This document shows, one piece after another, positions 1 through 64,000 of a DNA stretch of 64,000 bases. The notes beneath the pieces were generated by a model. That model was not told where the DNA came from. It saw only the letters and a program-made list of their open reading frames with translations, and did no database searches. Made by a program: the position numbers and the translations under genes. The stretch spans positions 2,530,146 to 2,594,145 of the forward strand of contig OZ250160.1 of the NCBI GenBank assembly GCA_965237835.1. The letters run 5' to 3'. Within the stretch, counting starts at the first letter, position 1. Every line of letters begins with the position of its first letter. Source of the stretch: Candidatus Poribacteria bacterium. GTDB taxonomy: Bacteria; Poribacteria; WGA-4E; WGA-3G.

Positions 1-341
1 TCAAGAATGTCAGCGATGCGGGTGATGCCAGCATTGTTGATAAGGATATTCACTTTTCCGAATGCATCGTGGGCGGTTTCAAGCATCTTTTCGTGTGCGT
101 CTAAGTTACTGATGTCCGCTTGGATGATAACTGCTTTTCTACCAAGTGCTTCTACTTCACGCTGCACTGCTTCGGCGGCATCGCGATTCTGGTTGTAGTT
201 GATGAGGACATTGGCACCTTGACGTGCCAATTCAATAGCGATTGCCTGTCCAATACCTCGGCTGGACCCTGTTACAATTGCGGCACTATTTTCAAACGAA
301 ACCTCTGTTGCAAAGAAACCGGGGTCTGTGTGTGTTGACAT
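1..341 (-). CDS. Short-chain dehydrogenase/reductase (FabG-like), 3' end runs off the window
   Basis: Reverse-strand translation begins MSTHTDPGFFATEVSFENSAAIVTGSSRGIGQAIAIELARQGANV..., with the SDR TGxxxGIG cofactor motif. An AGGAG RBS sits upstream of the ATG at 339-341. Confidence 0.8.
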   Translation of the reverse strand, partial: MSTHTDPGFFATEVSFENSAAIVTGSSRGIGQAIAIELARQGANVLINYNQNRDAAEAVQREVEALGRKAVIIQADISNLDAHEKMLETAHDAFGKVNILINNAGITRIADIL

Positions 342-569
342 GTTGTTTTGCTCCTTTCAATAGGTAGCAATTTATACCCAATTAACCCGATTTGTAGCGC
401 GAGGTCCCCGACGAATACCGGACGCGTATTCGGCGTTGATTTGGTGTCTCGCAACGGTGTACTATATCAAAAGACTTCTAATCAAGTTGATTTGGTATTA
501 GGTTAAAGCAAATAACTATAGGCTTTTGGAAAGGATACCATTTTTCCACATATATCGCAACATTCCTCA

Positions 570-845
570 CTCTACATGCAGGGCTATTTAGTTCTCCGAA
601 TATTTAGATTTTCAATCTAAGACTTTCCGCTGTAGGAGCGATCTCCGAATCGCGACTTTTCGGATAAAATGGACAAAATGCCTAAAACTAAATAGCCCTG
701 CTCTACATGCAGGGCTATTTAGTTCTCCGAATATTTAGATTTTCAATCTAAGACTTTCCGCTGTAGGAGCGATCTCCGAATCGCGACTTTTCGGATAAAA
801 TGGACAAAATGCCTAAAACTAAATAGCCCTGACTCTACATGAAAC
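570..845. mobile_element. Two tandem copies of a ~122-bp MITE-like element (family 1), each flanked by the direct repeat CTCTACATG
   Basis: Unit cagggctatttagtt...aactaaatagccctg with 15-bp terminal inverted repeats, repeated twice. The same element recurs at 34589-34710 and 48234-48355. Confidence 0.7.
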
Positions 846-906
846 TAACAGAAATTGTCCAAACTTTAGTATAATTAAAACACTATATTCACATAAGGAG
901 AGACAC

Positions 907-1665
907 ATGTATAAACATAATACTGTTATTACGACTCTTTGCATGCTGTTGGTATTCGGCATGTTTGTAGGTTTTAGCGATGCTCAGATTGATCCTGAGA
1001 AGATCGTTGGCATCTGGTTACTTGACGAAAACAAAGGCGATGTTGCTGAAGATGCATCGGGAAACGGGTATGATGGGACAATTACCCAATCAGATTGGGT
1101 TGATGGGGAAGTTGATGGCGCGCTTGATATTAAGAAGGGCGGTACTGTTACGATTCCGTTCGGTAAAGGAGTCGTGACTGATAAAATGAGTTTCATTTTA
1201 TGGATTCAATTTACGGATATATCGGGACAGCAAAACTACTTCTCTATACATGATCAGAGCAGCAACCGCTATGTTCCATATAAAGAGGGACCAAATGTGC
1301 TACGTAGTTGGACAAATAATTGGAATGTTAGCAGTGGTGTCACCGTTAAGGCAGGGACTTGGTATCACGTAGCGAACACCTATGACGGTAACACTGCCAA
1401 GATTTATGTCAACGGCGAAGAAAAGGTTTCACAATCGGTGGCGAAGTTTCAACTCGTAGAAGAGGATCAAACAGCATGGCTTGCCACTGACAAAGGAGCC
1501 AGTTTTCAGTCTGCTTGTATCATGGACGATGTCGGTCTCTTCAACGATGCACTCACTAAAGAAGAGATTAATAACATCATGAATAACGGCATCTACCATA
1601 CTACTTTTGCAGTGGAACCTATAAGTAAACTGCCAATACTTTGGGGGAATCTGAAGAAGCCGTAA
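907..1665 (+). CDS. Secreted LamG/concanavalin-A-like lectin domain protein
   Basis: N-terminal signal peptide. GTWYHVANTYDGNTAKIYVNGEE is the hallmark of Laminin_G_3-type domains. Confidence 0.6.
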   Translation: MYKHNTVITTLCMLLVFGMFVGFSDAQIDPEKIVGIWLLDENKGDVAEDASGNGYDGTITQSDWVDGEVDGALDIKKGGTVTIPFGKGVVTDKMSFILWIQFTDISGQQNYFSIHDQSSNRYVPYKEGPNVLRSWTNNWNVSSGVTVKAGTWYHVANTYDGNTAKIYVNGEEKVSQSVAKFQLVEEDQTAWLATDKGASFQSACIMDDVGLFNDALTKEEINNIMNNGIYHTTFAVEPISKLPILWGNLKKP

Positions 1666-2050
1666 AAATATATTGCCTGTATAAGAAATCTCAATACTTC
1701 TACTCATGTATTGATTCATATCGCGAAAAACAGATTGACATTTGCCGAAAAATCTGTTAAAATTCACTACACAAAAACAGATGATACTAAATTAACTTGA
1801 TATTCTGCTATAGTGAGTATACCGAGGCACAGAGACCTCACAATACAAATCAGGTTAATATATAACAGTACCTATCCATTTCTTTTGATTTACTGAGTTT
1901 GTAGTCCTGCAGTTAATTGTGTAAAATTTATCTTACTACTGTAGAATATTGAAACCAACTATGTGTAAAAGTGTATAAATAAATAATTATTGATTTTGCC
2001 ATAGTTAAAAATAAATTTAACCTAATAAAAATAATTTAAAGGGTAATCTG

Positions 2051-3397
2051 ATGATTAAAAATAGAAATCTCTACGTTGTATTGCTCGTTTTCGTTGTCAT
2101 TCTTAGTTCGTGTGCGTCGTCAAAGAACCAACCGATCCAACCAAACCAACCAAGCGATTTTGAAATATTAAGTTCTTTTGAAAACGCAATTGCTAATATC
2201 GTGGATCAGAGTACGCCTGCTGTTGTCAGTCTTTCCGTTAGAAAAGAAGAGCAAAAGGGTGACAAAACTATTGATAAGTCAAGTGCTGGCTCCGGTTTTA
2301 TTATTCGGAAAGATGGCTACATCTTAACCAATGAACACGTCGTGGCTGGAGCAAAAAGCATTACGGTGAGGTTGTTTGATGGTAGCACGCATGATGCAAA
2401 AGTGGTCGGAGCTGATAAAAACACTGACATTGCGGTTATAAAAATTGAACGAAAGGAAGAATTTCCAGTTCTCACTATGGCAGATTCGGAGAAAATTCGA
2501 ATAGGACAATTTGCAATTGCTATCGGTGATCCGTTACGATTTAGGTATACTGTGACAGCAGGTATTGTCGGTGGTAAAGGACGTTGTTTTCACCCGGAAT
2601 CAGAACTCTTTCAATATCATAATAATTACATCCAAACGGATGCTTGGATTAACCCAGGCAGTAGTGGTGGTCCCTTGCTGAATATCCAAGGTGAGGTAAT
2701 TGGTATCAATTCCTTAAACCCGGGAGAAGGATCAACCTTAGCTATTAATTGCGGTCTGGCTAAAACAATTGGGGAACAACTGATTACGCATGGCAGAGTT
2801 ATTCGTGGCTACATTGATGCTGATATGCAAAGTATTTCACAAGGTATTAGAATTAGAAGAGTAAAACCAGATACGTTTGCATTCCAGTGCGGTTTAAAAC
2901 GCAATGACATCATCGTTGAATTTGATGGAGAAAAGGTGCCATCACTCACTGAATTCGAAATGAACATTATGGAATGCCAGATCGGTAAACAATATGGCGT
3001 TAAGGTACTACGGCAAGAACAGGAAATCGTACTCAATGTTACTATTGATGAGATGCCACTTAAATTGGTGGGACGTTCTGTCAAAACCGAGTCTATTTCT
3101 TGGAAAACGCTTGGGTTAGCCGTACGAAAGTTGGAAGATGGCAATTATCAAAGATATGCCTACCTCACTAGTGAAGATAGCGGCATTATCGTTGAAAAGG
3201 TTAAAAAAGGTTCGCCTGGGTTCAACGCAAAAATTCCGCGTGGCGCGCTCATCGTTGGAATCAATGGTCAAGAAATCACCGACGTTAAAAATCTTGAAAC
3301 ATTTCTTCAGTCTGAACAAGATGGATCAGAAATGATTCTTGATATTAAAAGTATCAATGGCATAGAAAAAGTAACGGTCAAGTTAAAAAGCAGCTAA
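2051..3397 (+). CDS. HtrA/DegP-family serine protease with PDZ domain(s), lipoprotein-type signal
   Basis: Catalytic triad contexts ILTNEHVV (His), DIAVIKI (Asp), GSSGGPLL (Ser). Signal ends LSSCASS. C-terminal PDZ-like region. Confidence 0.85.
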   Translation: MIKNRNLYVVLLVFVVILSSCASSKNQPIQPNQPSDFEILSSFENAIANIVDQSTPAVVSLSVRKEEQKGDKTIDKSSAGSGFIIRKDGYILTNEHVVAGAKSITVRLFDGSTHDAKVVGADKNTDIAVIKIERKEEFPVLTMADSEKIRIGQFAIAIGDPLRFRYTVTAGIVGGKGRCFHPESELFQYHNNYIQTDAWINPGSSGGPLLNIQGEVIGINSLNPGEGSTLAINCGLAKTIGEQLITHGRVIRGYIDADMQSISQGIRIRRVKPDTFAFQCGLKRNDIIVEFDGEKVPSLTEFEMNIMECQIGKQYGVKVLRQEQEIVLNVTIDEMPLKLVGRSVKTESISWKTLGLAVRKLEDGNYQRYAYLTSEDSGIIVEKVKKGSPGFNAKIPRGALIVGINGQEITDVKNLETFLQSEQDGSEMILDIKSINGIEKVTVKLKSS

Positions 3398-3600
3398 CTG
3401 AAAATCAAATGTGGAGATATATTTCGCACACCTGACGTGAGTTTGAATTAGGATTCAATTGTAGGTTGGACCGCGCGGTAAAGACAACGCAACTACTGTG
3501 GATGTGATAAATTGTTGGTTTTCACTCCGTTCAACCTAACCTACAACTTTACGCAAACTTACCTTATTCTTAATGTAGGTTTTCTAAAAAGGATTATTAT

Positions 3601-4932
3601 ATGAAAAAAAAGTATAACTGTTACTGTGTTCTACTCCTTTTTGTTGTAATTTTCTCTTCGTGCGCCTTCCGAACCGAGCAACCGACTAATTTGGATATGT
3701 TAAGTGCTGTTGAAAACGCATTCGTTGATATAGCAACCAATAGTAAGCCTGCAATAGTCGGTGTTTTGGCATTAAATTCAGATAGAGGACAAAGTCGGTG
3801 GGGGTCTGGGTTCTTTTTTAAAGAAGATGGCTACATTTTAACAAATGACCATATCGTCCACGGGGGTGAACGTTTCAGGGTCAGGTTGTTAGATGGGAGC
3901 GAACTTGAGGCTAAATTGGTTGGAACGGATATTGTCACAGATGTTGGTGTTCTAAAGGTTGAGAGTGAGCAGAAGTTTCCATTTCTCCCGTTAGCCGATT
4001 CTGAGAAGGTGCGGGTAGGGCAGTTTGCTATTGCCATCGGTAATCCTTTTCGACTTGAATATACTGTAACTACTGGGGTTGTGAGCGGTACAGGACGTTC
4101 TGTTCTTGGTGGATTGCGCTTTATTCGGTACCAAAACTTCATTCAGACAGATGCGTGGATAAATACCGGTAGCAGCGGGGGGCCTCTGCTAAATATATAT
4201 GGAGAAGTGATCGGTATCAACGCCTTAATTCGGAAGATTGAAGATACACCTGATCCAGTGAAGGCGGGGGCTGGATTTGCGATCCCCAGCAACCTTGTTG
4301 ATAATATTGGTAGTCAACTGATTGCAAACGGCAAAGTTATCCGTGGTTATCTTGGTATTAGGATGGAGGAGGTAGCAAACGGCATACGCATCGAAAGAGT
4401 GGGAATAGACACACCTGCGGACCATGCAGGTTTAGAGAGGCGTGACGTTATCATTGAATACAATGGGAAGAAGGTACAAAAATCACTTGAATTCCAGATG
4501 CTCATTGCGGAATCACAGGTTGGTAAAGAATCTGTCATCAAGGTATTGCGGCATGGGCAAGAAAGAACTTTCAGTGTGACAATTGTTGAGATGCCATCGG
4601 AATTGGTAGGGATACCAATTGAAGATGAATCTGTTTCATGGAAAACACTTGGATTAGCAGTACGTAAGTTAGAAAGGTATGATTTTCAAAGATATCATTA
4701 CCTAACAGATGAAGATCGTGGTGTTATCGTTGAAAGGGTTAAGGATAACGCGCCAGGATTCAAGGCGAAAATTCCCCAAGGCGCGCTTATCGTTGCTATT
4801 AATGGGAAAGAAATCTCTGATGTTCAAACCTTTGAGGCACTGCTTCAGGCTGAACGAGATGCAGTGGAACTTATGGTCGAGATTAAGAGTAGTCACGGCA
4901 CAGAAACATTGAAAGTGCTTTTAGAGAAATAA
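3601..4932 (+). CDS. Second HtrA/DegP-family serine protease paralog (lipoprotein-type signal)
   Basis: ILTNDHIV, DVGVLKV, GSSGGPLL. Signal FSSCAF. PDZ-like C-terminus. Confidence 0.85.
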   Translation: MKKKYNCYCVLLLFVVIFSSCAFRTEQPTNLDMLSAVENAFVDIATNSKPAIVGVLALNSDRGQSRWGSGFFFKEDGYILTNDHIVHGGERFRVRLLDGSELEAKLVGTDIVTDVGVLKVESEQKFPFLPLADSEKVRVGQFAIAIGNPFRLEYTVTTGVVSGTGRSVLGGLRFIRYQNFIQTDAWINTGSSGGPLLNIYGEVIGINALIRKIEDTPDPVKAGAGFAIPSNLVDNIGSQLIANGKVIRGYLGIRMEEVANGIRIERVGIDTPADHAGLERRDVIIEYNGKKVQKSLEFQMLIAESQVGKESVIKVLRHGQERTFSVTIVEMPSELVGIPIEDESVSWKTLGLAVRKLERYDFQRYHYLTDEDRGVIVERVKDNAPGFKAKIPQGALIVAINGKEISDVQTFEALLQAERDAVELMVEIKSSHGTETLKVLLEK

Positions 4933-4997
4933 TGGCTGTATAAGTGAGTTTTCTACATAGATTATCCTCTTTTAATTGAAAGTGGATACTGACAACG

Positions 4998-6995
4998 ATG
5001 GAATCGAAACACATGACACAAACACCAAAAACTCTGACCCTTAAAGATATTTTTTGTCCGGGGGGTATCATCTCGGAACATCTTTCGGGTTATGAATATC
5101 GTGAAGAACAACTTCAGATGGCGAACGCGGTTGCTCGTGCATTCGCTGCATCTGAACATCTGATTGTTGAAGCAGGAACAGGGGTTGGCAAAAGTTTCGC
5201 ATATCTTATTCCGGCGATTTCATTTGCGATAAAGTCAGGTCAGACAGTCGTAGTCTCAACGAATACTATCAGTTTGCAGGAACAACTCGTTACCAAAGAT
5301 ATTCCATTTCTGCAACGCGTCCTCCCGCGTGATTTCAAGGCAGTTCTTGGGAAAGGGAGACGTAACTATCTCTCACGGCGACGATTGGAGAGTTTGTTAA
5401 CTTATGAACGTGGGTTATTTGACACGATGGAAGAGGTTGATCAGGTCAAAACGATTGTTGAGTGGGTGGAGATGACAGAGGATGGGAGCCGTGCGGATTT
5501 ACCGATTCAACCGAAGTCTCATATTTGGGATAAAGTGGTATCCGACCGCGATAATTGCCTTGGGCGCAAATGTCCCACCTATGATGCCTGTTTTTACTTC
5601 AGGGCGCGGCACGAGATGCACGAAGCGAACCTACTTATTGTTAACCATCACCTCCTTTTTAGTGACTTGGCGATTCGGCAGATAGACCCATCGGTAGGGA
5701 TTCTCCCTGACTACGACTACTTAGTTATTGATGAGGCACATCATCTGGAAGCCACTGCAACACATCATACCAGCCTTGAAATCAGCAACACCCGAGTCAA
5801 ATGGTTCTTAGATTCACTTCACAACGAGAGAAACGAAAGTGGGGCTGCCGCACGATTCAACTCAACAGATCTTATTGATGAAGTTGATAAAGCACGTGAA
5901 CAAGCAAACCTGTTTTTCAAGACTGTTGGAGATCATTTGGCAAACGCAGATGGATATACCACGACAGAACGAATTGATGAAAATAATATAGCCAAGGTTT
6001 TTGAGGATGGAAATATGTTGGAGACTCCTTTGTCACATATTGAAAAGACTCTTAAGGGACTACGCGAGAATGCCGAAACCGATGACGATGAGCAGGAATT
6101 GACTTCATACTACAACCAGTGCAGGCGGTTGAGAGATGAATTGGACTTAATGGTTCGGCAACCCGATCCGGATTATATCTATTGGGTAGAAACGTCCGCG
6201 TGGGGTCGAACGCCTCGCATCCTTCTAAATGCTACACCTGTAAATGTTAGTCAGATGTTACAAGAAAATCTATTTGATGCGAAAGAAAGTGTTGTGATGA
6301 CAAGTGCAACACTTTCTACGAACCATAGTTTCGAGTACTTTAAAAAACGGATTGGTATTAATGAGTGCCGGGAACTACTTGTGAACTCGCCATTTAACTT
6401 TAAAGAGCAGGTAAAAATACATATTCCGCCTTCTATGCCGGATCCAAATAGTATTGAGTTTGTCCCCGCTGCCATTCGCGAAATCAAACATTATCTCAAA
6501 ATGACACACGGTAAAGCTTTTGTCCTATTTACCAGTTACAAGATGATGGATGAGGTATATGAGGAAGTTGCCCCTTACCTCGCTGAAATAGGCATTGATG
6601 CGTTCAAACAAGGTGGCGAACTTTCACGGACAGATATGCTGCAGGCGTTTCGGGAGGATACAAATTCAGTACTGTTTGGCACTTCCAGTTTCTGGGAAGG
6701 TGTTGATGTACGCGGTGAAGCACTGAGTAATGTGGTTATTACAAAACTTCCGTTCGAAGTGCCGACACATCCAGTCATAGCGGCACGTGTCAAACAGATT
6801 AAAGATCAAGGGGGAAATGAGTTCTTGGAATTTAGTTTGCCTGAAGCCATACTACGTCTCAAACAAGGGTTCGGACGACTTATCCGCACGCAAAAAGATC
6901 AAGGTATTGTGGTAATTCTGGATTCACGTATTAGAACACGCAGTTATGGTAAACTATTTTTAAATTCTCTCCCACCTTGCGATATTGTTGCCTGA
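4998..6995 (+). CDS. dinG: ATP-dependent DNA helicase, DinG/XPD (Rad3-like) family
   Basis: Walker A EAGTGVGKS, DEAH box DEAHHLE, four-Cys FeS cluster segment NCLGRKCPTYDAC, C-terminal helicase domain. Confidence 0.75.
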   Translation: MESKHMTQTPKTLTLKDIFCPGGIISEHLSGYEYREEQLQMANAVARAFAASEHLIVEAGTGVGKSFAYLIPAISFAIKSGQTVVVSTNTISLQEQLVTKDIPFLQRVLPRDFKAVLGKGRRNYLSRRRLESLLTYERGLFDTMEEVDQVKTIVEWVEMTEDGSRADLPIQPKSHIWDKVVSDRDNCLGRKCPTYDACFYFRARHEMHEANLLIVNHHLLFSDLAIRQIDPSVGILPDYDYLVIDEAHHLEATATHHTSLEISNTRVKWFLDSLHNERNESGAAARFNSTDLIDEVDKAREQANLFFKTVGDHLANADGYTTTERIDENNIAKVFEDGNMLETPLSHIEKTLKGLRENAETDDDEQELTSYYNQCRRLRDELDLMVRQPDPDYIYWVETSAWGRTPRILLNATPVNVSQMLQENLFDAKESVVMTSATLSTNHSFEYFKKRIGINECRELLVNSPFNFKEQVKIHIPPSMPDPNSIEFVPAAIREIKHYLKMTHGKAFVLFTSYKMMDEVYEEVAPYLAEIGIDAFKQGGELSRTDMLQAFREDTNSVLFGTSSFWEGVDVRGEALSNVVITKLPFEVPTHPVIAARVKQIKDQGGNEFLEFSLPEAILRLKQGFGRLIRTQKDQGIVVILDSRIRTRSYGKLFLNSLPPCDIVA

Positions 6996-7037
6996 TTTCA
7001 GTATGCCAGTTTTGTAAATCAGTTCCATATTAAAAGA

Positions 7038-7080
7038 AAAGAGGTTCAATGTGATTATCCACACTGAACCTCTTTTCTTT
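7038..7080. terminator. Bidirectional rho-independent terminator between convergent dinG and the methyltransferase
   Basis: Hairpin aagaggttca...tgaacctctt flanked by T-runs and A-runs. Confidence 0.5.
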
Positions 7081-7339
7081 TATAGTAATACCCAATTAAC
7101 TTGATCCCACTCGGTAGGTGCGGTTTCCCAACCGTACCGGAACTTATCAAATAGACGTCCGGTAACCAGTCGCAAAAAAACACGGGGTGCTTTTCTAACC
7201 GCACCTACCGGACCTGGAGGATCCCTAAATTGACGCATAAGGTGCGGTTAGGAAACCGCACCTACCACAGTGTCCAAGTAATTAACACGCGAATTTGACG
7301 GACTCATGTTGACTCAAAGGGCGAAATGTTTATAGCCGC

Positions 7340-8290
7340 TTATAATGGCAAACGAAGTTGATCGGTATACTGTCTGATCCGTTCGTTTGCCAGTTCAATA
7401 TATTTCTCCTCAATATCATAACCAATATAGTGCCTACCAGATTTTACAGCACTCAAACAGGTCGTTCCACTCCCACAAAATGGATCCAAGACAACATCCC
7501 CTACGTAAGTATAGAGTTGAATTAAGCGATGCGGTAGCTCTTCAGGAAACGGAGCAGGATGCCCGATACGTTTCGCAGAAACAGAAGGAAATGTCCAGAC
7601 GCTTTTTGTCCACGCTAAGAAATCTTCTTTGCGAATAGAATTTTCCTTACCATTGCGTTTCCGAGAAAAGGAATCTTTAGAAAAAACGAGGATATATTCG
7701 TGAACATCTCTCAACACAGGGTTCGCCGCCGATAACCAACTTCCCCATGCCGTAGAACTCCCCGCACTTGCGGCTTTGTCCCAGATGATCTCACCACGCA
7801 TGTAGTAGCCTATATCTAACATATCTTCTATGATGTAACTATGCAACGGGATATACGGTTTTCGCCCTAAATTAGCGATATTAATACACGCCCTGCCACC
7901 AGTCACCAGTTTTTTATAGGTTTCAGCAAACACGGATCGGAGAAGTTCCCTATACCCATCCAGTGACAAATCATCGTCGTACTCCTTTTTCGCATTGTAA
8001 GGTGGTGAGGTAACCATCAGATGGATGCTTGCATCGGGGATAGTAGACATCTCCTCGCTGGAGACACAATAGAGTTGGTCAAGACTTTCAGGTGGAATAG
8101 CATTTTCTATCCAATTATCAGGTTCTGGTATCTCCTGCTCTGCGTAGAGTTTCCCTTTATAAAATTCACTGGAGTCATGGTTGATTCTTCCGGGTGTTCC
8201 GAACGCGCTTGTCTGGGTGCCCTGCTTTTGAGATTCCGAGTTTGATTTACCCATACTTTCTATGTGCCTCAATATCGATCCGGATACCAA
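7340..8290 (-). CDS. Beta-class DNA methyltransferase (N4-cytosine/N6-adenine; the SPPY motif suggests N4C)
   Basis: Motif IV VTSPPYN precedes motif I DPFCGSGTT (circularly permuted beta-class order, PF01555-like). Confidence 0.8.
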   Translation of the reverse strand: MVSGSILRHIESMGKSNSESQKQGTQTSAFGTPGRINHDSSEFYKGKLYAEQEIPEPDNWIENAIPPESLDQLYCVSSEEMSTIPDASIHLMVTSPPYNAKKEYDDDLSLDGYRELLRSVFAETYKKLVTGGRACINIANLGRKPYIPLHSYIIEDMLDIGYYMRGEIIWDKAASAGSSTAWGSWLSAANPVLRDVHEYILVFSKDSFSRKRNGKENSIRKEDFLAWTKSVWTFPSVSAKRIGHPAPFPEELPHRLIQLYTYVGDVVLDPFCGSGTTCLSAVKSGRHYIGYDIEEKYIELANERIRQYTDQLRLPL

Positions 8291-9480
8291 AAAATTACAT
8301 CACGTTTCGGAAACAACGCCCCTAAAAATGCCGAAACCTCCGCAGAAACCGAAGCATCCGAATTGACCTGATTCCACCCTATTGCCCCGAACAGCAGTTG
8401 CCAAAAATCCTCTTCGCTTATATCCAAGCTAACCGCATCCGATGCGTCATCCACGATTTGGATCGTGTCATTACCATTGTAACGCAACACTGCCTGTTGG
8501 TTGTTGACAATCGGAAATTTTACTGCGATTTGCGGGAACGATTCATCGGAAGCAGCAATTTGCGATTCCCACCCTACCACGAGACGACGCAAAAGCACAG
8601 ATAGACGGATGGCATAGAGCATCATTGCTGTATCTGTTATGAAACTAATCTCACTGTTGGACGTTGCTATGAGCCGTTGGACAAACGGATGTTGGGGTGA
8701 GAACATCCCATTGATCTCTTCAACTTGTGCTGCTTCACACCCCTGCAAAAGGTGGTAGACAAGCGCGTCCAAAACATCTAGATTATCGGATAGATGACCT
8801 ACTTCACGCACATCCGCACACTTTCCATCTATCTGATAGTTCAGATAGCCACTAATGTTCCGATCTTGATGTCCGATAACAGTTGGAAGAATGCCACGGA
8901 TGCGCGAGGGTTCCATATCCCAATAAGCACGGGTGCGAGAAACGGTTCCACTTTGTTGTCTGTTAGCAATGTCGTGTATTGATGCCACAGCATCTAAATC
9001 CGTTTCTGAGTTGAAATCTCTAATCTGCCAGTCTGACGGTTTTTCAACTGTCATAACCGAGTTAAACTTTGCTGTGAAGCCGTGTAGCGGAAATGCTGTC
9101 CACCCGAATTTGTGGTAAAATTCCTCCGGAATGATGGTAAACAACACACCGAGGTCACATCCTGTTGTTTTTAGATACCCGATTGCCTGTTGCATGAGTG
9201 CAGATGCATAACCCACCCCACGATATTTGGAATGTGTGCAGACACCACCGATACCACCCATCGTTACGAGGGACGCACCAATCCTTATCCTGCGTTCCCA
9301 CACACGTAACGTCGAAACAACCCGATCATTCACAACAACCACACGGGTTTGTGAGAGTCTGTAACTACTATCACCTCGGACATATTGCCAATAGCGTTCA
9401 TGTTGGTTCGGATTGAACGCCATGCAGTTGAGTTCAACAACTTGTTCTAATTCTGATTCCTGAGCTGCTCTAATTTCCAT
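8269..9480 (-). CDS. GNAT family N-acetyltransferase, Eis-like (GNAT plus C-terminal SCP2-like region)
   Basis: GNAT acetyl-CoA site RGVGYASALMQQAI. About 400 aa, the usual length of Eis-type proteins. Confidence 0.55.
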   Translation of the reverse strand: MEIRAAQESELEQVVELNCMAFNPNQHERYWQYVRGDSSYRLSQTRVVVVNDRVVSTLRVWERRIRIGASLVTMGGIGGVCTHSKYRGVGYASALMQQAIGYLKTTGCDLGVLFTIIPEEFYHKFGWTAFPLHGFTAKFNSVMTVEKPSDWQIRDFNSETDLDAVASIHDIANRQQSGTVSRTRAYWDMEPSRIRGILPTVIGHQDRNISGYLNYQIDGKCADVREVGHLSDNLDVLDALVYHLLQGCEAAQVEEINGMFSPQHPFVQRLIATSNSEISFITDTAMMLYAIRLSVLLRRLVVGWESQIAASDESFPQIAVKFPIVNNQQAVLRYNGNDTIQIVDDASDAVSLDISEEDFWQLLFGAIGWNQVNSDASVSAEVSAFLGALFPKRDVIFWYPDRY

Positions 9481-9499
9481 TTATGTGTCCTAACAAAAG

Positions 9500-10636
9500 T
9501 TACTGCATAGTGAAGATAACGCCTAAAGCTTCATTTGGAGTTTGAATTAATTTTTCGCATGCGTCTGCGGCTTGATCAATTGGCACAATATCTGTAATCA
9601 ACGGCTGCACCTTAATCTTACCGTCCGATATCAATCGTAACGCCAGTTCTAAGTTGCGTTGTGTTGGCCACGGCACAAACACCGGCGGATAATCTGCTCC
9701 GTGTTCATAATCCTCATCGTGGTATCCCGGTCCGGTTCTCGCCGCGCTGATAACATCCACATTCCCAAGTCCCGCCGCAAAACCGTGCGTAATACTTGCC
9801 CCGCCAACAATAACAATCCGTCCCATTTTGTGCGTGTCCGGTGCTGTTTTCAACATTGCGCAGATCTGTTGAAAAGCACTCGTAGCATCCCCACCAAAGG
9901 CGATAATCCCGCAATCCATCCCATATCCTCTGGTGAATTCCTTCGCAATCGGAATCGGGTCTGTTTCAGAGACGTTTATTGCCAAATCAATGCCCGCGTT
10001 TTCAGCAATTCCTATCCGCAAAGGCAGCTGATCTAAACCGATCACATACGCACCAGCAGTTTTGGCAACTTGACTCGCAAATTGTCCGAGGACACCTAAT
10101 CCTGCAATGACAACATTTTCGCCGATACGGATACGTCCGCGTTGCACAGCGTGCAATGCTGTCGCCGCAAGGTGAATGCATGCCGCTTCTTCAGCCTTGA
10201 CATTATCAGGAATCTTAGCGCATAAGTTATGCGGCACACAAGCATACGTAGCGTGCAGAGCATAACCACCGCCCATACCTGCAACCCTATCGCCAATCTC
10301 AAACTCGTCGCAATCTCCTTCTTTACCGATGACAACGCCGGCATTAGTATATCCGAACGAATGCTTCTGTGTTTCGGAACCTGGATTTTCGCGTCTTCGC
10401 TTTATACCACCAAGTTCTGTGCCGGGACTAACCATTGAAGCGTGAACTTCAATCAGTAACTGTCCGTGTTTCGGTGCAGGTGTTTCCTGCTCCTCTGTCA
10501 AGATGCGACCCGCATCATTTCTCATCACAACTTTTCTTGTTTTACTCATAAATGCTTCCTCAGATTCGTCATACAAACTCAATTTTCCTTTTATATTAGG
10601 ATTTACGCAATATCCATTTTTAGAGACGAGACTCAA
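9500..10636 (-). CDS. Zinc-type alcohol dehydrogenase-like / MDR superfamily oxidoreductase
   Basis: GroES-like N-domain followed by a Rossmann motif AGLGVLGQFASQVAKTAGAYVIG. Confidence 0.7.
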   Translation of the reverse strand: MSLVSKNGYCVNPNIKGKLSLYDESEEAFMSKTRKVVMRNDAGRILTEEQETPAPKHGQLLIEVHASMVSPGTELGGIKRRRENPGSETQKHSFGYTNAGVVIGKEGDCDEFEIGDRVAGMGGGYALHATYACVPHNLCAKIPDNVKAEEAACIHLAATALHAVQRGRIRIGENVVIAGLGVLGQFASQVAKTAGAYVIGLDQLPLRIGIAENAGIDLAINVSETDPIPIAKEFTRGYGMDCGIIAFGGDATSAFQQICAMLKTAPDTHKMGRIVIVGGASITHGFAAGLGNVDVISAARTGPGYHDEDYEHGADYPPVFVPWPTQRNLELALRLISDGKIKVQPLITDIVPIDQAADACEKLIQTPNEALGVIFTMQ

Positions 10637-10910
10637 TATTTTTCATACTATGCACCCTTTCCGACCTAATACTGTGTCTCTATATTGTGAAAGGTGCCAT
10701 ATACCACTGTTTGGTCAATTCATGTCGGACTTTTGCGTAAATCCTATTATATAAGGAGTTTCAACTCTGGCTGTATTTTATTCTATTTTCCATTTGTTGT
10801 CAAATCTACTATGGATATTCAGTATCGTTAGGGATATGTGTATTGGTTAAATTATCCATGTATATCGCCGTATAAATCAATATTATCAAAAAAATATACG
10901 ATTACATGTC

Positions 10911-10929
10911 GGAATTGTCCCCAAATCTA
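10911..10929 (+). promoter_or_regulatory. Conserved upstream motif cGGAATTGTCCC-N-AAATCTA (candidate ECF-type promoter or operator)
   Basis: The same motif occurs at 14799-14819, 19611-19629 and 24121-24140, each directly upstream of a cassette gene (sigma or TPR-X). Confidence 0.35.
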
Positions 10930-10940
10930 CGTCATTATCA

Positions 10941-11712
10941 ATGAAGACAGTTAAAAATTTTTCTTGGAAGAGGGAAATCGAGGATGGTGCGCTGCATCGT
11001 CGGTTTTTGGAAACAGGCAGCGAAGCAGCACTGCGTTTGCTTATGCAGAAGTACTATAAGCCAATTTGTAGTCACGTTTTCGCGATCTTGAAAGATCATC
11101 AAGATGCAGATGAAATCACAAATGAAACCTTCCTCAAAGCCTTCAATAAGAGGGAAACGATCAAGTATCCTGATAAACTCGTGAGTTGGTTATATAAGAC
11201 CGCGAAAAATGCGGCGATTGAGCGATTAAGAGCCAGACAACGAGATGTTCACCAGATGCTCGATTTAGTCTCTCTTGATAATTTGGATGCTGAAAGAGAA
11301 GCTGCAGCCGCATCAATATTTGCGGCACAGCAGATTGAGACTGATCAATACTTGTTGACAAGTCTGCTGCGACTTCATAACGGAAAAGGATCGTGAGGTT
11401 GTAGAATACTTATTAGATGACCTAAAGCCGAAGCAGATTGCTGAAGTGATAGACTCCACACCGGAAGCAGTTCAGAAAAGATGGGAACGGATACTCAAGT
11501 GGTTAAGCCCGATTGCTCACCGATTAGACGAACTGCTTAATAACCTTCCGCCTCAAGAACGGAAAATAATGGAACGGTATTTAGATAATCAACCTCTTGA
11601 AGAGATTAGTGAAAAATTAGGTATCTCCCCGACTAATGTTAAAGCATGCGTGAAACGTGTGATGAAGCAGTGGAAGAAAACCACAAGGCAAACGCCACGA
11701 AACGGAGGATAA
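10941..11712 (+). pseudogene. ECF (sigma-70 family) sigma factor, split by an apparent +1 frameshift near 11375-11380
   Basis: Region 2 (ETFLKAF, KLVSWLYKTAKNAAIERLRARQR) lies in frame 0 and ends at 11396. A region-4 HTH (EISEKLGISPTNVKACVKRV) continues in another frame to 11712. Deleting one A in the A-run restores LRLHNGKDREVVEYLLDDL. Confidence 0.6.
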
Positions 11713-11713
11713 T

Positions 11714-12472
11714 ATGCTTCGCGACATCTGGACAAATAAATGGTTTATCGGTGGCTTTGGTTTTCTGATTGTTTTCGCGGTGCTGTGTTACTTCTGGTAC
11801 CAACACGATATTGCGTCATTCCAACAACAGTTATCGGCTACCGGTGATATTGTCTTTCAAGGGGATCTATCTCAAAAGGCACAAAAAACCGTTCAAACAG
11901 ACGTGCCGCTGATAGAATCTCTTGAATCTGTAGAAAATAGGTCTGAATCTGTTAGGGATACGTCGGTTCCCACAGAGAAGACAACAGAAAAAACCGACAC
12001 GTTTGAGATAAACACAAATTTAACTGCGGATGCTCCTATCTCTCCCTTTGGATTTGGTGCGTATCCTGAAGTTCCCGCTGATTATCCGTTTCAGGAACAA
12101 CTTTGGGATAATGCCACGCCAGAGCATGAGTTGTTAGTCCGAGTCGAAGTTAAGTTATGGAAACAAGGCACACAAACTAAAGGCTCTATGTTTGATCCTA
12201 ATAATGGTCTCATTTATCCATCTATTCCTGGTGTCCTTTACGTGCAATGGCGTTACATTGAAGAAGGAGACCCAGATTTAGTAGGGCAACGGTATGCCGG
12301 TAGAGTAAGCGGTGACGGAGATACTGCTAAAAAGTGGCAATCCTTATACCTTACTGACCGTATGTTTGAACGCACAGACGTAACGCATGACACTGAGGCA
12401 TCAGGTATAAAGATTTATGAGTACCCAGACGGGGGTATAGACCCCTACAAATTCCTCGATTTAACGAGGTAA
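11714..12472 (+). CDS. Cassette protein X1: N-terminal signal-anchor TM helix plus a conserved ~150-aa C-terminal domain of unknown function
   Basis: TM segment WFIGGFGFLIVFAVLCYFWY. The C-domain SPFGFGAYPEVPADYPFQE...YEYPDGGIDPYKFLDL is shared with 15254-16051, 19810-20568 and 24258-25397. Confidence 0.7.
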   Translation: MLRDIWTNKWFIGGFGFLIVFAVLCYFWYQHDIASFQQQLSATGDIVFQGDLSQKAQKTVQTDVPLIESLESVENRSESVRDTSVPTEKTTEKTDTFEINTNLTADAPISPFGFGAYPEVPADYPFQEQLWDNATPEHELLVRVEVKLWKQGTQTKGSMFDPNNGLIYPSIPGVLYVQWRYIEEGDPDLVGQRYAGRVSGDGDTAKKWQSLYLTDRMFERTDVTHDTEASGIKIYEYPDGGIDPYKFLDLTR

Positions 12473-12482
12473 GGAAAATAAA

Positions 12483-13256
12483 ATGAAATTGTATCGTGTT
12501 CTTTTACTAATTTTCTGTTCAGGCATCCTCTTCGTTGGTGTCGTTAGTGATATTTCAGCAGCAGGTTTTGATCGTGACGGTCCCTATGAAGCTTCTGTAG
12601 ATGCCCGTCGCTTTGGCGGAAATGAAAACAGATTACATGTCAATTTGTATGCAAGGGCTTCTAGTACTGACCGAGCGAGAAATGGTTACTTGAATATATT
12701 TCTTAAGATAACTAACGGATGGTCAGTAGATCCGGCTGTTACCCCTGTTGATAGTCACGTCTGGCTTTGGGATCACCGTGATTTTCAGTTTGAAGAAAAC
12801 GGAGGCTATGTTTATGCATATGCTTCTGGACAAGACACAGGGAGAGCCTGGTATACCGCCTACACTGACGACACTGCGGAGCCGATGCCTCCTCCTGATC
12901 CTCCACCCGCCACCAACCCCACCAACCCCACCAACCCCGAACCACAATTGGGCATATCCCCCGTAGATCCAGATGACACTCCTTATCCCGGCGAAGCACA
13001 TGAGTACAGACTTGTCACAGATGCACCTTATTACTATGTGTATTGGTATGTGAAGGCACCTTGGGAGACAAGTGAACGCGGATCATATATAGGGAGTGAC
13101 TCAGGTGACGGCACGACAACTGAAGCAACATTCAGTTACACGTTCCCGAGCGGTGCAATGCATACTGGAGATTTTCTGATAACAGCGGTCATTTACCGGT
13201 GGTCAGATATGTCTGAGTATGAGGAGACCTATACTGCGACTGTGTTGTTAGATTAA
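12483..13256 (+). CDS. Cassette protein Y1: secreted protein with a variable N-domain, a Pro-rich linker and a conserved C-terminal domain
   Basis: Signal peptide. Linker PMPPPDPPPATNPTNPTNPEPQLGISPVDPDD. The C-domain (...YYYVYWYVKAPWETSERG...YEETYTATVLLD) is shared with 16066-16836 and 20579-21358. RBS-coupled 10 bp after X1. Confidence 0.7.
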   Translation: MKLYRVLLLIFCSGILFVGVVSDISAAGFDRDGPYEASVDARRFGGNENRLHVNLYARASSTDRARNGYLNIFLKITNGWSVDPAVTPVDSHVWLWDHRDFQFEENGGYVYAYASGQDTGRAWYTAYTDDTAEPMPPPDPPPATNPTNPTNPEPQLGISPVDPDDTPYPGEAHEYRLVTDAPYYYVYWYVKAPWETSERGSYIGSDSGDGTTTEATFSYTFPSGAMHTGDFLITAVIYRWSDMSEYEETYTATVLLD

Positions 13257-13292
13257 AAATTATGTCACATTTATCAGTATGAATAACAATAG

Positions 13293-13330
13293 ACAGGTAA
13301 CTTTGCGGTTACCTGTCTTCTCTTTTTATC
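13293..13330 (+). terminator. Rho-independent terminator after Y1 (copies follow Y2 and Y3)
   Basis: acaggtaac-tttgc-ggttacctgt followed by cttctctttttat. Confidence 0.6.
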
Positions 13331-13338
13331 AGAAAAAG

Positions 13339-13367
13339 TTGACATGTAACATGTATACGCGTATATT
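13339..13367 (+). promoter_or_regulatory. Near-consensus sigma-70 promoter upstream of the WD40 gene
   Basis: TTGACA, 17-nt spacer, TATATT. Identical in the duplicated intergenic segments at 16919 and about 21437. Confidence 0.5.
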
Positions 13368-13544
13368 ATCTGAACCAGGATTTTCAGGATTATCAGATTT
13401 TCAGGATTATAGATACTTCCTCAAATGAACAAGGACTTTGTTGAGAAATATAGATTTGAAGATAATACTAGCAGAAGATAGCCATCCATCTAAAAGCATA
13501 CTAATCCTGATAATCCCATAATCCTGTCCATCCTGGTTCAGACA
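13368..13544. repeat. ~177-bp element bounded by ~40-bp imperfect inverted repeats (tctgaaccaggatt...aatcctggttcaga), MITE-like family 2, forming the 5' leader of the WD40 gene
   Basis: Left arm tctgaaccaggattttcaggattatcag, right arm ctaatcctgataatcccataatcctgtccatcctggttcaga. A complete copy lies at 34728-34852 and partial copies near 31716, 52640 and 55385. Confidence 0.5.
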
Positions 13545-13643
13545 ATCCGAGATTTAGACAGAACCTTTGACATTTAATCCAACACATAGTAGAATAAACA
13601 CAACGTTAATTGGTATTAGAACAGCACATAGGAGAACACACCC

Positions 13644-14753
13644 ATGAGAAACAGATTGTTTTCAATTTTTACAGCACTGTTTGTAGCACTCCCATTTATG
13701 ACCTGCAGTCTCCCATCAGGTTCATTGGAGGATCCGCTGCATGATCCACAGCAAGCCCCGCAGCAAGAGCATTTACCCGAAGGCGCGAAAGGGCGCATCA
13801 AGAAAGACAGGATCAATGATATAGCGTATTCACCAGACGGCACAAAGCTCGCTGTAGCAGGTGGTAGCGGTATTTGGCTCTACGATGCACAGACAGGTCA
13901 TGAACTTGTCCAATTCGCAGGACATACCGGTAAAGTCCACAACGTGGCATTTAGTCCGGATGGAAAGACTATCGTAAGTGCCGGTACCAGTTACGATCGG
14001 ACCATTCGTATATGGGATGTGAACACGGGAAGAAACCTACGAACATTCAAATATCAGGTCTTTGACGTTGCGTTTAGTCCGGATGGAAAGACGATCATAA
14101 GTGGCAGTCATGACAAAAACCTCTACTTATTGGATGCGGACACAGGTAAACTCCTACGCACCCTCTCTGGGCATACGGATTTTGTCTGGTACGTGGCGTT
14201 TAGTCCGGACGGAAAAACTATTGCAAGTCGCAGTCAAGACCAGACCATTTGTCTGTGGGATGCGGACATAGGTAAACTCCTACAAACAATCACATGGCAT
14301 TCGCATCTGCCCAAGCATCCTCTCAAGCATCCTCTCAATACCGTAATTTTTAGTCCTGATGGAAAGATGATCGCAAGTGTTGGTGATGACCAGACTATTT
14401 GGCTGTGGGATGTGAACACGGGAAAACAACTACGAACAATCGCAAGAAACACGTCTCCTCATCGTAAGAACTTGGCATTTAGTCCGGATGGAAGCATGAT
14501 TGCATGTAACAATTGGAAGGATATTGATCTGTGGGATGTGAACACGGGAAAACTCCTACGAACACTCACAGGGTATCGGGAGAATAACCCACCGCGTCGG
14601 GACCGGTTCAGCGGACATATTTTAGGATCCCCCTGGGTCTTTATGGTGGTGTTCAGTCCGGATGGAAAGACTATCGCAGGTGCCAGTGGGCATGGCGTCC
14701 ATCTGTGGGATGTGAACACGGGATACCTCCAAAAACTCATCAGTGGTTTTTGA
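13644..14753 (+). CDS. WD40 repeat beta-propeller protein with N-terminal secretion/lipoprotein-like signal (WD40-1)
   Basis: Repeated [21 protein letters not shown] WD40 units. Signal [17 protein letters not shown]. Confidence 0.85.
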   Translation: MRNRLFSIFTALFVALPFMTCSLPSGSLEDPLHDPQQAPQQEHLPEGAKGRIKKDRINDIAYSPDGTKLAVAGGSGIWLYDAQTGHELVQFAGHTGKVHNVAFSPDGKTIVSAGTSYDRTIRIWDVNTGRNLRTFKYQVFDVAFSPDGKTIISGSHDKNLYLLDADTGKLLRTLSGHTDFVWYVAFSPDGKTIASRSQDQTICLWDADIGKLLQTITWHSHLPKHPLKHPLNTVIFSPDGKMIASVGDDQTIWLWDVNTGKQLRTIARNTSPHRKNLAFSPDGSMIACNNWKDIDLWDVNTGKLLRTLTGYRENNPPRRDRFSGHILGSPWVFMVVFSPDGKTIAGASGHGVHLWDVNTGYLQKLISGF

Positions 14754-14935
14754 TACGACCGCGCTGCGGTCTGTTGTAAAATGCCAATTTTCTGTTAGCG
14801 GAATTGTCCCTTAAATCTATCTATAAGAGAAAACTCTCATAGAATAATAGCATCTGTTTGCAAGCATTCCTATCTGGTTTTGTGAATTAAATTCTAAACG
14901 TCCCTGTTAATTTCTACTTGGTAAGGAGAAAAATC

Positions 14936-16051
14936 ATGAAATTTGTCAACTTCTGTCTGTTTACTACTTTTGTTCTTACAACAGTAATGCAAATCGGATG
15001 TTTGTCCGGTGGTGCGATGGGTACTGCGGAAAAATTAAGTGAGACGAAAGACTATCGCGGTGCATTAGAAGTCTATCAAAATGTTGTAGATACCAAACCC
15101 GGTACTGCTGACGCGCGCGCAGCACAACTCGCAATAGGTGAACTCTACATTGAGCATATACATTAACCCGAACAAGGGATTGAAACTTATGAAGCGGTCA
15201 TTGCTGAAGCACCCACAAGCGATGAAGCTGCAGAGGCACACTATCGTCTCGGGATGCACGCCTATCGCCAAAAAGACTATGACGCAGCGCAAACCCAATT
15301 TGGTACTATTGTTAACCATTTTTCGCATCTGGAATTGAGTCACAACGCACAACTGATGTCGGCAAAAAGTTATGAGGATGGGCAAAAATTTGAACAAGCT
15401 GTAGAAGTTTATGATAATTTTGCGAACCGCAACCCACAGAGTAAACGCGCTGCACAAGCCCTCGCCAATAAAGCACGAATACAACGCAAATTCCTTAAAG
15501 ATGATGATGAAGCGATACGTACCCTGCAATTATTAGTCATAAAATACGGCAAAATTAAGAGCGCAGAATCATACGTTAAAGAAGCTAAAAAAGTATTAAT
15601 TGAATTCAATGTCTCTCCTTTTGGATTTGGTGCATATCCTGAAGTTCCCGCCGATTATCCATTTCAGGAGCGACTTTGGGATAATGCCACGCCAGAGAAT
15701 GAGTTGTTAATCCGAGTTCAGATTAAGTTATGGAATCAAGGAACACGAACTAAAGGTGCAGCGTTTAGTAGTAATGGTCTCGTTTATCCCACAATTTCTG
15801 GTGTCCTTTACGTAGAATGGCGTTACATTGAAGAAGGTGACCCAGATTTAGTAGGGCGACGGTATGCCGGTACAGTAAGCGGTGACGGAGAGACTGCTAA
15901 AAAGTGGCGATCTTTATACCTTACTGACCGTATGTTTGAGCGCACAGACGTAACGCATGACACTAAGGTATCAGGTATAAAGATTTATGAGTATCCAGAT
16001 GGAGGAATAGACCCCTACAAATTCCTCGATTTACCGAGGCAAGGAGAATAA
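14936..16051 (+). pseudogene. Cassette protein X2: TPR lipoprotein carrying the conserved X C-domain, interrupted by an in-frame TAA at 15164-15166
   Basis: The intact paralog at 24258-25397 reads CAA (Q) where this copy reads TAA. Lipobox MQIGC. TPR-like helices. The downstream ORF 15254-16051 carries the X C-domain. Confidence 0.6.
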
Positions 16052-16065
16052 AATGAAACTGTCCA

Positions 16066-16836
16066 GTGTTTTTTTACTTTTCATGCGTTGTCCTCTTCGT
16101 TGTTGCAGTTGGTGATATTTCAGCAGCTGTTGGACAGGACGGTCCCTATACTGCTGAAGCATACGGCTATCGCGTGGGCGGAATTAATAATGACAGATTA
16201 AATGTCAGTTTGTCTGGTAGGGCTAGTAGTACTGTGTTTGGAAGTGACGGTTATTATAAAATAGAGTTATTTAAAGAACTACCCAGCGGATGGAGTATAA
16301 TTGCTGAACAGGACGAGGTTGATACACATGGTGGTCAAATTGATGGCCACTTCTATGTAAACCTAGACTTAGATCTTCCTAGGGAAGAATACGCATGCTT
16401 TATTGACGTTGATGTTAGTGGTAGAGCGACAAATGGAAGGTACTGTTTTGCGGATGCTGATGAATATGTGGGACCGATGCCTCCACCTCCCCCTAATCCT
16501 CAACTCATCATCGACCCCGAACCACAAGTGGGCATATCCTCCGTAGATCCAGATGACACTCCTTATCCGGGGAACACATACGAGTTCAGACTTATCACAG
16601 ATGTCCATTATTATTGGGTGGACTGGTATGTGAAAGCACCCTGGGAGACAAGTGAAAGGGGAACACATATAGAAGGTCAATTAGGAGATGGCGAGACAAC
16701 TGAATCTACATTCAGTTACACGTTCCCGAGCGGTGCAATGCATACTGGAGATTTTCTGATAACAGCGGTCATTTACCGGTGGTCAGATATGTCTGAGTAT
16801 GAGGAGACCTATACTGCGACTGTGTTGTTAGATTAA
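16066..16836 (+). CDS. Cassette protein Y2 (secreted; variable N-domain, conserved C-domain); the native ATG at 16053 is out of frame through a T7 homopolymer, so the ORF opens at a GTG
   Basis: The ATG at 16053 reads into a TGA. A T7 run at 16068-16074 sits in the signal-peptide codons. The C-terminal 100 aa are almost identical to Y1 and Y3. Confidence 0.55.
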   Translation: MFFYFSCVVLFVVAVGDISAAVGQDGPYTAEAYGYRVGGINNDRLNVSLSGRASSTVFGSDGYYKIELFKELPSGWSIIAEQDEVDTHGGQIDGHFYVNLDLDLPREEYACFIDVDVSGRATNGRYCFADADEYVGPMPPPPPNPQLIIDPEPQVGISSVDPDDTPYPGNTYEFRLITDVHYYWVDWYVKAPWETSERGTHIEGQLGDGETTESTFSYTFPSGAMHTGDFLITAVIYRWSDMSEYEETYTATVLLD

Positions 16837-17223
16837 AAATTATGTCACATTTATCAGTATGAATAACAATAGACAGGTAACTTTGCGGTTACCTGTCTTC
16901 TCTTTTTATCAGAAAAAGTTGACATGTAACATGTATACGCGTATATTATCTGAACCAGGATTTTCAGGATTATCAGATTTTCAGGATTATAGATACTTCC
17001 TCAAATGAACAAGGACTTTGTTGAGAAATATAGATTTGAAGATAATACTAGCAGAAGATAGCCATCCATCTAAAAGCATACTAATCCTGATAATCCCATA
17101 ATCCTGTCCATCCTGGTTCAGACAATCCGAGATTTAGACAGAACCTTTGACATTTAATCCAACACATAGTAGAATAAACACAACGTTAATTGGTATTAGA
17201 ACAGCACATAGGAGAACACACCC

Positions 17224-18333
17224 ATGAGAAACAGATTGTTTTCAATTTTTACAGCACTGTTTGTAGCACTCCCATTTATGACCTGCAGTCTCCCATCAGG
17301 TTCATTGGAGGATCCGCTGCATGATCCACAGCAAGCCCCGCAGCAAGAGCATTTACCCGAAGGCGCGAAAGGGCGCATCAAGAAAGACAGGATCAATGAT
17401 ATAGCGTATTCACCAGACGGCACGAAGCTCGCGGTGGCAGGTGGTAGCGGTATTTGGCTCTATGATGCACAGACAGGTCATGAACTTGTCCAATTCGCAG
17501 GACATACCGGTAAAGTCCACAACGTGGCATTTAGTCCGGATGGAAAGACTATCGTAAGTGCCGGTACCAGTTACGATCGGACCATTCGTATATGGGATGT
17601 GAACACGGGAAGAAACCTACGAACATTCAAGTATCAGGTCTTTGACGTTGCGTTTAGTCCGGATGGAAAGACGATCATAAGTGGCAGTCATGACAAAAAC
17701 CTCTACTTATTGGATGCGGACACAGGTAAACTCCTACGCACCCTCTCTGGGCATACGGATTTTGTCTGGTACGTGGCGTTTAGTCCGGACGGAAAAACTA
17801 TCGCAAGTCGCAGTCAGGACAAGACCATTTGTCTGTGGGATGCGGACATAGGTAAACTCCTACAAACAATCACATGGCATTCGCATCTGCCCAAGCATCC
17901 TCACAAGCATCCTCTCAATACCGTAATTTTTAGTCCTGATGGAAAGATGATCGCAAGTGTTGGTGATGACCAGACTATTTGGCTGTGGGATGTGAACACG
18001 GGAAAACAACTACGAACAATCGCAAGAAACACGTCTCCTTATCGTAAGAACTTGGCATTTAGTCCGGATGGAAGCATGATTGCATGTAACAATTGGAAGG
18101 ATATTGATCTGTGGGATGTGAACACGGGAAAACAACTACGAACACTCACAGGGTATCGGGAGAATAACCCATCGCATCGGGACCGGTTCAGCGGACATAT
18201 TTTAGGAAACCCCAGCATCTTTACGGTGGTGTTTAGTCCGGATGGAAAGACTATCGCAGGTGCCAATAGGCGTGGCGTCCATCTGTGGGATGTGAACACG
18301 GGGTACCTCCGAAAACTCATCAGTGGTTTTTGA
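17224..18333 (+). CDS. WD40 repeat lipoprotein-like protein (WD40-2), near-identical to WD40-1
   Basis: 369 aa with only a few substitutions relative to 13644-14753. The upstream 387 bp is identical to 13257-13643. Confidence 0.85.
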
Positions 18334-18351
18334 TACGACCGCGCTGCGGTA

Positions 18352-18579
18352 TTAGGTATTTAGAACAGCACAAAAGGAGAACACACCCATGAAAAATAGC
18401 ACGAAACCAACTTTGTTGACATTTCCAACGCAAACCCTCCTCTTTGAGCCATTCCCAGATCGTTGAATCAGAAGATGAATACCCGTTTTCTCTGTAAACG
18501 CAGTTTGCAATCGTCCCAGTGTCCATACCTCAAATGGATAACCGAGACTACGCGGTTTTTGCAACGCTAAATCTATCAT
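18352..18579 (-). pseudogene. Remnant of an IS630-family transposase N-terminal HTH region
   Basis: [24 protein letters not shown]...RSGNGSKRR resembles the winged-HTH region of IS630/Tc1 transposases. Only ~75 aa remain. Confidence 0.35.
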
Positions 18580-19640
18580 ACCATATTAACTTGATTAGAA
18601 GTCTTTTGATATAGCACACGGTTGCGAGGCACGGGGACCTCGCGCTACAGATCGGGTTAATTTGGTATCAGTTGACCGCGCACCTCCGTTGAATGAATAC
18701 GCGGTTTACCGCTTTTCGGTTTATCAGCAGGTTTTCCTTTGATACCTTTTTCGTTCACGCAGCAGATATACTTGATTTGAAACCCGCTTGTTTTGCTGCT
18801 TGGGCAGCTGTCAGGGTGTTGTCATCAATCATGCTGACAATCAACCTGGCTCTCTGCACAGTCCGATAACATCTCCTCTATTTATAGCCCTCCGATCACT
18901 GTGTATTTATACCATTCTAAGTGATTATGTTGTGTTAGTTCGTAGGTTCGGTAGAGCGGTAACGAAACCATAAGTGTCAATTTAGTAGTCTTCCAACCCC
19001 GGTAGGTGCGGTTTCCTAACCGCACTATAACCGTCACCAAGTCTAACCGTAGATAAAGGGATACCACTCTCCATTGATAGAATACGAGGCTTCACTAGGT
19101 ATCTCATCACCATTAGCGAGTCCGGAAATGGGTTGGGTTAGTAAACAGACAGCTGCTAGTGCAAAAAGTATGTAGGTGCAAAAGGGGGCATGATATGAAA
19201 AAAGTTGGAAATGTTGAATGTCCACGGTTGAACGTAGGTGTGTAATTATCGGATATTTGCTATCTGGAATACGCAGGGCTGCATTTTTTGACACTGGGAA
19301 GTAATATGGGGGGGCTGGTTGTTTTGAAAAAGTCGTTGCGAGGCGTTTTTGACAGGAATTCGTTATATCGTAATGTTGGTCTGTTCAGATGTGCGATACG
19401 CGCATATGTGCAGCAGTCGCACACGTGCGCAGCACTCGGTGTTCATCTTGCCATATTATTAAAAGGTGTCAGGGATATCGTGCCCTAATATTTTATCCAT
19501 CTTTCAACGAACATTCTAACAGTATCGTTAGGGATATGTGTATTGGTTAAATTATCCATGTATATCGCCGTATAAATCAATATTATCAAAAAAATATACG
19601 ATTACATGTCGGAATTGTCCCCAAATCTACGTCATTATCA

Positions 19641-19808
19641 ATGAAGACAGTTAAAAATTTTTATAGGGAACGGTATTTAGACAATCAACCTCTCAAAGAG
19701 ATTAGTGAAAAATTGGGTATTTCTCTGACTAATGTTGAAGTATGCGTGAAACGTGTGATAAAGCAGTGGAAGAAATCCACAAGGCAAACGCCACGAAACG
19801 GAGGATAA
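19641..19808 (+). pseudogene. In-frame internal-deletion remnant of the ECF sigma gene (55-aa ORF retaining only the region-4 HTH)
   Basis: The first 7 codons (MKTVKNF) are fused to YRERYLDNQPLKEISEKLGISLTNVEVCVKRV. The upstream 140 bp is identical to 10800-10940. Confidence 0.5.
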
Positions 19809-19809
19809 T

Positions 19810-20568
19810 ATGCTTCGCGACATTTGGACAAATAAATGGTTTATCGGTGGCTTCGGTTTTCTGATTGTTTTCTCGGTGCTGTGTTACTTCTGGTACCAAC
19901 ACGATATAGCGTCATTCCAACAACAGTTATCGGCTACCGGTGATATTGTCTTTCAAGGGGATCTATCTCAAAAGGCACAAAAAACCGTTCAAACAGACGT
20001 GCCGCTGATAGAATCTCTTGAATCTGTAGAAAATAGGTCTGAATCTGTTAGGGATACGTCGGTTCCCACAGAGAAGACAACAGAAAAAACCGACACGTTT
20101 GAGATAAACACAAAATTAACTGCGGATGCTCCTACTTCTCCCTTTGGATTTGGTGCATATCCTGAAGTTCCCGCTGATTATCCGTTTCAGGAACGACTTT
20201 GGGATAACGCCACGCCAGAGCATGAGTTGTTAGTCCGAGTCGAAGTTAAGTTATGGAAACAAGGCACACAAACTAAAGGCTCTATGTTTGATACTAATAA
20301 TGGTCTCATTTATCCGACTATTCCTGGTGTCCTTTACGTGAAATGGCGTTACATTGAAGAAGGAGACCCAGATTTAGTAGGGCGAAGGTATGCCGGTAGA
20401 GTAAGCGGTGACGGAGATACTGCTAAAAAGTGGCAATCCTTATACCTTACTGACCGTATGTTTGAACGCACAGACGTAACGCATGACACTGAGGCATCAG
20501 GTATAAAGATTTATGAGTACCCAGACGGGGGTATAGACCCCTACAAATTCCTCGATTTAACGAGGTAA
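19810..20568 (+). CDS. Cassette protein X3 (TM anchor plus conserved X C-domain), near-identical to X1
   Basis: 252 aa with a handful of substitutions relative to 11714-12472. Confidence 0.7.
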   Translation: MLRDIWTNKWFIGGFGFLIVFSVLCYFWYQHDIASFQQQLSATGDIVFQGDLSQKAQKTVQTDVPLIESLESVENRSESVRDTSVPTEKTTEKTDTFEINTKLTADAPTSPFGFGAYPEVPADYPFQERLWDNATPEHELLVRVEVKLWKQGTQTKGSMFDTNNGLIYPTIPGVLYVKWRYIEEGDPDLVGRRYAGRVSGDGDTAKKWQSLYLTDRMFERTDVTHDTEASGIKIYEYPDGGIDPYKFLDLTR

Positions 20569-20578
20569 GGAAAATAAA

Positions 20579-21358
20579 ATGAAATTGTATCGTGTTCTTT
20601 TACTTTTTTTCTTTTCATGCGCTATCCTCTTCGTTGGTGCAGTTAGTGATATTTCAGCAGATGCTCAAGTTAACGGTCCCTATACTGCTGAAGCATACGT
20701 TTATCGTGTTAACACAGCTAATGTCATATTGACCGCTAAAGCTAGTAGTACGCCGCGGGCAAAAAACGGTAAGTATAAATTAGTTGCAAATAAAGATTCA
20801 GATTTAAACAGACAGGTCGAAACTTGGGATCCACTTGAAGAACAAACCCACCTGGATACACATGGTGCTCCAATTGATGGTGAATTCTCCGAAGAGCTAA
20901 AAAGAAATTATCCTTCGACAGAATACGGATACCAGGCTAAATCACTTGTTGATGGACAATTGACAGATGGAGCTTTTCGTGCTGCTTTTGCTGAAGATAA
21001 AGTGGGCGAGATACCTATTCTTGAACCCACCCCCGTCCCTCAACCACAATTGGGCATATCCCCCGTAGATCCAGATGACACTCCTTATCCCGGCGAAGCA
21101 CATGAGTACAGACTTGTCACAGAGGCACCTTATTACTATGTGAATTGGTATGTGAAGGCACCTTGGGAGACAAGTGAACGCGGATCATATATAGGGAGTG
21201 ACTCAGGTGACGGCACGACAACTGAATCTACATTCAGTTACACGTTCCCGAGCGGTGCAATGCATACTGGAGATTTTCTGATAACAGCGGTCATTTACCG
21301 GTGGTCAGATATGTCTGAGTATGAGGAGACTTATACTGCGACTGTGTCATTAGATTAA
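20579..21358 (+). CDS. Cassette protein Y3 (secreted; divergent N-domain, conserved C-domain)
   Basis: Signal peptide. N-domain only distantly similar to Y1 and Y2 (DGPYTAEAY.YRV...ASST). C-terminal ~105 aa conserved. Confidence 0.7.
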   Translation: MKLYRVLLLFFFSCAILFVGAVSDISADAQVNGPYTAEAYVYRVNTANVILTAKASSTPRAKNGKYKLVANKDSDLNRQVETWDPLEEQTHLDTHGAPIDGEFSEELKRNYPSTEYGYQAKSLVDGQLTDGAFRAAFAEDKVGEIPILEPTPVPQPQLGISPVDPDDTPYPGEAHEYRLVTEAPYYYVNWYVKAPWETSERGSYIGSDSGDGTTTESTFSYTFPSGAMHTGDFLITAVIYRWSDMSEYEETYTATVSLD

Positions 21359-21768
21359 AATTACGTCGCATTTATCATTGTGAATAACAACAGACAGGTA
21401 TCCTTGAGGTTACCTGTCTTCTCTTTTTATCAGAAAAAGTTGACATGTAACATGTATACGCGTATATTATCTGAACCAGGATTCTCAAGATTACCAGATT
21501 TTCAGGATTATAGATACTTCCTCAAATGAACAAGGACTTTGTCGAGAAATATAGATTTGAAGATAATACTAACTAGCAGAAGATAGCCATCCATCTAAAA
21601 GCATACTAATCCTGTCCATCCTGGTTCAGACAATCCGAGATTCAGACAGAACCTTTGACATTTAATCCAACATATAGTAGAATAAACGCAACATTAAAAT
21701 GATTTATATTTAGCCCGCGTCTTTCTATCCAGATAGGTATTTAGCACAGCACACAGGAGAACACACCC

Positions 21769-22917
21769 ATGAGAAACAAATTGTTTTCAATTTTGACAGC
21801 ACTGTTTGTAGCACTCCCATTTATGACCTGCAGTCTTCCGCCAGGTTCACTGGAGGAACCGCTACATGATCCACAGCAGGAACCGCAGCAGAAACCGCAG
21901 CAAGAGCATTTACCCAATGGCGTGAAAGTGCCCCCCGGGAGAGTATGGGTTATGGATGTAAAATTTTCACCCGATGGCACATGTCTCGCGGTGGCGGGTG
22001 GCATCGGCATTTTGCTTTACGATACACAGACTTATGACAAACCGGACCTACTTAAAGGGCATACGGGTTATATATGGTGCATAGCGTTTCGTCCGGATGG
22101 AAAGGTGCTCGCAAGTGCAGGTCAGGACCGGACTGTCCGTTTGTGGGATGTGAACACGAGACAACAAATCAGAACATTTGGAATAAACTTGTATCCTACG
22201 TCAAACATAACATTTAGTCCGGATGGCAAGACACTCGCAAGCGCAACTGGAGGTAATAATACGAAGGATGTTATGAACGTCTATCTATGGGATGCAGACA
22301 CAGGTAAACGCCTACGCACACTCTCTGGGCATACGAATATAGTCAACGATGTGTCGTTTCGTCCGGATGGAAATATGCTCGCAAGTGCGTGTGACGACCA
22401 AACCGTCCGTCTGTGGGATGTGGAGACGGGACAACATATCAGAACACTATCTGGGCATACGAAGATGGTCGAGAGCGTTGCATTTAGTCCGGATGGAAAT
22501 ATGCTCGTAAGTGGAGGTGGGTATCATAATGCTGTCGCTCTGTGGAATGCGAACACGGGACAACAAATCAGAGCACTCACTATCAATGCACACTTGGAAC
22601 AACAAATCAATGTCCACATGGAAAAATATAGCAGACACATAGGCGCAAAAGGGGGGAGCAAGATTAGTGGAGAAGATGTGGCGTTCAGTCCGGATGGAAA
22701 CACTATCGCAAGTACCGGTCCTTCTTCCATCCATCTGTGGGATATGGGCTCGGGACAACACCACAGAATACTCCACAACGGAAAGTATCCTGATATAGCA
22801 ACAGATGTAGCGTTCAGTCCGGATGGAAACACTATCGCGTGTGTAGGTTGGTATGAAGCACATGTGTGGGATGTGGAGACGGGAAAACTCATCCGAATAC
22901 TCATGGGCAAACATTGA
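21769..22917 (+). CDS. WD40 repeat lipoprotein-like protein (WD40-3, divergent paralog)
   Basis: Same signal and leader as the other WD40 genes. WD40 units FSPDG....LWDV. Confidence 0.85.
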   Translation: MRNKLFSILTALFVALPFMTCSLPPGSLEEPLHDPQQEPQQKPQQEHLPNGVKVPPGRVWVMDVKFSPDGTCLAVAGGIGILLYDTQTYDKPDLLKGHTGYIWCIAFRPDGKVLASAGQDRTVRLWDVNTRQQIRTFGINLYPTSNITFSPDGKTLASATGGNNTKDVMNVYLWDADTGKRLRTLSGHTNIVNDVSFRPDGNMLASACDDQTVRLWDVETGQHIRTLSGHTKMVESVAFSPDGNMLVSGGGYHNAVALWNANTGQQIRALTINAHLEQQINVHMEKYSRHIGAKGGSKISGEDVAFSPDGNTIASTGPSSIHLWDMGSGQHHRILHNGKYPDIATDVAFSPDGNTIACVGWYEAHVWDVETGKLIRILMGKH

Positions 22918-22971
22918 TACTACCGTTCTGTGGTATTAGGTATTTAGAACAGCACACAGGAGAACACACCC

Positions 22972-24075
22972 ATGAGAAACAGATTGTTTTCAATTTTCAC
23001 AGCACTGTTTATAAAACTAACATTTCTGAGCTGCAGTCTCCCACCCGGTTCATTGGAGGATCCGCTGCATGATCCACAGCAAGCCCCGCAGCAAGAGCAT
23101 TTACCCGAAGGCGCGAAAGGGCGCATCAAGAAAGACAGGATCCATGATATAGCGTATTCACCAGATGGCACGAAGCTAGCGGTGGCAGGTGGTAGCGGTA
23201 TTTGGCTCTACGATGCACAGACAGGTCATGAACTTGTCCAATTCGCAGGACATACCTATACAGTCCACAACGTGGCATTTCGTCCAGACGGAAAGACTAT
23301 CGTAAGTGCCGCTATCGGTTACGATCAGACCATTCGTATATGGGATGTGAACACGGGAAGAAACCTACGAACATTCAGGTATGTGGCCTTTGACGTCGCG
23401 TTTAGCCCGGATGGAAAGATGATCGTAAGTGGCGGTCATGACAAAAACCTCTATTTACTGGATGCGGACACAGGTAAACTCGTACGCACCCTCTCTGGGC
23501 ATACGGATTTTGTCTGGAGCGTGGCGTTTAGTCCGGATGGAAAAACTATCGCAAGTCGCAGTCAGGACAAGACCATTCGTCTGTGGGATGCGAACACAGG
23601 AAAACTCCTGCGAACACTCACAATGGATACGCATCTGCCCAAGTATTTTCTCAATATCGTAATTTTTAGTCCTGATGGAAAAGTGATCGCAAGTGTTGGT
23701 AATGACCGGACCATTTGTCTGTGGGATGCTAACACGGGAAAACGCCTACGAACAATCGCAAGAAATACGACTCCTTTTCATAAAAACTTGGCATTTAGTC
23801 CGGATGGAAGCATGATCGCATGCAACAATTGGCTCGATATTGACCTATGGGATGTGAACAACGGAAAACTCCTACGAACACTCACAGGGTATAGGGAGAA
23901 TAACCCATCGCGTCGGGAGTGGAGGAGAGGACATATTGGACTTATAGGACCCCCCGGAATCTTTACGGTGGTGTTCAGTCCGGATGGAAAGACTATCGCA
24001 GGTGCCAGTGTGCATGGCGTCCATCTGTGGGATGTGAACACGGGGTACCTCCGAAAACTCATCAGTGGTTTTTGA
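22972..24075 (+). CDS. WD40 repeat lipoprotein-like protein (WD40-4)
   Basis: Closest to WD40-1 and WD40-2. The downstream 165 bp is identical to 14754-14917. Confidence 0.85.
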   Translation: MRNRLFSIFTALFIKLTFLSCSLPPGSLEDPLHDPQQAPQQEHLPEGAKGRIKKDRIHDIAYSPDGTKLAVAGGSGIWLYDAQTGHELVQFAGHTYTVHNVAFRPDGKTIVSAAIGYDQTIRIWDVNTGRNLRTFRYVAFDVAFSPDGKMIVSGGHDKNLYLLDADTGKLVRTLSGHTDFVWSVAFSPDGKTIASRSQDKTIRLWDANTGKLLRTLTMDTHLPKYFLNIVIFSPDGKVIASVGNDRTICLWDANTGKRLRTIARNTTPFHKNLAFSPDGSMIACNNWLDIDLWDVNNGKLLRTLTGYRENNPSRREWRRGHIGLIGPPGIFTVVFSPDGKTIAGASVHGVHLWDVNTGYLRKLISGF

Positions 24076-24257
24076 TACGACCGCGCTGCGGTCTGTTGTA
24101 AAATGCCAATTTTCTGTTAGCGGAATTGTCCCTTAAATCTATCTATAAGAGAAAACTCTCATAGAATAATAGCATCTGTTTGCAAGCATTCCTATCTGGT
24201 TTTGTGAATTAAATTCTAAACGTCCCTGTTAATTTCTACTTGGTAAGGAGAAAAATC

Positions 24258-25397
24258 ATGAAATTTGTCAACTTCTGTCTGTTTACTACTTTTGTTCTTA
24301 TAACAGTAATGCAAATCGGATGTTTGTCCGGTGGTGCGATGGGTACTGCGGAAAAATTAAGTGAGACGAAAGACTATCGCGGTGCATTAGAAGTCTATCA
24401 AAATGTTGTAGATACCAAACCCGGTACTGCTGACGCGCGCGCAGCACAACTCGCAATAGGTGAACTCTACATTGAGCATATACATCAACCCGAACAAGGG
24501 ATTGAAACTTATGAAGCGGTCATTGCTGAAGCACCCACAAGCGATGAAGCTGCAGAGGCACACTATCGTCTCGGGATGCACGCCTATCGCCAAAAAGACT
24601 ATGACGCAGCGCAAACCCAATTTGGTACTATTGTTAACCAATTTTCGCATCTGGAATTGAGTCACAACGCACAACTGATGTCGGCAAAAAGTTATGAGGA
24701 CGGGCAAAAATTTGAACAAGCTGTAGAAGTTTATGATAATTTTGCGAACCGCAACCCACAGAGTAAACGCGCTGCACAAGCCCTCGCCAATAAAGCGCGA
24801 ATACAACGCAAATTCCTTAAAGATGATGATGAAGCGATACGTACCCTGCAATCATTAGTCATAAAATACGGCAAAATTAAGAGCGCAGAATCATACGTTA
24901 AAGAAGCTAAAAAAGTATTAATTGAATTCAATGTCTCTCCTTTTGGATTTGGTGCATATCCTGAAGTTCCCGCCGATTATCCATTTCAGGAGCGACTTTG
25001 GGATAATGCCACGCCAGAGCATGAGTTGTTAGTCCGAGTCGAAGTTAAGTTATGGAATCAAGGAACACGAACTAAAGGTGCAGCGTTTAGTAGTAATGGT
25101 CTCGTTTATCCCACAATTTCTGGTGTCCTTTACGTAGAATGGCGTTACATTGAAGAAGGTGACCCAGATTTAGTAGGGCAACGGTATGCGGGACGTGTAA
25201 TGGGTGACGGAGATACTGCTAAAAAGTGGCGATCTTTATACCTTACTGACCGTATGTTTGAGCGCACAGACGTAACGCATGACACTGAGGTATCAGGTAT
25301 AAAGATTTATGAGTATCCAGATGGAGGAATAGACCCCTACAAATTCCTCGATTTACCGAGGTTTGATGTTGAATTGAGAGAAGGAGGCAAAAACTAA
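24258..25397 (+). CDS. Cassette protein X4: intact TPR lipoprotein fused to the conserved X C-domain
   Basis: RBS AAGGAG 7 nt upstream of the ATG at 24258. Lipobox IGC. TPR-like repeats. C-domain SPFGFGAYPEVPADYPFQER... Confidence 0.75.
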   Translation: MKFVNFCLFTTFVLITVMQIGCLSGGAMGTAEKLSETKDYRGALEVYQNVVDTKPGTADARAAQLAIGELYIEHIHQPEQGIETYEAVIAEAPTSDEAAEAHYRLGMHAYRQKDYDAAQTQFGTIVNQFSHLELSHNAQLMSAKSYEDGQKFEQAVEVYDNFANRNPQSKRAAQALANKARIQRKFLKDDDEAIRTLQSLVIKYGKIKSAESYVKEAKKVLIEFNVSPFGFGAYPEVPADYPFQERLWDNATPEHELLVRVEVKLWNQGTRTKGAAFSSNGLVYPTISGVLYVEWRYIEEGDPDLVGQRYAGRVMGDGDTAKKWRSLYLTDRMFERTDVTHDTEVSGIKIYEYPDGGIDPYKFLDLPRFDVELREGGKN

Positions 25398-25414
25398 ACG
25401 TCTCTGAAATTACA

Positions 25415-27943
25415 CTAAATTCCATCAGGGATAACGGTATACCTAAACCAACACCGCGTCCCATCTGTTTTTAACGTGATAGCACCCAGTTGATCTGTTC
25501 GTAGTTGAACACAATTACGTTCCCGATACCGTTCTATGACATCCGCATGCGGAAATTGATACCGATTCCCTAAGCCGAGTGAAAAGATAGCATAACGCGG
25601 TTGAACAGCATCTAAAAACTGTGCACTGCTTGAGGTTCGGCTGCCATGATGCGGCACCTTCAGAATCTCTGCCCTTAAATCTTGCTGAGATGCAATTAAC
25701 CGAGTCTCACCCTTGAACTCAATATCACCAGTAAACAGAATATCCACCTCGCCATAACTAACCTTCATGACAAGCGAATCATTGTTCTTATCATCGTCTA
25801 TAAGATTAGTGGACGCAGCATCAATCGGATGTAGCAGGTTAAGCGTTGCAGTTGGCGTCAATTCAATTTTTCCTGCATAAGGAAAAGCATAAGGGATGTC
25901 TCGCGCTTCGGCAATACTACGTAATTGCTGATGGGTTTGGGAATCAAGTTTCATGTCAGGTATGCCGAGAATTCGCTTCACTCTAAAGTTTCGCAGGATG
26001 TACGCAAGTCCACCCCCGTGGTCAATGTCCGGATGTGTGAGCACCACTAAATCAAGTTCCCGAATGCTGTTCGCATCAAGATAAGGTTCAATAACCCGTT
26101 CACCTACGTCAAATTCTACCTCTTTCCGCCGCTTTTCATCGTAATATGAACGTTGGATACCGCCGTCAATTAACATTGTCCGTCTATCGGGAAATCTGAT
26201 GATAGCCGCATCCCCTTGACCAACATCAAGCGTAATCACTTCAAGCAGGCGACCCTCTTCATGAAACGCACTGTCCCACACCCAGACCGCCATCACAGAT
26301 AGTCCGATGAGACTTGCCATTTTCCACTGCTTATATACGTATCGCCAATGTGTGATGCCTAAGCAGATAGCTATGTAAATAATGATGAGACCAAACGTTG
26401 GCGGTGCTACTTTCATTATACCCCATTTCTGTCCAAATATTCCGATGAGTTCCAAAAAGATGAAGATAATCGCGTGGTTAACCATCGCAAGGAGTTTCGC
26501 GAGCGGCAGCCAGATAAACCCTACACAGACCGATGCCATGCCCACACCAACGATTAACGAAACAAGTCCAACTGCAAATGGACCGACTATTAGTCCGAGC
26601 GGATATGCCCTATAAAAATGAAAAGCGATGAGAAGTCCGGTGCCGAGCTGCGCAGCAAATGTCACGAGATAGGATAGCACCAACCATTTTAGTGCGGTAT
26701 TCTTGAGTTTGACCAATCTACTTATGTCATCAGATTCACCGGTATCCCACAGTCTCCGCAAAGGTTTCTCCATTTTTGGAACAAAATAGACAATGGAGAC
26801 AACAGCAACAAATGAGAGTTGAAAACCGGCATCCCATAGCTGCATCGGGTTAAAAATGAGTAATGCTAAAGCAGCAACAGCGAGCAAGTTGAAGATGTCT
26901 GCATCGCGATCAATGATAGTTGCAAACAGAAATAGGGTTGCCATGAGCGAAGCACGGAAGACAGAGGGGCGGAAACCGACCAAACACGCATAAATTAGAA
27001 CTGCCCCGATTGTTAGCAGACAAACCACCTTCTTGGGCATGCGAAATATTGACAAACCAAGATAACAGAACATCGCAATGAGTCCGACATGAAGACCCGA
27101 CACCGCTAGCACATGGAAAGTGCCACTGTTACGAAAGATGTCCAAAGTCTCTGATGGCACATCTCCCCGTTTCCCGAGCAGAATCCCTTTTAGCAATTGC
27201 GCATGTAACGAGTTTTCTCTTGTAGGCGGAGTTTGTAACCCCGATGTGTCTTCTGTAGGCGGGGTTTCCAATCCCGATGTGTCTTCTGTAGGCGGGGTTT
27301 GTAACCCTGAATATGCACCATCAATAATCCGTTCAGTCCGAAGGCGAAGTGCTTCTATCCACCGCAGCGGTGGAAATCCTGATTGCTTACCTAAGCGAAG
27401 CAGCCCTTGGTGATAGATTATCCCTGATACATTTTGCCGTGCAAGATAGGATCGATAGTCAAAACCGCCAGGATTTCTTTGTGCTTGAGGCTGACGCAGC
27501 ACACCCATCAGTGTTAGGTGTTTACCGTAACGTAGCGGCATCAATTCCTGGAACCTCACCAAGAACTTTGCTGACACTGTTTGCGCTGGATCAGACAGAA
27601 GCTGAATCTGCCCTACGGCATAGCATGCTTCCCACGCCTCCCCGCGTTCTGGTTGATACACGGTGTCGCCTATAAAACTAACGGGTTGGTCATAAAAATG
27701 GTGTGGAATTGTCGGGACGGTAGCGATTTCCAATCTCAGCATTCCACTCGCAAAGATGGCAATATGTAGCAACACATAACACAGATATTTTGCCCGACCC
27801 CTCGCCAAAGTGCTACCGATAAAGCATATCAACACGGACAACCATAGCCACAAGGGTGGAATTGAGGTATATCCACCCGTTAAGATGCCGAGTAGGAAAG
27901 GAATGAGGAAGTAGAACGCAGGACGCGGTTTGAGTTTTATCAT
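25415..27943 (-). CDS. comEC: DNA internalization competence protein ComEC/Rec2 (polytopic membrane domain plus C-terminal metallo-beta-lactamase domain)
   Basis: Multiple TM helices. MBL motif LTHPDIDHGGG. An internal 3x tandem peptide repeat (TPPTEDTSGL). Confidence 0.85.
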   Translation of the reverse strand: MIKLKPRPAFYFLIPFLLGILTGGYTSIPPLWLWLSVLICFIGSTLARGRAKYLCYVLLHIAIFASGMLRLEIATVPTIPHHFYDQPVSFIGDTVYQPERGEAWEACYAVGQIQLLSDPAQTVSAKFLVRFQELMPLRYGKHLTLMGVLRQPQAQRNPGGFDYRSYLARQNVSGIIYHQGLLRLGKQSGFPPLRWIEALRLRTERIIDGAYSGLQTPPTEDTSGLETPPTEDTSGLQTPPTRENSLHAQLLKGILLGKRGDVPSETLDIFRNSGTFHVLAVSGLHVGLIAMFCYLGLSIFRMPKKVVCLLTIGAVLIYACLVGFRPSVFRASLMATLFLFATIIDRDADIFNLLAVAALALLIFNPMQLWDAGFQLSFVAVVSIVYFVPKMEKPLRRLWDTGESDDISRLVKLKNTALKWLVLSYLVTFAAQLGTGLLIAFHFYRAYPLGLIVGPFAVGLVSLIVGVGMASVCVGFIWLPLAKLLAMVNHAIIFIFLELIGIFGQKWGIMKVAPPTFGLIIIYIAICLGITHWRYVYKQWKMASLIGLSVMAVWVWDSAFHEEGRLLEVITLDVGQGDAAIIRFPDRRTMLIDGGIQRSYYDEKRRKEVEFDVGERVIEPYLDANSIRELDLVVLTHPDIDHGGGLAYILRNFRVKRILGIPDMKLDSQTHQQLRSIAEARDIPYAFPYAGKIELTPTATLNLLHPIDAASTNLIDDDKNNDSLVMKVSYGEVDILFTGDIEFKGETRLIASQQDLRAEILKVPHHGSRTSSSAQFLDAVQPRYAIFSLGLGNRYQFPHADVIERYRERNCVQLRTDQLGAITLKTDGTRCWFRYTVIPDGI

Positions 27944-27944
27944 G

Positions 27945-28925
27945 CTATGTGAATTGGATAACTTTACCGGTTTCGGAGGACTGGTATGCTGCGGCGATGA
28001 TTTCGTTTGCCCTTAAGCCGTCGTTGCCGCTTGCAAGCGGTGCAATACCTGTCGTTACGCATTCTGCGAAATGCTCAAATTGATTTTGATAAAGGTCTTC
28101 AAATTGAGATGTGATGACCTGTTTTTCACCATCAAAGTATGTATGGATTTTCCATCCATCGTCGTTCAAAACGGATACGGAGCCTTCTGTGCCGTAAAGT
28201 TCAAGTACAATGTCGCACTGCGCAACGGAGAAACTAAGGTCTGTGAACCCTTGTGCGCCACTCTCAAACCGCATCAGAATACCGCTGGTCTCCTCAACTT
28301 CGTAGTTGTAGATTGGGCTATCACAAAATCCTACGACTTCCGTGACCTCGCCGATGAGGTAGCGCAGCATATCAATACTATGCGGTCCCAAGTCCATCAG
28401 ACACCCACCTCCGCTTATCTCAGGTTGTGCGCGCCATTCGTCGGCTTTTAAAAGGTATTTCTTCAAGAAAGGCATCCTGCCGTGAACAATCTGTCCAAGA
28501 CGATTTTCGCTAACCCATGTTTTGATCTGTTGAAAGCAGGAGTGGAATCGGAAAAGGAAGCATACCTGTAGATGCACGTCGTTTGCATCGCATGCAGTGA
28601 TCATCCGTTCACATTCCTGTGGCGTGAGTGCCATCGGTTTGTCACAGAGGACGTGTAATCCACGTTCTGCGGCGGCGATGACTTGTTCGCAGTGGAGATT
28701 GACAGGTGTTGCGACATAGATTGCGTCAAGTTCAGAATCGTTGAGCAGGTCATCAACACTGCTATATCCTACTGTAACGTTATGTTCTGTTGCGAGATTT
28801 TTGGCGCGTTCGGCATCACGTGAGAAAAGGGCATGCAGTTCTGCACCTGTTGCTTTCTGGATGGCGGGCATTGCTCGGCGTTGCGCGACGCTTCCTGCAC
28901 CGAGGACGCCCCATTTTAATGTCAT
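27945..28925 (-). CDS. Gfo/Idh/MocA family NAD(P)-dependent oxidoreductase
   Basis: N-terminal Rossmann segment WGVLGAGSVAQRRAMPAI. The stop lies 2 bp from the comEC start (operon). Confidence 0.8.
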   Translation of the reverse strand: MTLKWGVLGAGSVAQRRAMPAIQKATGAELHALFSRDAERAKNLATEHNVTVGYSSVDDLLNDSELDAIYVATPVNLHCEQVIAAAERGLHVLCDKPMALTPQECERMITACDANDVHLQVCFLFRFHSCFQQIKTWVSENRLGQIVHGRMPFLKKYLLKADEWRAQPEISGGGCLMDLGPHSIDMLRYLIGEVTEVVGFCDSPIYNYEVEETSGILMRFESGAQGFTDLSFSVAQCDIVLELYGTEGSVSVLNDDGWKIHTYFDGEKQVITSQFEDLYQNQFEHFAECVTTGIAPLASGNDGLRANEIIAAAYQSSETGKVIQFT

Positions 28926-29025
28926 TTATTTGTTCTCCGTGGTTGTTTTATTATCGGGTTACAAAAGGAATGTCCGAGGCGTAATGAATTGCGCGACTAC
29001 GAACAATCCTGTCCTACAAGATATG

Positions 29026-29808
29026 TCAACTGAACAATAATAGATGTATACCGGTTGCGAATAGGACGATTAGGACGATTCTGGAAAAGTTTCGTTCTGA
29101 GAAGTGATCGTTCAAATATACGCCGACCTGCACGCCGAGTCCGACAAATGGGAGGAGGACTAAAGCCTCAACAATAAGTTCAACCGAAAACATACCAAGT
29201 TGGAAATACGCTGGAATCTTAACCAGATTGATAAAAAAGTAAAGTAATGTCGTTGTCGCAACGAATGTGCGATTGCCTAATCTTTGCGGTAGAAGAAACA
29301 TGACGATGACCGGTCCTGCCATGTGTGCAAGCGTTGAAAATATACCTGCAAGCGTGCCTAACAGCACGCCATGCCACGTTTTGAAATGGACAACCGATTC
29401 TTCATCCGTATCATCCGGATTTAGTGCCTGTTTGAGTTTGGAACGTAAAAATTCTAATACGGCAAATAGGCAGGCGATTCCTCCGATTACCTTCTTTAGA
29501 TGAATATCTGATATGTCTTTTAAGATGAAACTTGCAAGTGCGATACCAACGATGGCACCGGGAATCAGCTGCCAGATGCTTTTGCGATGCCACTGTTTCC
29601 AATAATGCCCCAGTGAGATAACATCTGTTGAGAAGAGTAAAGGGAGCATGAGCGCGACAACGTTTCGGACAGGACGAAACTGGGCAAATAGCGGGATGAC
29701 TATCATACCGATGCCTCCGCCGAAACCGGCTTTGCTTACACCTGTGAGCCATGTCCCAAAACATAAGATCAGTATTTCGTAGATAAGGTTTCTCCTGTCA
29801 GGGGTCAA
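29026..29808 (-). CDS. TauE/SafE (DUF81) family membrane transporter
   Basis: ~8 TM helices with duplicated glycine-rich motifs (AGFGGGIG, AGIFSTLAHMAGPV). Confidence 0.7.
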   Translation of the reverse strand: MTPDRRNLIYEILILCFGTWLTGVSKAGFGGGIGMIVIPLFAQFRPVRNVVALMLPLLFSTDVISLGHYWKQWHRKSIWQLIPGAIVGIALASFILKDISDIHLKKVIGGIACLFAVLEFLRSKLKQALNPDDTDEESVVHFKTWHGVLLGTLAGIFSTLAHMAGPVIVMFLLPQRLGNRTFVATTTLLYFFINLVKIPAYFQLGMFSVELIVEALVLLPFVGLGVQVGVYLNDHFSERNFSRIVLIVLFATGIHLLLFS

Positions 29809-30039
29809 TGGTTATTTTATGATAGCGGATTTTTCCAGTTTTGTCAAGATGGAATTGATTGCAGAGTGTGTAAAGTTTTTGTCACAGATGTTCAATGGAC
29901 CAAGAAAACTTCACTTTTTCTATTGTAGAGCGGAATCAACGCAACGTGCGCGTTTAGCACGCTGCGCGGTCTCTGTGTCCCGACAGGCTTCTTGTCTGAA
30001 CTAGTGCTTTGTCCACCTAATTTTTGTGGTCTGTAGTCT

Positions 30040-30850
30040 GTAGGTCGGGTAGAGCGTCCGCGAAACCCATAAGCGTCAATTTAAGAAAAGTCTGCGTTTT
30101 TATAAACACCTCTCAATAAGCATGAGGACTGAGATTGTCTTATATTTAGTCCCGTAGGGACGAAATGTTTATAGTACCTCGTCCTGCAAACCCATCTCTT
30201 CAGCTCCGTAGGAGCGAAATGTGTATAACGTCTTATTATAAACATATTGCCCCGCTGGGGAAATCAAAGAGCATTTTTCATATTTGAAATATCACTAAAT
30301 TGACGCCTATGGGTAGAGCGTCCGCGAAACCCGACAAGATTATTGTATCAGCACATGCCGGGTTTCGCTCTGCTCTACCCATAGGCGTCAATTTAAGAAA
30401 AGTCTGCGTTTTTATAAACACCTCTCAATAAGCATGAGGACTGAGATTGTCTTATATTTAGTCCCGTAGGGACGAAATGTTTATAGTACCTCGTCCTGCA
30501 AACCCATCTCTTCAGCTCCGTAGGAGCGATATGTGTATAACGTCTTATATAAACATATCGCCCCGTTGGGGAAATCAAAGAGCATTTTTCATATTTGAAA
30601 TATCACTAAATTGACACCTATGGGTTTCGCTCTGCTCTACCCATTAACGTCAATTTAGGCGTTTTTTGAGAATGAGACATGCTCTTTAATCCCGTAGGGA
30701 CGCAATGTTTATAGCAACGGAGGCACCCCCCCAATTCTTTAGCCCCGACGAATGCCATACGCGCATTCGGCGTTGATTTGGTAAGGGCGGAATGTTTATA
30801 ACGTGTTATTTCACATCTCACAATTAAAAAGTTGACATCTGCCCTTAGAT
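30040..30850. repeat. Mosaic REP/BIME-like repeat cluster: two ~300-bp units of hairpin modules delimited by taaattgacgcctatg...palindrome REPs
   Basis: The unit aagaaaagtctgcg...cccgtagggacgaaatgtttatag...ccgtaggagcgaaatgtgtataac...ccccgctgggg occurs twice. Related clusters lie at 36895-37510 and 49400-50120. Confidence 0.6.
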
Positions 30851-30860
30851 GTGATATACT
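30826..30860 (+). promoter_or_regulatory. Sigma-70-type promoter upstream of rpsU
   Basis: TTGACA, 17 nt, TATACT. Confidence 0.5.
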
Positions 30861-30896
30861 AACATTGTTATTTTTACCTATAGGAGGTTTGTAGAT

Positions 30897-31121
30897 ATGG
30901 TTCAAGTTGAAGTCACAGTCGATTCAGGTGAAACATTTGATAGGGCACTCGCTCGCTTCAAAAAGATGTGTGGTAAGGCGGGTGTTGTCACTGAAATTAA
31001 AAAACGGAGTTTCTACGAAAAGCCGAGCGAAAAACGGCGCCGAATCGAACTGAAACGTCAGCGGAAAGTAAAACCGCGGACGACAGAGTATCGCCCACGC
31101 TACGATAACAGTAGTAGATAG
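30897..31121 (+). CDS. rpsU: 30S ribosomal protein S21
   Basis: 74 aa, highly basic, with the S21 signature ALARFKKMCGKAGV...KRSFYEKPSEKRRR. Confidence 0.9.
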   Translation: MVQVEVTVDSGETFDRALARFKKMCGKAGVVTEIKKRSFYEKPSEKRRRIELKRQRKVKPRTTEYRPRYDNSSR

Positions 31122-31142
31122 GCGGTTCAGGAGGTAGTGTGT

Positions 31143-31670
31143 ATGTCCGTTCGGGATGTTGAGATGACTAATGGGAATTATAAAGGACTTTTAATTCAAT
31201 ATTGCCAAGAACGCGGATTGAGTCAGCCACTATTCACGGAAACACAACACGGCAGACCGGACTCACCCGCTTGGAAGGTTACAGTACATTATGGAGACAG
31301 GGTCCACGAGATGACAGAACCGATACCGGGTGCGAAAAAAGATGCTCACCAATTCGCCGCAAAACAGGTACTTGATTCAATTGGCGATAATCGTGAACGT
31401 TTGTTAGCAGGCGAGGACAATGCAACAGACGCTATTATAACCGAACCTATTGAGACAGCGGAACTTAATGAACCTCTTGAGGTGGCGTTACCGCTTGTTA
31501 CAAGTGCATTGGCAATTGCAAATGAACGACTCGGAACATCGCAGCCATCGCGTTATCGAGGTATTTCTGATGCCGAATTCTCTCGAAAGTTATCGCAGTT
31601 GACGATGCGGATTGTCAGAGATTTGGCGAAGGCAGCGGATGAAGCGAATATAAAGTTTCCGCAGACATAA
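31143..31670 (+). CDS. Hypothetical protein with N-terminal dsRNA-binding-domain-like fold
   Basis: The pattern NYKGLLIQYCQERGLSQPLF...AWKVTVHYGD...GAKKDAHQFAAKQVL matches the dsRBD alpha-beta-beta-beta-alpha consensus. GGAGG RBS 9 nt upstream. Confidence 0.45.
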   Translation: MSVRDVEMTNGNYKGLLIQYCQERGLSQPLFTETQHGRPDSPAWKVTVHYGDRVHEMTEPIPGAKKDAHQFAAKQVLDSIGDNRERLLAGEDNATDAIITEPIETAELNEPLEVALPLVTSALAIANERLGTSQPSRYRGISDAEFSRKLSQLTMRIVRDLAKAADEANIKFPQT

Positions 31671-31683
31671 GCAAGATGATGGC

Positions 31684-31712
31684 GGGGTCAGGATTCTGAC
31701 CCCGTTTTTTTA
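31684..31712 (+). terminator. Rho-independent terminator of the rpsU operon
   Basis: ggggtcagg-attc-tgaccccg followed by ttttttt. Confidence 0.65.
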
Positions 31713-31811
31713 TTGCAGTCAAGGATCTGAACCAGGATTATTTCCATCTATTGTCCTTGAATGTCCGAGGCGCAATAAATTGCGCGACTACAAACGAAGA
31801 TTTAAAATTAT

Positions 31812-32495
31812 ATGGTTGAACGGATTAAACATCGACTACGGCAAAACCGATTTTTGGCACCATTGATGGGGTGTCCTTATCCCGCACCGCGCTGGAATCG
31901 AGCTGTTAAACGTGTGATCCGAGAACTGGGACCTGACGCGCAGATTTTGGACCTGGGATCTGGAACGCATCGCCGTGCACCGAATGTGATTAATCTTGAG
32001 ATTGAAGCGACTCCGATGGTGGATGTTGTGGCGGATGGGCATTGTCTGCCGTTTGCGGATAACGTGTTTGATGCGGTTATCTCTGAGGCGGTGCTGGAGC
32101 ATGTCCGAGAACCACAGCATATTGTAGCGGAGATGTTTCGTGTGCTAAAGCCGGGTGGATATGTGTGCGCAGCGGTGCCGTTCTTGCAGGGGTATCATGC
32201 ATCTCCTCACGATTATCAAAGATGGACAGCGACAGGGTTCGTGACGTTGTTTTCTCAGTTTCGTGAGATTGAAAGCGGTGCATGTGCGGGTCCGACTGCG
32301 GCATTGCATTGGATTTTTCGGGAGTATGTCGGGCTTATATGTTCTTTTGGGAGTTTGTTGGTTGCGAAGGCTGTATCGCTTCTTGTTGGCTGGTTGACAT
32401 TTCCGTTAGTGTTGTTGGATATGTTGTTGATGTTGCATCCGCATTCGCATATTTTAGCGTCTGCGGTGTATTTCGTTGGTCAGAAAGAGACGTAA
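31812..32495 (+). CDS. Class I SAM-dependent methyltransferase (Methyltransf_11-like)
   Basis: Motif I ILDLGSGTH, motif II/III region DNVFDAVISEAVLEH...VLKPGG. Confidence 0.75.
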   Translation: MVERIKHRLRQNRFLAPLMGCPYPAPRWNRAVKRVIRELGPDAQILDLGSGTHRRAPNVINLEIEATPMVDVVADGHCLPFADNVFDAVISEAVLEHVREPQHIVAEMFRVLKPGGYVCAAVPFLQGYHASPHDYQRWTATGFVTLFSQFREIESGACAGPTAALHWIFREYVGLICSFGSLLVAKAVSLLVGWLTFPLVLLDMLLMLHPHSHILASAVYFVGQKET

Positions 32496-32499
32496 TATC

Positions 32500-32630
32500 C
32501 TTTTATTGTAGGGGTGGGCCCCGTGCCCGCCCGTCTCCCGAAATCTGTAGGGGCGGGACCGCGTGCCCGCCCATCTCCCGAAATCTGTAGGGGCGGGACC
32601 CCGTGCCCGCCCGTTTTTGTATAATTCACA
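32500..32630. repeat. Array of three ~40-bp REP elements (GTAG plus the palindrome gggcggg...cccgccc) flanking the RAYT gene
   Basis: The unit tctGTAGgggcgggaccccgtgcccgcccgtctcccgaaa is repeated three times. Confidence 0.7.
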
Positions 32631-32634
32631 ACGT

Positions 32635-33201
32635 TTATTCTGAATGTTCCAGTTCCCATTTGCGAACATTGTTGTAGATATACTCCCGCACAGATCGCAA
32701 AGCACCATCATTTCGGATAACATGGTCATGAAACGAAATTTCCCACAATTTCTTGCTAAACCGTTGCCAACCATTTTGCTTAACACCTTGGATGTATTGG
32801 TTTGTTGTTAAGGATTTGAACCGTTCCATTAGTGTGATTAAAGAAATTGATTCTTTTGAATCTGAAGGTTGCTTTGAAGTAGACAAATCTCCTCTTTCTA
32901 TCCTATTGTATTTTGGTTTGATGATAAGAATGCCATGGAAGTGGTCGGGCATGACTTGGAAAATATCTAATTCAATCTGCGGTGAATATAGCGGCAATTC
33001 TTGCCAAGTTGTTTTTACCATGTGACCGGCATCCGTTAATACAATTTTGCCGTTTTGCAGGTGTGCAAATAGACAAAAGCGGTTCTTTGTTGTGAGTGTT
33101 ACGAAATACCATCCGGGTTGGGAATAGTCATATCCAGGGAGGCGAAGGCTTTCGGATTTGGGGTAATACATCTTTTCTTTATTTCGGATGTAGCGGGGCA
33201 C
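32635..33201 (-). CDS. REP-associated tyrosine transposase (RAYT; IS200/IS605-like Y1 HUH enzyme)
   Basis: HUH motif PDHFHGIL. C-terminal Tyr motif REYIYNN. 188 aa. GTAG-palindrome REPs on both sides. Confidence 0.7.
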   Translation of the reverse strand: MPRYIRNKEKMYYPKSESLRLPGYDYSQPGWYFVTLTTKNRFCLFAHLQNGKIVLTDAGHMVKTTWQELPLYSPQIELDIFQVMPDHFHGILIIKPKYNRIERGDLSTSKQPSDSKESISLITLMERFKSLTTNQYIQGVKQNGWQRFSKKLWEISFHDHVIRNDGALRSVREYIYNNVRKWELEHSE

Positions 33202-33258
33202 GGGGTCCCCGCGCTACGTTTCTGCGGGGCACGGGGTCCCCGCGCTACAGTTATTCCA
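33190..33258. repeat. Two REP copies (reverse orientation) on the other flank of the RAYT gene
   Basis: gcggggcacggggtccccgcgctac twice. The reverse complement is GTAGcgcggggaccccgtgccccgc. Confidence 0.65.
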
Positions 33259-33259
33259 A

Positions 33260-34504
33260 TTATTCCACCGGTTGATATTTAGCTGCATCCACAAAATAGA
33301 GGAAGCCAATGCACATTTCATCTGTGGTTTTGTCTCCCCAACCGACGGGGACAGGTGGGTCGTGCGGGTTGGCTGGGTTCTTGACAGAATTGTCAAAGTG
33401 CGCAACAAGTGAAATACGCGTGCCAGCAGGAAGGAAGATCGGTTTACGATAATGATAGATGTCTTGCCAGTTGAAATCCCAATCCTGTATCCAGATAATA
33501 TCAATCGGATCGCCTGTCGGCGGTTTCGCAATGATCCGCATATCGCGTCCGAGCAGATGCATGTGTGGCATCGTGGCTAACAGATAACTATCCTTTTTGA
33601 CTTGACGCGATGCTTTCACAGGATACTTCGCCTCTCCGGCGGGGATTACGAATTTGTCGTTGATCGCCATACCGATCTCTAAAGGCGTTGTCTCCGGCGT
33701 TTTGGAGAAGTAAAGCCCAACTCGTGATTGGTCGCGTTCCGTGTGCCCAGTGCGGTAGTAATGCACCTGTAGCACGATGTCAGCACCTTTCGGTAACAGA
33801 TACCCGACACCTTTCGGTAGAACGGAAGGTCTGAGACCGGGTGCCCATCCGCCAAGTGTTCCCGCTGAATCAATGCCTGGACCGGTACCTTGTGTGACAT
33901 ACCCGGGTTTCGGGTCTTTCGCAGCAAGTTTACGGGCTTCTTCCTTCGTATCTAAATAGACAATGACGTGATGCACTGTCCTGCGGTTGCCCGGTTGAAC
34001 ATCAACGGCTTGGACATATATGTCTGTGTCAAAGTTGGTGGGAATGATAAAGTGCCGATATTCGTCTTCACCTTCCGGTTCAATTTCGTATTCCACTGGC
34101 ATTTCAAAGATATGATCAGGTTCACCGAGTGCCCACCCATCGTGGAATTTGGGGTTCGGTGGTGTTTTTGAGAGATCGCCTGCTGGTTTCCCTGCTTCTG
34201 CCCATTTGGTGATCATCTCAATCTCTTTGTCGGTGAGTCTACGTTCGTTTTTGAATTCACCATGTCCGACTGTTGGTTTCCAAGGCGGCATCAGGCGCGC
34301 TTTGGTGTATTCAGCAATTTCGGTCGCCCATGCTTTGGCGTCTCTATAGTCAGTGAGTGCAAAGGGTGCGACTTCACCTTGACGATGGCAGGATTGACAC
34401 TGTTTCTGTAGAATCGGTGCGATGTGTTCGCTGTAGGTGACTTCTGCCCGTAGGCAGGGTGCAAGTAGTGTAAACGTGATAAGTATGATTAAGAACTTTC
34501 TCAT
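33260..34504 (-). CDS. Secreted PSCyt1 (planctomycete-type cytochrome c) domain protein fused to a DBH/PHM-like copper monooxygenase-like domain
   Basis: Signal peptide. Haem motif CQSCH within HIAPILQKQCQSCHRQGEVAPFALTDY. Candidate Cu ligands HHVIVY, H~65 aa later, HMH and a downstream Met, spaced as in copper type II monooxygenases. Confidence 0.55.
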   Translation of the reverse strand: MRKFLIILITFTLLAPCLRAEVTYSEHIAPILQKQCQSCHRQGEVAPFALTDYRDAKAWATEIAEYTKARLMPPWKPTVGHGEFKNERRLTDKEIEMITKWAEAGKPAGDLSKTPPNPKFHDGWALGEPDHIFEMPVEYEIEPEGEDEYRHFIIPTNFDTDIYVQAVDVQPGNRRTVHHVIVYLDTKEEARKLAAKDPKPGYVTQGTGPGIDSAGTLGGWAPGLRPSVLPKGVGYLLPKGADIVLQVHYYRTGHTERDQSRVGLYFSKTPETTPLEIGMAINDKFVIPAGEAKYPVKASRQVKKDSYLLATMPHMHLLGRDMRIIAKPPTGDPIDIIWIQDWDFNWQDIYHYRKPIFLPAGTRISLVAHFDNSVKNPANPHDPPVPVGWGDKTTDEMCIGFLYFVDAAKYQPVE

Positions 34505-34588
34505 CGGTTCTGGATTGTCCTCCGGTTTTGTAGTTTGTTTATATTATAGTTTATTTGGTGGTGGATGTCAATCAAATTGACTATCTGT

Positions 34589-34710
34589 CAGGGTTATTTA
34601 GTTTTAGGCTTTTTGTCCATTTTATCCGAAAAGTCGCGATTCGGAGATCGCTCGGACAGCGGAAAGTCTTAAATTGAAAACCTAAATATTCGGAGAACTA
34701 AATAGCCCTG
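34589..34710. mobile_element. MITE-like element family 1 (single copy) with 8-bp target-site duplication CTATCTGT
   Basis: TIRs cagggttatttagtt / aactaaatagccctg. Flanking direct repeat ctatctgt. Confidence 0.65.
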
Positions 34711-34727
34711 ACTATCTGTAGCTTGCT

Positions 34728-34852
34728 CCGGTAATTTGTCTGAACCAGGATTCACAGGATTTTCGGATTTTCAAGGTTAGGAGTTGCGGATACAACCTAC
34801 GATGAGACGATGGGCGCGGCGTTCCTTAATCCTGAAAATCCTGGTTCAGACA
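34728..34852. repeat. MITE-like element family 2 (complete copy; IRs tctgaaccaggatt / aatcctggttcaga)
   Basis: Inverted repeats at both ends. Same family as the WD40 leader element. Confidence 0.5.
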
Positions 34853-34854
34853 AA

Positions 34855-35130
34855 AAAGCGGTGCGGTTAGGAAACCGCACCTTATGCGTCAATTTAGTGA
34901 TTTTTCGAATATAAAAAAGGCTCTTCAGTCCCGTAGGGACGATATGTTTATAGTACACCGTATAGACACGTCTCTTTAGCTCCGTAGGAGCGACATATCC
35001 CGATTCCTAATCCGATGCTAAAACATACCACCCTTACGGGCCTCAAGAGATTGACCGCCTCGTTTTCTATAAACATTGCGTCCCTACTCTCATACACGGA
35101 AAACCACTAAATTGACGCCTATGGGATCCG
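34855..35130. repeat. REP / hairpin-module cluster
   Basis: gcggttaggaaaccgcaccttatgcgtcaattta followed by several ccgtagggacgatatgtttatag-type modules. Confidence 0.5.
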
Positions 35131-35217
35131 AGTGAGGTAACCCGCCCCGCTTTAGACTTCGGCAGTCGGCTTGATGAATACCCCAAACTCGGCACCGACG
35201 GTGCCAGCACGTGGGAT

Positions 35218-35493
35218 ATGACGCGCAGAGATTTTTTAGCCGAAGCAGAAAAATACGAGGCGATCCTCACATCGCAACGGGAGGCAGGTATAGATAGAAG
35301 CCCCGATGATGTTTTCGGTAACAAATACCGAACCTTTGAATCTATACCTGATTTTATTATTTACGCTGCGTGGGAAAGTATTACAAACAATTACGACGCC
35401 CCCGCGCCCTCGCGATCCCGTATGCTGAAAGATATAGAAAAAGAAACCGACGAATCGGGGTGTTTACTTGATGACCCTGATACCTATTGGTGA
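35218..35493 (+). CDS. Hypothetical protein (may extend upstream)
   Basis: ORF only, with no recognisable domain. Confidence 0.3.
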   Translation: MTRRDFLAEAEKYEAILTSQREAGIDRSPDDVFGNKYRTFESIPDFIIYAAWESITNNYDAPAPSRSRMLKDIEKETDESGCLLDDPDTYW

Positions 35494-35523
35494 GAGACAG
35501 CAGGTACGACATTTGAAGAACAA

Positions 35524-35793
35524 GTGGAACGCGCGCAAAAAACTTTGAGTGAAAACTGGGGGAGTTTATCGCACAAGGATAAGGCAGGGACACAGGATTT
35601 TTTGCATCATTTTCAGGACAATCCGCGCGCGCTCAATCATATTGCTCAGCTCGCGGAACAGCATAAAATTGACTCCGCGCACGCGCTCAAAACGCTCTAC
35701 GAACTGAATAAAGATGCCTATACCGCACTGCAGAAAGTTGAACAGCAGGAAGACCAACCTATAGAACAAAAAGAAGATGATAAAGCGGATTGA
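35524..35793 (+). CDS. Hypothetical protein (acidic C-terminus)
   Basis: ORF only. Confidence 0.3.
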   Translation: MERAQKTLSENWGSLSHKDKAGTQDFLHHFQDNPRALNHIAQLAEQHKIDSAHALKTLYELNKDAYTALQKVEQQEDQPIEQKEDDKAD

Positions 35794-35816
35794 GAGCTGC
35801 GCGGCAGGTGCGGAAA

Positions 35817-36893
35817 TTAAGGTGTTTTAAGTTTTCCCCAGGTTACTGTCTGTTTACTTACGCCTGGGGAAACTGAGAAAAAATTTTCTGATGTCCAGAC
35901 TGGCACATGATCGCTTGAAAGACCTTCTGTCTCTTTGAGAGGTTTTCCAACACCACCTTTGGCGTCTACGAGATAAATGGTACTGTCACTAAAAATGAGT
36001 CTGAATCCATTAGCGGGGTTTGGCCACGCATCAACCTCCACAACTGAATAGGCAATCCAGTTCCCATCAGGAGACCATGCAGGATTACCAGCTCGAAATC
36101 CATTGTCCATGTCAGTTAATTTGTGGAGATTTTTTCCATCAACATCAACTGTAAAAATGTTCACACCTTCTACGCCAAAATTTCCAGCAGCAAAGGCGAT
36201 CTGCTTTCCATCTGGCGACCACGCACAACCACCCCACAGCGGTAGATCTTCTGTCACCTGTCTCAACTCCCCACCCACAGCGTTCATGACATAGATAGAA
36301 TGATTTTCTTCTCGATCGGAATCAAAAGCGATCAGCTGACTATCTGGGGACCAGGCAGGGCTCACACTGTGTCCTTGGTCAGTCAATCTTATTAAGTTGG
36401 AACCGTCCGCATCCATTCTGTAAATATCTTGGGTTCCTTCCCGATCAGAGACAAAGACAATCCATTTTCCATCGGGTGACCAAGCTGGCCATAAATCTCT
36501 CTCGGGGTGCTGTGTCAACCGGATAGACTTTTTGTTTCTAATATCCATTTTAAAAATGTCAAGATTTGCGTTTTCGTTAGATGTATAAGCAAAAAGATAA
36601 CCGTTCGGGGAACATGTGAGCGCACTTTTTCTCATTGCATCCGTTGCAAGACGTTGGAGAACTGTCCCTCTCGTATCTATAAGAAAAATGTCATAATGCC
36701 CATCCTCATTAGAAAGAAAAGAGATAACAGATTTTTCAGCCGCGTGTCCGTCCTTAACCAATTGATTGCTACCGATGAATAACACAGTTCCTAACAACAG
36801 AAGATAAACTAATATTTGTTTCATATAGACAGGTTCTCCTAATTTGAATGCACGTCTCCATAGTATACCACAACAGAAAGTTGAAATATACAA
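35817..36893 (-). CDS. TolB-like periplasmic beta-propeller protein (PD40 repeats) with N-terminal signal/TM
   Basis: Repeated AWSPDGKWIVFVSDREG..DIYRMD PD40-type blades. Confidence 0.75.
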   Translation of the reverse strand: MYISTFCCGILWRRAFKLGEPVYMKQILVYLLLLGTVLFIGSNQLVKDGHAAEKSVISFLSNEDGHYDIFLIDTRGTVLQRLATDAMRKSALTCSPNGYLFAYTSNENANLDIFKMDIRNKKSIRLTQHPERDLWPAWSPDGKWIVFVSDREGTQDIYRMDADGSNLIRLTDQGHSVSPAWSPDSQLIAFDSDREENHSIYVMNAVGGELRQVTEDLPLWGGCAWSPDGKQIAFAAGNFGVEGVNIFTVDVDGKNLHKLTDMDNGFRAGNPAWSPDGNWIAYSVVEVDAWPNPANGFRLIFSDSTIYLVDAKGGVGKPLKETEGLSSDHVPVWTSENFFSVSPGVSKQTVTWGKLKTP

Positions 36894-36894
36894 A

Positions 36895-37510
36895 TATGAA
36901 AAATGCTCTTTGATTTCCCCAGCGGGGCGATATGTTTATAGAAAAAGTGCTACCCCTAACTCTTTGGTTTCCCCAGCGGGGCAATATGTTTATAATAAGA
37001 CGTTATATACATTTCGCGGAGCTGAAGAGATGGGTTTGCAGGACAAGGTACTATAAACATATCGTCCCTACGGGACTAAATATAAGACAATCTCAGTCCT
37101 CATGCTTATTGAGAGGTGTTTATAAAAACGCATATTTTTCTTAAATTGACGCCTATGGTGCGGTTAGGAAACCGCACCATAGGCGTCAATTTAAGGAAAC
37201 GTCTATGTTTTTATGAACCCTTATCAATAGGCATGGTTATTGATATTGTCGGACATTTAGTCCCGTAGGGACGATATGTTTATAGTACACCGTCCAGACA
37301 CGTCTCTTTAGCTCCGTCCGAGCGACATATCCCGATTGGTAACCCATTGCTATAAACATTCCGCCCCTACGGGGCTGAAGAGATTGGGGTTACCACGTTT
37401 TCTATAAACATATCGTCCCTACGGGACTGAAGAGCATTTCTCATATTTGAAAAACTACTAAATTGACGCCTATGGTGCGGTTAGGAAACCGCACCTACCG
37501 GACCTGGGGA
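36895..37510. repeat. Mosaic REP/BIME-like cluster (reverse-orientation copy of the 30.0-30.8 kb unit plus extra modules)
   Basis: The perfect palindrome taaattgacgcctatggtgcggttaggaaaccgcaccataggcgtcaattta lies near 37141. Multiple hairpin+ATGTTTATA modules. Confidence 0.6.
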
Positions 37511-37561
37511 AAATCGGCTTTACCGAATTAAATACTTAAACTCATCAGCGCGGTGCGTATG

Positions 37562-38392
37562 TCAATCGAACAGATACTCAAGAAGTTGTTCACCCTCTCG
37601 GAAATCAGGAATGATAATGTCTGCCCCAACGCGAACGAGTCGCTCCCGTTTATCTGCGTTCATATTATAGATATTGTCTTCAACAGAGGCAACACCCACC
37701 GCAATCGCACCCACCGCTTTAGCATTTTCAATTTCCACATATCCATCACCAATAATAAGAAGCTCGCTGCCGCTCAATTTGAAATCAGTAAGGATCTTCT
37801 GGATCACCATCGCTTTGGAAAACTTCTTATATTCTCGTAATGCGCCCAAAATACCACCGTTAAAATATGCTGCAACGCCGAGAAGTTCCGCTTCATTCTT
37901 GACAAATTCAACGTCTGTCCCACTTGCAAGATAACATTTCATACCTGCTTTGTGTAGACTTTGTAAAAATTCAAGTGCCATCGGAACACGCAACGATTCT
38001 GCAGATAACTCCCCTGACGCAAGGTCTGCAATTCGTTGTTCAACAATTGGGAGTAACCTCTGATTGTATGCATCCTTGTATGCAAGCGGCTCCTTTGGTT
38101 TCCCGCCTCGCTTTTCGATCTCTTCACTTAGTTGAATCATCTGATAGATCGTTTGTTTACCTGTTAATCTATCCACAAATTCAACGACGATCGATTCCAA
38201 TTCCTCGCGTGTTTCTGTGGTATCGGTTTCGGTCTGGAGGAATTCAACCATCATCGGGACCATCACATTTTGCCATCCGTTTCGAATCAGGGATATAGTC
38301 CCATCAAAATCGAAAACAACATGGCGAATGTTACCTGTTTGTCCTTTGCGGTGAATTTCAATTGAGGTTCCGTCTAAAAAATCAAACTGCAT
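37562..38392 (-). CDS. HAD superfamily hydrolase
   Basis: Motif I VVFDFDGTIS; motif III/IV IIGDGYVEIENA. Confidence 0.75.
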   Translation of the reverse strand: MQFDFLDGTSIEIHRKGQTGNIRHVVFDFDGTISLIRNGWQNVMVPMMVEFLQTETDTTETREELESIVVEFVDRLTGKQTIYQMIQLSEEIEKRGGKPKEPLAYKDAYNQRLLPIVEQRIADLASGELSAESLRVPMALEFLQSLHKAGMKCYLASGTDVEFVKNEAELLGVAAYFNGGILGALREYKKFSKAMVIQKILTDFKLSGSELLIIGDGYVEIENAKAVGAIAVGVASVEDNIYNMNADKRERLVRVGADIIIPDFREGEQLLEYLFD

Positions 38393-38513
38393 AGGTTTCC
38401 TTATTTTTATTAAGATGTTGATTTCTCGCTGCTTTTCTGATAATATACTTTTCTGATAATATAAAGGGATGTAGATAATTAAGCAACGAAAAAGTTACCT
38501 CACTGGAAATAGT

Positions 38514-39389
38514 ATGGATGAAAAAGAGATTCTAAAAAAGATTCGACGTATTGAGATATTTTCTAATCGGTTGGTAAATACTATTTTTGCTGGTGAATAT
38601 GAAAGTGTTTTCAAAGGACAAGGCATTACCTTTGATGAGGTGCGAGAATATCAACCTGGTGATGAGATTCGGACGATTGATTGGAATGTCACAGCACGCA
38701 TGGGACACGCTTATGTCAAGAAGTATGTTGAGGAACGCGAGTTGGTGATGATGTTGATTGTGGACATGAGTGCCTCAACAACCTTTGGTAGCATTGCCGA
38801 AACAAAAGCAGATGTAGCTGCTGAAATTGCTGCACTGCTTGCTTTTTCCGCCATCAAAAACAATGACAAAGTAGGACTCATTTGCTTTACTGATTCAGTT
38901 GAACACTATGTAGCACCTGGCAAAGGAAAAAGGCATGTCCTACGAGTAGTTCGCGATATTCTACGTTTTAAACCAAAGAGGTTAGGAACTAATATTGCCG
39001 ATGCTCTAACATTTGCAGATCGGGTTCTCAAACCACATAGCGTTGTGTTCCTAATTTCGGATTTTATGGGAACGGATTATCAAAAGCAGCTACGCGTTAC
39101 GAGTAAGCGACATTCGCTAATTGCTATCACACTGCAAGATCGTAGGGAAGTGGAAATGCCAAACGTGGGGTTTATAGCATTACAGGATTCTGAGACCGAG
39201 GAACAATTCGTATTTGATACGCGGTCTGCACAAGCACGGGAATTATATGCAGAAATCAATAGAAATAATGCTGCGGAACGTCAGCAGACACTTAGAGCAA
39301 ATCAGGTCGATTTTATTGATATTCAAACAGATAAGTCTTATGTCATACCACTCGTCCGTTTTTTTCGCCAACGTGCTGCGCGTGGATAA
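38514..39389 (+). CDS. DUF58 domain protein (vWA-like)
   Basis: Characteristic DUF58 block EYQPGDEIRTIDWNVTARMGHAYVKKYVEERE...LIVDMSASTTFGS. Confidence 0.75.
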   Translation: MDEKEILKKIRRIEIFSNRLVNTIFAGEYESVFKGQGITFDEVREYQPGDEIRTIDWNVTARMGHAYVKKYVEERELVMMLIVDMSASTTFGSIAETKADVAAEIAALLAFSAIKNNDKVGLICFTDSVEHYVAPGKGKRHVLRVVRDILRFKPKRLGTNIADALTFADRVLKPHSVVFLISDFMGTDYQKQLRVTSKRHSLIAITLQDRREVEMPNVGFIALQDSETEEQFVFDTRSAQARELYAEINRNNAAERQQTLRANQVDFIDIQTDKSYVIPLVRFFRQRAARG

Positions 39390-40181
39390 GTGCAATCATA
39401 CCAAAGAATTATGACCAAACTTGAAGTATTGAATTTATCTCATACATTCGTCCAAAATAACGTACGTCTGCCAGTGTTAAACAATTTACACTTTTCAGTT
39501 GGTACAGGGCAGTTTATTGCCTTGCTTGGTCCCTCCGGCTGTGGCAAAAGCACGTTGTTCAATATCATCTCTGGGCTGCTGAGACTACAAGACGGGGCAA
39601 TTTATTTGAATGGGAACCCTATTCTGGGTCGTACAGGTGTGTTCGGATATATGCAACAAAAAGATCTTCTTTTACAGTGGCGAACAGTATTAAATAACGT
39701 TCTCATCGGACCAGAAATTCAGAAAGAACCCCTTGAGCCCGCCAGGAAGGAAGCACTAAAATTATTAACCCAGCTTGGATTGCAAGGGTTTGCCAATAGT
39801 TATCCGATGCAACTTTCAGGAGGTATGCGTCAACGTGTTGCATTGGTCCGGACACTCCTTTTCCGAAAAGATATTCTGCTTTTAGATGAACCGTTTGGCG
39901 CACTGGATGCAATGACCCGTAGTGTGATGCAATCCATTTTTTTAGATATTTGGAATAAAGGTGGTCAAACTATCCTATTGATAACCCACGATATAGAAGA
40001 AGCACTCCTGCTCGCGGATAAGATATATGTTTTAACTTCAAGACCCGCATCTATAAAAGCAGAGATTGATGTCTCATTGCCGCGTCCCCGATGCATAACT
40101 GATACGGAGTTAATCAGTTTGAAAAGCGATTTGTTTGAGACGTTAATGGTAGAAATGCAACAAGTATTTCATCCCGATTAA
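39390..40181 (+). CDS. ABC transporter ATP-binding protein (NitT/TauT-like)
   Basis: Walker A GPSGCGKST, signature LSGGMRQRVAL, Walker B LLLDEPFGALD. Confidence 0.85.
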   Translation: MQSYQRIMTKLEVLNLSHTFVQNNVRLPVLNNLHFSVGTGQFIALLGPSGCGKSTLFNIISGLLRLQDGAIYLNGNPILGRTGVFGYMQQKDLLLQWRTVLNNVLIGPEIQKEPLEPARKEALKLLTQLGLQGFANSYPMQLSGGMRQRVALVRTLLFRKDILLLDEPFGALDAMTRSVMQSIFLDIWNKGGQTILLITHDIEEALLLADKIYVLTSRPASIKAEIDVSLPRPRCITDTELISLKSDLFETLMVEMQQVFHPD

Positions 40182-40256
40182 GGCAGGATATATTATTGGT
40201 TGCTTATGCAGTAACATATTAATCCTATGATTTTCTGTTTTGAAGGAGATATTTTT

Positions 40257-41354
40257 TTGAAAAAGAAGTTTAATTTCTTAGCAATTATTCTAATATTTTT
40301 ATTTACAATCTCTATGATAGGGTGTGGAGAAGGTAACACGGTTGAAATTGAATCTGTGGATCCACCTGATGGCAGTACTATACCTACTGAGGCAACGATT
40401 ACGATTAGTTTTAGTAAAATTCCACAGAGCCTTACGGTTTCGGAAGGAAAAGCAACTACATCTGATAGGATTGTAACTATAGTCGGACCTTTCACATTAG
40501 GGAAACTTGAAATAGAAGTTACTTGGGAAGATGGAAATCACACACTTACTTTCACCGTAGAAAACCGAGTAGCGGAATCTACTGTCCTCGCAGATATGGC
40601 ACTAATTCCTCAAGGAGAATTTCAGTTAGGCAGCATCAGCGGAGAAGCAGGGACTGTTGAACAACCTGGACATACGGTATTCCTTGATGCATTCTATATT
40701 GACAAATATGAAGTGACGAATATAGAATATAAAAAATTCGTTGATGCTAACCCAAATTGGCAAAAAGATAATATTGACAGCAAATTTCATGATGGCAATT
40801 ACCTTGTGAATTGGTCTGAAAATACCTATCCAAGTGAAAAAGCAGACCACCCTGTTATTTATGTGAGTTGGTATGCTGCATCGGCGTATGCTACTTGGGT
40901 AGGGAAACGTCTACCGACTGAGGCAGAATGGGAAAAAGCGGCCCGTGGCGGTGTTGAAGGGCAAAAGTATCCATGGGGAAATGCTATAGATAATAGCAAT
41001 GCAAACTACAGTCTCAATATTGGACTTGGTGGAAATACAACTCCAGTAGGTGATTATCCTGCTAACGGGTATGAATTATATGATATAGTTGGGAATGTTT
41101 TGGAATGGTGTCTTGATAAATATGACAAAGATTATTATACTGATCCTCCCCAAAGCAATCCGATTGTGGGTGCCGATAGTGTTAGTGAAATTGCAGATAG
41201 TTTTATGGATATTACAGATTCACGCGCAATACGGGGTGGTTCCTGGGGTGAAAGTGGTCAACCACGCGTGTGGATTACTTACCGCCGCGGGAACGAACCT
41301 GCACGTACAAGTCGTCTTATAGGATTTCGTTGTGCGAAATCAGTAACACCTTAA
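40257..41354 (+). CDS. Formylglycine-generating enzyme (FGE/SUMF1) family lipoprotein with N-terminal Ig-like region
   Basis: FGE-sulfatase blocks VTNIEYKKFVDANP, VSWYAASAYATWVGKRLPTEAEWEKAARGG, RGGSW. Likely TTG start at 40257 after AAGGAG. Lipobox MIGC. Confidence 0.8.
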   Translation: MKKKFNFLAIILIFLFTISMIGCGEGNTVEIESVDPPDGSTIPTEATITISFSKIPQSLTVSEGKATTSDRIVTIVGPFTLGKLEIEVTWEDGNHTLTFTVENRVAESTVLADMALIPQGEFQLGSISGEAGTVEQPGHTVFLDAFYIDKYEVTNIEYKKFVDANPNWQKDNIDSKFHDGNYLVNWSENTYPSEKADHPVIYVSWYAASAYATWVGKRLPTEAEWEKAARGGVEGQKYPWGNAIDNSNANYSLNIGLGGNTTPVGDYPANGYELYDIVGNVLEWCLDKYDKDYYTDPPQSNPIVGADSVSEIADSFMDITDSRAIRGGSWGESGQPRVWITYRRGNEPARTSRLIGFRCAKSVTP

Positions 41355-41576
41355 ACCTTTGCATAAGTATTCCTAATTTCCTTGAGATTGATAGTAGAAT
41401 CTGAAAATATACGGATGTCTATATGTGGGATCACAAAGGACGCAATTAGTGATGTCTCAATAATTATAAATAGTTTGGGAAATATTGCTGGATAGGTTTC
41501 AAAACGACTAAGTTAGATTAATTTGCTAATGCTCAAAATGAATCTGAATAAATTTCTAATCAGAAAGGATTAAGTT

Positions 41577-42557
41577 ATGACAAAATGTGCACTTATCAGT
41601 GGTAGAGGAATGGGTATGATGCATGGTGGTAACTTCCACAATCATCCGGATGCGGAGGTTGTTGCTGTTTGTGAAATGGATCCCAGTGTCCTTGAGAAAG
41701 CCAAGGAACACTTTGGTGTTCCAGGATATTTATCTATTGAAGAGTTGTTAGCCAACTGTGATGCTGAACTCGTTCTCCTGATTGTCAACGAAACACGCCG
41801 TATCCCACCGTTACGTGAGTTAATTGAAGGCAGTCGTAATGTATTTACAGAAAAACCGCTTTGCGGGTTAGAAGGACAAGCTCGCGTTCGAGAAGAGGAT
41901 CTCAAGATTGCTGCACCTGCGATTGCAGAGTGGCGAGACTCTGATCTAAAATTCGGCATTGACTTCAATTATCGGTTTATGCACCATTTCAAAAAACTCC
42001 ATGACGATGTGGCAGAAGGTGGGTTAGGCGAGATCCGCATGGTTCATGCCCGCGCGCACTTCAACTGCTGGTCGCATATCATTGACTTGATTCTTTGGAC
42101 GGTGGGAAGACCAGAGTGGGTGAGTGTTGTTGGCGATCCGAATGCGTCTGGCGGTTGGGCACGCTTAATCCATATTGGTTGGGAAAACGGAGTAATCGGT
42201 ACACTGAGCGGAACAAATCTGTGGGGTTATGACGACCATCCGCTCCGAATCAAGGTTCTTGGTGACAAGTCCTATGCTGAAGCACGGGGTTTAGACGGTC
42301 ATTACTTGCGTCGTAAGGCGAATAACTCTGAAGTTGAAGAACGTTGGGAAAACGAACAAGGTAATCCTGAGATGCCGCAATCTTTCAAAAGAATGGCTGA
42401 TGGTGTGATTAAAGCGATGCAGGCGAATCAACCATTTCCTGCAGATGGAAATGCTGCATGGAATGAACTTCTGTTTGAAGCTGCAGTTCACCGATCTGCA
42501 TTGCAGGATAATGCGCGTGTTTTTCTGGCAGATGTTGAAGCAGACGCATTTGCTTAA
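41577..42557 (+). CDS. Gfo/Idh/MocA-like oxidoreductase
   Basis: N-terminal Rossmann fold ALISGRGMGMMHGGNF...AEVVAVCE, about 330 aa. Confidence 0.65.
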   Translation: MTKCALISGRGMGMMHGGNFHNHPDAEVVAVCEMDPSVLEKAKEHFGVPGYLSIEELLANCDAELVLLIVNETRRIPPLRELIEGSRNVFTEKPLCGLEGQARVREEDLKIAAPAIAEWRDSDLKFGIDFNYRFMHHFKKLHDDVAEGGLGEIRMVHARAHFNCWSHIIDLILWTVGRPEWVSVVGDPNASGGWARLIHIGWENGVIGTLSGTNLWGYDDHPLRIKVLGDKSYAEARGLDGHYLRRKANNSEVEERWENEQGNPEMPQSFKRMADGVIKAMQANQPFPADGNAAWNELLFEAAVHRSALQDNARVFLADVEADAFA

Positions 42558-43168
42558 ACAGATTATTGGTACGTCAAATCACACGCTAAACGCTATAATT
42601 GCATTTGGCGTGTGATTTGACGGCTTGAAACCACTCTTACCCACCCTAAAATCACTCTAAGTTCTCACCTCTAAAGGAGCGACCTCCCAGTCGCTACTTT
42701 CTCATTAAAATTCTAAAAATTGCAACTATGGTCCGTATAAAAATAAGTAGAAACTTATTTACTTGACCTGTACGCGCGCAGATTCACAGTGCATCGTTCA
42801 TTGCAAAGTCTGTAATAGATTCTGCAAATTTACTTGTGTGATGAAGAGGCATTAAGTGTGTCACTGCTTGTGGTTCTAAACCAAACTTTATTGAAAAATT
42901 ATATTTTCATGTGTTGCTAAAGTAAACCCTTTTAATATTGTTATCGTTTCCTAGTCCAGAATCATGATTCTTTCGAGTTATTGCTTTCTGCAGAAAAGCA
43001 ATACGAGTTGTGGCAAGTTAGCAAAATAATTTTCAAATAGTCTGTAGACAGGTTCTGAAGTTCGTCTATTCACACATTAGATAAGAAAGAACATAGAACC
43101 TCCTTAAATAAACACAAAAGTCAACAGGCTGATAACTACTAAATATACACAACCTAAGGGAGTTTATC

Positions 43169-45256
43169 ATGGAAAAGCAAATTTTGAACCAAAAAATCGA
43201 CATGTTCATTTTCTGGATAGTATTACTCATAATTGGTATACAAAATATAGGTTATGCGGAACTGGAGTTCACAGAAGGTGATACAACCACTCGCGAAATA
43301 GAAGAAAATACGCCTGCCAGCACAAACATTGGAGCATCATTGAGATATACTGCAGAGGGAGTCAATAGCTGCTCCCGTGTGATACTTCGTGGTCCGGATG
43401 CAAGGGCATTCGACGTTGACCGTGTCTTTCGCGGCATACAGTTGAAAACCAAATCCGCATTGGACTATGAGACCAAGGACTCCTATGAAGTGAAGGTCAT
43501 CATCTCAGCTTCAGTTGGAGGCAGCAGGGACGCAATCACCGTGACTATTACGGTGACGGATGTCAACGAAGCACCGATGTTTGCTGAGGCGAGTGATGGC
43601 GGGAACCGTATTTACCGCTCAATCCCAGAAAATACAGCGGTAGGCACAAACATCGGAGATCCAGTGTCGGCGATCGATCCTGATGGCTCCGAAGTCGCCT
43701 TGACATACAGCCTGAGTGGCATGAACGCGGATATGTTTGGGATTGACAGTACTACGGGACAGTTGAAAACCTCCGCCCCACTCAACTATGAGGCTTTCGC
43801 CAACGAGCCGCGTGCCTATCTCGTAAGTGTCCGTGTCTTTGATGGTACGATGGATGCTGAAATGGAGGTCAGCATTGCTGTTGAACCTGTAAACGAATTC
43901 GCACCCATGTTTATAGAAGGAGACGCGGCGACCCGCGAGATACACGAAAAAGAAGAGGGAGGCGCGAATATTGGGGTGCCTGTCTCAGCGACAGATATGG
44001 ACATCGGTGAGACTTTAGAATACAGCCTCACCGATGCCGATCTGGATGTATTTGAGATTGATAGTGGTACGGGTCAGTTGAGAACTAAGGCTGCACTGGA
44101 TTATCAAACCAAGCCAGTCCATACGGTGAAAGTAGTGGTCTCGGATGGTACTCGGATCGACAGCATTTTGGTTACTATTAATGTTTTGACTGATGTTGTG
44201 GAAGTGCCAGATCCAGTCTTGGCGAGGATGATTCGTAGAAAACTCGGCTTGCGGGCAGGTGCCGATATCACAAAGAAGGCGATGTTAGAATTAACGACAC
44301 TGAATGCCAACAGAGGCAGGCCAGAGATAAATATTATCACTGGATTGGAACACGCGACGAACCTGACGACGTTACTTCTCGATTACAATAGCATCAACGA
44401 CCTCACGCCACTTACCGGTCTGACGAACCTGATAACGCTACGTATTGATGGTAATCGTGTCGATAGAATTATGCCGCTTGCGGGTTTGACGAATCTGACG
44501 ACGCTACATCTCGCGGACAATCGGATAGGTTATCTTGAACCGCTTGTGGGTCTGACGAATCTCACAGATTTACGCCTCGAATTCAATCGAATAGACGATA
44601 TCACATCACTTGATGGTTTAACCAACCTAAAGACGTTACATCTGGCGCAGAATACCCGACTTACGGATGTCAGTCCCCTCGCAGGGTTAGTTAGTCTTGA
44701 AACTTTAACACTCGCAGGATGTCCGATTGAGGATTTTACGCCGCTTGCTGATCTCACGGCAGATATTGATGTTCTAGGAGGATCTGCTCCGGCGGCGAAC
44801 CGAAACGGAATCAATGTTCTTCTGGATCCGGTAGTGCTTAAGAAATTAGATAGAAAAGCACTTCAGGGACTGCTGCAAAGGTTGCATACTGTAAGCAACG
44901 GGTCTCTGAAGTACCGTGAAATGATTGCTTTGATTGGAAAAATTTTGAAATCAAAACGTCCAAACAAAACAACGCTGCTTGCTAACTATCCGAACCCGTT
45001 CAACCCGGAGACGTGGATACCGTATCATCTCGCACACGGCAGTGATGTGCGGATCGATATTTTTGATACGCACGGCACCGTCATCCGGCATTTAGAGTTG
45101 GGACATCAATCGGCAGGCTATTATACCAATAGGAACGATGCAGCATACTGGGATGGTCTCAATGATTCCGGTGAACATGTTACGACTGGGATATATTTCT
45201 ATCAGCTGCAAGCAGACAATGTGTCCCCAATGCGCAAAATGGTTATCCTCAAATAG
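43169..45256 (+). CDS. Secreted cadherin-repeat and leucine-rich-repeat protein with a T9SS-type (Por) C-terminal sorting domain
   Basis: Cadherin motifs VTDVNEAPMF and VEPVNEFAPMF. LRR run LTNLTTLHLADNRIGYLEPLVGLTNLTDLRLEFNRI. C-terminus NYPNPFNPETWIPYHL...IDIFDTHG...WDGLNDSGEHVTTGIYFYQL matches the TIGR04183-like consensus. Confidence 0.75.
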   Translation: MEKQILNQKIDMFIFWIVLLIIGIQNIGYAELEFTEGDTTTREIEENTPASTNIGASLRYTAEGVNSCSRVILRGPDARAFDVDRVFRGIQLKTKSALDYETKDSYEVKVIISASVGGSRDAITVTITVTDVNEAPMFAEASDGGNRIYRSIPENTAVGTNIGDPVSAIDPDGSEVALTYSLSGMNADMFGIDSTTGQLKTSAPLNYEAFANEPRAYLVSVRVFDGTMDAEMEVSIAVEPVNEFAPMFIEGDAATREIHEKEEGGANIGVPVSATDMDIGETLEYSLTDADLDVFEIDSGTGQLRTKAALDYQTKPVHTVKVVVSDGTRIDSILVTINVLTDVVEVPDPVLARMIRRKLGLRAGADITKKAMLELTTLNANRGRPEINIITGLEHATNLTTLLLDYNSINDLTPLTGLTNLITLRIDGNRVDRIMPLAGLTNLTTLHLADNRIGYLEPLVGLTNLTDLRLEFNRIDDITSLDGLTNLKTLHLAQNTRLTDVSPLAGLVSLETLTLAGCPIEDFTPLADLTADIDVLGGSAPAANRNGINVLLDPVVLKKLDRKALQGLLQRLHTVSNGSLKYREMIALIGKILKSKRPNKTTLLANYPNPFNPETWIPYHLAHGSDVRIDIFDTHGTVIRHLELGHQSAGYYTNRNDAAYWDGLNDSGEHVTTGIYFYQLQADNVSPMRKMVILK

Positions 45257-45459
45257 TATCAAATGACCATTTTCCTATGGGCGCGGTTTCATGAAGATTA
45301 AGAATTTAAGTTGGGTTCAAGCTCGAATTACCTAATTTATTTTTTAATCTTCATCCAACCGTGCCCATTTTTCTAAGTAAACTTTCCATTTTTTCTTCAT
45401 AATTGAATACTTTAGAAGTTGACACGGTATTATACCAAATTAACGGGATTTGTCCTATT

Positions 45460-45760
45460 TTCCGGATGGTAAGTGCGGTTTCCGAACCGCACCTTATGCG
45501 TCAATTTAGTGGTCCCCAACCCGGCAGGAGCGGTTTCTAACCGAACCTTTTTGTATCAACATCTCAAATAACGCAAAGGACGAGAATATCAGTGTTCGTA
45601 GTCGCGCAATTCACGCGCCTCTTTTCTTTGAATGTAAGAGGCGCGTGAATTGCGCGACTACAAACGAGTTCTTTCCTTAAATTGACGCTTATGGTGCGGT
45701 TTCCTAGCCGCACTGATAGATTGGAATCAAGTTAATTTGGTATTAGTTTCCCTTTAGTTT
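45460..45760. repeat. Cluster of three REP families (A: GTAG-gtgcggtt..aaccgcac; C: GTAG-tcgcgcaattc..attgcgc; E-type tail)
   Basis: ggtaagtgcggtttccgaaccgcacc, cgtagtcgcgcaattcacgcgcc...ggcgcgtgaattgcgcgactac, ggtgcggtttcctagccgcac. Confidence 0.55.
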
Positions 45761-46216
45761 CTATTTCTGTTCAATGGTTCTCTCTTGTAAGGACGACTTC
45801 CTAAATAAAATGCGCGAAATCTTAAACAAAATTACCCCGTGAAGTTGGTAAAATTCTTTTACATTTCCTGCAAATGGTAGTAAAATAGGGTGAATTTATA
45901 CGCTACAAGGATCTCCAGGAATCTAACTATGGATGTTGAACTACCGAAAGAGAAATATGATCAATTAATCAATGACGGTTACTGTGTCGTTGAACATGTC
46001 TTAAAGGAAGCTATGCTCTCACAACTTAGATCAGTAACCGACGAATTGCTTGACGCACAGACAGATGATGAACGCGATGCACACCGTTCGTCTGGTAGCA
46101 TGATTAGTGTGTATAAACATTCTTTTTTTGCTGAACTGGTAGTTTATCCTGAAGCATTACGGACCCTTGATGCTTTGGGATTTTTGAGACCAAAATGGTC
46201 GTCAGGATATGTCATC

Positions 46217-47669
46217 GGGTGTGTAAAGTTTTTGGCATGAACATCACGCAGCTTTTGTATTTGGATACCAATATCTGTCCCAGGCATCATTCTTCAACAA
46301 ACACCGCCAAGAAAGCACAGCATTGATCCCCGGTTTCTCCCATCTCATAGAAGCTTGTTTGCATCTTTGTCCGACAACATGTTTACATGCACTCTCAATC
46401 ACACCACTTCCAATCTGATACCCCTTTTCCCGAAACTTTTTATACCGCATACGATCAGAATGTTTTTCAAAATACTTCGCTTCTCTTTCTAAGGTTTCAC
46501 ATACTTCCAGGTTTTGAGCAGCTAAGTTTCGGATGCGTGCGACTACTTCTGTGATGTTGCCAGCGTCCAGCAGGGGTTCCACCTCTTTTATCCATTTTCC
46601 GGTAGTTTCTGTTTCAGTCTCTCCGAAGGCGTGTTTGGCAACATTGAACAGATGAGATTTGGCGTGCATATAATCCACAATCTCAACAGCGTTTGGGAAG
46701 TATTTATCAGCTAAGTTCCAAATCCACGCCGCACCATCTCCGATAAAGACAATCTCCTGGTTTGTTATAGTTTCTTTATAGATACCAATGTTCGTTGCTA
46801 ACGCAAACAACTCCTTACCAAAGTGTTCCGCATCAGAACGACTGGCAATATACCGGATGCTTGATGTTCTGGCACTCGGTGTCGCATCAGAACCGTGTTG
46901 TGGATAGTCTTTGTAAATACAGCCAACTTTCACCTCATGCCACCCATCAGGTGAGTTCGTGTGGCACCCATCACAACTCACATACCACCGCTGATTGTCT
47001 TCAAGCGTTTGTGTTTCCACCTGTTCTGGCACACACAACGCTTCTGACCATTCACCCACTTTTTGATGCAGTGTCGTGTGGCTGACTTCTATCCCCTGAC
47101 GCGACAACTCCTCAGAGGCTTCTCTAAAGTCAAGACGCGCGGCCAAGCGACACATCGCTTCTGCCACACGACGCGTGTATTGTCCACGCAACTTTTGCTT
47201 AGCATCCCACGGCACATAGGTATGTCCAAGAGCACAACGATACACCCAACGCTCAACACTAATAACGCCACAAAGCGTCGTGAAATGTCGCTCTCTCAGA
47301 CGCAACGGACGACATGCTCGGCGACACTCAGGACATTCAATAGGTTCACGGACTTTCTCACCAGCCTCTTTAGAGATGCACATCTCTAAAAGCCTTTGTT
47401 CCCACGAACGAACCGCTTCAGATACAAGAACCTCCGCATCTTCTAACGATACACACCCCTCTGAGGTGATGTCTCTCACAAGATCGTTCACTTCTTCTAC
47501 AAACTTGTTCGCTTCTTCTCTAAACTCATTGATTTCACAACTTTTTAATGATATACTAAACATTGGTATCCTCCTTGATAAATGGAAGTTTTAGGAAGGA
47601 TACCATTTTTATGAATATATCGCAAGTTCTCCACTCAAATCACATTCATGCCAAAAACTTTACACACCC
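46217..47669 (-). mobile_element. Intact IS element (ISKra4-like) with 25-bp perfect terminal inverted repeats and a 9-bp target-site duplication TATGTCATC
   Basis: The left end gggtgtgtaaagtttttggcatgaa equals the reverse complement of the right end ttcatgccaaaaactttacacaccc. tatgtcatc is duplicated at both junctions. Confidence 0.75.
46244..47563 (-). CDS. Transposase (ISKra4-like family, DDE type)
   Basis: 439-aa ORF filling the IS, with N-terminal Zn-finger-like CPECRRAC...C..C and a DDE-like core (IVFIGDGAAWIWN...DYMHAKSHL). Confidence 0.6.
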   Translation of the reverse strand: MFSISLKSCEINEFREEANKFVEEVNDLVRDITSEGCVSLEDAEVLVSEAVRSWEQRLLEMCISKEAGEKVREPIECPECRRACRPLRLRERHFTTLCGVISVERWVYRCALGHTYVPWDAKQKLRGQYTRRVAEAMCRLAARLDFREASEELSRQGIEVSHTTLHQKVGEWSEALCVPEQVETQTLEDNQRWYVSCDGCHTNSPDGWHEVKVGCIYKDYPQHGSDATPSARTSSIRYIASRSDAEHFGKELFALATNIGIYKETITNQEIVFIGDGAAWIWNLADKYFPNAVEIVDYMHAKSHLFNVAKHAFGETETETTGKWIKEVEPLLDAGNITEVVARIRNLAAQNLEVCETLEREAKYFEKHSDRMRYKKFREKGYQIGSGVIESACKHVVGQRCKQASMRWEKPGINAVLSWRCLLKNDAWDRYWYPNTKAA

Positions 47670-48233
47670 TATGTCATCAGCAAACCCGCTCAGAGTCCAC
47701 CCCTCTTTTGGCATCAGGATTGGTGGGGTTGGAACGACCCGTGCAGCTACACAGCATTACCCCAGCAGCTATTTTTGATGTATTATCTGGTTGACACAAC
47801 ACCATATAACGGATGCCTTCGCGTAATAAAAGGTTCGCACCTTAAGCGGCATCCACTCCATGATATATTGCCAAACGCACATGGTGCGGAACTGCAGCGT
47901 GTGGAAAATCCGAACCATCCCGTATTTCAGCATTTCCCTGATGAGGTAGACATAATCGTAAATGCTGGTGACCTCGTTATCGGTGATTCTCGCCTGTTGC
48001 ATGCCTCACACGGCAATCAATCTGATGAACACCGCACAGTCATAACGCTTTGGTATCACCCGTTTTTCGCGCTATTACCGGCAGGGATGCAAGCACATAT
48101 AGGTAGGCTTAGACAGAGTCTCGCTTGGACAGATGCAGATTGGGAACGGATTGCTGAACTTGTCCCAGTTTTTGAAGGAGATGCTGAACCTATGAAATGG
48201 AATCGAGCACCTGGACCTGAACTGACATAACAA

Positions 48234-48355
48234 CAGGGCTATTTAGTTCTCCGAATATTTAGATTTTCAATCTAAGACTTTCCGCTGTAGGAGCGATCTC
48301 CGAATCGCGACTTTTCGTCTAAAATGGACAAAAAGTCTAAAACTAAATAACCCTG
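48234..48355. mobile_element. MITE-like element family 1 (single copy) with 8-bp TSD CATAACAA
   Basis: TIRs cagggctatttagtt / aactaaataaccctg, flanked by cataacaa on both sides. Confidence 0.65.
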
Positions 48356-48457
48356 CATAACAAGATTTAATTTGAAAGAGATTATATCTCATGATATACT
48401 CTACAGCAAAAAAGTTTTCGGTTTATAGTCGTGACGCCTAAAGAATAGGAGTTTGCC

Positions 48458-49216
48458 ATGCCACAGCCCCCGATTTTTCATACTTATACTTTCGGTGATC
48501 AAGAACGCGAAGAATTAGATCGTGATGGTCATTATGCCCTCCCAGGACTATTGACAGATGATGCTCAGGAACGATTGACAGAATCGTTGGCTCGGATTGA
48601 ATCACTTATACCTGGTTGTAAACAAGGATATGAACCGAACCGATTTTCTGCTGAGTATGATAGTTATCTTGAAAGTCTTATCCCTCATCCCCAAATGCTT
48701 AAACTCGCGCGTGAAGTACTCGGTGAAGATATTCGATACGACCACTGCGTTAGCCTCAATCGCCGGGGTGGCAATGGTGGCATCGGATGGCACAGCCACG
48801 GATACTCAGAAGATGATCCGCGCTACGGTTTTGTCCGCATCTTCTTCTATGTCAACGGATTTGAGGCAAATGATGGTGGTTTGAAGGCAGTCCCTGGAAG
48901 CCATCTGTACCGAGATCCAAAAATTCATGGTGCGACTGATGAGTTGTTGCAAAAAGGATGGTTAGCAGGAAAAACCCATCATGACACGGGTGAACCGTTG
49001 GAAATTGAGGCTTTATCGGTACCACCAGGAACGGTCGTATTGATGTGGACGCATGCGGCACATGCAGTAACACCAAGAAAACAGGATAGCGATACCAGAT
49101 GGACAGTCGTATACGCCTATCGTAAACCCGGTAAAGATGCTGGTGCGCGGTGGATCACTCCAGAATTTGAACGCAAACCTATCCCCGGTGCAGAAGGACT
49201 TATGTCTCTATATTAA
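48458..49216 (+). CDS. Second PhyH-family Fe(II)/2OG dioxygenase (intact)
   Basis: GWHSHGYSEDD, LKAVPGSHL, HAAHAVTPRKQDSDTRWTVVYAY. Confidence 0.7.
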   Translation: MPQPPIFHTYTFGDQEREELDRDGHYALPGLLTDDAQERLTESLARIESLIPGCKQGYEPNRFSAEYDSYLESLIPHPQMLKLAREVLGEDIRYDHCVSLNRRGGNGGIGWHSHGYSEDDPRYGFVRIFFYVNGFEANDGGLKAVPGSHLYRDPKIHGATDELLQKGWLAGKTHHDTGEPLEIEALSVPPGTVVLMWTHAAHAVTPRKQDSDTRWTVVYAYRKPGKDAGARWITPEFERKPIPGAEGLMSLY

Positions 49217-49399
49217 CGTGAGTTCGGTGTCCGAAATAACGTGAGTTTTGGTATAGATCAATACCTTCGCCGCCGACGCCGGACGCGGACGACCCCGCAT
49301 CTATGGTGATCGTTTCAACCCACGACAGATTGACGCAAAATACTGTGTTTCTACCGACATGATCGGGAATCTGAAAACCGAAGTATATCAAATGAAACT

Positions 49400-50120
49400 A
49401 CGTCACAAAGCGGTAGGTGCGGTTTCCTACACCGCACCTTATGCGTCAATTTAAGAAAAAGTCTGCGTTTGGACAAACACCTCTCAATAAGCATGAGGAC
49501 TGAGACTGTCTTATATTTAGTCCCGTAGGGACGATATGTTTATAGTACCTCGTCCCGCAAACCCATCTCTTCAGTTCCATCCGAGCGAAATGTGTATAAT
49601 GTCTTATATATAAACATTCCGCCCCTACGGGGAAACCAAAGAATTGGGGGTGCTTCCGTTGCTATAAACATTGCGTCCCTACGGGACTAAAGAGGGTTTC
49701 TCGGACACGGAAAATCACTAAATTGACGCTAATGGTGTGGTTTCCTAACCGCACCATTAGCGTCAATTTAAGGAAATAAACCTATATTTTGGATATCTTA
49801 GCCCCAGCGGGGCGGAATGTGTATAGACCACGATCCATACCAAACTCAAGCCCCAGCAGGGCGAAAGGTGTATATGGGCACATGTTGTCAGACATCTGTC
49901 ACCCCGAATCAACGCCAAATGCGCGTATGGCATTTGTCGGGGTTCAAGAGACTGTTGGACACCGTTTTCTATATACCTGTCGCACCGCTGGTGCTAAGAT
50001 GTGATTTACCAAAGCCTCGGGGGAGGCGAAAGATGTATCAGACGCACTAAATTGACGCCCATGGTGCGGTTTCCTAACCGCACCGATAGATTGGAATCCC
50101 GTTAATTTAGTATTAAACCT
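49400..50120. repeat. Mosaic REP/BIME-like cluster with hairpin+GAA(A/T)NNTGTNTA modules
   Basis: A copy of the 300-bp unit (49440-49700), followed by ccccagcggggcggaatgtgtataga, ccccagcagggcgaaaggtgtatatg, caccgctggtgctaagatgtgattta and cctcgggggaggcgaaagatgtatcag. Confidence 0.6.
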
Positions 50121-50346
50121 TAAAGCACGCTACCAGGGGGCGAAGTATTTACACGAAACATTAAAAATACTTCCGCAAAAACCTGATCCTATTGTTATTG
50201 AACAAATCGCTCAACATCTGGGGTCAATCGGTGCTATTCATCAAACGCAACCTGAACTAAACCCCAGATAATTGGCGAAGGTATTGATACTAATGTTGTT
50301 TCATTTAATGCAGTTTTGATTGGAAAAATGGACATTTAGTCCACTA

Positions 50347-51450
50347 TCAATTGTCTGCATCATTCCATTGCGCATGTCGCTGTAGTGTTCGGATATCAAT
50401 CTCTAACGAATCTGCTGCCTTACGGAGCGATGTATATCTTTGGATACGCATCTGCGCAACTTCTCGTAGAATTTGATTTTGGTTCATGTTATTTATATTG
50501 ATAGGTTCTGCTTCGACTTCAGTTCCATTACCATGCGAATTTCTTATGCTATACCACGGCTGGGAAACCTCAGTGGAGAATTCATGCATTATTATATGTT
50601 GCGTCTCCGGATGGAGTGCCTCCCAAATCGCATGTTGAGTCTGCGGTGGGAGTGTTTTCCATGTTGTGATTAGCGTTTGTAAATACTCAGGATAAATATT
50701 TGGGAAATCTTTCGGTTCAAGCCGGTTGCTTGTGGAAAGAGCGATAGCAGTTTGAATAGTACTTCTAAGCTGCCGTATATTACCGGGCCACGCCGCTTGT
50801 TCAAGCCGAGTGAGTGCCTCAGCACTAATCCCTTTAACCTCTTTACCATGATTGAGACTGAATTCACGAATAAAAGAATCTACCAAAGGTGGAATATCCT
50901 CTGTCCTTTGCCTTAGTGGTGGAAGGTGGAGTGTCATGCCTTTAAGACGATAGTAAAGGTCTTCTCTAAATTTGTTTTTTGCAACGACCTTTTCTATATT
51001 TCTGTTTGTTGCAGTGAGAATATGCATATCTACTGTCAAAACCTGATTTCCACCAAGTCTCGTGAATGTAGTTGTATCCAAGACACGGAGAAGCATCTTC
51101 TGTGCGTCAAAAGACATTTCAGGTACCTCATCTAAAAAGAGGATTCCACCGTTTGCCTGTTCAAATGCACCTTGCCGCTGGCGTATTGCGCTGGTAAACG
51201 CCCCTGCTTCATGACCAAAGAGTTCACTTTGCAAAAGTTCAGCGGAAAATCTGCCACAGTTGATGGCTACAAAAGGTTGATCCCGACGCGGACCATTTTC
51301 ATGGATATATCTTGCAATTCCTTCCTTACCAACTCCTGTTTCACCAGTAATTAAAAACGGAATATTAGATTTTACAACCTGTTTTATTGTTTTGTAAATG
51401 ACCTGCATTTGCCCTGATGGCAATTCGATGAATGCTGGTTGTATGTTCAT
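50347..51450 (-). CDS. Sigma-54-dependent transcriptional activator (AAA+ EBP core plus C-terminal Fis-type HTH; no N-terminal sensor/receiver domain)
   Basis: Walker A GETGVGKE, GAFTSA (GAFTGA variant), ESELFGHE; HTH near LRKAADSLEIDIRTLQRH. Confidence 0.8.
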   Translation of the reverse strand: MNIQPAFIELPSGQMQVIYKTIKQVVKSNIPFLITGETGVGKEGIARYIHENGPRRDQPFVAINCGRFSAELLQSELFGHEAGAFTSAIRQRQGAFEQANGGILFLDEVPEMSFDAQKMLLRVLDTTTFTRLGGNQVLTVDMHILTATNRNIEKVVAKNKFREDLYYRLKGMTLHLPPLRQRTEDIPPLVDSFIREFSLNHGKEVKGISAEALTRLEQAAWPGNIRQLRSTIQTAIALSTSNRLEPKDFPNIYPEYLQTLITTWKTLPPQTQHAIWEALHPETQHIIMHEFSTEVSQPWYSIRNSHGNGTEVEAEPININNMNQNQILREVAQMRIQRYTSLRKAADSLEIDIRTLQRHAQWNDADN

Positions 51451-52269
51451 AATGTGCTCCTTAAGTATATTGTTAGTCTGGACGGAGTATATTAAGTTTG
51501 AGCAATTATATACCTAAAAGCAGATAGCGGTGTGGTGCGTCATTACCACGCGCAAATCATTCTTTGCCTTGTAGGAAATATAATACAGCACATTGTTTTT
51601 TTACATAAACGTTTGATTCGGAATTTTGGTTGACTTTAAAATTTAATTCCTTACGACACACATGTTTTCTATTTCAAATCACAAATGTAGAGGTTGAGAA
51701 TTCAACACGCAAAAATTGCATGTAACATACTATTTTTGCGTCATAATCTATAATTTTCGCGGTTCATCATACAACTTTTGCGTACCGGCAATGAGATGGA
51801 ACATTAAAGAACTTACACTTTTTAATGAAAATAATTTAATTTTAAAATATTATAGCGGTAATTTTCGATTTGATGAATCCAATGTTTACCTATGTTTAAG
51901 ACGTATAGAAGTTAGAAAACATAATTTCAACCCAATGGTTCTGACACAAAAAATGGTTCATAATAAAGTAATGGCACGAAACTTGCTTTATTATTTAGGT
52001 TTTATACCAAATTAACGCAATTTGTAGCGCGAGGTCCCCGTGCCTCGCAATGCTAACCGCTATTAGAAAACTTCTAATCAAGTTAATTTGGTATTAGTAA
52101 GTATTGTAGTCTATGTGACATTCAAAATGAACTTATTATATTAAATTTTACATAAGATATTAGGCATACACCGTGTGCCTTAACGGTGTAAGTACGCCTG
52201 TCCCTCTCCCCTTTGGGCGTGCTTACAAAAATCGCGATTTGGATAGGCGCGCTAACCAAATCGCGATTT

Positions 52270-52312
52270 ATGGAGGTAGCGATCTTCGGGTCGCTACCTT
52301 CTTTTTTGTATT
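52270..52312 (+). terminator. Rho-independent terminator-like hairpin
   Basis: ggtagcgatc-ttcg-ggtcgctacc followed by ttcttttttgta. Confidence 0.45.
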
Positions 52313-52329
52313 TTTTATACGTTCAATCT

Positions 52330-52620
52330 TGAAGGTATGAAACACCTGTGGTGCGATTAGAAACCACACCATTAGCGTCAATTTAGCGGTCCTCCAGGGC
52401 CGGTAGGTGCGGTTTCCTAACTGCTCCTTTTGTATCAACATCTCAAATAACGCAAAGGACGAGAATATCAGCGTTCGTAGTCGCGCAATTCATTGCGCCT
52501 CTTTTCTTTAAACGAGTTCTTTCCTTAAATTGACGCCTGTGGTGCGATTAGAAACCACACCTACCGGTCCTGGAGGATCAGTGATAAATTGATACCTATG
52601 CGTCAATCAGAAAAGATACC
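52330..52620. repeat. REP cluster (families A and C) in the long intergenic region
   Basis: ggtgcgattagaaaccacaccattagcgtcaattta, ggtaggtgcggtttcctaactgc, cgtagtcgcgcaattcattgcgcc, ggtgcgattagaaaccacacctacc. Confidence 0.5.
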
Positions 52621-52766
52621 CAACACTACAAAAAAATATTAGATGAGAACAACTCTGAAAATCCTATAATCCTGTGAATCCTGGTTCAGAAAAGATGAAT
52701 TTATTGAGAAATATGCCTCTTTAATGATATAATCTATGTTGCTACCATTACAATGGAGGGTATACA

Positions 52767-55196
52767 ATGTTATTTCAGAAACAGAGAATGATAGGGATGT
52801 GTCTGGCACTGCTGATGTTAGTCGCCCTTAGTGTAAACATAACCGATGCACAGCAGTCGGGTGCCAATGTAAATCTTAGGAAATCTGAGTTAAGTGATGC
52901 GGTCAGGGCATATAACGAACTTTCGGCTGCAGCAGCGCGTGCTTTTATGATACACCTCACCGACCCAACCAATACCGAAGCGTTAGAGAAATCGGTTACG
53001 TTGTCAAACAACTTTATCGCTGAATATCCGACATTAGACCGCGTGCATGCTGTCAACTACTACCTCGGCAGAGCATTGGTGCAATTAGGGGATGTTGAAA
53101 CGGGCATCGCTACCCTCGAAAAACTGATAGAGGATACCCAGTCTGATCGTCCCGCTACGACGCGGTATGTAGATGAAATCGGGGATAGGTTTATATGGAA
53201 TCCCTTTGAACATGGTTTGCTGGAGTTAGGATTGGCTTATGATAAGAACAAACAGCACGATAAGGCAGATGCCGTCTATAATAGGCTGATAACACACCCA
53301 AAGTTTGGAGGCTGGCATCAGGCACGGATTGCAAGGCAAATACTTATAACGGATACTGCTTCGCGAACAGGTCAAACCCCCATGACTCACAATGCGTGGA
53401 TATATAAACCAGCACTCAATTTTCGGATGCAATATGGGGAAAATAGACGGCAAGTACGCACATTGAAGGAATACGAGGGACAGGTCGTGTTGCTCTATTA
53501 TGGCGCACCCGACACACCAATTCTCAAACAAGTTCACGATAAATATAAAGACCAAAAGTTTCAGATTATTTCCGTGAACGCAGACGTATCCGAACTGCCT
53601 ATTGCTAAACCTATAGTGGAAAAAGGTGACGCATGGATTCACTATCACGACACACACGGCAAAGTCGCCAATATGTATGAGATACGCGCCCTTCCCGCTG
53701 TCTTTCTGTTGGATAGCGAAGGTTCTATCCGAAAGACGCACCTTGACGCGGCATCTCTTGAAAATGCAGTTGATGAACTGGTGAAGGAAAACCTTGCTAA
53801 ATACGCTGATCCGAGAACGCAAGCGGTTATCGCAAAGGCGGTTGAGGCACACGGCGGACTTGAGAAACTAAAGGCTGTGGAAAATATGGTAATGGATGCA
53901 AGCATTTTTGAACACCATCCGGATGGTTCTGTAGACGAAGAAGCACGCGGAAAAGTCTACCTTTACCGTGATAAATTCTATATGGAATTCATTGCTGATA
54001 AGGGTGAACGGCTCATCAGTATCTTTGATGGTACTACAATTTACAGGAAAAAACCAGATGGAACTTATGAACGTATGCCTGATGAGGTTGCCAAATCTCT
54101 AACTGCTTTCCATAACGATTGGCTTTTCAGTATGCCGATTTGGCTCTTGCCAGTCCTCGCTGAAAACGAGATCCCTATTCAGTATGTCGCGACAGGGCAT
54201 GCGAAAGGTGCGCCTGCTGTTGTGCTAAGTGTTCAGCAACCTTCTGGGAGACCGCTCAAAATCTACATCAGTTCTGAAACACACTATATTGTGCAGCTTG
54301 CGTTTCATGATGGACGCGTAAACAGAGTTACGTCTTTCGAGCAGTATAAGGATGTAGATGGCATCAAAATGTCGCATTCTTGGACTGAGAAACACCAGTC
54401 GCATACTGAAACATTTCTCAGCAATGTCATCATCAACGCAGATATTGACCCGAAACTTTTTGATCCGAATTCTGGCGAAAAGAATTGGGCGAATGTACCC
54501 AAAGTGAACCCCGACAACCTTGCAGAAAACGCTGAGCCAAAAGCCGATGATATTATCGCAGCGATGGTCGCGGCGCACGGTGGGATTAGGAAATTACGTG
54601 CGGTTGAAAACATGGTGCAAGATTATACCCTCTTTGTGGCGCGTCCTGATGGCATTTTGGAAAATTATGGCGGCGGGAAAGCATATCTTTATCCCAAAAA
54701 ATATCGCTCAGATTTCTTTACTGTCAACGGTGAAAAGTCTTCGATGTTTACGGATGGCAAAACGATATACTACAAGGAAGGCGACATATTTGCAAAATTG
54801 CCTGAAGATCAAGTTAAAGCGCAGATGAAGAGCGATAAAGATATGGCGTTCCGTGAACCGATTTGGTTGTTGAAAATGCTGGCTGAATACAATTTATCTA
54901 CGGAATATGTGGGTGTTGAGGATGTGGATGGTGGCACTGCTTCAGTGATGCGTCTTGCACAACCTTCTGAGATACCTATCAAACTCTATATCAGCGATAA
55001 AACGCACTATCTCGTGAAGATTGTGGTTGAAGAGGAAGAGCAGACGGTGAAACTTTATAGGCAGTTCAAGGATGTTGATGGTATCATGCTTCCGCATCAA
55101 TCTATTACAAGAAGGGCAGGTTTGCATCATGAAACGCATTTCAGTAACGTCATCCTCAACGCAGAAATTGACCCTGCCCTCTTTGAACCGAAATAG
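52767..55196 (+). CDS. Secreted multidomain protein: TPR-like N-region, redox-inactive thioredoxin-like (TlpA-like) domain, and two tandem LolA/RseB-like (outer-membrane lipoprotein-sorting-like) domains
   Basis: Signal peptide. The thioredoxin-like block VVLLYYGAPDTPILKQ...VFLLDSEGSI lacks CxxC. Two ~200-aa repeats begin AVENMV.D...PDG. Confidence 0.5.
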   Translation: MLFQKQRMIGMCLALLMLVALSVNITDAQQSGANVNLRKSELSDAVRAYNELSAAAARAFMIHLTDPTNTEALEKSVTLSNNFIAEYPTLDRVHAVNYYLGRALVQLGDVETGIATLEKLIEDTQSDRPATTRYVDEIGDRFIWNPFEHGLLELGLAYDKNKQHDKADAVYNRLITHPKFGGWHQARIARQILITDTASRTGQTPMTHNAWIYKPALNFRMQYGENRRQVRTLKEYEGQVVLLYYGAPDTPILKQVHDKYKDQKFQIISVNADVSELPIAKPIVEKGDAWIHYHDTHGKVANMYEIRALPAVFLLDSEGSIRKTHLDAASLENAVDELVKENLAKYADPRTQAVIAKAVEAHGGLEKLKAVENMVMDASIFEHHPDGSVDEEARGKVYLYRDKFYMEFIADKGERLISIFDGTTIYRKKPDGTYERMPDEVAKSLTAFHNDWLFSMPIWLLPVLAENEIPIQYVATGHAKGAPAVVLSVQQPSGRPLKIYISSETHYIVQLAFHDGRVNRVTSFEQYKDVDGIKMSHSWTEKHQSHTETFLSNVIINADIDPKLFDPNSGEKNWANVPKVNPDNLAENAEPKADDIIAAMVAAHGGIRKLRAVENMVQDYTLFVARPDGILENYGGGKAYLYPKKYRSDFFTVNGEKSSMFTDGKTIYYKEGDIFAKLPEDQVKAQMKSDKDMAFREPIWLLKMLAEYNLSTEYVGVEDVDGGTASVMRLAQPSEIPIKLYISDKTHYLVKIVVEEEEQTVKLYRQFKDVDGIMLPHQSITRRAGLHHETHFSNVILNAEIDPALFEPK

Positions 55197-55199
55197 AAT

Positions 55200-55320
55200 T
55201 TGTTCTCTGTCGCGCGAGGTCCCCGTGCCTCGATCTTTGTCTGAAACGCCACACCAACCATGTCGGGGCACGGGGTCCCCGACCTACAATAAAAACAATG
55301 GTAGGTGCTGGTCCCCGTGA
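55200..55320. repeat. REP elements (RAYT-type GTAG plus GC palindromes)
   Basis: gtcgcgcgaggtccccgtgcctcga, gtcggggcacggggtccccgacctac, gtaggtgctggtccccgtga. Confidence 0.5.
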
Positions 55321-55424
55321 TTGTCTTTAGCACCAGCAGTGCGAAAGGTATATAGAATTTGAGAAAACCCTTGATATAACAGTTCCTAATCCTGAAAATC
55401 CTTGTTCAGACAAACCCGAATTTT

Positions 55425-55455
55425 CCCCTTGCAATCACACCCCGATTCGCATATA
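55425..55455 (+). promoter_or_regulatory. Sigma-70-type promoter for the Type IIG gene
   Basis: TTGCAA, 17 nt, TATAAT. Preceded by the family-2 element tail cctaatcctgaaaatccttgttcagacaaa. Confidence 0.45.
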
Positions 55456-55456
55456 A

Positions 55457-58400
55457 TTGCCGTTGCATCAATATCAACAGTCACAAGGGGACACCATGCC
55501 ATCTCTCAACATCAAACCCACACACAAACCGATCAAGACATACTACATGGAACTGGAAAAATATGAACAACTCGGCGCAGAAAACGAGGGCAGCGTCAGA
55601 GCAGCATTCCAAAACCTACTACAGCACTACTGCGGACAATCCAACCTCACGCTCCTTTGCGAAAAAACGATCCACACCACAGATAACAGGCGGATAATCC
55701 CTGATGGCGAAATCGTTGACGTATACAAATTACCGCACGGCTATTGGGAAGCAAAAGATACACAGGACGACCTACATAGCGAAGCAGACAAGAAGTTCAC
55801 CGTAGGCTACCCCTCCAAAAACATCGTGTTTCAATCACCGACACACGCGCTCCTCTATCAGAACGGGCAGCTACGACTTGACACAGACATCACCGACCCG
55901 AAAAACCTTGTCCAAGTGCTGCAAACCTTCTTAGCATATCAAGAGGAGAACATCACAGCGTGGCATCAGGCTGTCGCAGAATTCAGAGAGATTGTCCCAC
56001 AACTCGGTGAAAAACTGGCGACGTTGATCCAAACCGAACGTCAGAACAATCCACATTTTCAGGAGGCGTTCTCCAATTTCCATCAGCAGTGCCAAACCTC
56101 TATTAACCCGAATCTATCTATCGCTGCAGTTGAGGAGATGCTCATCCAGCACCTGCTAACCGAACGGATATTCGCTACCATTTTTGATAACCGCGACTTC
56201 ACCCGCAGAAATATCATCGCACGCGAGATTGAAAATGTTATTGATGTGCTTACTGAACGCACCCTGAACCGATCCGAATTTCTCCGTCACTTGAACCCGT
56301 TTTACGTAGCAATAGAGAAAACTGCCCGCACGATTACCGATTTCTCACAGAAACAGGGATTTCTGAATGCGGTTTATGAGCAGTTTTTTCAAGGCTTCTC
56401 TGTCAAGGTCGCAGATACGCACGGTATCGTCTACACACCGCAACCGATTGTGGATTTCATGGTGAAAAGCGTTGAACACATTGGACAGACAATGTTCGGT
56501 CGTTCCCTGTCCGATAGCGGTGTGCATATCATTGACCCATTTGTCGGCACTGGCAACTTCATTGTCCGCATCATGCAGGAACTTGACCCGATCGCACTGG
56601 AACGGAAATACACCGCCGACCCGCCAGAACTGCAGTGCAATGAGGTGATGCTCCTACCATACTACATCGCCAGTCTGAACATAGAACATCAGTTTTTCAC
56701 GGCGACGAACCGGTACGCCGCATTTGAAGGTATCTGCCTTGTGGATACTTTTGAAATGGCAGAGGATCGGCAGATGTCGCTATTTGTGCCTGCAAACACG
56801 GCACGCGTTGAGAAACAGAAGCAGACACCGATGTTTGTGGTTATCGGCAATCCGCCCTACAATATGGGACAGGTGAATGAGAACGACAACAACAAAAATC
56901 GCAAATATGAGACGATGGACAAGCGGATTGCGGATACTTATGTGAAAGATTCTAAAGCGACGCTCAGAAATAAACTCTACGATCCTTATGTCAAGGCGAT
57001 TCGGTGGGGCTTGGACAGGATTGGTGAGGAAGGGGTTGTCGCCTTTGTTACGAACAATAGTTTTCTTGATGGCATTGCGTTTGATGGCATGCGGAAACAC
57101 CTTGCAGAGGATTGCGATGCTATCTACATTCTGGATTTAGGCGGAAATGCGCGGAAGGGATTGAAGGTCTCCGATGCCAATGTATTCGGTATTCGGGTTG
57201 GGGTGAGCATCAATCTATTTGTCAAGAAAAAGGATGATTCATCTGAGACACCGCACCTCTTTTACTATCGCACCGATGACTTGTGGAACAAAAAACAGAA
57301 GTTTGATTTTCTCAATGAACGTCAACACATAGGCGGTATTGAATGGCGACCTATTCTACCGGATGCACGGCAAACATGGCTCACCGAAGGTCTGCACGCC
57401 GAGTTTGACACTTTTATTTCAATGGGAGACAAGGAAACGAAAAGATCTACAAGTGAGGTCGATTCAATTTTTCGTCTTTACTCTTTGGGAGTTGCTACAA
57501 ACAGAGATGTTTTGGTTTATTCTTTTGATCTTGGCTTGTTACAAGAACGCGTTGACACATTTATTGAAATATACAATACAACCGCTGATAGGAAGAGGAG
57601 GCACAGTCCGAAGGATCCCGTTGAAAGTTTCATTGATACGAATGATCCTTGCATCAAATGGACTCGTCAAGTTAAAGCATCGCTGAAAAGACTTGAGCCA
57701 AGCAGCTACGAAGAGACACACTTTCGTTCTGCTTTGTATCGTCCGTTCTGTCAGAAACATCTCTACTTTGATAATTTTTGGAATGAGGAACGTTATCAAC
57801 AACATCGAATTTTTCCTACATCAGAGGTAGAAATTGAAAATCAGGTAATTTGTGTTGGAGGGTACGGTAGAAAAGAATTTGCTGTTTTGATGAGCAATTC
57901 TATTCCTGACTTGAATCTATATTCTGATCCGCACCAATGCTTCCCGTTCTACACCTACGACGAAGATGGCACAAATCGCCGCGAAAACATCACCGATTGG
58001 GCATTGGCGCAGTTCCGCATGCACTACAAAGACGACTCCATCAGCAAGTGGGACATCTTCCACTATAACTACGGCATCCTGCATCATCCGGACTATCGCA
58101 ATAAGTATCAGGCGAACCTCAAGCGCGACCTGCCGCATATCCCGTTTGCCCAAGATTTTTGGGGATTTGCCAACGCTGGCGCGCGCTTAGCAGACATACA
58201 CGTCAACTACGAATCCCAACCCGAATATGACAAACTCAAGTTCGTGCAGAACCCAAACGTCCCGCTCAATTGGCGCGTTGAGAAGATGAAACTTGCCAAA
58301 GATAAAACCTCGCTTGTCTACAATGATTTTTTGACGCTTGATGGTATTCCAGCAAAGACGTTTGACTATCGGCTTGGCACCCGTTCTGCGTTGGAATGGA

Positions 58401-58561
58401 TTATCAATCAGTATTGTGTCAAAACGGACAAGCGGAGTGGCATCGTCAACGACCCGAATCGTGCCGATGATCCGCAATATATTGTGCGGTTGATTGGGCA
58501 GGTGATTTCGGTGAGCTTGGAGACGGTGGATATTGTTGAGAATTTGCCTGCGTTACAGTAG
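55457..58561 (+). CDS. Type IIG/IIL restriction-modification enzyme (MmeI-like: N-terminal PD-(D/E)xK nuclease fused to gamma-class N6-adenine methyltransferase and a TRD)
   Basis: N-terminal IPDGEIVD...WEAKD (the D...ExK of the MmeI family). MTase motif I DPFVGTGNF, motif IV VIGNPPYN. 1034 aa. Confidence 0.7.
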   Translation: MPLHQYQQSQGDTMPSLNIKPTHKPIKTYYMELEKYEQLGAENEGSVRAAFQNLLQHYCGQSNLTLLCEKTIHTTDNRRIIPDGEIVDVYKLPHGYWEAKDTQDDLHSEADKKFTVGYPSKNIVFQSPTHALLYQNGQLRLDTDITDPKNLVQVLQTFLAYQEENITAWHQAVAEFREIVPQLGEKLATLIQTERQNNPHFQEAFSNFHQQCQTSINPNLSIAAVEEMLIQHLLTERIFATIFDNRDFTRRNIIAREIENVIDVLTERTLNRSEFLRHLNPFYVAIEKTARTITDFSQKQGFLNAVYEQFFQGFSVKVADTHGIVYTPQPIVDFMVKSVEHIGQTMFGRSLSDSGVHIIDPFVGTGNFIVRIMQELDPIALERKYTADPPELQCNEVMLLPYYIASLNIEHQFFTATNRYAAFEGICLVDTFEMAEDRQMSLFVPANTARVEKQKQTPMFVVIGNPPYNMGQVNENDNNKNRKYETMDKRIADTYVKDSKATLRNKLYDPYVKAIRWGLDRIGEEGVVAFVTNNSFLDGIAFDGMRKHLAEDCDAIYILDLGGNARKGLKVSDANVFGIRVGVSINLFVKKKDDSSETPHLFYYRTDDLWNKKQKFDFLNERQHIGGIEWRPILPDARQTWLTEGLHAEFDTFISMGDKETKRSTSEVDSIFRLYSLGVATNRDVLVYSFDLGLLQERVDTFIEIYNTTADRKRRHSPKDPVESFIDTNDPCIKWTRQVKASLKRLEPSSYEETHFRSALYRPFCQKHLYFDNFWNEERYQQHRIFPTSEVEIENQVICVGGYGRKEFAVLMSNSIPDLNLYSDPHQCFPFYTYDEDGTNRRENITDWALAQFRMHYKDDSISKWDIFHYNYGILHHPDYRNKYQANLKRDLPHIPFAQDFWGFANAGARLADIHVNYESQPEYDKLKFVQNPNVPLNWRVEKMKLAKDKTSLVYNDFLTLDGIPAKTFDYRLGTRSALEWIINQYCVKTDKRSGIVNDPNRADDPQYIVRLIGQVISVSLETVDIVENLPALQ

Positions 58562-58594
58562 TAGGCACACTCCGTGTGCCATAAACCATATTCC

Positions 58595-58623
58595 TTGATA
58601 TTTTCTTCGGAATGTGCTATTAT
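58595..58623 (+). promoter_or_regulatory. Sigma-70-type promoter for the SIR2-NTPase operon
   Basis: TTGATA, 17 nt, TATTAT. Confidence 0.45.
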
Positions 58624-58694
58624 TTAAACAATCAATTGCCACGAATCTCCAGAGGATTTTCGCTGAGGACTTTTGTCATCATATCACTTTATAA

Positions 58695-59750
58695 ATGAAT
58701 AATCAAAAAATAATTTTACCCGAAGTTTTTACACCACAAGAACGAAACGAAAACACTGAGCGAAAGCGTGAATTGGTTGAGTTTGTTGCTTCTGGAGAAG
58801 CCGTACTTATAGTTGGCGCAGGAAGTAGTGTGCGTGTCTGCTACGTGACTTGGGATGGTCTTATGGTGAATTTGGAGAATTTAGCCAATGAATGTGGTGA
58901 AGGTCTTACTCAAAGATTTAAGAATGACCCATTAGCATACGCAGAAGACATCAAATTGCACATTAAAAATGAAACAAGCAATCTAAACAGATATCACGCT
59001 TTGCTTCAGAACCTATTTTGTCCAAAAGATCCACCGTGTAATGATTTTCATAAAAAACTTGTTGCACTACCCTTTAGAGGAATCTTGACAACCAATTACG
59101 ATACTGTGCTTGAAGCAGCATTAGGTGAGATAGAACCGAGATTTGCCTATGATAACTCATTCATCATTAACGAAAATTCCGCTGGACGAGTTCATGAATT
59201 TTTGATGGCAATGAATAATGATAAAAGAATGACTCGGCGTATTGCACACTTGCACGGAAAATTTGATCCAGTGGATAGTATAATTTTGAGTATTGAAGAC
59301 TACAAAAATGCTTATGGTTTGAATCTCACTGACAGAGACAATCGACAAGCAGATGAATCTAAACTTCGTTTCAGACTACTTTGGTCGGTTTTAGCAACCC
59401 GTAGGGTCGTATTTATCGGTTTCAGCATGAATGATCCCTATTTCAACAAGATGTTAGAAACTGTCAGTGCTGACTTGTGGAGATGGAATAAATCCATTCA
59501 CTTCGCAATTATGAGTATTGCCTCTGGTAGTGCCGAGAATTCAAAAGTTAAAGCTGAAACGCTTAAGAGTGAATATGGCGTTGGCACTGTGTTTTACGAA
59601 GATTCTGACGACACGCATCAAGGTTTGGATCGTATACTTGATGAAATTGATGAAGCGTGCAAAGTTAAGAATCAACCGACAACTGATGAAGTAGATTGGT
59701 CAGAACAAATAAATCGACGAATGGAAGGGGGAATCGGGGATGAAGATTAA
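58695..59750 (+). CDS. SIR2-like (SIR2_2/DSR/ThsA-type) domain protein, putative NAD+-depleting defense effector
   Basis: Defense-SIR2 motifs LIVGAGSS (GAGxS), TTNYD, HLHG, and a late VVFIGFSMNDPYF block. Confidence 0.7.
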   Translation: MNNQKIILPEVFTPQERNENTERKRELVEFVASGEAVLIVGAGSSVRVCYVTWDGLMVNLENLANECGEGLTQRFKNDPLAYAEDIKLHIKNETSNLNRYHALLQNLFCPKDPPCNDFHKKLVALPFRGILTTNYDTVLEAALGEIEPRFAYDNSFIINENSAGRVHEFLMAMNNDKRMTRRIAHLHGKFDPVDSIILSIEDYKNAYGLNLTDRDNRQADESKLRFRLLWSVLATRRVVFIGFSMNDPYFNKMLETVSADLWRWNKSIHFAIMSIASGSAENSKVKAETLKSEYGVGTVFYEDSDDTHQGLDRILDEIDEACKVKNQPTTDEVDWSEQINRRMEGGIGDED

Positions 59751-62700
59751 TCGCAAGAAACTGTTGAACGACTTGCAGGACTTTGCATCACGAGGGGATG
59801 GAGTCATTATCGGTAGTCCGGGGATCGGAAAAACATACGTGCTGAAAGAACTTCGTCAAAGTCTAAAGTCTGCCGGAATACCACATCTCCTTTTACGGAT
59901 CGACCAACTTGGAGATGGCACGGACAAAACTTTACGAGAAGAGTTATCTTACAAAGGCGATCTAATTGAAAAATTGAAATCTATACCTGTTTCAGGCAAG
60001 AACGCAATTTTACTGTTTGATGCCTTTGATGCTGCACGGGATGAACAAACACGCAAACGCTTTTTAATCCTGATTCGACGTACAATCCGAGAACTCGTGA
60101 AGTGGAACGTAGTCGTTACAGTGAGAACCTATGACGCAAAGAAATCACAAGAACTCTTAGACATGTTTGGTAGTCCTGATGAATCGGTCCCACTCAATTA
60201 CCAGACCAAAGAAACCTTATGTCGACATTTCATAATACCACCTCTTGTTGAAGACGAAATCTTACACGTATTGGATCAGATTGGGTGTCCAAAAGACGTC
60301 TACTATGGAGGTTCGCAAGAGTTTAAGCATATTTTATCAATACCGTTCAACCTTTTGCTATTAGAAAAGATTATTAAATACTCACCAAATGAAGATATTA
60401 AATCCATTAGTCAAATTCGTTCAGAAGTTCAGTTGTTTGATCGGTTTTGGCAACAACGAGTTGATAATGAAACAAGTAAACGTGTTCTGCGAATAATCTC
60501 AAGTCAAATGGTTAAGGAACGTTCGTTGACCGTGAAAGTGGATGACATTCATGACGAAGTGGACCTTGACAACCCAGTGAGGAAATCCGCTTGGGATAAG
60601 CTCCAGAGTGATGAAATTTTGGCAATGGTTTCTTCAACAGGCCAAAGAATTGCATTCTCTCACAACATTCTCTTTGACTATGCAGTAAGCGTTTTACAGA
60701 TAGATGACAAACCACGACATTTTGAGAGATTTATTACCGAAGATCCCTCGCGCCCACTTTTTCTCAGACCAAGTCTTACCTATTTTTTTACACGCCTTTG
60801 GTATTATGAAGACTCAAAATATTTCTGGCGTGCATTCTGGCACATTTTATCAAGTAATCAATCTATCCATTTGCGTCTTGTCGCGCGCTTGATTCCGACA
60901 AGCGTTATTGCAAATGAAGCACGAAATATTGAACAACTGAATCAACTTATACAAAGACTTCAGAATAGTGAACCTTATGCAGACGAAGCAACAACAAGAC
61001 TTTTTCAGGCACTACAGTCCCTACAAATTAAACGAGAAAATCCCTGGATTGATTTCTGTGATCAAGCATCAGAATACTTGCACACCGACTTTGCTTGGGA
61101 TTTGGCAAACCTCACATCAGATATTCTTGAGGACACAAAAGATACAAATGTCGAAAATGCTTGTGGACGTGTAGGACGACGGTTACTTGAATGGGTTTGG
61201 CAAGAGAGAGAAACGAATGAAAGTGATTGGTATAACCGCTTTGGGGGACGTTGGGCAGTACCGCTTGTTGCAAAAACATATCATACAAATGTTGAAGAAT
61301 CTCGCGCACTTCTTGAAAAAGTTCTCCAATTAACACAAGAAGATAATTTCCCAATAGGATTTCTGACATGGTTGACTGACAATGTTGACAATATTTGTAT
61401 GCATGACCCAGAATTTGCAATCTTAATATATCGTACTGTTTTTTCACACCAATTTACCAGTGAAGGAGAGACACAACGCGGTACCCCTATTTTACCTATA
61501 ATTACCTATCGGAGCCAAGATTTTGGTATGTGTCAATATCGTCTGGTAAAGCATTTCCCTAAATTTCTACAAAAAAAACCTATATATGCAACACAAGCAG
61601 CAATCCAAAGTTTGAACTGTTTTATTGCTAAAGAACATGTTTTCCAGTTTTCCAGAAAAGATATGACAATTGATAAATTAATAGAACCGTTCGATTTTCA
61701 TGGGAAGACTGCATATTTTGTGAAAGACGATAGTTATATCTGGGATGCACAAATATCTTCTGATGAACCAATTGAAATGGCGAATACGCTGTTTGACTTT
61801 ATGACAAAATTGGCAAAGTCTGAAGAACAATATAACCTTCTCGATTCAATTCTTGATGTATTTGTAGATCAAGTGTATGTCGCATTTTTCTGGAAACGCC
61901 TATTGAAAATAGCGTCTCAGTTTCCAAAAGTTTTCGCACCGCGTTTGTTTGAGTTATGCATAGCAAAACCGATACTAATACATCTTGAAGTTTCTTATGA
62001 ACTCGGTCTATTTATAGAAAATGCTGCCTATGAATTTTCATCTGAACAACTACATCAGATTGAAGAAAGCATATTAGCACTCCCCAATGAATTGAAGAAC
62101 CAGGAAAATCACAACTATCTTAAAATGCATAGAGACAGTCTCCTTGCACAAATTCCTATGGAATTACTTTCTACAGATGAAGCTAAGTCAATAAGAGAAA
62201 AAATGGAACGTGAAAACAATGTTCCAGAAAATCGACCATTAGCGAGTTTTCATACTGGATGGGAATCTGTAACTGAAGAGAAACTGTTAAAAGAAAAAGG
62301 TATTGATCCTAATAAGCCTGAAAATCAAGTGTTACTTAGCTTATCCAAACCTCTTGTACAATTCAGTTCTGAATGGAGGAATAGTTCCCTGTCTAATGAA
62401 GCTGCAAAATTGGTTTTTCCTCAACTACAAGAAGCCTATGCAGCTAAAAGTAATACACAAGCGAAAAAAGAGGTAATAAACTCACTCTTCCATAAAATAG
62501 CTGAATGTGCGGCAATTCTTGGTAGAATCGCTGATAAGCTTGACAATGAAGCGTTTGTATTTTGCCGTAAAGTGCTACTTGAAGCTGCAAATCATGAAGA
62601 ACCAATACCAGATCCTGAAAACGATGAAAAATTCGATTTTCCAGGTTATTCATCACAACCACGACATTATGCTGCTGAAGGACTACTAAGAATAGTGTTC

Positions 62701-63801
62701 TATAAACCCGACTTGGAGATATTATCTGTAATTGAAAAGTTAGCTGATGATCCAGTTCCATCTGTTAGAATGTTGGTAGCTATGTATTTATCAAAAGTTC
62801 ATGTCAAAGAACCTGATAGATTCTGGCATATCATTAATAATAGAGCAGACCAGGAAGGAAATCTCATCGTTCAAGAATGTCTTTATTCAGCATTAAGGTA
62901 TGTAATAAGACCAACAAAAGAGAATGATGAAAAAACAGCAAGCGTTATGGCTAAAATTCTTGAGAAAACTCCTTTACCACAACAAAAAATGGGTACAATT
63001 GACCCGTTTAGTTTTCTTATAGTTGGCTTAGCAATAGTACGACAAAATCAATGGGCGTTAACCACAATTAATGAAGAATTCTTGAAAGATCCTATCAGAT
63101 TTGCCAATCTCCTCACCCGTTTTGTAACACAGGTTATAAAAGGCTATATAGATCCAAAACATACCCAAGAAAAAGATTTCGAAAGTAATTTAGTACGCGC
63201 AATTACCTTACTCAAAAGTATAGTCACTGTGACTATTTCTGCGATTAATGAATTAGGTTCTACTTTAAAGGAACAGAGAACAGAAAAAGTTGAGGAAAAA
63301 TTGCGAAACACTTACTCAGTCATTGACCAGATCATTACAAGTCTTTACTTTTCTTTTTCATATATAAAAAATAGTGATACCGAATCTACTGAAAAAAATG
63401 AAAATAATAATGCACTCTCTCTAATATTTAATGAAGTCTATCCATTAATGCAACAGATAGTAGATTTCGCACAAGATAAAGAAAACGGACTAATGTTTGC
63501 CCCGACAGCACATTATTTCATACAACTATTAACATGTTTTCTCAAATGTAATCCAAGAATAGTTATAAGTTTAGCCGAAGGTGTCGCGAGTTCAAGTGAA
63601 AGATTCGGTTATACGTTTGATTCAATTGCAGTTAAAGACATAGTTGATTTAGTCGAAATAGTCCTTGCAGACTATCGACATGTAGTGCGGGAAAACGAGG
63701 AAAGCTTGGAACATCTACTGAATTTATTAGATCTGTTCGCTAAAACAGGTCAGTCTGATGCACTTAATCTTGTTTGGAGACTTGATGAGGTATTTCGGTA
63801 G
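59740..63801 (+). CDS. Large (1353 aa) P-loop NTPase with extended alpha-helical C-terminal region (STAND-like candidate sensor), translationally coupled to the SIR2 gene
   Basis: Walker A GSPGIGKT at residues 26-33, Walker B-like AILLFDAFDAARD, then VVVTVRTYD. About 1150 aa of predicted helical repeats. The start overlaps the SIR2 stop by 11 nt. Confidence 0.6.
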   Translation: MKINRKKLLNDLQDFASRGDGVIIGSPGIGKTYVLKELRQSLKSAGIPHLLLRIDQLGDGTDKTLREELSYKGDLIEKLKSIPVSGKNAILLFDAFDAARDEQTRKRFLILIRRTIRELVKWNVVVTVRTYDAKKSQELLDMFGSPDESVPLNYQTKETLCRHFIIPPLVEDEILHVLDQIGCPKDVYYGGSQEFKHILSIPFNLLLLEKIIKYSPNEDIKSISQIRSEVQLFDRFWQQRVDNETSKRVLRIISSQMVKERSLTVKVDDIHDEVDLDNPVRKSAWDKLQSDEILAMVSSTGQRIAFSHNILFDYAVSVLQIDDKPRHFERFITEDPSRPLFLRPSLTYFFTRLWYYEDSKYFWRAFWHILSSNQSIHLRLVARLIPTSVIANEARNIEQLNQLIQRLQNSEPYADEATTRLFQALQSLQIKRENPWIDFCDQASEYLHTDFAWDLANLTSDILEDTKDTNVENACGRVGRRLLEWVWQERETNESDWYNRFGGRWAVPLVAKTYHTNVEESRALLEKVLQLTQEDNFPIGFLTWLTDNVDNICMHDPEFAILIYRTVFSHQFTSEGETQRGTPILPIITYRSQDFGMCQYRLVKHFPKFLQKKPIYATQAAIQSLNCFIAKEHVFQFSRKDMTIDKLIEPFDFHGKTAYFVKDDSYIWDAQISSDEPIEMANTLFDFMTKLAKSEEQYNLLDSILDVFVDQVYVAFFWKRLLKIASQFPKVFAPRLFELCIAKPILIHLEVSYELGLFIENAAYEFSSEQLHQIEESILALPNELKNQENHNYLKMHRDSLLAQIPMELLSTDEAKSIREKMERENNVPENRPLASFHTGWESVTEEKLLKEKGIDPNKPENQVLLSLSKPLVQFSSEWRNSSLSNEAAKLVFPQLQEAYAAKSNTQAKKEVINSLFHKIAECAAILGRIADKLDNEAFVFCRKVLLEAANHEEPIPDPENDEKFDFPGYSSQPRHYAAEGLLRIVFYKPDLEILSVIEKLADDPVPSVRMLVAMYLSKVHVKEPDRFWHIINNRADQEGNLIVQECLYSALRYVIRPTKENDEKTASVMAKILEKTPLPQQKMGTIDPFSFLIVGLAIVRQNQWALTTINEEFLKDPIRFANLLTRFVTQVIKGYIDPKHTQEKDFESNLVRAITLLKSIVTVTISAINELGSTLKEQRTEKVEEKLRNTYSVIDQIITSLYFSFSYIKNSDTESTEKNENNNALSLIFNEVYPLMQQIVDFAQDKENGLMFAPTAHYFIQLLTCFLKCNPRIVISLAEGVASSSERFGYTFDSIAVKDIVDLVEIVLADYRHVVRENEESLEHLLNLLDLFAKTGQSDALNLVWRLDEVFR

Positions 63802-63838
63802 ATTTCTCATAAATATCTGCATTCTGAGGATCAATCAA

Positions 63839-63973
63839 ATGACTGCAGCAGTTATCATCACAGGTTCAATTCTTGGTGTAATAGGCATCGGTTTTTCTAT
63901 TTGGTCCATAATAAACACCAGAAAACGGTATTATGAGGAATATATGAGGAGAAAACGCCGTGCAGACGATTAA
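63839..63973 (+). CDS. Small single-TM protein (possible third component of the SIR2-NTPase operon)
   Basis: MTAAVIITGSILGVIGIGFSIWSIINTRKRYYEEYMRRKRRADD: one hydrophobic helix plus a basic tail. Overlaps the end of the NTPase gene. Confidence 0.3.
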   Translation: MTAAVIITGSILGVIGIGFSIWSIINTRKRYYEEYMRRKRRADD

Positions 63974-64000
63974 AAGTGTTATCTTCTAGCAATCCTATAA

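Follow-up and report, generated by a model that had tools for sequence, protein, structure and literature searches.

This study describes Xc, a C-terminal block of about 143 aa (SPFGFG...DPYKFLDL) common to four forward-strand open reading frames, X1 to X4, in a stretch of 64,000 nucleotides from a Candidatus Poribacteria contig, referred to here as the window. We regard Xc as a previously undescribed domain and a candidate new fold, which is absent from the domain databases, has no relative among solved structures, is under purifying selection as a family and seems to be confined to Candidatus Poribacteria. Tentatively, we propose that Xc is a non-enzymatic extracytoplasmic docking module that would tether a co-expressed Ig-like protein, Y, a role we consider possible and somewhat short of probable. 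Poribacteria, which are uncultivated, rank with the most abundant symbionts of sponges, and display on their envelope is central to persistence inside a bacteria-eating animal.

Extent, conservation and predicted fold of Xc

The four Xc copies of the window share 85-97% pairwise identity, and the best homolog outside the window was found at E 3e-74, far beyond chance; across the family, the domain is about 135-145 aa long. A first-pass annotation of this DNA had seen a novel, unrecognised block at the end of four X proteins. The block is real, except that one of the four proteins, X2, is interrupted by a TAA, and its novelty was borne out: no family match was obtained in Pfam-A, NCBIfam (0) or PADLOC (0), none among PDB sequences in a profile search (best E 0.11), and the predicted model had no fold match among solved structures. 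For X1, the sole Pfam match was to DUF4131 over the TM region (E 0.12).

The model (pLDDT 90.6, pTM 0.82) places a single long helix against an antiparallel sheet of 4-5 strands, flanked by N- and C-terminal segments rich in Gly, Pro and aromatics. Among 147 diverse members, only E30, R34 and K38 are near-invariant polar residues, the remainder being Gly, Pro or aromatic, and Xc therefore has no catalytic constellation. Among known proteins, the alpha+beta(4) periplasmic domains of the cystatin, NTF2, VirB8 and PepSY-like kinds come nearest. In one pairwise comparison with L006, the nearest relative, dN/dS was 0.21 for X and 0.36 for Xc.

Distribution and architectures of the family

The profile search disclosed 540 Xc protein clusters (50% identity) at E<=1e-3 among 1.84e9 representatives, and 334 genomic copies were confirmed in species genomes. 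Among the 80 loci kept, all those that bear a taxonomic name belong to Candidatus Poribacteria, the few others being labelled only 'uncultured bacterium', and no Xc was found in the viral contigs searched. Approximately 95% of the members consist of a membrane anchor, an acidic linker and Xc. An N-terminal hydrophobic anchor was noticed in 112 of 116 full-length representatives, and the linker of the anchored form, ~79 aa long on average, is rich in E/T/A/D/S/P, its net charge per residue being -0.1. In rarer architectures, Xc lies C-terminal to TPR, to CarboxypepD_reg plus C-type lectin, or to TPR plus redoxin, all of which are exported modules. At least 15 further Poribacteria loci keep the TPR+Xc form, P0042 is a natural TPR-Xc-WD40 fusion, and in P0082 (locus L064) Xc is fused with a periplasmic domain from an STT3-like oligosaccharyltransferase. 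The two N-terminal architectures recognised in the window at first are thus confirmed, with the lectin, redoxin and TPR-Xc-WD40 forms found elsewhere in addition.

X-Y cassettes also occur in tandem arrays (L056, L073, L075). In the wider family, a neighbouring sigma gene is mostly lacking. One X subfamily adjoins ECF sigma-propeller fusion proteins of 933-965 aa. For other paralogs, the gene ahead encodes a sigma54 activator or an XRE regulator, which makes X look like a regulated output, not a regulator.

Organisation of the locus

The ancestral locus is composed of two units, ECF sigma-X-Y and then WD40-TPR-Xc, and the order sigma-X-Y-WD40-TPRXc is kept in many Poribacteria loci. All features below lie on the forward strand unless otherwise stated. 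Just 5' of the sigma gene there is an ECF-type promoter-like motif, GTCGGAAT-N14-ACGT (10908-10932), which recurs at the same spot 5' of the orthologous sigma in seven other Poribacteria loci (eight genomes in total) and was observed twice in the window against 0.07 expected. The ECF sigma factor gene (10941-11712) harbors both sigma regions (Sigma70_r2 2.9e-12, Sigma70_r4_2 4.6e-12), with region 2 at 10941-11396 and an extra sigma4-like HTH at 11446-11712, and is frameshifted; compared with L006 and L001, it has 1 nt inserted near 11385. The intact L001 ortholog (254 aa) scores 101.5 bits with TIGR02937 against a cut-off of 42.9, which assigns it to the ECF sigma-70 family. A second copy of the motif (19608-19632) heads a sigma remnant (19608-19808), whose 55-aa ORF (19641-19808) consists of the first 7 sigma codons joined to the last 48.

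X1 (11714-12472; Xc 12041-12469) starts 1 nt past the sigma stop, and the anchored X has sigma as its immediate upstream neighbour here, as it does in at least nine orthologous core loci. X1 and X3 (19810-20568; Xc 20137-20565), which had been described as single-TM anchored with a Ser/Thr/Glu-rich linker, do display an N-terminal hydrophobic anchor, an acidic linker rich in Glu, Thr and Ser, and Xc. Only MLRDIWTNK(W), ~9-10 residues, is N-terminal to the hydrophobic segment, and the X1 ORF, which opens with the first ATG past a stop codon, has no possible upstream extension.

Only three Y genes are present in the window, namely Y1 (12483-13256), Y2 (16066-16836) and Y3 (20579-21358). Y is probably made of two beta-sandwich domains of the Ig-like, PKD or FN3 kind: in Y1, a signal peptide is followed by a variable, putatively beta-sandwich N-domain, a Pro linker and a conserved PKD/Ig-like C-domain. 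Compared with Y1, Y2 has a divergent N-domain and a nearly identical C-domain, and the N-domains of Y1 and Y3 are very different although X1 and X3 are 96.5% identical within Xc. In the single pairwise comparison with L006, dN/dS was 0.14 for the Y C-domain and 1.29 for the N-domain. An intrinsic terminator-like hairpin (12-bp stem plus T run) follows Y1 at 13291-13318, and the same element follows Y2 (16871-16898), Y3 (21392-21419) and the L006 Y gene.

A pair of sigma70-type promoters close to consensus (TTGACA-17-TATATT and TTGACA-17-TAGAAT, 11/12 matches each; 13339-13595) precedes the gene of the WD40 beta-propeller protein a (13644-14753; signal peptide; WD40 2e-49), and promoters of this type also occur before WD40b and WD40c and in L006. 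Protein b (17224-18333) is a near-identical copy of a, protein c (21769-22917; WD40 2e-50) is divergent, and protein d (22972-24075) is collinear with the L006 WD40 gene.

X2 (14918-16051; Xc 15614-16039) and X4 (24240-25397; Xc 24936-25361) comprise a signal peptide with a conserved Cys, TPR (TPR_6 1.9e-17) and Xc. X4 is intact and closes the cluster, followed by ComEC on the opposite strand (25415-27943). In X2, a CAA to TAA change at 15164-15166, with X4 (24486-24488) as the reference, creates an in-frame stop that splits the gene into 14918-15166 and 15254-16051. The Cys lies in the context ...M-Q-I-G-C-L-S-G-G (K-I-G-C and Q-F-G-C in orthologs), where position -3 is Q/K, conserved though non-canonical with respect to the lipobox consensus [LVI][ASTVI][GAS]C. 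Of the first description of X2 and X4 as TPR lipoproteins, the TPR part stands, and because of this lipobox the form is only probably a lipoprotein. The TPR part of X4, an exported module of ~200 aa, resembles the CpoB/YbgF and BamD lipoproteins, with scores under the curated cut-offs (TIGR02795 1.4e-21, 77.3 against 90.1; TIGR03302 4.7e-13, 49.2 against 81.4). Unlike these, X4 has no Tol-Pal or Bam context, its neighbours being WD40 and ComEC, and ends in an orphan Xc.

X-Y pairing and local amplification

Y follows the anchored X directly in 10 of 11 cases in the core subfamily. Among the distant anchored paralogs, 46 of 75 have Y or another small signal-peptide protein next downstream and 24 of 75 have no secreted-protein gene there; the median gap from the anchored X to the downstream secreted-protein gene is 10-14 nt. 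The families encoded downstream are weakly related to one another (hhalign 74-93%) and the distant Y-like partners do not carry the Y C-domain; the partner of the anchored X is a fast-evolving secreted protein. Elsewhere, the TPR+Xc form is preceded by WD40 in 14 of 15 loci and has Y downstream in none of the 15. X had been said to lie always directly upstream of a Y gene, which fails for this form and for X4, and the functional X-Y pairing suggested on that basis is retained for the anchored form and not for the TPR form.

L006 carries one anchored X and one TPR form. The four copies in the window are a recent local amplification and are not independent observations; they arose as Xc repeats underwent unequal recombination and gene conversion with one another, and not by four independent events of domain shuffling onto two anchors, as had been supposed. 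The X2-Y2 adjacency is a local recombination product between Xc copies. The Xc domains of the anchored and TPR forms are 85-90% identical in the window/L006 lineage against 69-71% in L020 and L022, which indicates gene conversion. The window neatly illustrates how domain repeats amplify genes locally and lead inferences from gene context astray.

Possible roles of Xc

In our docking proposal, an N-terminal signal-anchor would hold the Xc of the anchored X to the outer side of the cytoplasmic membrane, a disordered acidic linker of ~80 residues would span from the anchor to Xc, and Xc would dock the translationally coupled, secreted beta-sandwich (Ig/PKD-like) protein, Y or a member of the Y-like families, making the cassette a 'conserved tether + variable ligand' pair. 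The oldest cassette of the locus is co-transcribed with its dedicated ECF sigma factor, as sigma-X-Y and then the terminator, and the WD40 propeller protein(s) and the CpoB/BamD-like TPR (lipo)protein form a separate unit under a housekeeping promoter. Since the TPR protein carries the same Xc module, it may offer this docking surface on another anchor. The proposal extends the observed domain, its distribution, architectures, gene order, tight spacing and selective constraint to a presumed topology, a physical X-Y contact and a role for the TPR-Xc/WD40 unit. The near-identical Xc of X1 and X3, despite unlike Y N-domains, means that any Xc-Y binding would need a conserved feature, such as the C-domain. 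The distant Y-like partners without that C-domain, the paralogs with no downstream secreted gene (24/75) and the TPR form, which outside the window never neighbours Y, count against docking.

The anchored X is similar to TonB and TolA in its short cytoplasmic N-terminus, one membrane helix, long low-complexity linker and small alpha+beta C-domain as the business end, and its neighbours include a beta-propeller protein (cf. TolB) and a CpoB/YbgF-like TPR protein. It differs in having no TonB_C or TolA match by sequence or fold, in a linker that is acidic instead of Pro/Lys-rich, in a locus that lacks ExbBD/TolQR genes, and in a conserved partner that is a secreted Ig-like protein.

Alternatively, though this is unlikely, Xc may anchor to a non-protein envelope component (peptidoglycan, capsule or other glycan, or glycoprotein glycan) and thereby localise the fused modules, Y being co-expressed cargo. 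Such a role is favoured by the nearly always C-terminal position of Xc on unrelated exported modules, the STT3-like fusion, STT3-like genes within 8 kb of X in six further loci (a raw count), the DegT sugar aminotransferase, sulfatases and Wzi that adjoin some paralogs, and a conserved surface rich in aromatics, Gly and Pro. Xc is, however, unlike any known carbohydrate- or peptidoglycan-binding fold, N-x-S/T sequons in the linkers are not enriched (75 observed against 66.5 +/- 7.1), and the window has no STT3-like gene. The lectin and STT3-like C-domain fusions and the nearby glycan genes fit a glycan-related role and docking equally well.

X might also be an unconventional anti-sigma factor or sensor of the adjacent ECF sigma, with Xc as a periplasmic sensor domain and Y as a periplasmic co-regulator, RseA/RseB-like, which we judge clearly unlikely. 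The locus does resemble RpoE-RseA-RseB in its order (sigma, single-pass membrane protein, exported protein), in a sigma-X spacing that fits translational coupling and in a promoter that looks autoregulated. X occupies the canonical anti-sigma position, beginning 1 nt past sigma in the window, at least nine core loci place sigma directly before the anchored X, sigma-X-Y forms one unit between ECF-type promoter and terminator, and the sigma-propeller fusions beside another X subfamily and the unusual extra HTH of sigma point the same way. Against this, the ~9-10 residues before the anchor leave much too little room for an anti-sigma domain of any known kind; X matched no Pfam anti-sigma family, and the cytoplasmic sigma-binding domain (at least ~30-80 aa) of the anti-sigma classes considered (ASD class I/II, zf-HC2, RskA, CnrY-like) is absent. 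Most of the family lacks a nearby sigma gene, and the paralogs behind sigma54 activators or the XRE regulator point to a regulated output. Unlike RpoE-type operons, the locus has a sigma with its own C-terminal extension. ECF sigmas with such extensions (groups ECF41/42/44) generally have no anti-sigmas, which also counts against this role.

It is decidedly unlikely, in our view, that Xc is a homo- or hetero-oligomerisation domain by which the anchored X and the TPR-Xc (lipo)protein form a trans-envelope bridge, partly like TolA/CpoB/TolB. One conserved locus does encode two Xc proteins with different anchors, their Xc are kept 85-90% identical in the window/L006 lineage, the TPR part is CpoB/YbgF- and BamD-like, and a beta-propeller protein is always adjacent. 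Nevertheless, ~95% of the family is anchored and lacks a neighbouring TPR-Xc partner, selection is not needed for gene conversion between adjacent repeats, and Tol/Exb motor genes are absent from the locus. A toxin/immunity pair, as first suggested, or an anti-phage defence pair is highly improbable: the two-gene cassettes, tandem arrays and hypervariable partner would suit it, but toxin, nuclease and peptidase domains are absent, both partners bear export signals, X and Y have no PADLOC matches or viral homologs, and there is no secretion-system or Rhs context.

Returning to docking, a broader and quite unlikely extension is that X-Y constitutes a Poribacteria-specific envelope display, in which a new-fold tether and a rapidly diversifying Ig-like ligand, multiplied to several and in places more than 10 cassettes per genome, each with its own alternative-sigma regulator (ECF sigma, sigma54/bEBP, sigma-propeller fusions), would vary the surface. 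This reading draws partly on the Y N-domain dN/dS of ~1.3, from a single pairwise comparison, and on the cassette-like divergence between copies. If true, the symbiont would use the repertoire to change what it presents to the sponge host or to phages. In a bolder variant, X would control its ECF sigma without a cytoplasmic anti-sigma domain, through the extra sigma4-like domain.

The Xc family is large, confined to the phylum as far as seen, and organised as conserved cassettes of two genes that alternative sigma factors control. Its definition yields a new Pfam-type family, a candidate new fold and a phylum marker, and the Xc and Y pairs with the defined ECF promoter motif offer an experimental handle on the envelope, and on how a lineage not yet cultured interacts with its host. 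Among the eukaryote-like repeat proteins of sponge symbionts, the TPR and WD40 classes are reported to be abundant in Poribacteria single-cell genomes, often with signal peptides or membrane helices (PMC3909097). Xc and Y, which that paper does not mention, are neither repeat proteins nor eukaryote-like; the neighbours of X fall in its TPR and WD40 classes.

Distribution and structure of the Xc domain

The products of four genes of the window, X1 to X4, all end in a block of about 143 residues (SPFGFG...GGIDPYKFLDL; Xc) with 85-97% mutual identity, and a profile scan of all six frames detected exactly four copies of Xc and exactly three of Y, a predicted secreted beta-sandwich protein with an N-domain and a putative PKD/Ig-like C-domain, in the 64 kb. 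The first-pass annotation had noticed this block without recognising the domain, and its observation is real but partly mis-described. Profile searches gave no match for Xc in Pfam-A (2025), NCBIfam (2026), PADLOC or PDB sequences. A word-indexed search returned 39 homologs. When 1.84 billion cluster representatives were searched exhaustively with a profile, 540 matched at E <= 1e-3, of which 443 also passed E <= 1e-10. Scanning GTDB with one genome for each species yielded 334 confirmed stretches, several of them within one same genome; six to eight copies occur in some 16-kb loci (L056, L075). Among the 80 stretches kept, all taxonomically named loci belong to Candidatus Poribacteria, and a few are labelled just 'uncultured bacterium'. 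Xc represents a truly undescribed family that is restricted to Poribacteria and has no relative detectable among solved protein structures. Lineage-specific orphan families are many; the Xc family stands out for its size, its well-formed structure, its tight arrangement in cassettes under alternative sigma factors, and its accessibility to experiment.

An AlphaFold2 model of Xc built from 24 homologs (pLDDT 90.6, pTM 0.82) displays an ordered but irregular N-terminal segment followed by a helix (residues 27-41), then four to five antiparallel strands, a helix (93-103), a last strand and a conserved C-terminal segment. Strong conservation across 147 diverse representatives falls on Gly, Pro and aromatic residues and on E30, R34 (100%) and K38, and no Cys/His/Ser/Asp constellation is found among them, which suggests a binding or structural module rather than an enzyme. 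What is new here is Xc as a protein family and candidate fold, with a function that we infer.

An N-terminal anchor is present in 112 of the 116 full-length representatives (225-290 aa), and the linker that follows has a mean length of 79 residues, an abundance of E/T/A/D/S/P and a net charge of -0.1 per residue. The minor architectures are all exported, and comprise TPR plus Xc (P0041 and at least 15 loci), an anchor with CarboxypepD_reg, a C-type lectin and Xc (P0099, L057, L082), TPR with redoxin and Xc (P0133), TPR with Xc and WD40 (P0042), and a signal peptide with Xc and the periplasmic domain of an STT3-like protein (P0082, that is L064 213-1658). In this last, 481-aa form the C-terminal 300 aa make up that STT3-like periplasmic domain, and a Y-like identity is rejected for them. 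Six loci, by raw count, also hold STT3/PglB-like oligosaccharyltransferase homologs no more than 8 kb away from X genes (L042 5554-7632, L063 9887-12295, L044 2197-4617, L055 3253-5397, L051 9556-11948 and L011 13006-15045); these homologs score about 40-44 bits against Pfam STT3, and WSYG replaces WWDYG.

Organization, amplification and possible decay of the locus

The cluster of the window opens with a plus-strand sigma gene split over two frames (10941-11396 and 11446-11712), and continues on the same strand with X1 (11714-12472), Y1 (12483-13256), the beta-propeller gene WD40a (13644-14753), X2 (14918-15166 plus 15254-16051), Y2 (16066-16836) and WD40b (17224-18333). IS630-family transposase fragments on the minus strand (18320-18580) lie between the amplified copies, and about 1.5 kb of debris separates WD40b from X3. 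A 55-codon remnant ORF (19641-19808), in which the first 7 sigma codons are in frame with the last 48 (the extra HTH), then precedes X3 (19810-20568), Y3 (20579-21358), WD40c (21769-22917), WD40d (22972-24075) and X4 (24240-25397), all on the plus strand. The two N-terminal architectures first described do exist: X1 and X3 share a MLRDIWTNKW start, a hydrophobic segment and a Glu/Thr/Ser-rich linker before Xc, whereas X4 has a signal peptide with a conserved Cys at its end, then TPR repeats (TPR_6, 1.9e-17; closest NCBIfam models CpoB/YbgF and BamD, both under cut-off) and Xc, and X2 is the same TPR form interrupted. A ComEC homolog on the minus strand (25415-27943) directly follows X4; its loop region holds a short tandem peptide repeat, GLQTPPTEDTS GLETPPTEDTS GLQTPPT...

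Direct repeats, whose period is about 3.58 kb, link Xc of X1, Y1 and WD40a to Xc of X2, Y2 and WD40b. The sigma promoter region (10820-10967) recurs at 19520-19667, where the final 140 nt of the sigma gene adjoin it directly, and the remnant ORF retains both this promoter and the 1-nt spacing to X3. The closest available genome, the Candidatus Poribacteria MAG OZ244616.1 (locus L006; 93-97% DNA identity), is collinear with the window but carries a single sigma-X-Y-WD40-TPRXc set, and the stretch from 16039 to 22939, about 7 kb, is additional in the window. The X2-Y2 junction, which places a Y behind a TPR form, falls within Xc, which makes it the outcome of unequal recombination between an anchored gene's Xc and that of a TPR gene. 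A neighbour-joining tree agrees with this: the Xc domains of the TPR forms are polyphyletic, and their identity with the anchored Xc of their own locus is 85-90% in the lineage of the window and OZ244616.1 and 69-71% in L020 and L022, a pattern that indicates gene conversion. In addition, X2 is cut at 15164-15166 by one substitution that turns CAA into TAA, and relative to L006 and L001 the sigma gene has a frameshifting 1-nt insertion near 11385 and a 9-nt deletion. Unless the sigma and X2 changes are assembly errors, the amplified locus shows decay. The relative L001 has an IS630-type element (9739-10622) that interrupts its TPR-Xc gene, leaving separate ORFs for TPR (230 aa) and Xc (125 aa). 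The recombination insert and the X2 nonsense allele rule out the initial picture of four independent proteins produced by domain shuffling; the window holds one amplified locus, with recombination between its Xc copies.

Pairing with Y and possible roles of Xc

The core order of ECF sigma, anchored X, Y, one to three WD40 genes and TPR-Xc recurs in many Poribacteria loci (for example L001/L008, L006, L015, L017, L020, L022 and L026). TPR and WD40 repeat proteins have been noted as abundant in Poribacteria in a paper that makes no mention of Xc or Y (PMC3909097), and the TPR and WD40 neighbours in the window belong to those classes. Counted across 77 loci, 10 of the 11 anchored X genes of the core, high-identity subfamily have Y next downstream (median gap 10 nt). 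Of the 75 distant anchored paralogs, 46 precede either Y (13) or a different small protein with a signal peptide (33), at median gaps of 13-14 nt. The TPR form, in contrast, has Y downstream in 0 of 15 cases and WD40 upstream in 14 of 15. The proposed X-Y pairing is supported for the anchored form but not for the TPR form, and the rule that X always lies directly upstream of Y, already broken by X4, is an artefact of local amplification. The non-Y downstream proteins form three further families, which share a weak relationship with one another and with the Y N-domain (profile-profile comparison, hhalign probability 74-93%).

The reading best supported, which we hold tentatively and at somewhat below even chances, is that Xc is an extracytoplasmic docking module working with the coupled Y. 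In the common form, the long acidic linker would tether Xc to the cytoplasmic membrane in an N-in/C-out topology, and the tethered Xc would work, presumably by physical contact, with the translationally coupled secreted Ig-like protein; the TPR-Xc protein would offer the same module from a second anchor, beside the WD40 propellers, with which it may form a complex. The data themselves establish the family and its architectures, gene order, spacing and constraint, together with a lack of catalytic residues. The architecture can be likened to TonB/TolA-type tethers, but each feature tested as defining that family was absent. A main weakness of docking is that X1 and X3 have near-identical Xc domains, yet the N-domains of the neighbouring Y proteins differ greatly; Y1, Y2 and Y3 have near-identical signal peptides and C-domains, and their N-domains diverge strongly. 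One noisy pairwise comparison, with L006, gave dN/dS values of 0.21 (X), 0.36 (Xc), 0.14 (Y C-domain) and 1.29 (Y N-domain), which suggests diversifying selection or cassette exchange in the N-domain.

That Xc is instead a glycan- or envelope-binding anchor, in favour of which the lectin and STT3-like fusions and neighbours speak, we consider unlikely; sequon statistics lend it no support. N-glycosylation of the linkers themselves, an idea prompted by the STT3-like neighbours, is not supported (N-x-S/T 75 observed against 66.5 +/- 7.1 in shuffles), and D/E-x-N-x-S/T was not enriched in them (14 against 13.2). X as an unconventional sigma regulator is rather improbable: its gene is rightly positioned, and the order looks like that of sigma/anti-sigma/modulator operons, but the defining features tested beyond order were absent, X would expose just about 9 residues to the cytoplasm, and a sigma gene is absent beside most paralogs. 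We give still less credence to a trans-envelope bridge in which Xc binds Xc, and a toxin/immunity role, an early suggestion for the pair, or a defence role is very improbable. An origin in defence systems or phage was rejected, PADLOC being blank for X and Y, and no Xc was found in viral contigs.

Promoters and regulators

Just before the sigma start, we found the motif GTCGGAAT-N14-ACGT, in the same place in seven other genomes, and twice in the window against 0.07 expected; in the form (A)TGTCGGAAT-N14-ACGT it occupies 10908-10932 and 19608-19632 and precedes sigma in L001, L006, L010, L011, L012, L018 and L021. ECF promoters have a well-known GGAAC...CGT pattern, and because of it we read the motif as probably an autoregulated ECF promoter; lying so near the annotated ATG, it would imply either a nearly leaderless transcript or a true start further downstream. 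The sigma protein carries an unusual C-terminal extension of about 65 aa, a second sigma-70 region-4-type HTH (Sigma70_r4_2, 4.6e-12; window 10941-11712, L001 5235-5999), and a literature search for Poribacteria with sigma factor or ECF found nothing. Terminator-like hairpins with a 12-bp stem and a T run follow each Y (13291-13318, 16871-16898, 21392-21419), and two 11/12 sigma70-type promoters lie between hairpin and WD40 gene, an arrangement alike in L006; two units, sigma-X-Y and WD40-TPRXc, are hence the simplest reading of the locus. The Y-WD40 spacers (about 390 nt) are 94-100% conserved between copies and hold short direct repeats (ggattatcagattttcaggattat; 13470-13560 and 21480-21640). 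They matched no Rfam family, and an Rfam scan of 10000-26000 gave no RNA family.

Other regulators accompany the distant X genes. Sigma54 enhancer-binding proteins are encoded upstream in three loci (L059 2449-3480, L070 6375-7241, L078 5828-7285), two of these proteins lacking a regulatory domain, like PspF, and a GGCAY-N5-TTGC sigma54-type motif is found in the 300 nt preceding 9 of 107 X genes (L034, L041, L043, L059, L073, L080), compared with 0.9% of background windows. One X paralog lies behind an XRE regulator (L002), and one subfamily of X plus Y-like genes adjoins proteins of 933-965 aa that join an N-terminal ECF sigma factor (regions 2 and 4) to BNR/sortilin-type beta-propeller repeats (L033 5602-8499, L035 2254-5088, L065 6296-9193, L072 9799-12600 and L081 9255-12152).

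Follow-up and report, generated by a model that had tools for sequence, protein, structure and literature searches.

Exported two-domain proteins of Candidatus Poribacteria with diverged, exchangeable heads and conserved tails in a tandem cassette array

The Opa proteins of Neisseria are multi-locus, recombining and phase-variable adhesins, built as outer-membrane beta-barrels with variable loops, and their genes carry, where the signal peptide is encoded, a short pyrimidine repeat that shifts the reading frame upon change of its length. We analysed a window (the whole stretch of 64,000 nucleotides under study) from the metagenome-assembled genome of a Candidatus Poribacteria sponge symbiont, which encodes three paralogous proteins, Y1, Y2 and Y3, each composed of a signal peptide, an N-domain (head), a Pro-rich linker and a C-domain (tail). 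As with Opa, several full-length paralogous loci are found per genome, hypervariable segments are shuffled among loci and strains via homologous recombination in conserved flanks, and two genes (Y2 and a gene at locus L043) have lost 8 nt between CTTTT repeats of the signal-peptide region and with them the reading frame. Unlike Opa, Y is a soluble-looking tandem Ig-like protein of which an entire domain is swapped, it has no multi-copy pentamer tract, and its bearer inhabits a sponge and is not a pathogen facing antibodies. A central variable region, conserved 5′ and 3′ recombination substrates and chimeric combinations are further shared with Anaplasma Msp2/P44, Borrelia VlsE and Neisseria pilE/pilS; in contrast to these, Y has neither a single expression site nor an archive of promoterless cassettes, every copy is a complete gene in its own operon context, and allele divergence looks evolutionary (dS about as in the flanks). 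The reshuffling of heads and tails at this locus resembles variable surface-protein families.

The Y genes sit in tandemly duplicated cassettes, with all features on the forward strand. A cassette consists of an ECF sigma-X-Y operon ending at a terminator and, behind it, a WD40 lipoprotein gene and a TPR-X lipoprotein gene with promoters of their own. In the first cassette, the ECF-type sigma factor gene (10941–11712; Pfam Sigma70_r2 and Sigma70_r4_2, NCBIfam sigma70-ECF) is split by a +1 frameshift near 11377; DNA alignment with loci L002 and L004 revealed an intact orthologue of 259 aa with sigma-2 and two sigma-4-like HTH regions. X1 (11714–12472), which starts 1 nt past the sigma stop codon, has an N-terminal membrane helix, a disordered spacer and a conserved ~145-aa alpha/beta C-domain for which no match was found among known folds. 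Y1 follows with its signal peptide (12483–12560, aa 1–26), which closes with the invariant GATATTTCAGCAG (D-I-S-A), the left recombination boundary; its type A N-domain (12561–12884, aa 27–134), predicted as a beta-sandwich of eight strands in which one sheet face is variable and the loop at aa 81–89 hypervariable; its disordered Pro-rich linker (12885–12944, aa 135–154); and its type alpha C-domain (12945–13256, aa 155–257), a conserved, putatively Ig-like beta-sandwich whose 5′ ~45 nt form the right recombination boundary. Directly 3′ of Y1 lies a terminator-like hairpin (13291–13318; 12-bp stem, T-run), and the same element stands 3′ of Y2 (16871–16898). Two strong sigma-70-like promoter matches (13339–13595; 11/12), which recur before W2 and W3, precede W1 (13644–14753), a WD40 beta-propeller with a lipoprotein-like signal.

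Further downstream, TPR-X2 (14918–16051), a TPR lipoprotein fused to an X-type C-domain, is interrupted by an in-frame TAA (15164–15166) that reads CAA in the TPR-X4 copy. It is followed by Y2 (16053–16836; N-type B with C-type beta; N-domain 16126–16476, linker 16477–16524, C-domain 16525–16833) and the WD40 propeller W2 (17224–18333; 96% identity to W1). The head of cassette 3 (19520–19805) joins a 143-bp, 100% identical copy of the sigma promoter and start (10820–10962) to a remnant of the sigma 3′ end, and leads into X3 (19810–20568; 97% identity to X1) and Y3 (20579–21358; N-type C with C-type alpha; signal peptide 20579–20659, N-domain 20660–21010, linker 21011–21046, C-domain 21047–21355). 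The divergent WD40 propeller W3 (21769–22917; 44% identity to W1), the WD40 propeller W4 (22972–24075; 83%) and an intact TPR lipoprotein with X-type C-domain, TPR-X4 (24240–25397), complete the array, with no Y gene after the latter. The order of sigma factor, translationally coupled single-pass membrane protein and Sec-exported protein in one operon is that of the rpoE-rseA-rseB ECF modules; however, X exposes just ~9 residues to the cytoplasm and lacks an anti-sigma domain, the sigma factor has an extra sigma-4-like C-terminal region, and Y is unrelated to RseB.

An earlier note on this DNA had described three Y ORFs with hypervariable N-domains on a constant anchoring domain, and this interpretation is partly supported overall. 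All three ORFs are present where they were placed. In pairwise codon alignments the N-domains are 24% (Y1-Y3), 34% (Y1-Y2) and 36% (Y2-Y3) identical, and the C-domains 96%, 82% and 81%, respectively. The almost identical last ~105 aa attributed to all three proteins are hence a property of Y1 and Y3; in the Y2 C-domain DNA the first ~60 codons are 75–88% identical and identity is complete only over the last 43 codons. The N-domains had been regarded as otherwise unalignable, but an alignment of 38 sequences, which share the motif GPY..A...R...NRLHV.L.A.AS, and AlphaFold modelling reveal one homologous fold. A linker encoded by short tandem repeats is found in Y1, where TRF reports 12910–12938 (period 9, 3.2 copies, 100% match, unit CCACCAACC), and not in Y2 and Y3, whose linkers are Pro-rich and non-repetitive; the 9-bp unit, present three times in Y1, is found twice in three related strains and once in a paralog. 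Nor does a common signal peptide extend intact to Y2: at 16053 the genuine ATG, together with a Shine-Dalgarno sequence, has been thrown out of frame by the 8-nt deletion between CTTTT repeats, and the ORF read from GTG 16066 has an n-region without charge.

Comparison of cassettes 1 and 3 in 60-bp windows gave 93–100% identity over the X C-domain region, 21–60% over the N-domain, and 100% again from 12954. Cassettes 1 and 2 share a perfectly identical run of 716 bp (13128–13843 = 16708–17423), to the left of which there are 52 mismatches in 220 bp. Self-blastn within the window found no second copy of the Y1 N-domain DNA (12562–12899). Diverged N-domain DNA between near-identical flanks is therefore real, as the earlier note had it, and far beyond chance.

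Several observations show that this arrangement arose by homologous recombination or gene conversion. N-types and C-types pair with almost no restriction: A-alpha, A-beta, A-gamma, B-beta, C-alpha and C-beta are seen, so that five of the six combinations of A, B and C with alpha and beta occur. Orthologous slots carry other types: the slot after the sigma remnant and X holds C-alpha in the window, A′-gamma in L001 and C-beta in L039, and the slot with the broken Y2-type 5′ end holds type B in the window and type C in L043. Breakpoints map to two stretches of conserved DNA, namely the final 13 nt encoding the signal peptide and ~45 nt spanning the linker end and C-domain start, with a third within the C-domain of L2Y. 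The head is thus an exchangeable module moved by gene conversion, as had been proposed; the tail, however, is no constant anchor, given that it too comes in exchangeable types (alpha, beta and gamma), which are as little as 55% identical. Y copy number in syntenic loci is 3, 2, 1 and 1, and gene integrity, like copy number (1–3), differs between strains. Chimeras from collapsed or mis-joined paralogous cassettes could in principle produce mosaics and perfect repeats, the genome being metagenome-assembled and a 716-bp perfect repeat being able to mislead assemblers. We regard such an artefact as very improbable, since independently assembled genomes of other samples (L001, L002, L004, L039, L040–L043), short-read contigs included, show the same cassette layout and boundaries as well as N x C mosaics, and L043 reproduces the broken 5′ end exactly.

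On balance we favour, with some confidence, the reading that Y1–Y3 belong to a Poribacteria-only, Sec-exported two-domain family in which heads and tails are reshuffled by recombination, the C-domain docking the protein and the head being displayed. Conversion takes place both among the cassette copies of one genome and across strains, its tracts ending in the two conserved stretches that flank the head; in this way old heads (A, B, C and more) are repeatedly re-paired with different C-types and moved between slots, and the flanks are homogenised. A programmed system of the Msp2, VlsE or pilE/pilS type, in which one expressed Y is rewritten from silent or phase-OFF donors, with Y2 as a silent donor and CTTTT slippage in the signal-peptide region as an ON/OFF switch, appears improbable. 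It would account for a variable core between conserved sequences, for the polymorphic copy number of the linker repeat, and for Y2 and L043 being disabled at the 5′ end by the same deletion with ORFs otherwise intact and different N-types. Yet Y1 and Y3 are both complete, each equipped with an X gene, a ribosome-binding site and a copy of the upstream promoter, only one to three copies exist per locus with no archive of truncated cassettes, and the CTTTT region was seen in two length states only. Moreover, orthologous N-domains differ by just 10–18% between strains with dS as in the flanks, which indicates that head turnover is evolutionary and does not take place within a lineage. Targeted hypermutation by a diversity-generating retroelement or similar would fit a protein that is conserved except for one variable domain, though in this general respect only, and is effectively refuted: no reverse transcriptase was seen among the window ORFs of at least 120 aa (all translations read, some compared with Pfam), the window holds no template-repeat copy of the N-domain DNA, substitutions are not specific to adenine (A is involved in 47 of 88; transitions to transversions 51:37; codon positions 32:33:23), and between N-types dS is elevated as much as dN.

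We compared evolutionary rates between strains. N-domains are 82–90% identical and C-domains 93–99%, and in three independent strain pairs N-domain omega was 1.57, 1.52 and 1.10, versus 0.23 for the C-domain (Fisher test of the N-domain against housekeeping genes, p = 4e-9; against X, p = 3e-4; against the C-domain, p = 0.04). Amino-acid change is about five times faster in heads than in tails. The heads thus show elevated amino-acid diversity between strains, in line with what had been predicted. Diversifying selection is not supported, with a pooled omega of 1.35 (p = 0.24 for omega >1) and hydrophobic and polar positions evolving alike; patchy conversion from diverged paralogs may be the source of part of the apparent omega near 1. 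Hypervariability in the sense of rapid mutation does not hold either: dS between N-types is 0.5–0.7, as against 0.04 in the Y1-Y3 C-domain, and since other Poribacteria genomes contain the same N-types, these are old lineages.

The strongest competitor, though we think it unlikely, is relaxed constraint, with the N-domain as a weakly constrained spacer in an accessory locus that drifts and erodes free of selection for diversity, the diverged centre between conserved flanks existing only because gene conversion cannot cross already diverged DNA. It remains a rival because several genes of the locus are broken. In this genome the sigma gene, TPR-X2 and the 5′ end of Y2 all carry lesions; in other strains Y is cut down to C-domain-only remnants. 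Among 15 listed members of the Y1 cluster (20 in total), 8 are short ORFs of 102–132 aa with little beyond linker and C-domain, and the Y genes of L044 and L046 have destroyed 5′ ends. The Y system can therefore be dispensed with and is possibly decaying. All cassette genes also evolve at omega 0.2–0.7, versus 0.07–0.28 for the housekeeping flanks, and an N-domain omega of about 1, not above, together with the equal behaviour of hydrophobic and polar positions, is what relaxed constraint would yield. Against it, no stop codon interrupts the N-domain frame of any of the three Y genes, the damage to Y2 being confined to its 5′ start; distinct N-types persist across different genomes; and fold and motif are kept across species at saturated dS (dN 0.4–0.5, below dS of 0.8–1.0; N-domain pLDDT >90). 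Variable and conserved positions alternate along the N-domain strands, indicating a preserved core; the C-domain is conserved on both faces.

AlphaFold modelled Y as two confident beta-sandwiches, both Ig-like, separated by a linker of pLDDT <50; by these models Y comprises a fast-evolving Ig-like head, a disordered Pro-rich linker and a strongly conserved Ig-like tail. Foldseek matched tandem Ig/FN3-like pairs, among them transglutaminase C-terminal barrels and the Vibrio cholerae matrix/adhesin protein RbmA (E = 3e-5), which like the predicted Y is secreted and consists of two linker-joined beta-sandwiches. The likeness is one of generic fold only, with TM-scores of 0.25–0.3, 8–14% identity and no shared sequence-family membership. 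Neither Y domain matched Pfam, NCBIfam or PDB sequence families, and searches with PADLOC and PHROG gave no matches. From 1.84 billion proteins searched, 306 clusters at 50% identity matched; every named protein match and 35 of 35 genome loci belong to Candidatus Poribacteria, to which the family is confined among matches.

In the reading of reshuffled heads and tails, the conserved Y C-domain would dock the protein at the envelope and expose the head to a variable external partner, for instance host matrix or cells, phage or other microbes. The best candidate docking partner would be the conserved novel-fold C-domain of X or TPR-X, encoded directly upstream: a gene for an X C-domain ends at most 600 nt upstream of 27 of 34 Y C-domain genes, usually with a gap of 11–18 nt. 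X and Y C-domain types do not strictly co-vary, as L001 combines an X C-domain 94% identical to that of X1 with a Y C-domain only 56% identical to that of Y1. Models of T9SS CTDs did not match Y, and did match a genuine CTD-bearing protein in the same window. Similar to T9SS CTD and PEP-CTERM sorting domains, a conserved ~100-aa beta-sandwich ends many otherwise unrelated exported proteins, the Y C-domain being C-terminal in 133 of 194 proteins and attached to many different N-terminal parts. In contrast to those domains, which are served by a single common sorting machine, each Y C-domain gene is matched with one neighbouring X gene, and the domain also occurs internally and as two to three tandem copies.

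The three Y genes, which encode exported paralogs, lie on the + strand in a row of duplicated cassettes (10.9-25.4 kb of the window, whose parent is a 5.93 Mb Candidatus Poribacteria contig). The array opens with an ECF sigma gene followed by X1, Y1 and the WD40 gene W1, continues with TPR-X2, Y2, W2 and IS remnants, and ends with a second sigma promoter and start, joined to the sigma 3′ end and followed by X3, Y3, W3, W4 and TPR-X4. The duplicated promoter and start region ahead of X3 is a perfect copy of 143 bp. X1 is composed of a membrane helix, a disordered spacer and a conserved C-domain; TPR-X2 and TPR-X4 are TPR lipoproteins with an X-type C-domain. Given that a terminator-like hairpin is located 3′ of each Y gene, and that two matches to the sigma-70 promoter consensus (11/12) lie downstream of this hairpin and upstream of each W gene, sigma, X and Y appear to form one transcription unit, with W and TPR-X separate. 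The Y-W intergenic regions (13257-13643, 16837-17223 and 21359-21768) are strongly conserved across cassettes, with 100% identity between cassettes 1 and 2, and contain short repeats of 8-9 bp (CAGGATTTT at 13376-13414 and, inverted, TAATCCTGA at 13502-13526) which could represent operator sites. No structured RNA was matched in 10000-26000 at the Rfam gathering threshold. IS630-like transposase remnants are located between cassettes 2 and 3 (18320-18579, - strand, and 19520-19662), and the syntenic loci L001, L002 and L039 of other Poribacteria assemblies contain intact IS630/DDE_3, IS1595 and rve elements, which suggests that IS activity goes along with rearrangements of the locus.

The open reading frames of Y1 (12483-13256), Y2 (16066-16836) and Y3 (20579-21358) were confirmed, and pairwise identities supported the claim of the earlier note that each combines a diverged N-domain (head) with a conserved C-domain (tail). 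Identities were 24% (Y1-Y3), 34% (Y1-Y2) and 36% (Y2-Y3) for the N-domain, and 96%, 82% and 81%, respectively, for the C-domain; the near-identity of the last ~105 amino acids, ascribed to all three proteins, thus holds between Y1 and Y3 and does not extend to Y2. The N-domains, regarded as otherwise unalignable, are homologous and have one common fold. The Pro-rich linker had been described as encoded by tandem repeats, which is true only of Y1 among the three genes (12910-12938, 3.2 copies of a 9-bp unit, 100% match by TRF); in relatives the copy number is polymorphic (3, 2 or 1).

Structure modelling of both domains with AlphaFold, using a 38-sequence alignment as input (mean pLDDT 84.6), predicted a signal-peptide helix and two sandwiches, the N-terminal one of eight strands (pLDDT >90), with a disordered linker between them (residues 142-152, pLDDT <50). 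According to this model, Y consists of two Ig-like beta-sandwiches. A Foldseek comparison of the model with the PDB gave 49 matches at E ≤1e-3; those listed were mostly tandem Ig/FN3-like sandwich pairs, among them transglutaminase C-terminal barrels, RbmA, KIR and alpha-2-macroglobulin MG domains. As TM-scores were only 0.25-0.3, this likeness reflects generic fold similarity. Pfam matches of Y were all weak and mostly sub-threshold (NPCBM_assoc, CopC), with BatD and Big_3_2 marginally over the cut-off. Y had no match in NCBIfam or among PDB sequences, nor did X or Y match the defence and phage families of PADLOC and PHROGs. An origin of the N-domain by ancient duplication of the C-domain was rejected (hhalign probability 0.2%).

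Among 1.84 billion representative proteins, the Y profile matched 306 clusters, the majority through the C-domain alone. The 194 proteins retrieved contained one (142 proteins), two (45) or three (7) copies of the C-domain, which was C-terminal in 133/194 and accompanied by a Y-type N-domain in just 51/194. All genome loci (35/35) and every named protein match belonged to Poribacteria. Full-text literature searches found no description of the Y family, but only general accounts such as that of PMC3909097, which notes the wealth of exported repeat, Ig-like and FN3 proteins in genomes of Poribacteria.

Comparison of the cassettes delimited the variable segment. Between cassettes 1 and 3, DNA identity was 93-100% over the X C-domain, dropped to 21-60% over 12546-12924 and returned to 100% at 12954. 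Cassettes 1 and 2 share a perfectly identical run of 716 bp (13128-13843 = 16708-17423) that takes in the intergenic region along with the 3′-terminal 43 codons of Y and the beginning of the WD40 gene, with 52 mismatches in the 220 bp to its left. When the domains were clustered separately, head lineage A was found on tail types alpha, beta and gamma, C on alpha and beta, and B on beta (Y1 is A-alpha, Y2 B-beta and Y3 C-alpha). In 10 pairs the C-domains were at least 93% identical, yet the N-domains at most 40%; 11 other pairs had N-domain identities of at least 70%, yet C-domain identities of at most 85%. Syntenic loci, which have in common with the window the upstream genes for methyltransferase, acetyltransferase and dehydrogenase as well as the downstream ComEC, contain two (L001) or one (L002, L004) Y copies compared to three in the window. 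L001 is 95.8% identical to the window from W2 through X3, and the match stops precisely where the Y3 signal peptide ends; the slot of Y3 is taken by a gene of type A′-gamma in L001 and of type C-beta in L039. The defective 5′ end of Y2 is attached to head type B in the window and to type C in the homologous locus L043. On the left, the exchanged segment is bounded at the signal-peptide end by GATATTTCAGCAG, on the right by ~45 conserved nt where the linker passes into the C-domain, the former invariant and the latter conserved across all head types; in the related sequence L2Y, a switch from alpha to beta occurs deeper within the C-domain. Breakpoint positions thus vary, as expected of homologous rather than site-specific recombination. 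The recombination boundaries of the head are sharp and lie within conserved DNA, which, together with the near-identical flanks, bears out the proposal that flanking DNA serves as substrate for gene conversion. These data show that Y is a Poribacteria-specific multigene family whose flanks undergo concerted evolution and in which recombination reshuffles an old, fast-evolving head.

Hypermutation by a diversity-generating retroelement was rejected as a source of head diversity. None of the window ORFs of at least 120 aa was reverse transcriptase-like (translations were read, and some also run against Pfam), no second DNA copy of the Y1 N-domain or of any other N-domain was present in the window as a template repeat, and substitutions were not adenine-specific, A being involved in 47/88 differences with all classes represented. 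Between head types dS was 0.5-0.7, versus 0.04 for the Y1-Y3 C-domain, a rough estimate given the poor alignment at such distance. The same head types are present in other Poribacteria genomes; their recurrence, together with the high dS, argues for long-standing lineages rather than recent hypermutation.

N-domain dN/dS was 1.57 for Y1 (versus its L001 orthologue), 1.52 for Y2 and 1.10 for Y3 (versus the related sequences P0022 and P0023, respectively), compared to about 0.2 for the C-domain, 0.2-0.6 for X, 0.3-0.6 for WD40 genes and 0.07-0.28 for flanking housekeeping genes. The pooled N-domain omega of 1.35 was above that of the housekeeping genes (p=4e-9), X (p=3e-4) and the C-domain (p=0.04), but not above 1 (p=0.24). 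Hydrophobic and polar codons of the N-domain, classified from distant homologues, showed no contrast, and omega was not significantly >1. The earlier view of the head as a diversifying or exchangeable module finds support as regards exchangeability and elevated diversity, but these tests gave no support for positive selection. Variable and conserved positions alternate along the N-domain strands, with a hypervariable loop at residues 81-89, while both faces of the C-domain are conserved; on the predicted structure, this pattern would fit a head with a kept core and a free surface, and a tail with a constrained interaction surface. Among the WD40 genes, W3 (21769-22917) had a dN/dS of 1.29 relative to its orthologue in L002 (12375-13502), with 75 nonsynonymous and 17 synonymous differences, far above the other copies.

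The sigma gene (10941-11712) carries a +1 frameshift near 11377, due to a 1-nt insertion; it is intact in L004 (8451-9230, 259 aa) and contains another, different 1-nt insertion in L002. The genuine ATG of Y2 (16053, preceded by a Shine-Dalgarno sequence) has lost its frame because 8 nt are deleted between CTTTT repeats; what remains is a GTG start with a truncated version of the signal peptide that the earlier note had considered common to all three proteins. The damaged 5′ end (16053-16090) recurs exactly in L043 (69-110), from another sample, with a different N-domain type. Two length states of the CTTTT region were seen, with no long repeat tract, and the deletion may represent either an OFF state produced by slippage or a pseudogene allele shared by the two. 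TPR-X2 has an in-frame TAA at 15164-15166, which is CAA in the 96% identical TPR-X4; judging from its sequence, TPR-X2 is probably a pseudogene, or translated solely from the internal ATG at 15254 without a lipoprotein signal. In the protein cluster of Y1 (20 members), 8 of the 15 members listed are short ORFs of 102-132 aa comprising little beyond linker and C-domain. The syntenic Y genes of L044 and L046 (4800-6400 in each) retain only the last ~165 codons, their 5′ half being exchanged for unrelated, frameshifted sequence, and gene callers annotate these remnants as C-domain-only proteins of 120-123 aa. With sigma, TPR-X2 and Y2 broken and Y remnants in other strains, the sigma-X-Y system is accessory. 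The same three lesions, the short ORFs of the Y1 cluster and the loss of the 5′ half in L044 and L046 would also be in line with relaxed constraint on the locus, a reading that we consider possible, albeit somewhat unlikely. Even with a merely unconstrained head, the locus would still cleanly illustrate concerted evolution in which conversion tracts have sharp limits.

The order sigma-X-Y-W(-TPR-X) was found again in many Poribacteria genomes, and sigma-X-Y in the homologous loci L001-L022. An X-type C-domain gene ends at most 600 nt upstream in 27/34 genes with a Y C-domain, usually with a gap of 11-18 nt, and this pairing persists even at identities of only ~30%. The second cassette of L001 shows that the C-domain types of X and Y do not strictly co-vary. 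All 218 matches of X were from Poribacteria; a PDB sequence search gave just one chance-level match (E=0.067), and the confidently modelled C-domain of X matched no known fold. X and Y form a conserved, hitherto undescribed gene pair, both domain families being absent from Pfam. As in modules of ECF sigma, anti-sigma and periplasmic protein, an ECF sigma gene stands ahead of genes co-transcribed with it, for a single-pass membrane protein (X) and an exported protein (Y). Unlike in such modules, X has no cytoplasmic anti-sigma domain, with no match in Pfam or NCBIfam; its membrane helix begins at residue ~9, and with only ~9 residues in the cytoplasm X is not a classical anti-sigma factor. Intact sigma orthologues (259 aa) contain a sigma-2 region and two consecutive sigma-4-like HTH regions, an arrangement that extends the C-terminus in an unusual way and might allow self-regulation.

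Similar to the silent-cassette systems of Msp2, VlsE and PilE-pilS, the variable region of Y is located between conserved sequences common to all copies. However, a single expression site with promoterless or truncated donors was not found at the Y locus: the complete genes Y1 and Y3 each have a ribosome-binding site, an X gene of their own and a copy of the sigma promoter, and only Y2 has a disabled start. As with Opa-like adhesins, several loci exchange hypervariable segments through recombination, and the CTTTT region, where the 8-nt deletion shifts the frame of Y2 and of the L043 gene, may correspond to the frame-switching signal-peptide repeat of these proteins; the outer-membrane beta-barrel of Opa, however, differs from the two Ig-like sandwiches modelled for Y. 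Opa-type multi-locus recombining adhesins and the segmental gene conversion of Msp2 and VlsE are the nearest mechanistic counterparts, although the Y locus has the defining architecture of neither, with no beta-barrel, single expression site or silent archive. Unlike T9SS C-terminal sorting domains, Y does not match Por_Secre_tail or TIGR04183. A 695-aa cadherin and LRR 'eukaryote-like' protein (43169-45256) carries a T9SS-type sorting domain at its end, matching FlgD_ig and Por_Secre_tail, and a separate C-terminal sorting tag is thus present in the same genome.

Poribacteria are dominant, uncultured symbionts of sponges. The Y locus, encoding an exported family whose heads are reshuffled through recombination, is a concrete strain-variable candidate for their recognition by host and phages. 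We infer that the conserved tail docks onto X or TPR-X in the envelope and that docked Y displays its head to a variable external partner. More broadly, and in our judgement improbably, the sigma-X-Y / W-TPR-X cassette may constitute a hitherto undescribed, Poribacteria-specific envelope display system with a docking tag, plug-in heads and copy switching. The Y-type C-terminal Ig-like domain would then be a tag to which a cognate anchor, either X at the inner membrane or a TPR-X lipoprotein at the outer membrane, binds through its novel-fold C-domain. Many unrelated heads could be plugged onto this tag, with the Y head types shuffled most actively under frequency-dependent selection by sponge host or phages. 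Single copies might be switched on and off by the self-regulated ECF sigma factor, through its duplicated sigma-4 region, and by CTTTT slippage in the signal-peptide region.

Elsewhere in the window, a low-GC (0.35-0.42) defence island at 55457-63801 encodes a Type ISP/IIG-like methyltransferase-specificity protein of 1034 aa (Type_ISP_C, 318 bits), a SIR2_2 protein whose PADLOC matches are ThsA/LmuA-like, and a NACHT-like protein of 1353 aa that matches the candidate system PDC-M54A (609 bits).

What the first reader, a model, noticed from the sequence alone, without database searches (positions are those of the whole stretch)
13257..13643. Identical 387-bp intergenic module: terminator, consensus sigma-70 promoter, and a ~177-bp inverted-repeat leader immediately at the TSS of each WD40 gene
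After each Y gene comes a strong terminator (13293-13330). It is followed by TTGACA-17-TATATT (13339-13367), whose predicted TSS falls inside the left arm of a ~40-bp imperfect inverted repeat (tctgaaccaggatt...aatcctggttcaga). The WD40 mRNA would therefore begin with a ~175-nt stem-loop. Related IR fragments (aatcctg..tggttcagacaaa) also sit just upstream of the sigma-70-like promoters of the 52767 gene and the Type IIG gene, with a complete copy at 34728-34852. This could be a MITE that donated regulatory structure, a riboregulatory leader, or a protein-binding operator.
Basis: seen in the sequence. Interest (0 to 1): 0.5.

Follow-up and report, generated by a model that had tools for sequence, protein, structure and literature searches.

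The report
Mobile palindromic repeat between tandem promoters
The inverted repeat in front of each WD40 gene is one non-coding copy of an abundant mobile-type repeat of Poribacteria that landed between two promoters, not a purpose-built regulatory leader; the same repeat ends bracket small GxxExxY nuclease-like genes in metagenomes from many environments.

Summary
Module 13257-13643 is identical to 16837-17223, and a third, diverged copy lies at 21359-21768. Terminator, TTGACA-17-TATATT promoter (P1) and a 45-nt, 84%-complementary inverted repeat (IR) are all present.

The 100% identity is one stretch of a ~1.45-kb duplication or gene-conversion tract that also covers the WD40 ORF.

The IR is a MITE-like element.
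- Each arm is 2-5 tandem 9-mers (AATCCTGnn) ending in GGTTCAGACAA.
- 252 distinct arms were found in 117 genome loci, mostly Poribacteria.
- About 90% are intergenic. No target-site duplication and no transposase were found.
- Distant orthologous spacers (L124-L126) lack the element.
- Close orthologs have lost 9-mers from either arm. In two of them another MITE splits P1. P2 is always kept.
- Arm complementarity shows no covariation.

So this is a passenger insertion between tandem promoters, and WD40 is most likely transcribed from P2.

Unexpectedly, the same arms bracket GxxExxY (TIGR04256) genes in a Fibrimonadales genome and in metagenomes, with 40-fold enrichment. The Poribacteria copies are ORF-less relatives of those cassettes. 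I found no description of this in the searchable literature.

The parts
13291..13328 (+). Intrinsic terminator after the Y gene: 12-bp stem, 4-nt loop, T run
   Evidence: It is conserved in all orthologs. L124 carries a compensatory stem change (GACAAGTAAC/GTTACTTGTC).
13339..13367 (+). P1: TTGACA-17-TATATT. The -35 and its upstream context are ancestral. The predicted start falls in the left arm.
   Evidence: The -35 context TATCAGAAAAAGTTGACATGTAA is conserved in L120-L123, L125 and L126, and L124 keeps a diverged version. P1 is split by a ~130-nt IS630-type MITE in L123 and L120.
13366..13409 (+). Left arm of the element: terminus TTATCTGAACC followed by CAGGATTnn 9-mers
   Evidence: Three 9-mers are deleted in L123 and L120.
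13410..13501 (.). Element interior: 92 nt with no ORF. It is unique to this locus and its orthologs among the sequences in hand.
13502..13545 (+). Right arm: AATCCTGnn 9-mers followed by CATCCTGGTTCAGACAA
   Evidence: 17 nt (about two 9-mers) are deleted in copy 3 and in L121.
13544..13561 (+). Second, degenerate right terminus (AATCCGAGATTTAGACAG; AATCCGCGATTCAGACAG in L121)
   Evidence: This is inferred from its resemblance to the AATCCTGATTCAGACA termini listed.
13567..13595 (+). P2: TTGACA-17-TAGAAT, the proximal promoter of the WD40 gene
   Evidence: It is conserved in every element-bearing ortholog and has a homolog in the empty-site locus L124.
13630..13646 (+). Shine-Dalgarno AGGAG and the ATG of the WD40 lipoprotein gene (13644-14753)
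16837..17223 (+). Second, identical copy of the whole module
21359..21768 (+). Third, diverged copy of the module
34736..34853 (.). Complete small element of the same family with an unrelated interior
31726..31739 (+). Solo, truncated left terminus
52655..52693 (+). Solo right arm, 12 nt upstream of TTGAGA-18-TATAAT
55386..55413 (+). Solo right arm, 16 nt upstream of TTGCAA-17-TATAAT (Type ISP restriction-modification gene)

Best explanation
The ~180-bp inverted repeat is a non-coding, MITE-like copy of a dispersed palindromic element family.

Anatomy. Each end is an array of 2-5 tandem 9-mers. Each 9-mer has a 7-bp core (AATCCTG) and 2 free bases. The array is capped by the terminus GGTTCAGACAA.

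History at this locus.
1. In an ancestor of this lineage, one copy inserted 1 nt after the -10 of the distal promoter P1 and upstream of the proximal promoter P2 of a WD40 lipoprotein gene.
2. The spacer plus the WD40 gene was later copied, by duplication or gene conversion over ~1.45 kb. That is why two modules are identical.

Consequence (inferred). WD40 is mainly transcribed from P2, giving a ~40-nt leader with an AGGAG ribosome-binding site. Only transcripts that start at P1 would carry the hairpin. At this locus the element is a tolerated passenger.

How the arms work (inferred). They behave as iterated protein-recognition sites, like multi-site transposon ends, not as a selected RNA helix.

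Wider family (association shown, derivation inferred). The same ends bracket ~490-bp cassettes encoding a GxxExxY (PD-(D/E)XK-fold) protein in metagenomes from many environments and in one Fibrimonadales genome. The Poribacteria copies are ORF-less relatives of those cassettes.
For: Family membership.
Of these, 102 are Poribacteria. The other 15 come from Bacteroidota, Ignavibacteriales, Fibrimonadales, Chloroflexota, Latescibacterota, Uhrbacteria and Marinamargulisbacteria.
- 252 unique arms give a logo whose conservation stops sharply after CAA.
- 75 left-right pairs were found, about 70 of them 86-293 bp long, plus about 100 solo arms.
- Two multi-genome subfamilies share interiors (18 and 13 copies), and many elements have unique interiors.
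- About 90% of arms are intergenic in loci that are 81% coding.

Insertion at this locus.
- Orthologous Y-to-WD40 spacers L124, L125 and L126 lack the element. They carry either one promoter (TTGACA-17-TAGAAT) or two abutting promoters.

Not a selected leader.
- In close orthologs the left arm lost three 9-mers (L123, L120), and the right arm lost two (copy 3, L121).
- P1 is split by an IS630-type MITE in L123 and L120. P2 is intact in all of them.
- Arm complementarity within an element is no better than between elements: 9.5 against 9.1, p = 0.44.
- No Rfam family reaches its threshold.

Identity explained.
- Copies A and B are 96-100% identical from about 13150 to 14600, which includes the WD40 ORF, and at most 37% identical outside the tract and its 75-92% edges.

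Link to GxxExxY cassettes.
- In L064 the arms flank an ORF that matches TIGR04256 with E = 1.5e-40.
- In 80 metagenomic GxxExxY loci, arm termini occur at 4.27 per kb within 250 nt of the gene and 0.107 per kb elsewhere.
- 47 clean cassettes of the form left arm, gene, right arm have a median length of 490 bp.
- The core variant (GGAT or GAAT) agrees between the two arms in 45 of 47 cassettes (Spearman 0.79, p = 4e-11). The 2-nt spacers do not co-vary.
Against: - No target-site duplication of any length or offset was found in 66 elements.
- No transposase lies between arms, and no gene family recurs next to arms. Mobility is therefore inferred from dispersal and from empty versus filled sites, not from a known mechanism.
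- The empty-site orthologs are fairly distant (Y protein 58-64% identical), so the exact insertion junction cannot be read.
- No GxxExxY gene was seen in about 0.9 Mb of arm-containing loci, most of them Poribacteria. Mobilisation in trans by that protein is untested.
- No transcript data exist. The relative use of P1 and P2 is inferred from conservation only.
- Outward-pointing promoter-like sites are enriched after arms: 43 of 253 against 9 inward. Some influence on neighbouring promoters cannot be excluded.
Confidence: 0.8

Rival explanations
1. Riboregulatory leader. The WD40 mRNA starts at P1 inside the left arm. Its 5' ~175-nt stem-loop then controls stability, processing (for example by RNase III) or translation.
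For: P1 matches 11 of 12 consensus positions, and its predicted start lies in the left arm. The P1 transcript folds into the long hairpin (-56 kcal/mol, z = -2.75). No terminator follows the hairpin, so read-through into WD40 is possible.
Against: P2 lies downstream of the IR and is conserved, while P1 is interrupted in L123 and L120. The hairpin is shortened by loss of 9-mers in orthologs. It is absent in L124-L126, which encode the same gene pair. There is no covariation and no Rfam match above threshold. Family members occur in both orientations and face gene ends 40% of the time.
Confidence: 0.07
2. Protein-binding operator or architectural array. The iterated 7-bp cores are bound by a host or element-encoded DNA-binding protein, and this binding modulates the adjacent promoters (P1/P2, the 52767 gene, the Type ISP gene).
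For: The 7-bp core is conserved while the 2-nt spacer is free. In GxxExxY cassettes the core variant co-varies between arms but the spacers do not. That points to sequence recognition by a protein rather than to base pairing. Three window loci have a right arm 12-24 nt upstream of a good -35. Outward promoter-like sites are enriched after arms.
Against: There is no preferred arm-to-promoter distance; the histogram is flat from 10 to 80 nt. 87 of 215 arm outer ends face gene 3' ends. Copy number and dispersal fit a selfish repeat. The enrichment is expected for anything tolerated only in intergenic DNA upstream of genes. Binding by a transposase-like protein is equally compatible with the main explanation.
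Confidence: 0.1
3. The two arms are independent solo insertions that happen to face each other, so there is no single element.
For: Solo arms are about as common as paired arms. Within-element complementarity equals between-element complementarity. This copy's interior is unique among the sequences in hand.
Against: The empty sites lack the arms and the interior together. Paired arms cluster at a spacing of 110-185 bp. Subfamilies conserve arms plus interior as one unit across genomes.
Confidence: 0.03

Closest known systems
Bacterial MITEs (Correia/NEMIS, ERIC, RUP, Nezha), as summarised in PMC3184786
   Same: Small (86-293 bp), non-coding, with terminal inverted repeats, a stable predicted stem-loop, high copy number and intergenic location. 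Orthologous sites are either filled or empty. Copies can sit in promoter regions or 5' leaders.
   Different: No target-site duplication. No cognate IS or transposase was found. The ends are arrays of 9-bp iterated motifs rather than a simple terminal inverted repeat. The interiors are very heterogeneous: 30 clusters among 68 elements.
REP/REPIN elements and their RAYT transposases (own knowledge; REP definition from the abstract of PMC3733652 as listed)
   Same: No target-site duplication. Both inverted doublets and singlets occur. They are intergenic and numerous. A small nuclease-type gene (here GxxExxY) is itself flanked by the repeats in inverted orientation.
   Different: The arm unit is not a 20-40-nt palindrome and lacks the GTAG or CGTC tag. 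No HUH/RAYT gene was seen. The same ends occur across many phyla, whereas REP-RAYT pairs are lineage-specific.
Transposon ends with several subterminal transposase-binding sites (Tn7, Mu, IS21; own knowledge)
   Same: Each end has a short terminal motif followed by iterated, same-oriented binding-site-like repeats. The two ends co-vary in the core motif.
   Different: Those elements make 4-8-bp target duplications and encode large DDE transposases. Neither feature is seen here.
23S rRNA intervening sequences carrying a small ORF (own knowledge; mentioned in PMC10053308)
   Same: A small ORF is bracketed by long inverted repeats that would form a stem in a host transcript. GxxExxY cassettes often sit inside operons and end 1-10 nt before the next start codon.
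   Different: None of the copies seen is in rRNA. The cargo is GxxExxY, not the four-helix-bundle protein. RNase III excision is untested.

Membership tests
MITE (classical, transposase-mobilised) | Short non-coding element with terminal inverted repeats | tested here: met
   Arms are 45 nt and 84% complementary. Pairs measure 86-293 bp.
MITE (classical, transposase-mobilised) | Flanking target-site duplication | tested here: not met
   No direct repeat of 2-9 nt at any offset exceeds chance in 66 elements.
MITE (classical, transposase-mobilised) | Terminal repeats shared with an autonomous IS that encodes a transposase | tested here: not met
   Wider arm pairs enclose ordinary genes. No neighbour family recurs. 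The ORFs flanking solo arms show no recurrent transposase; the single IS701-family hit next to arms in L104 was not followed up. The only cargo found is GxxExxY. Whole genomes were not scanned.
MITE (classical, transposase-mobilised) | Dispersed multi-copy distribution with filled and empty orthologous sites | tested here: met
   More than 117 loci. About 90% of arms are intergenic. Empty sites in L124-L126 and filled sites in the window and L120-L123.
REP/REPIN-RAYT | 20-40-nt palindromic unit with a GTAG or CGTC tag | tested here: not met
   The arm is a non-palindromic 9-mer array with the terminus GTCTGAAC.
REP/REPIN-RAYT | Cognate HUH (RAYT) gene flanked by the repeats | not tested
   No whole-genome scan was possible. 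None was seen in about 0.9 Mb of loci.
Cis-regulatory RNA leader | Conserved secondary structure supported by covariation | tested here: not met
   Within-element and between-element arm complementarity are equal. Spacer positions do not co-vary. Arms are truncated in orthologs.
Cis-regulatory RNA leader | Constant position between the promoter and one class of regulated genes | tested here: not met
   Arms face gene starts 128 times and gene ends 87 times, at variable distances. The element is absent from the orthologous WD40 spacers L124-L126.
Cis-regulatory RNA leader | Match to a curated RNA family | tested here: not met
   No hit at gathering thresholds. Only sub-threshold miRNA-precursor-like hairpin hits.
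GxxExxY-cassette end family (defined here) | Terminus GTCTGAAYCAGRATT followed by iterated CAGRATTnn 9-mers, in inverted orientation at both ends | tested here: met
   The window arms match the cassette arms listed and those of L064.
GxxExxY-cassette end family (defined here) | GxxExxY (TIGR04256) ORF between the arms | tested here: not met
   The window interior is 92 nt with no ORF. tblastn finds no GxxExxY in the window or in the 117 arm-containing genome loci other than L064. The window copy is therefore an ORF-less relative.
Intrinsic terminator (13291-13328) | G+C-rich stem followed by a T run, with the stem conserved | tested here: met
   A compensatory G-C to A-T change occurs in L124.

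The most novel reading that the evidence does not exclude
The 9-mer-array arms may be the recognition ends of a previously undescribed, pan-bacterial class of small mobile cassettes that make no target-site duplication. On this reading their only gene, the ~120-aa GxxExxY PD-(D/E)XK-fold protein, is the nuclease that mobilises them, in a relationship like that of REPINs and RAYTs. Poribacteria would then have undergone a massive expansion of ORF-less derivatives; extrapolating from 11 arm termini in this 64-kb window gives on the order of hundreds to a thousand arms per genome. This would give the GxxExxY family, whose function is listed as unknown, a role as a selfish-element nuclease.
Probability: 0.25. 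Interest if true: 0.75.

Novelty: new variant of a known kind. Interest (0 to 1): 0.5.

Why it matters
For this locus, the result removes a tempting but wrong reading. The striking, identical "leader" is a repeat insertion carried along by a recent 1.45-kb duplication, and the WD40 genes keep their own proximal promoter.

More broadly, it defines a very abundant repeat family of sponge-symbiont Poribacteria. Such a family matters for assembly, for annotation and for promoter prediction in these genomes.

It also links that family, by shared ends, to cassettes that carry the uncharacterised GxxExxY protein in metagenomes from many environments and in one Fibrimonadales genome. That gives a concrete, testable hypothesis about what the GxxExxY family does and about how an element that makes no target-site duplication spreads.

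Tried and rejected
- Rfam at gathering thresholds over the whole window, and at E-value thresholds over the module, found nothing meaningful.
- Literature string searches for the arm sequences, for Poribacteria MITEs, and for GxxExxY, PF13366 and TIGR04256 found no description of these repeats. PF13366 is listed with function unknown and with multiple horizontal transfers (PMC3424549).
- A search for a target-site duplication at all offsets and lengths found none.
- A search for an autonomous element found nothing convincing. Wide left-right pairs enclose ordinary genes, ORFs near arms do not cluster into a family, and ORFs on the inner side of solo arms show no recurrent transposase. The only hits were an IS701-family transposase fragment next to arms in L104 and Rpn-like genes in L062, neither followed up.
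- The metagenome scan with the Y protein found nothing.
- BLAST of a consensus arm against plasmids gave only unannotated variants, in Dolichospermum and Thiodictyon. Against phages it gave only weak partial matches in Salmonella phages.
- The idea that the arms are kept complementary by selection was rejected.
- The idea that P1 is part of a repeat was only partly followed. A similar promoter with the palindrome ATGTATACGCGTATACAT lies inside elements in L049. This remains unexplained.
- A resemblance of the interior motif TTGATGAG to the hammerhead core was considered and dropped. The first base differs, and the Rfam searches, which covered only this window, gave no hit.

Full report
**What is in the sequence.**

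The spacer between the Y gene (12483-13256) and the WD40 gene (13644-14753) reads, in order:
- an intrinsic terminator with a 12-bp stem at 13291-13318 and a T run;
- promoter P1, TTGACA-17-TATATT, at 13339-13367;
- an inverted repeat;
- an AGGAG ribosome-binding site and the ATG.

The repeat arms are 13365-13409 and 13502-13546. They are 45 nt long, 84% complementary and 92 nt apart. As single-stranded DNA the element folds at -33.2 kcal/mol (z = -6.65). The RNA that would start at P1 folds at -56 kcal/mol (z = -2.75).

The module 13257-13643 is identical to 16837-17223. A third copy at 21359-21768 carries substitutions, a 17-nt deletion in the right arm, a 4-nt interior insertion and a 36-nt insertion.

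The terminal 14-mer occurs 13 times in the window against 0.67 expected. The double 9-mer occurs 15 times against 0.61 expected. Each solo right arm lies 12-16 nt upstream of a sigma-70-like site.

**Why two modules are identical.**

An ungapped comparison of cassette A with cassette B (offset 3580) gives 96-100% identity from about 13150 to 14600. That span covers the 3' end of Y, the whole spacer and nearly all of the WD40 ORF. Identity is 75-92% at the edges of the tract and at most 37% beyond them. The identity therefore reflects a recent ~1.45-kb duplication or gene-conversion tract. It is not selection on the spacer.

**Anatomy of the repeat and its family.**

Each arm is a run of tandem 9-mers (CAGGATTnn on the left, nnAATCCTG on the right) capped by TTGTCTGAACC / GGTTCAGACAA.

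Fewer than one hit is expected by chance for about 21 specified bases.
- 102 loci are Candidatus Poribacteria genomes. The window itself comes from a 5.93-Mb Poribacteria contig.
- The other 15 come from Pontibacter, Mucilaginibacter, Hanamia, Cytophagales, Ignavibacteriales, Fibrimonadales, Dehalococcoidia/SAR202, Latescibacterota, Uhrbacteria and Marinamargulisbacteria.
- Variants occur on Dolichospermum and Thiodictyon plasmids and on nine IMG/VR contigs.

In these loci plus the window I found:
- 252 distinct arms, whose logo is conserved through the 7-bp cores, free at the 2-nt spacers, and ends abruptly after CAA;
- 75 left-right pairs, about 70 of them 86-293 bp long, plus about 100 solo arms;
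- two interior subfamilies spread over several genomes (18 and 13 copies), alongside many unique interiors, including the window's own.

About 90% of arms are intergenic in loci that are 81% coding. Their outer ends face gene starts 128 times and gene ends 87 times. Outward-pointing promoter-like sites are enriched after arms (43 of 253 against 9 inward), but at no preferred distance.

No target-site duplication exists at any offset or length in 66 elements. No transposase lies between wider pairs or recurs next to arms.

**Evidence that the copy at this locus is an insertion and not a conserved leader.**

Y-protein homologs occur only in Poribacteria-type assemblies. I fetched the encoding contigs.

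Close orthologs (L120-L123, Y 80-90% identical) carry the element at the same place, but in decayed forms:
- L123 and L120 lost three 9-mers of the left arm.
- Copy 3 and L121 lost 17 nt (about two 9-mers) of the right arm.
- L121 has internal duplications.
- In L123 and L120 a ~130-nt IS630-type MITE, flanked by TA, separates the -35 of P1 from its -10.
- L120 also has an IS630-like transposase inserted in the terminator.
- P2 and the downstream leader are intact in all of them.

More distant orthologs (L124, L125, L126; Y 58-64% identical) lack the element entirely:
- L125 and L126 have a single promoter, TTGACAtgtaaa...TAGAAT, in the same -35 context as P1.
- L124 has two abutting promoters (TTGACC-17-TAGAAT, then TTGACC-17-TAGCAT) with nothing between them. 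The second is homologous to P2.

So the element entered 1 nt after the -10 of P1, between tandem promoters. The 18 nt after the right arm (AATCCGAGATTTAGACAG) look like a second, degenerate right terminus.

Arm complementarity within an element (score 9.5) is no higher than between arms of different elements (9.1; p = 0.44). Rfam gives nothing above threshold.

Together these results argue against a selected RNA structure. They support P2 as the working WD40 promoter, with P1-derived hairpin transcripts as a side product at most. This last step is inferred, because no transcript data were available.

**An unexpected link to GxxExxY cassettes.**

In the Fibrimonadales locus L064 the same arms bracket a 133-aa ORF that matches TIGR04256 (GxxExxY protein) with E = 1.5e-40. 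A metagenome scan with this protein returned 80 loci.
- Arm termini occur at 4.27 per kb within 250 nt of the gene and at 0.107 per kb elsewhere in the same loci.
- The commonest layout is a left arm roughly 50-80 nt upstream and a right arm roughly 40-70 nt downstream. It is seen 36 times under a strict nearest-arm count. A looser criterion gives 47 clean cassettes with a median length of 490 bp. Another 11 genes are flanked by ORF-less left-right mini-elements.
- Cassettes use either a GGAT or a GAAT core, and the two arms of a cassette agree in 45 of 47 cases (Spearman 0.79, p = 4e-11).
- Position by position, the core purine matches between arms in 87-93% of cassettes at three of the four 9-mers (80% at the fourth), against 47-52% for random partners. 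The 2-nt spacers match no better than random partners.

This pattern fits iterated protein-recognition sites that co-evolve at both ends. It does not fit a continuous helix.

Many cassettes end 1-10 nt before the next gene's start codon. A truncated GxxExxY gene with the same right arm lies on an IMG/VR contig. No GxxExxY gene is present in the window or in the 117 arm-containing genome loci, most of them Poribacteria, apart from L064. The Poribacteria elements are therefore ORF-less relatives, and what mobilises them is unknown.

**Comparison with what is known.**

The element works like a bacterial MITE in six respects: it is small, non-coding, palindromic, dispersed, intergenic, and present at some orthologous sites but absent at others. 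These criteria follow PMC3184786. It fails two defining MITE features: a target-site duplication and a cognate transposase.

It resembles REPIN/RAYT systems in three respects: no target-site duplication, both doublets and singlets, and a small nuclease-type gene flanked by the repeats. It lacks the REP palindrome, the GTAG/CGTC tag and a RAYT gene.

The multi-site ends recall Tn7, Mu and IS21 (own knowledge). The layout of a small ORF between long inverted repeats inside an operon recalls ORF-bearing 23S rRNA intervening sequences (own knowledge; PMC10053308).

PF13366/PDDEXK_3, the Pfam family I take to correspond to GxxExxY (no Pfam scan of the ORF was run), is listed with function unknown and with multiple horizontal transfers (PMC3424549). 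Searches of the held literature for the arm sequences, for Poribacteria MITEs and for GxxExxY found no description of these repeats. That is not proof that none exists.

**Verdict.**

The finding is real, but it is ordinary as gene regulation. It is a repeat insertion between two promoters that was copied along with the gene.

The family behind it is a new variant of the MITE/REPIN kind. It has an unusual end architecture, makes no target-site duplication, occurs across many phyla, and has a specific association with GxxExxY genes.

Scores: interest 0.5; confidence in the main explanation 0.8.

Noticed in passing
window 10941-11712 and about 19670-19805: The ECF-type sigma factor gene upstream of cassette A is frameshifted near 11375. 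Region 2 lies in ORF 10941-11396 and region 4 in ORF 11446-11712. Orthologs encode one protein of 221-245 aa. Only a C-terminal remnant precedes cassette C. This is either a pseudogene or an assembly error.
   Followed up: partly
L123:3790-3925 and L120 (same insertion); window 31755-31800: A ~130-nt IS630-type MITE has terminal repeats TACCAATTCTGA/TCAGAAATGGTA, TA flanks and the core aatgtccgaggcgcaat..gcgcgactac. It splits P1 in two orthologs. The same core sits next to the solo left arm in the window. L120 also has a full IS630-like (DDE_3) transposase inserted in the terminator stem.
   Followed up: partly
L045, L061, L072, L094, L099, L115 (inside element arms): A third small palindromic element (ATCAACGGTATGAATGCCnnnnGGCATTCCCCGGG) is repeatedly nested inside the 9-mer arrays. 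This suggests it targets the CAGGATT repeats.
   Followed up: no
L049:2930-3010 and 7400-7460; window 13339-13367: A P1-like promoter (TTGACAtccgacatgtatacgcgTATAAA) carrying the palindrome ATGTATACGCGTATACAT lies inside elements next to the right arm in another Poribacteria genome. In the window the similar P1 lies just outside the left arm. The relationship is unexplained.
   Followed up: partly
window 37142, 45678, 49719, 50048 (also about 30290, 34860, 52530); 30065-30625; 570-831 and 48225: Other repeat families are present. These include long palindromes TAAATTGACGCCTATGGTGCGGTT..AACCGCACCATAGGCGTCAATTTA, a 172-nt family (30065, 30377, 37176, 49436) with an adjoining 78-nt family, and a 131-bp tandem duplication. 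The window is unusually rich in repeats.
   Followed up: no
window 13257-13329; L124-L126 spacers: The terminator and the ~35 nt before it (GTCACATTTATCA..GAATAACAACAGACAGG) are conserved even in orthologs whose Y protein is only 58-64% identical, with a compensatory stem change in L124. There is a sub-threshold Rfam hit to Chlorobi-RRM (27 bits against a gathering score of 45).
   Followed up: partly
L129-L208 (for example L132, L144, L158, L176): GxxExxY cassettes frequently end 1-10 nt before the start codon of the next gene (..TTCAGACaATG). Some follow what look like hsdS C-termini (..LMSGxI), judged from memory of HsdS sequences. They seem to lodge inside operons, possibly restriction-modification operons. 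In the window a solo arm precedes the Type ISP restriction-modification gene.
   Followed up: no
L102:1915-2609, L034:2132-2586, L040:7238-7982: Elements occur inside tandem arrays with periods of 277-279 bp and 452 bp, so some copies multiply by local tandem duplication.
   Followed up: no
L016:1382-1640 (Ignavibacteriales): A variant unit has the short inverted termini TTGTCTG / CAGACAA enclosing a one-directional array of AATCATnnn 9-mers, next to a standard AATCCTG unit. The core motif diverges between lineages while the terminus is kept.
   Followed up: no
window 55429-55457 and ORF 55457-58561: The listed TTG start of the Type ISP gene overlaps the -10 of its best promoter-like site. The true start codon is probably further downstream.
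   Followed up: no

What the first reader, a model, noticed from the sequence alone, without database searches (positions are those of the whole stretch)
14936..16836. Cassette 2 carries two inactivating lesions: a nonsense codon in X2 and a homopolymer frameshift at the Y2 start, suggesting decay or phase-variable copies
X2 has TAA at 15164-15166 where the intact paralog X4 has CAA (24486 region). Y2's native ATG (16053) runs into a TGA because of a T7 tract (16068-16074) in the signal-peptide codons (Y3 has T6 at the same place). The ORF reopens from a GTG at 16066. Homopolymer slippage in a signal-peptide region is a classical phase-variation switch, so this could be regulated ON/OFF rather than simple pseudogenisation. 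Either possibility is informative about selection on the cassette.
Basis: seen in the sequence. Interest (0 to 1): 0.5.

Follow-up and report, generated by a model that had tools for sequence, protein, structure and literature searches.

The report
Two broken genes in duplicated array
Two neighbouring genes in a recently duplicated gene array of a sponge-symbiont (Poribacteria) genome are truly broken, by a stop codon and by an 8-base deletion rather than a slipped T run, so this looks like ordinary decay of spare gene copies and not an ON/OFF switch.

Summary
Both lesions are real. X2 has TAA at 15164-15166 where X4 and five orthologues have CAA. Y2's ATG (16053) runs into TGA at 16113-16115, and an ORF reopens at GTG 16066.

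The T7 run lies at 16069-16075, not 16068-16074, and it is the wild-type state: three intact alleles from other metagenomes carry the same GTGTTTTTTTA in frame. Y2 instead lacks the next 8 nt (CTTTTTTT), a deletion between CTTTT direct repeats. Y3 has TTCTTTT at that place, not T6. An independent short-read assembly of another strain has the same deleted 5' end, so it is not an assembly error. No allele with a different T-run length was seen.

The window is from a Candidatus Poribacteria chromosome. Relatives have one intact set at this locus: ECF sigma, membrane X, secreted Y, WD40 lipoprotein(s), TPR lipoprotein X. Here recombination expanded it to 14 gene copies. Cassette 2 is a hybrid duplicate. 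Both sigma copies in the array are also broken.

The best reading is decay of surplus copies in a recombining, birth-and-death array. This is a new instance of a known kind, and interest is low. The X2 stop has no independent confirmation.

The parts
14800..14819 (+). Conserved motif GGAATTGTCCCTTAAATCTA upstream of X2, an ECF-type promoter candidate (inferred). Near-identical copies lie upstream of sigma1 (10911), the sigma remnant (19611) and X4 (24122).
   Evidence: 4 matches in the window against 0 expected; the motif sits at the same positions in L003, L007, L008 and L012.
14936..16051 (+). X2, a pseudogene of a TPR lipoprotein with the family's C-terminal domain. Apart from one stop it is full length. 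Its extreme 3' end (about 16011-16040 onward) switches to the membrane-X/Y type junction, which makes cassette 2 a hybrid.
15164..15166 (+). Nonsense codon TAA at codon 77, derived from CAA by a C>T change.
   Evidence: All six compared X(TPR) sequences have CAA. The 76-aa fragment is on record only from this contig.
16053..16115 (+). Y2's native start (ATG, with AAGGAG 7 nt upstream) and the 20-codon dead-end frame that ends at TGA 16113-16115.
16069..16075 (+). T7 run. This is the wild-type sequence (codons GTT TTT TTA = V-F-L), not the lesion.
   Evidence: identical in the intact alleles L003, L017 and L018.
16076..16081 (+). Site of the 8-nt deletion (CTTTTTTT missing after A16076). The exact position is ambiguous within the CTTTT direct repeat. 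This is the frameshifting lesion.
   Evidence: The same deletion is in the independent contig L002.
16066..16836 (+). Y2 body as a GTG-started ORF of 256 codons: a truncated signal peptide without the conserved MKL n-region, then two beta-sandwich domains. It is the orthologue of the only Y gene in relative L007 (94% aa identity).
16871..16898 (+). Hairpin followed by a T tail, a terminator-like site that would end the X2-Y2 transcription unit.
10941..11712 (+). ECF sigma factor copy 1, broken. It has a 21-nt in-frame deletion near 11330 and one extra A at 11377 that shifts the frame.
   Evidence: compared with the intact 263-aa sigma of L007 and L003.
19641..19808 (+). ECF sigma factor copy 2, a remnant with an internal deletion of about 600 bp.
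24258..25397 (+). X4, the intact TPR-lipoprotein paralogue (379 aa) and the positional orthologue of the single X(TPR) in relatives, next to ComEC.

Best explanation
Cassette 2 is a young, hybrid duplicate inside a recombining gene array of a Candidatus Poribacteria chromosome. Its two-gene operon X2-Y2 is being lost by ordinary mutation.

Shown:
- X2 carries a C>T nonsense mutation at codon 77.
- Y2 carries an 8-nt deletion between CTTTT direct repeats in the T-rich signal-peptide codons.
- The Y2 deletion separates the ribosome-binding site and ATG from the body of the gene.
- The T7 run next to the deletion is wild-type sequence.

Inferred:
- The deletion arose by replication slippage between the direct repeats.
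- The lesions are tolerated because an intact X(TPR) copy (X4) and intact Y copies (Y1, Y3) remain.
- The array's own ECF sigma factor, which probably drives the promoter-like motif upstream of X2, is itself broken in both copies, so the operon may already be poorly transcribed.
- The stop in X2 would also reduce Y2 expression by polarity.
For: Lesions:
- Both verified against paralogues and orthologues.
- Three intact alleles keep the same T7 in frame and have 8 more nt.
- The same deleted 5' end, identical over the first 100 nt of the contig, occurs in an independent SPAdes contig from another sample (L002). The rest of that contig is about 5% diverged and Y3-like, so the lesion is real and stable.

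Locus in relatives:
- The arrangement is ADH | sigma - X(TM) - Y - W(n) - X(TPR) | ComEC. It is intact and has a single sigma - X(TM) - Y - X(TPR) set, with one to three W genes, in the species representative OZ244616.1 (L012) and in L007. L013 has the same order but its X(TPR) is interrupted.
- The flanks are 96-98% identical to L007.

This genome:
- It has 14 gene copies. The W1-X2 segment is a 94% copy of W3b-X4, and X2 switches to the X(TM)-Y junction at its 3' end.
- Cassettes 1 and 2 are about 100% identical over 16771-18129.
- Two further lesions lie in the same array, both in sigma copies.
- Other populations also show broken X or Y copies or a remodelled array: P0083, P0098, P0104/P0105, L013, L008.

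Y family:
- 42 of the 81 Y-family hits start with MKL, as does nearly every hit of typical length. Only Y2 and P0004 start with MFFYFSC.
- GTG 16066 lies 20 nt from the AAGGAG and has no ribosome-binding site of its own.
Against: - The Y2 ORF downstream of the lesion is still open for 256 codons. Its dN/dS against the L007 orthologue is 0.30 (12 synonymous and 13 non-synonymous differences). That is expected if the lesion is recent, but it also fits continued function from GTG.
- The deletion allele is present in two strains with different Y bodies. It has therefore persisted through at least one recombination event, which could mean it is tolerated or useful.
- The X2 stop codon is seen only in this assembly, and two JGI metagenome scans found nothing.
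- Whether an intact copy of the sigma factor exists elsewhere in the 5.9-Mb genome was not tested.
- No expression data are available.
Confidence: 0.7

Rival explanations
1. Slipped-strand phase variation: the T7 run in the Y2 signal-peptide codons changes length at high frequency and switches Y2 ON (T6 or T9) and OFF (T7).
For: T6 or T9 would arithmetically restore a full ORF with a shortened or altered signal peptide. The gene encodes a secreted, variable protein of a host-associated bacterium, the usual kind of target.
Against: The frameshift is caused by an 8-nt deletion. T7 is the in-frame wild type in three intact alleles, and all five alleles carrying the run have exactly 7 T. No T6- or T9-type N-terminus (MKLSSVFYFSC / MKLSSVFFYFSC) occurs among the 81 homologue clusters or the cluster members. 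Seven T is below the 10 or more used for A/T tracts in PhasomeIt. T7 runs occur 9 times in the window against about 5 expected, so nothing marks this one out.
Confidence: 0.04
2. Y2 is still made. Translation starts at GTG 16066, or a small fraction of transcripts or ribosomes shift frame on the T7 run. The product is exported with an N-terminally shortened signal peptide (MFFYFSCVVLFVVAVGDISA), so only X2 is truly dead.
For: The ORF is open for 256 codons with an intact hydrophobic core and the DISA cleavage-type motif. The same N-terminus sits in front of another open 252-codon ORF in a second strain, P0004. dN/dS against the orthologue is 0.30.
Against: No ribosome-binding site lies near the GTG; the AAGGAG is 20 nt upstream and serves the ATG. 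Ribosomes starting at the ATG end at 16115, downstream of the GTG. The lysine of the n-region, invariant across the aligned full-length family members, is lost. The upstream nonsense codon in X2 should reduce transcription into Y2 (inference from Rho-dependent polarity). The dN/dS value mostly reflects the time before the lesion.
Confidence: 0.15
3. The X2 stop codon is a consensus artefact or a minority variant of the population that was fixed by the assembler, and X2 is intact in most cells.
For: The TAA allele is on record only from this contig. X2 and X4 are about 99.5% identical around the site, so mis-assigned reads are conceivable.
Against: The contig name indicates about 47x coverage, and substitution errors in a consensus at that depth are rare (general knowledge). 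The paralogue X4 has C at this position, so mis-assigned X4 reads would favour CAA, not TAA. Three other lesions in the same array, one of them independently confirmed, make a genuine lesion unsurprising.
Confidence: 0.08
4. The broken cassette copies serve as silent donors in a gene-conversion system that reshuffles the variable N-terminal domain of Y and parts of X and W, as in pilS/pilE or vls cassettes.
For: Sharp mosaic boundaries exist between cassettes: about 100% identity beside stretches of 35-60%. An X1-type patch lies inside X2. The deleted 5' end is joined to different Y bodies in two strains. Copy number varies strongly among strains.
Against: Mosaicism is expected from any tandem paralogues. 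There is no dedicated expression site and no promoterless donor organisation: each X-Y unit has its own promoter-like motif and terminator. No within-population variation was demonstrated.
Confidence: 0.08

Closest known systems
Pseudogenes arising in tandem or segmental duplicates (birth-and-death evolution of paralogous surface-protein arrays in host-associated bacteria)
   Same: Recent duplicates are generated by unequal recombination between shared domains. One copy stays intact while others collect nonsense, frameshift and deletion lesions. Copy number differs between strains.
   Different: The regulator (ECF sigma) is hit in both of its copies, not only the surplus structural genes. The Y2 variable domain has no close duplicate in this genome: it shares only 35-60% nt identity with Y1 and Y3.
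Simple-sequence-repeat (homopolymer) translational phase variation, as in Campylobacter, Neisseria and Haemophilus contingency loci
   Same: A homopolymer lies in the 5' coding region of a secreted protein gene, and a one-base change there would change the frame.
   Different: The tract is T7, below the usual A/T cut-off of 10 or more (PMC6321876). It is invariant among alleles and is not the cause of the frameshift.
Eukaryote-like repeat proteins (TPR, WD40, FN3/Ig-like) of Candidatus Poribacteria
   Same: X(TPR) and the W lipoproteins carry the TPR and WD40 repeats reported as the most abundant repeat domains in poribacterial genomes, often with signal peptides (PMC3909097; Pfam results). 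Y is modelled as two Ig/FN3-like beta-sandwiches.
   Different: The paper found and checked here (PMC3909097) does not mention sigma factors, so it does not describe the conserved sigma-X-Y-W-X locus or its strain-level expansion and decay. No exhaustive literature search was made.
ECF sigma factor operons with a co-transcribed membrane partner and autoregulated promoter
   Same: The sigma gene (Sigma70_r2 plus r4_2) overlaps the start of a single-pass membrane protein gene. A GGAAT...CGTC-type motif lies just upstream and recurs before X(TPR).
   Different: The membrane partner has only about 9 cytoplasmic residues before its helix, too few for a classical anti-sigma domain. Promoter function is inferred, not tested.
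Rescue of homopolymer frameshifts by transcriptional slippage in endosymbionts (recalled from memory: Tamas et al. 2008; not checked here)
   Same: A frameshifted gene has an A/T run just upstream of the out-of-frame part, where loss of one base in the mRNA would restore the frame.
   Different: As recalled, slippage needs runs of about 9-10 or more. Here the run is 7, and nothing indicates slippage.

Membership tests
SSR-mediated (homopolymer) phase-variable gene | Repeat tract long enough to be hypermutable (A/T runs of about 10 or more; G/C of 7 or more) | tested here: not met
   The tract is T7 at 16069-16075. The cut-offs are quoted from PMC6321876. No T run of 8 or more exists in the window.
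SSR-mediated (homopolymer) phase-variable gene | Tract length differs between alleles, strains or reads | tested here: not met
   All five alleles with this tract (Y2, L002, L003, L017, L018) have exactly 7 T. Read-level variation could not be tested.
SSR-mediated (homopolymer) phase-variable gene | The ON/OFF frame difference is caused by the tract itself | tested here: not met
   Intact alleles have the same T7. The difference is an 8-nt deletion next to it.
SSR-mediated (homopolymer) phase-variable gene | Reversible switching at high frequency within a population | not testable with these tools
   This needs read pile-ups or cultures.
Pseudogene (decaying duplicate) | ORF disrupted relative to intact orthologues and paralogues | tested here: met
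   X2 has TAA where six sequences have CAA. Y2 has an 8-nt deletion relative to five intact alleles.
Pseudogene (decaying duplicate) | Arose by duplication, with an intact copy retained in the same genome | tested here: met
   W1-X2 is a 94% copy of W3b-X4, and X4 is intact. Y1 and Y3 are intact, though their variable domains differ from Y2's.
Pseudogene (decaying duplicate) | Relaxed selection after the lesion | tested here: inconclusive
   X2-specific changes are 4 non-synonymous, 1 nonsense and 1 synonymous. Pairwise dN/dS is 0.68-0.84 for X2 and 0.30 for Y2. There are too few substitutions to decide.
Pseudogene (decaying duplicate) | No functional product is made | not testable with these tools
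   This needs transcript or protein data. The lost ribosome-binding-site/ATG linkage and lost n-region are indirect evidence.
ECF sigma factor regulon | Sigma70 region 2 and region 4 domains in the regulator | tested here: met
   PF04542 and PF08281 hit the two halves of sigma1. Intact 263-aa versions exist in L007 and L003.
ECF sigma factor regulon | Shared promoter motif upstream of the sigma gene and its target genes, recognised by that sigma | tested here: inconclusive
   The motif is present at 4 sites against 0 expected and is conserved in relatives. Recognition by the sigma factor was not tested.

The most novel reading that the evidence does not exclude
The array is a recombination-driven variation system for secreted and lipoprotein 'eukaryote-like' proteins of a sponge symbiont. 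Broken cassettes such as X2-Y2 would be kept as sequence donors, and segments such as the variable Y domain or the signal-peptide end would be moved between copies by gene conversion. The 8-nt-deleted 5' end joined to different Y bodies in two strains would be a trace of that process.
Probability: 0.08. Interest if true: 0.6.

Novelty: new member of a known kind. Interest (0 to 1): 0.2.

Why it matters
Mainly as a correction. A frameshift beside a homopolymer was read as a possible phase-variation switch. Comparison with intact alleles shows the homopolymer is innocent and the lesion is a small deletion.

There is also some biology. A conserved poribacterial locus (ECF sigma, membrane X, secreted two-domain Y, WD40 lipoproteins, TPR lipoprotein X) expands and decays quickly between closely related strains. 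This is useful background for studying how sponge symbionts turn over their surface and 'eukaryote-like' proteins. It also matters for annotating MAGs, where such fragments are called as separate genes.

Tried and rejected
- **JGI metagenome scans.** One pattern covered all Y2-start variants (T-run of any length, with or without the 8 nt). The other covered the X codon-77 site (CAA or TAA). Both returned nothing, so no population data came from there.
- **Exact-protein look-ups.** W1, W2, X4 and the X2/Y2 fragments were found only on the source contig, so no sister strain with the same expansion is available.
- **dN/dS and lineage-specific substitution counts.** There were too few changes to separate relaxed from purifying selection.
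- **Rfam scan of 10-26 kb.** It gave no hit, so no known frameshift or regulatory RNA was found.
- **-1 ribosomal frameshifting on U UUU UUA.** The heptamer is in the right phase, but a -1 shift leads to the wrong frame; the Y2 body is in the +1 frame. This was worked out from the coordinates.
- **Homopolymer assembly error for Y2.** Rejected because the difference is 8 nt and is reproduced in a short-read assembly.
- **More cassettes elsewhere in the window.** None were found outside 10.8-25.4 kb.
- **Fold search of the Y model.** It gave only generic tandem Ig/FN3-like matches and no specific function.
- **Not done.** A third large protein search for further sigma paralogues in the genome, because cluster-level output could not show which genome a hit comes from.

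Full report
**What is at the coordinates**

X2 starts at ATG 14936 and has an in-frame TAA at 15164-15166 (codon 77). Apart from that it is a full-length copy of X4. In the first 421 aligned bases X2 and X4 differ at two positions, one of which is this C/T. Against six other X(TPR) sequences (X4, L007, L008, L009, L010, L012) the T is unique to X2, so CAA>TAA is derived.

Y2's ATG at 16053 sits 7 nt after an AAGGAG. Its frame stops at TGA 16113-16115 after 20 codons. A GTG at 16066 opens a 256-codon ORF that runs to 16836.

**The Y2 lesion is not a homopolymer length change**

The T7 run is at 16069-16075, one base off from the finding. Y2's start was aligned with Y1, Y3 and alleles from other assemblies. 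Intact genes in L003 (protein P0003), L017 (P0102) and L018 (P0106) contain the identical ...AGTGTTTTTTTA, read as V-F-L. It is followed by CTTTTTTT-CTTTTCATGC, and all of it is in frame.

Y2 lacks exactly the 8 nt CTTTTTTT. The missing piece is bounded by CTTTT direct repeats, which is the signature of replication slippage between short repeats (inference). Re-inserting the 8 nt yields a 263-aa protein with the family-typical start MKLSSVFLLFFFSC....

At the position of Y2's T7, Y3 reads TTCTTTT, not T6. Y3's own T7 (20604) lies in the stretch Y2 has lost.

**Is the deletion real?**

Yes. A SPAdes contig from a different ENA analysis (L002, ERZ6104056, protein P0004) is 100% identical to the X2-Y2 junction over its first 100 nt. 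That stretch includes T7 and the 8-nt deletion. The rest of the contig is Y3-like and about 5% diverged from this genome. The allele therefore exists in another strain and was recovered by an independent short-read assembly.

The X2 stop has no such confirmation. The 76-aa fragment is on record only for this contig, and two JGI metagenome scans returned nothing.

**Phase variation test**

- All five alleles that contain the run have exactly seven T.
- None of the 81 homologue clusters or listed cluster members begins with the sequence a T6 or T9 revertant would give.
- T7 is below the 10 or more used for A/T tracts in a standard phase-variation catalogue (PMC6321876).
- T7 runs occur nine times in the window against about five expected.
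- One T fewer would restore the frame, so rare reversion is possible. Nothing indicates a switch.
- A -1 ribosomal slip on U UUU UUA leads to the wrong frame, because the Y2 body is in the +1 frame.

**Context**

The window is part of a 5.93-Mb circular contig. Homologue names and the species representative OZ244616.1 place it in Candidatus Poribacteria.

In relatives the locus between an alcohol-dehydrogenase-like gene and ComEC reads as follows (L012 and L007; L013 has the same order with an interrupted X(TPR)):
- an ECF sigma of 259-263 aa;
- X(TM), a single-pass membrane protein with a C-terminal domain that has no Pfam match;
- Y;
- one or more WD40 lipoproteins (W);
- X(TPR), a lipoprotein with TPR repeats and the same C-terminal domain.

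The flanks are 96-98% identical to L007.

Y has a signal peptide and two beta-sandwich domains joined by a proline-rich linker (pLDDT 88). Its fold matches are generic Ig/FN3-like ones. TPR and WD40 proteins are the hallmark eukaryote-like repeat proteins of Poribacteria (PMC3909097).

**How cassette 2 arose**

In this genome the array is: sigma1 - X1 - Y1 - W1 - X2 - Y2 - W2 - (IS fragment) - sigma remnant - X3 - Y3 - W3a - W3b - X4.

- W1-X2 is a 94% copy of W3b-X4.
- X2 follows the X(TPR) type almost to its end, then switches to the X(TM)-Y junction at about 16011-16040. This points to unequal recombination within the shared C-terminal domain.
- Cassettes 1 and 2 are about 100% identical over 16771-18129.
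- The Y N-terminal domains share only 35-60% nt identity in every pairwise comparison.

**More decay in the same array**

- Sigma1 has a 21-nt in-frame deletion and an extra A at 11377 that shifts the frame.
- The second sigma copy is a remnant with an internal deletion of about 600 bp.
- A motif GGAATTGTCCC(N1-2)AAATCTA occurs exactly four times in the window: upstream of sigma1, the sigma remnant, X2 and X4. It is conserved in relatives. It looks like an ECF-type promoter shared by the sigma gene and X(TPR), which is an inference.
- If no other copy of this sigma exists in the genome (not tested), the X2-Y2 unit is probably poorly transcribed. That unit runs from the motif at 14800 to the terminator-like hairpin at 16871-16898.
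- Other populations also show broken X and Y genes or remodelled arrays (P0083, P0098, P0104/P0105, L013, L008).

**Conclusion**

Both lesions are genuine inactivating mutations in a surplus, hybrid duplicate of a fast-turnover array. Decay is the best explanation, with confidence about 0.7.

The remaining doubts are:
- Y2 may still be made from the GTG. The ORF is open and the same allele is found in two strains, but there is no ribosome-binding site and the conserved MKL n-region is lost.
- The X2 stop could be a consensus or minor-variant artefact.
- The broken copies could act as gene-conversion donors.

Selection statistics are uninformative because there are too few changes. No known RNA element lies in the region.

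Noticed in passing
window 10941-11712: The first ECF sigma factor gene of the array is itself broken. Compared with the intact 263-aa genes in L007 and L003 it has a 21-nt in-frame deletion near 11330, between GCAGATTGAGAC repeats, and one extra A at 11377 that shifts the frame.
   Followed up: yes
window 19641-19808: A second sigma copy is a 55-codon remnant with an internal deletion of about 600 bp. The same remnant precedes the second cassette on L003, so this deletion is older than the strain split.
   Followed up: partly
window 10911-10929, 14800-14819, 19611-19629, 24122-24141: The motif GGAATTGTCCC(N1-2)AAATCTA occurs four times against 0 expected, upstream of both sigma copies and both X(TPR) copies. 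It is conserved at the same places in relatives. It looks like an ECF promoter; at the sigma gene it ends only about 10 nt before the ATG, suggesting a leaderless transcript.
   Followed up: partly
window 18472-18758 (- strand): A fragment of an IS630-type transposase helix-turn-helix region, 97-100% identical in protein to a fragment beside an IS630-family transposase on L003. It lies between W2 and the sigma remnant, at a cassette boundary.
   Followed up: partly
window 16100-16570, compared with 12530-12990 and 20630-21090: The N-terminal beta-sandwich domain of Y is hypervariable: 35-60% nt identity between all three copies, and dN/dS of about 0.7-0.9 over the whole genes. The flanking sequence is 90-100% identical, with sharp boundaries that suggest gene conversion or diversifying selection.
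   Followed up: partly
window 13191-14549 and 16771-18129: A tract of about 1.4 kb that is essentially 100% identical between cassettes 1 and 2. It covers the end of Y, the intergenic region with two strong sigma-70-like promoters, and most of W. This indicates a very recent duplication or conversion.
   Followed up: partly
L003 (ENA ERZ25766727 ctg359802_34x_c, 255,921 bp, marked circular): Two cassettes of the same family, one with an intact sigma, lie on a 256-kb circular contig outside the ADH/ComEC context and next to an IS630-family transposase. This may be a separate replicon that carries the array.
   Followed up: no
L008 1-11140 and L013 10001-12050: Related strains show other states of the locus. 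L008 has six WD40 genes but has lost sigma-X-Y, leaving a sigma remnant and a 78-aa Y fragment. L013 has its X(TPR) gene interrupted by about 900 bp.
   Followed up: partly
window 24258-25397 (X4), N-terminal 60%: The TPR part of X(TPR) is 60-75% identical to the N-terminal part of a widespread poribacterial TPR protein of about 644 aa. X(TPR) therefore looks like a fusion of that TPR module with the cassette's C-terminal domain.
   Followed up: no
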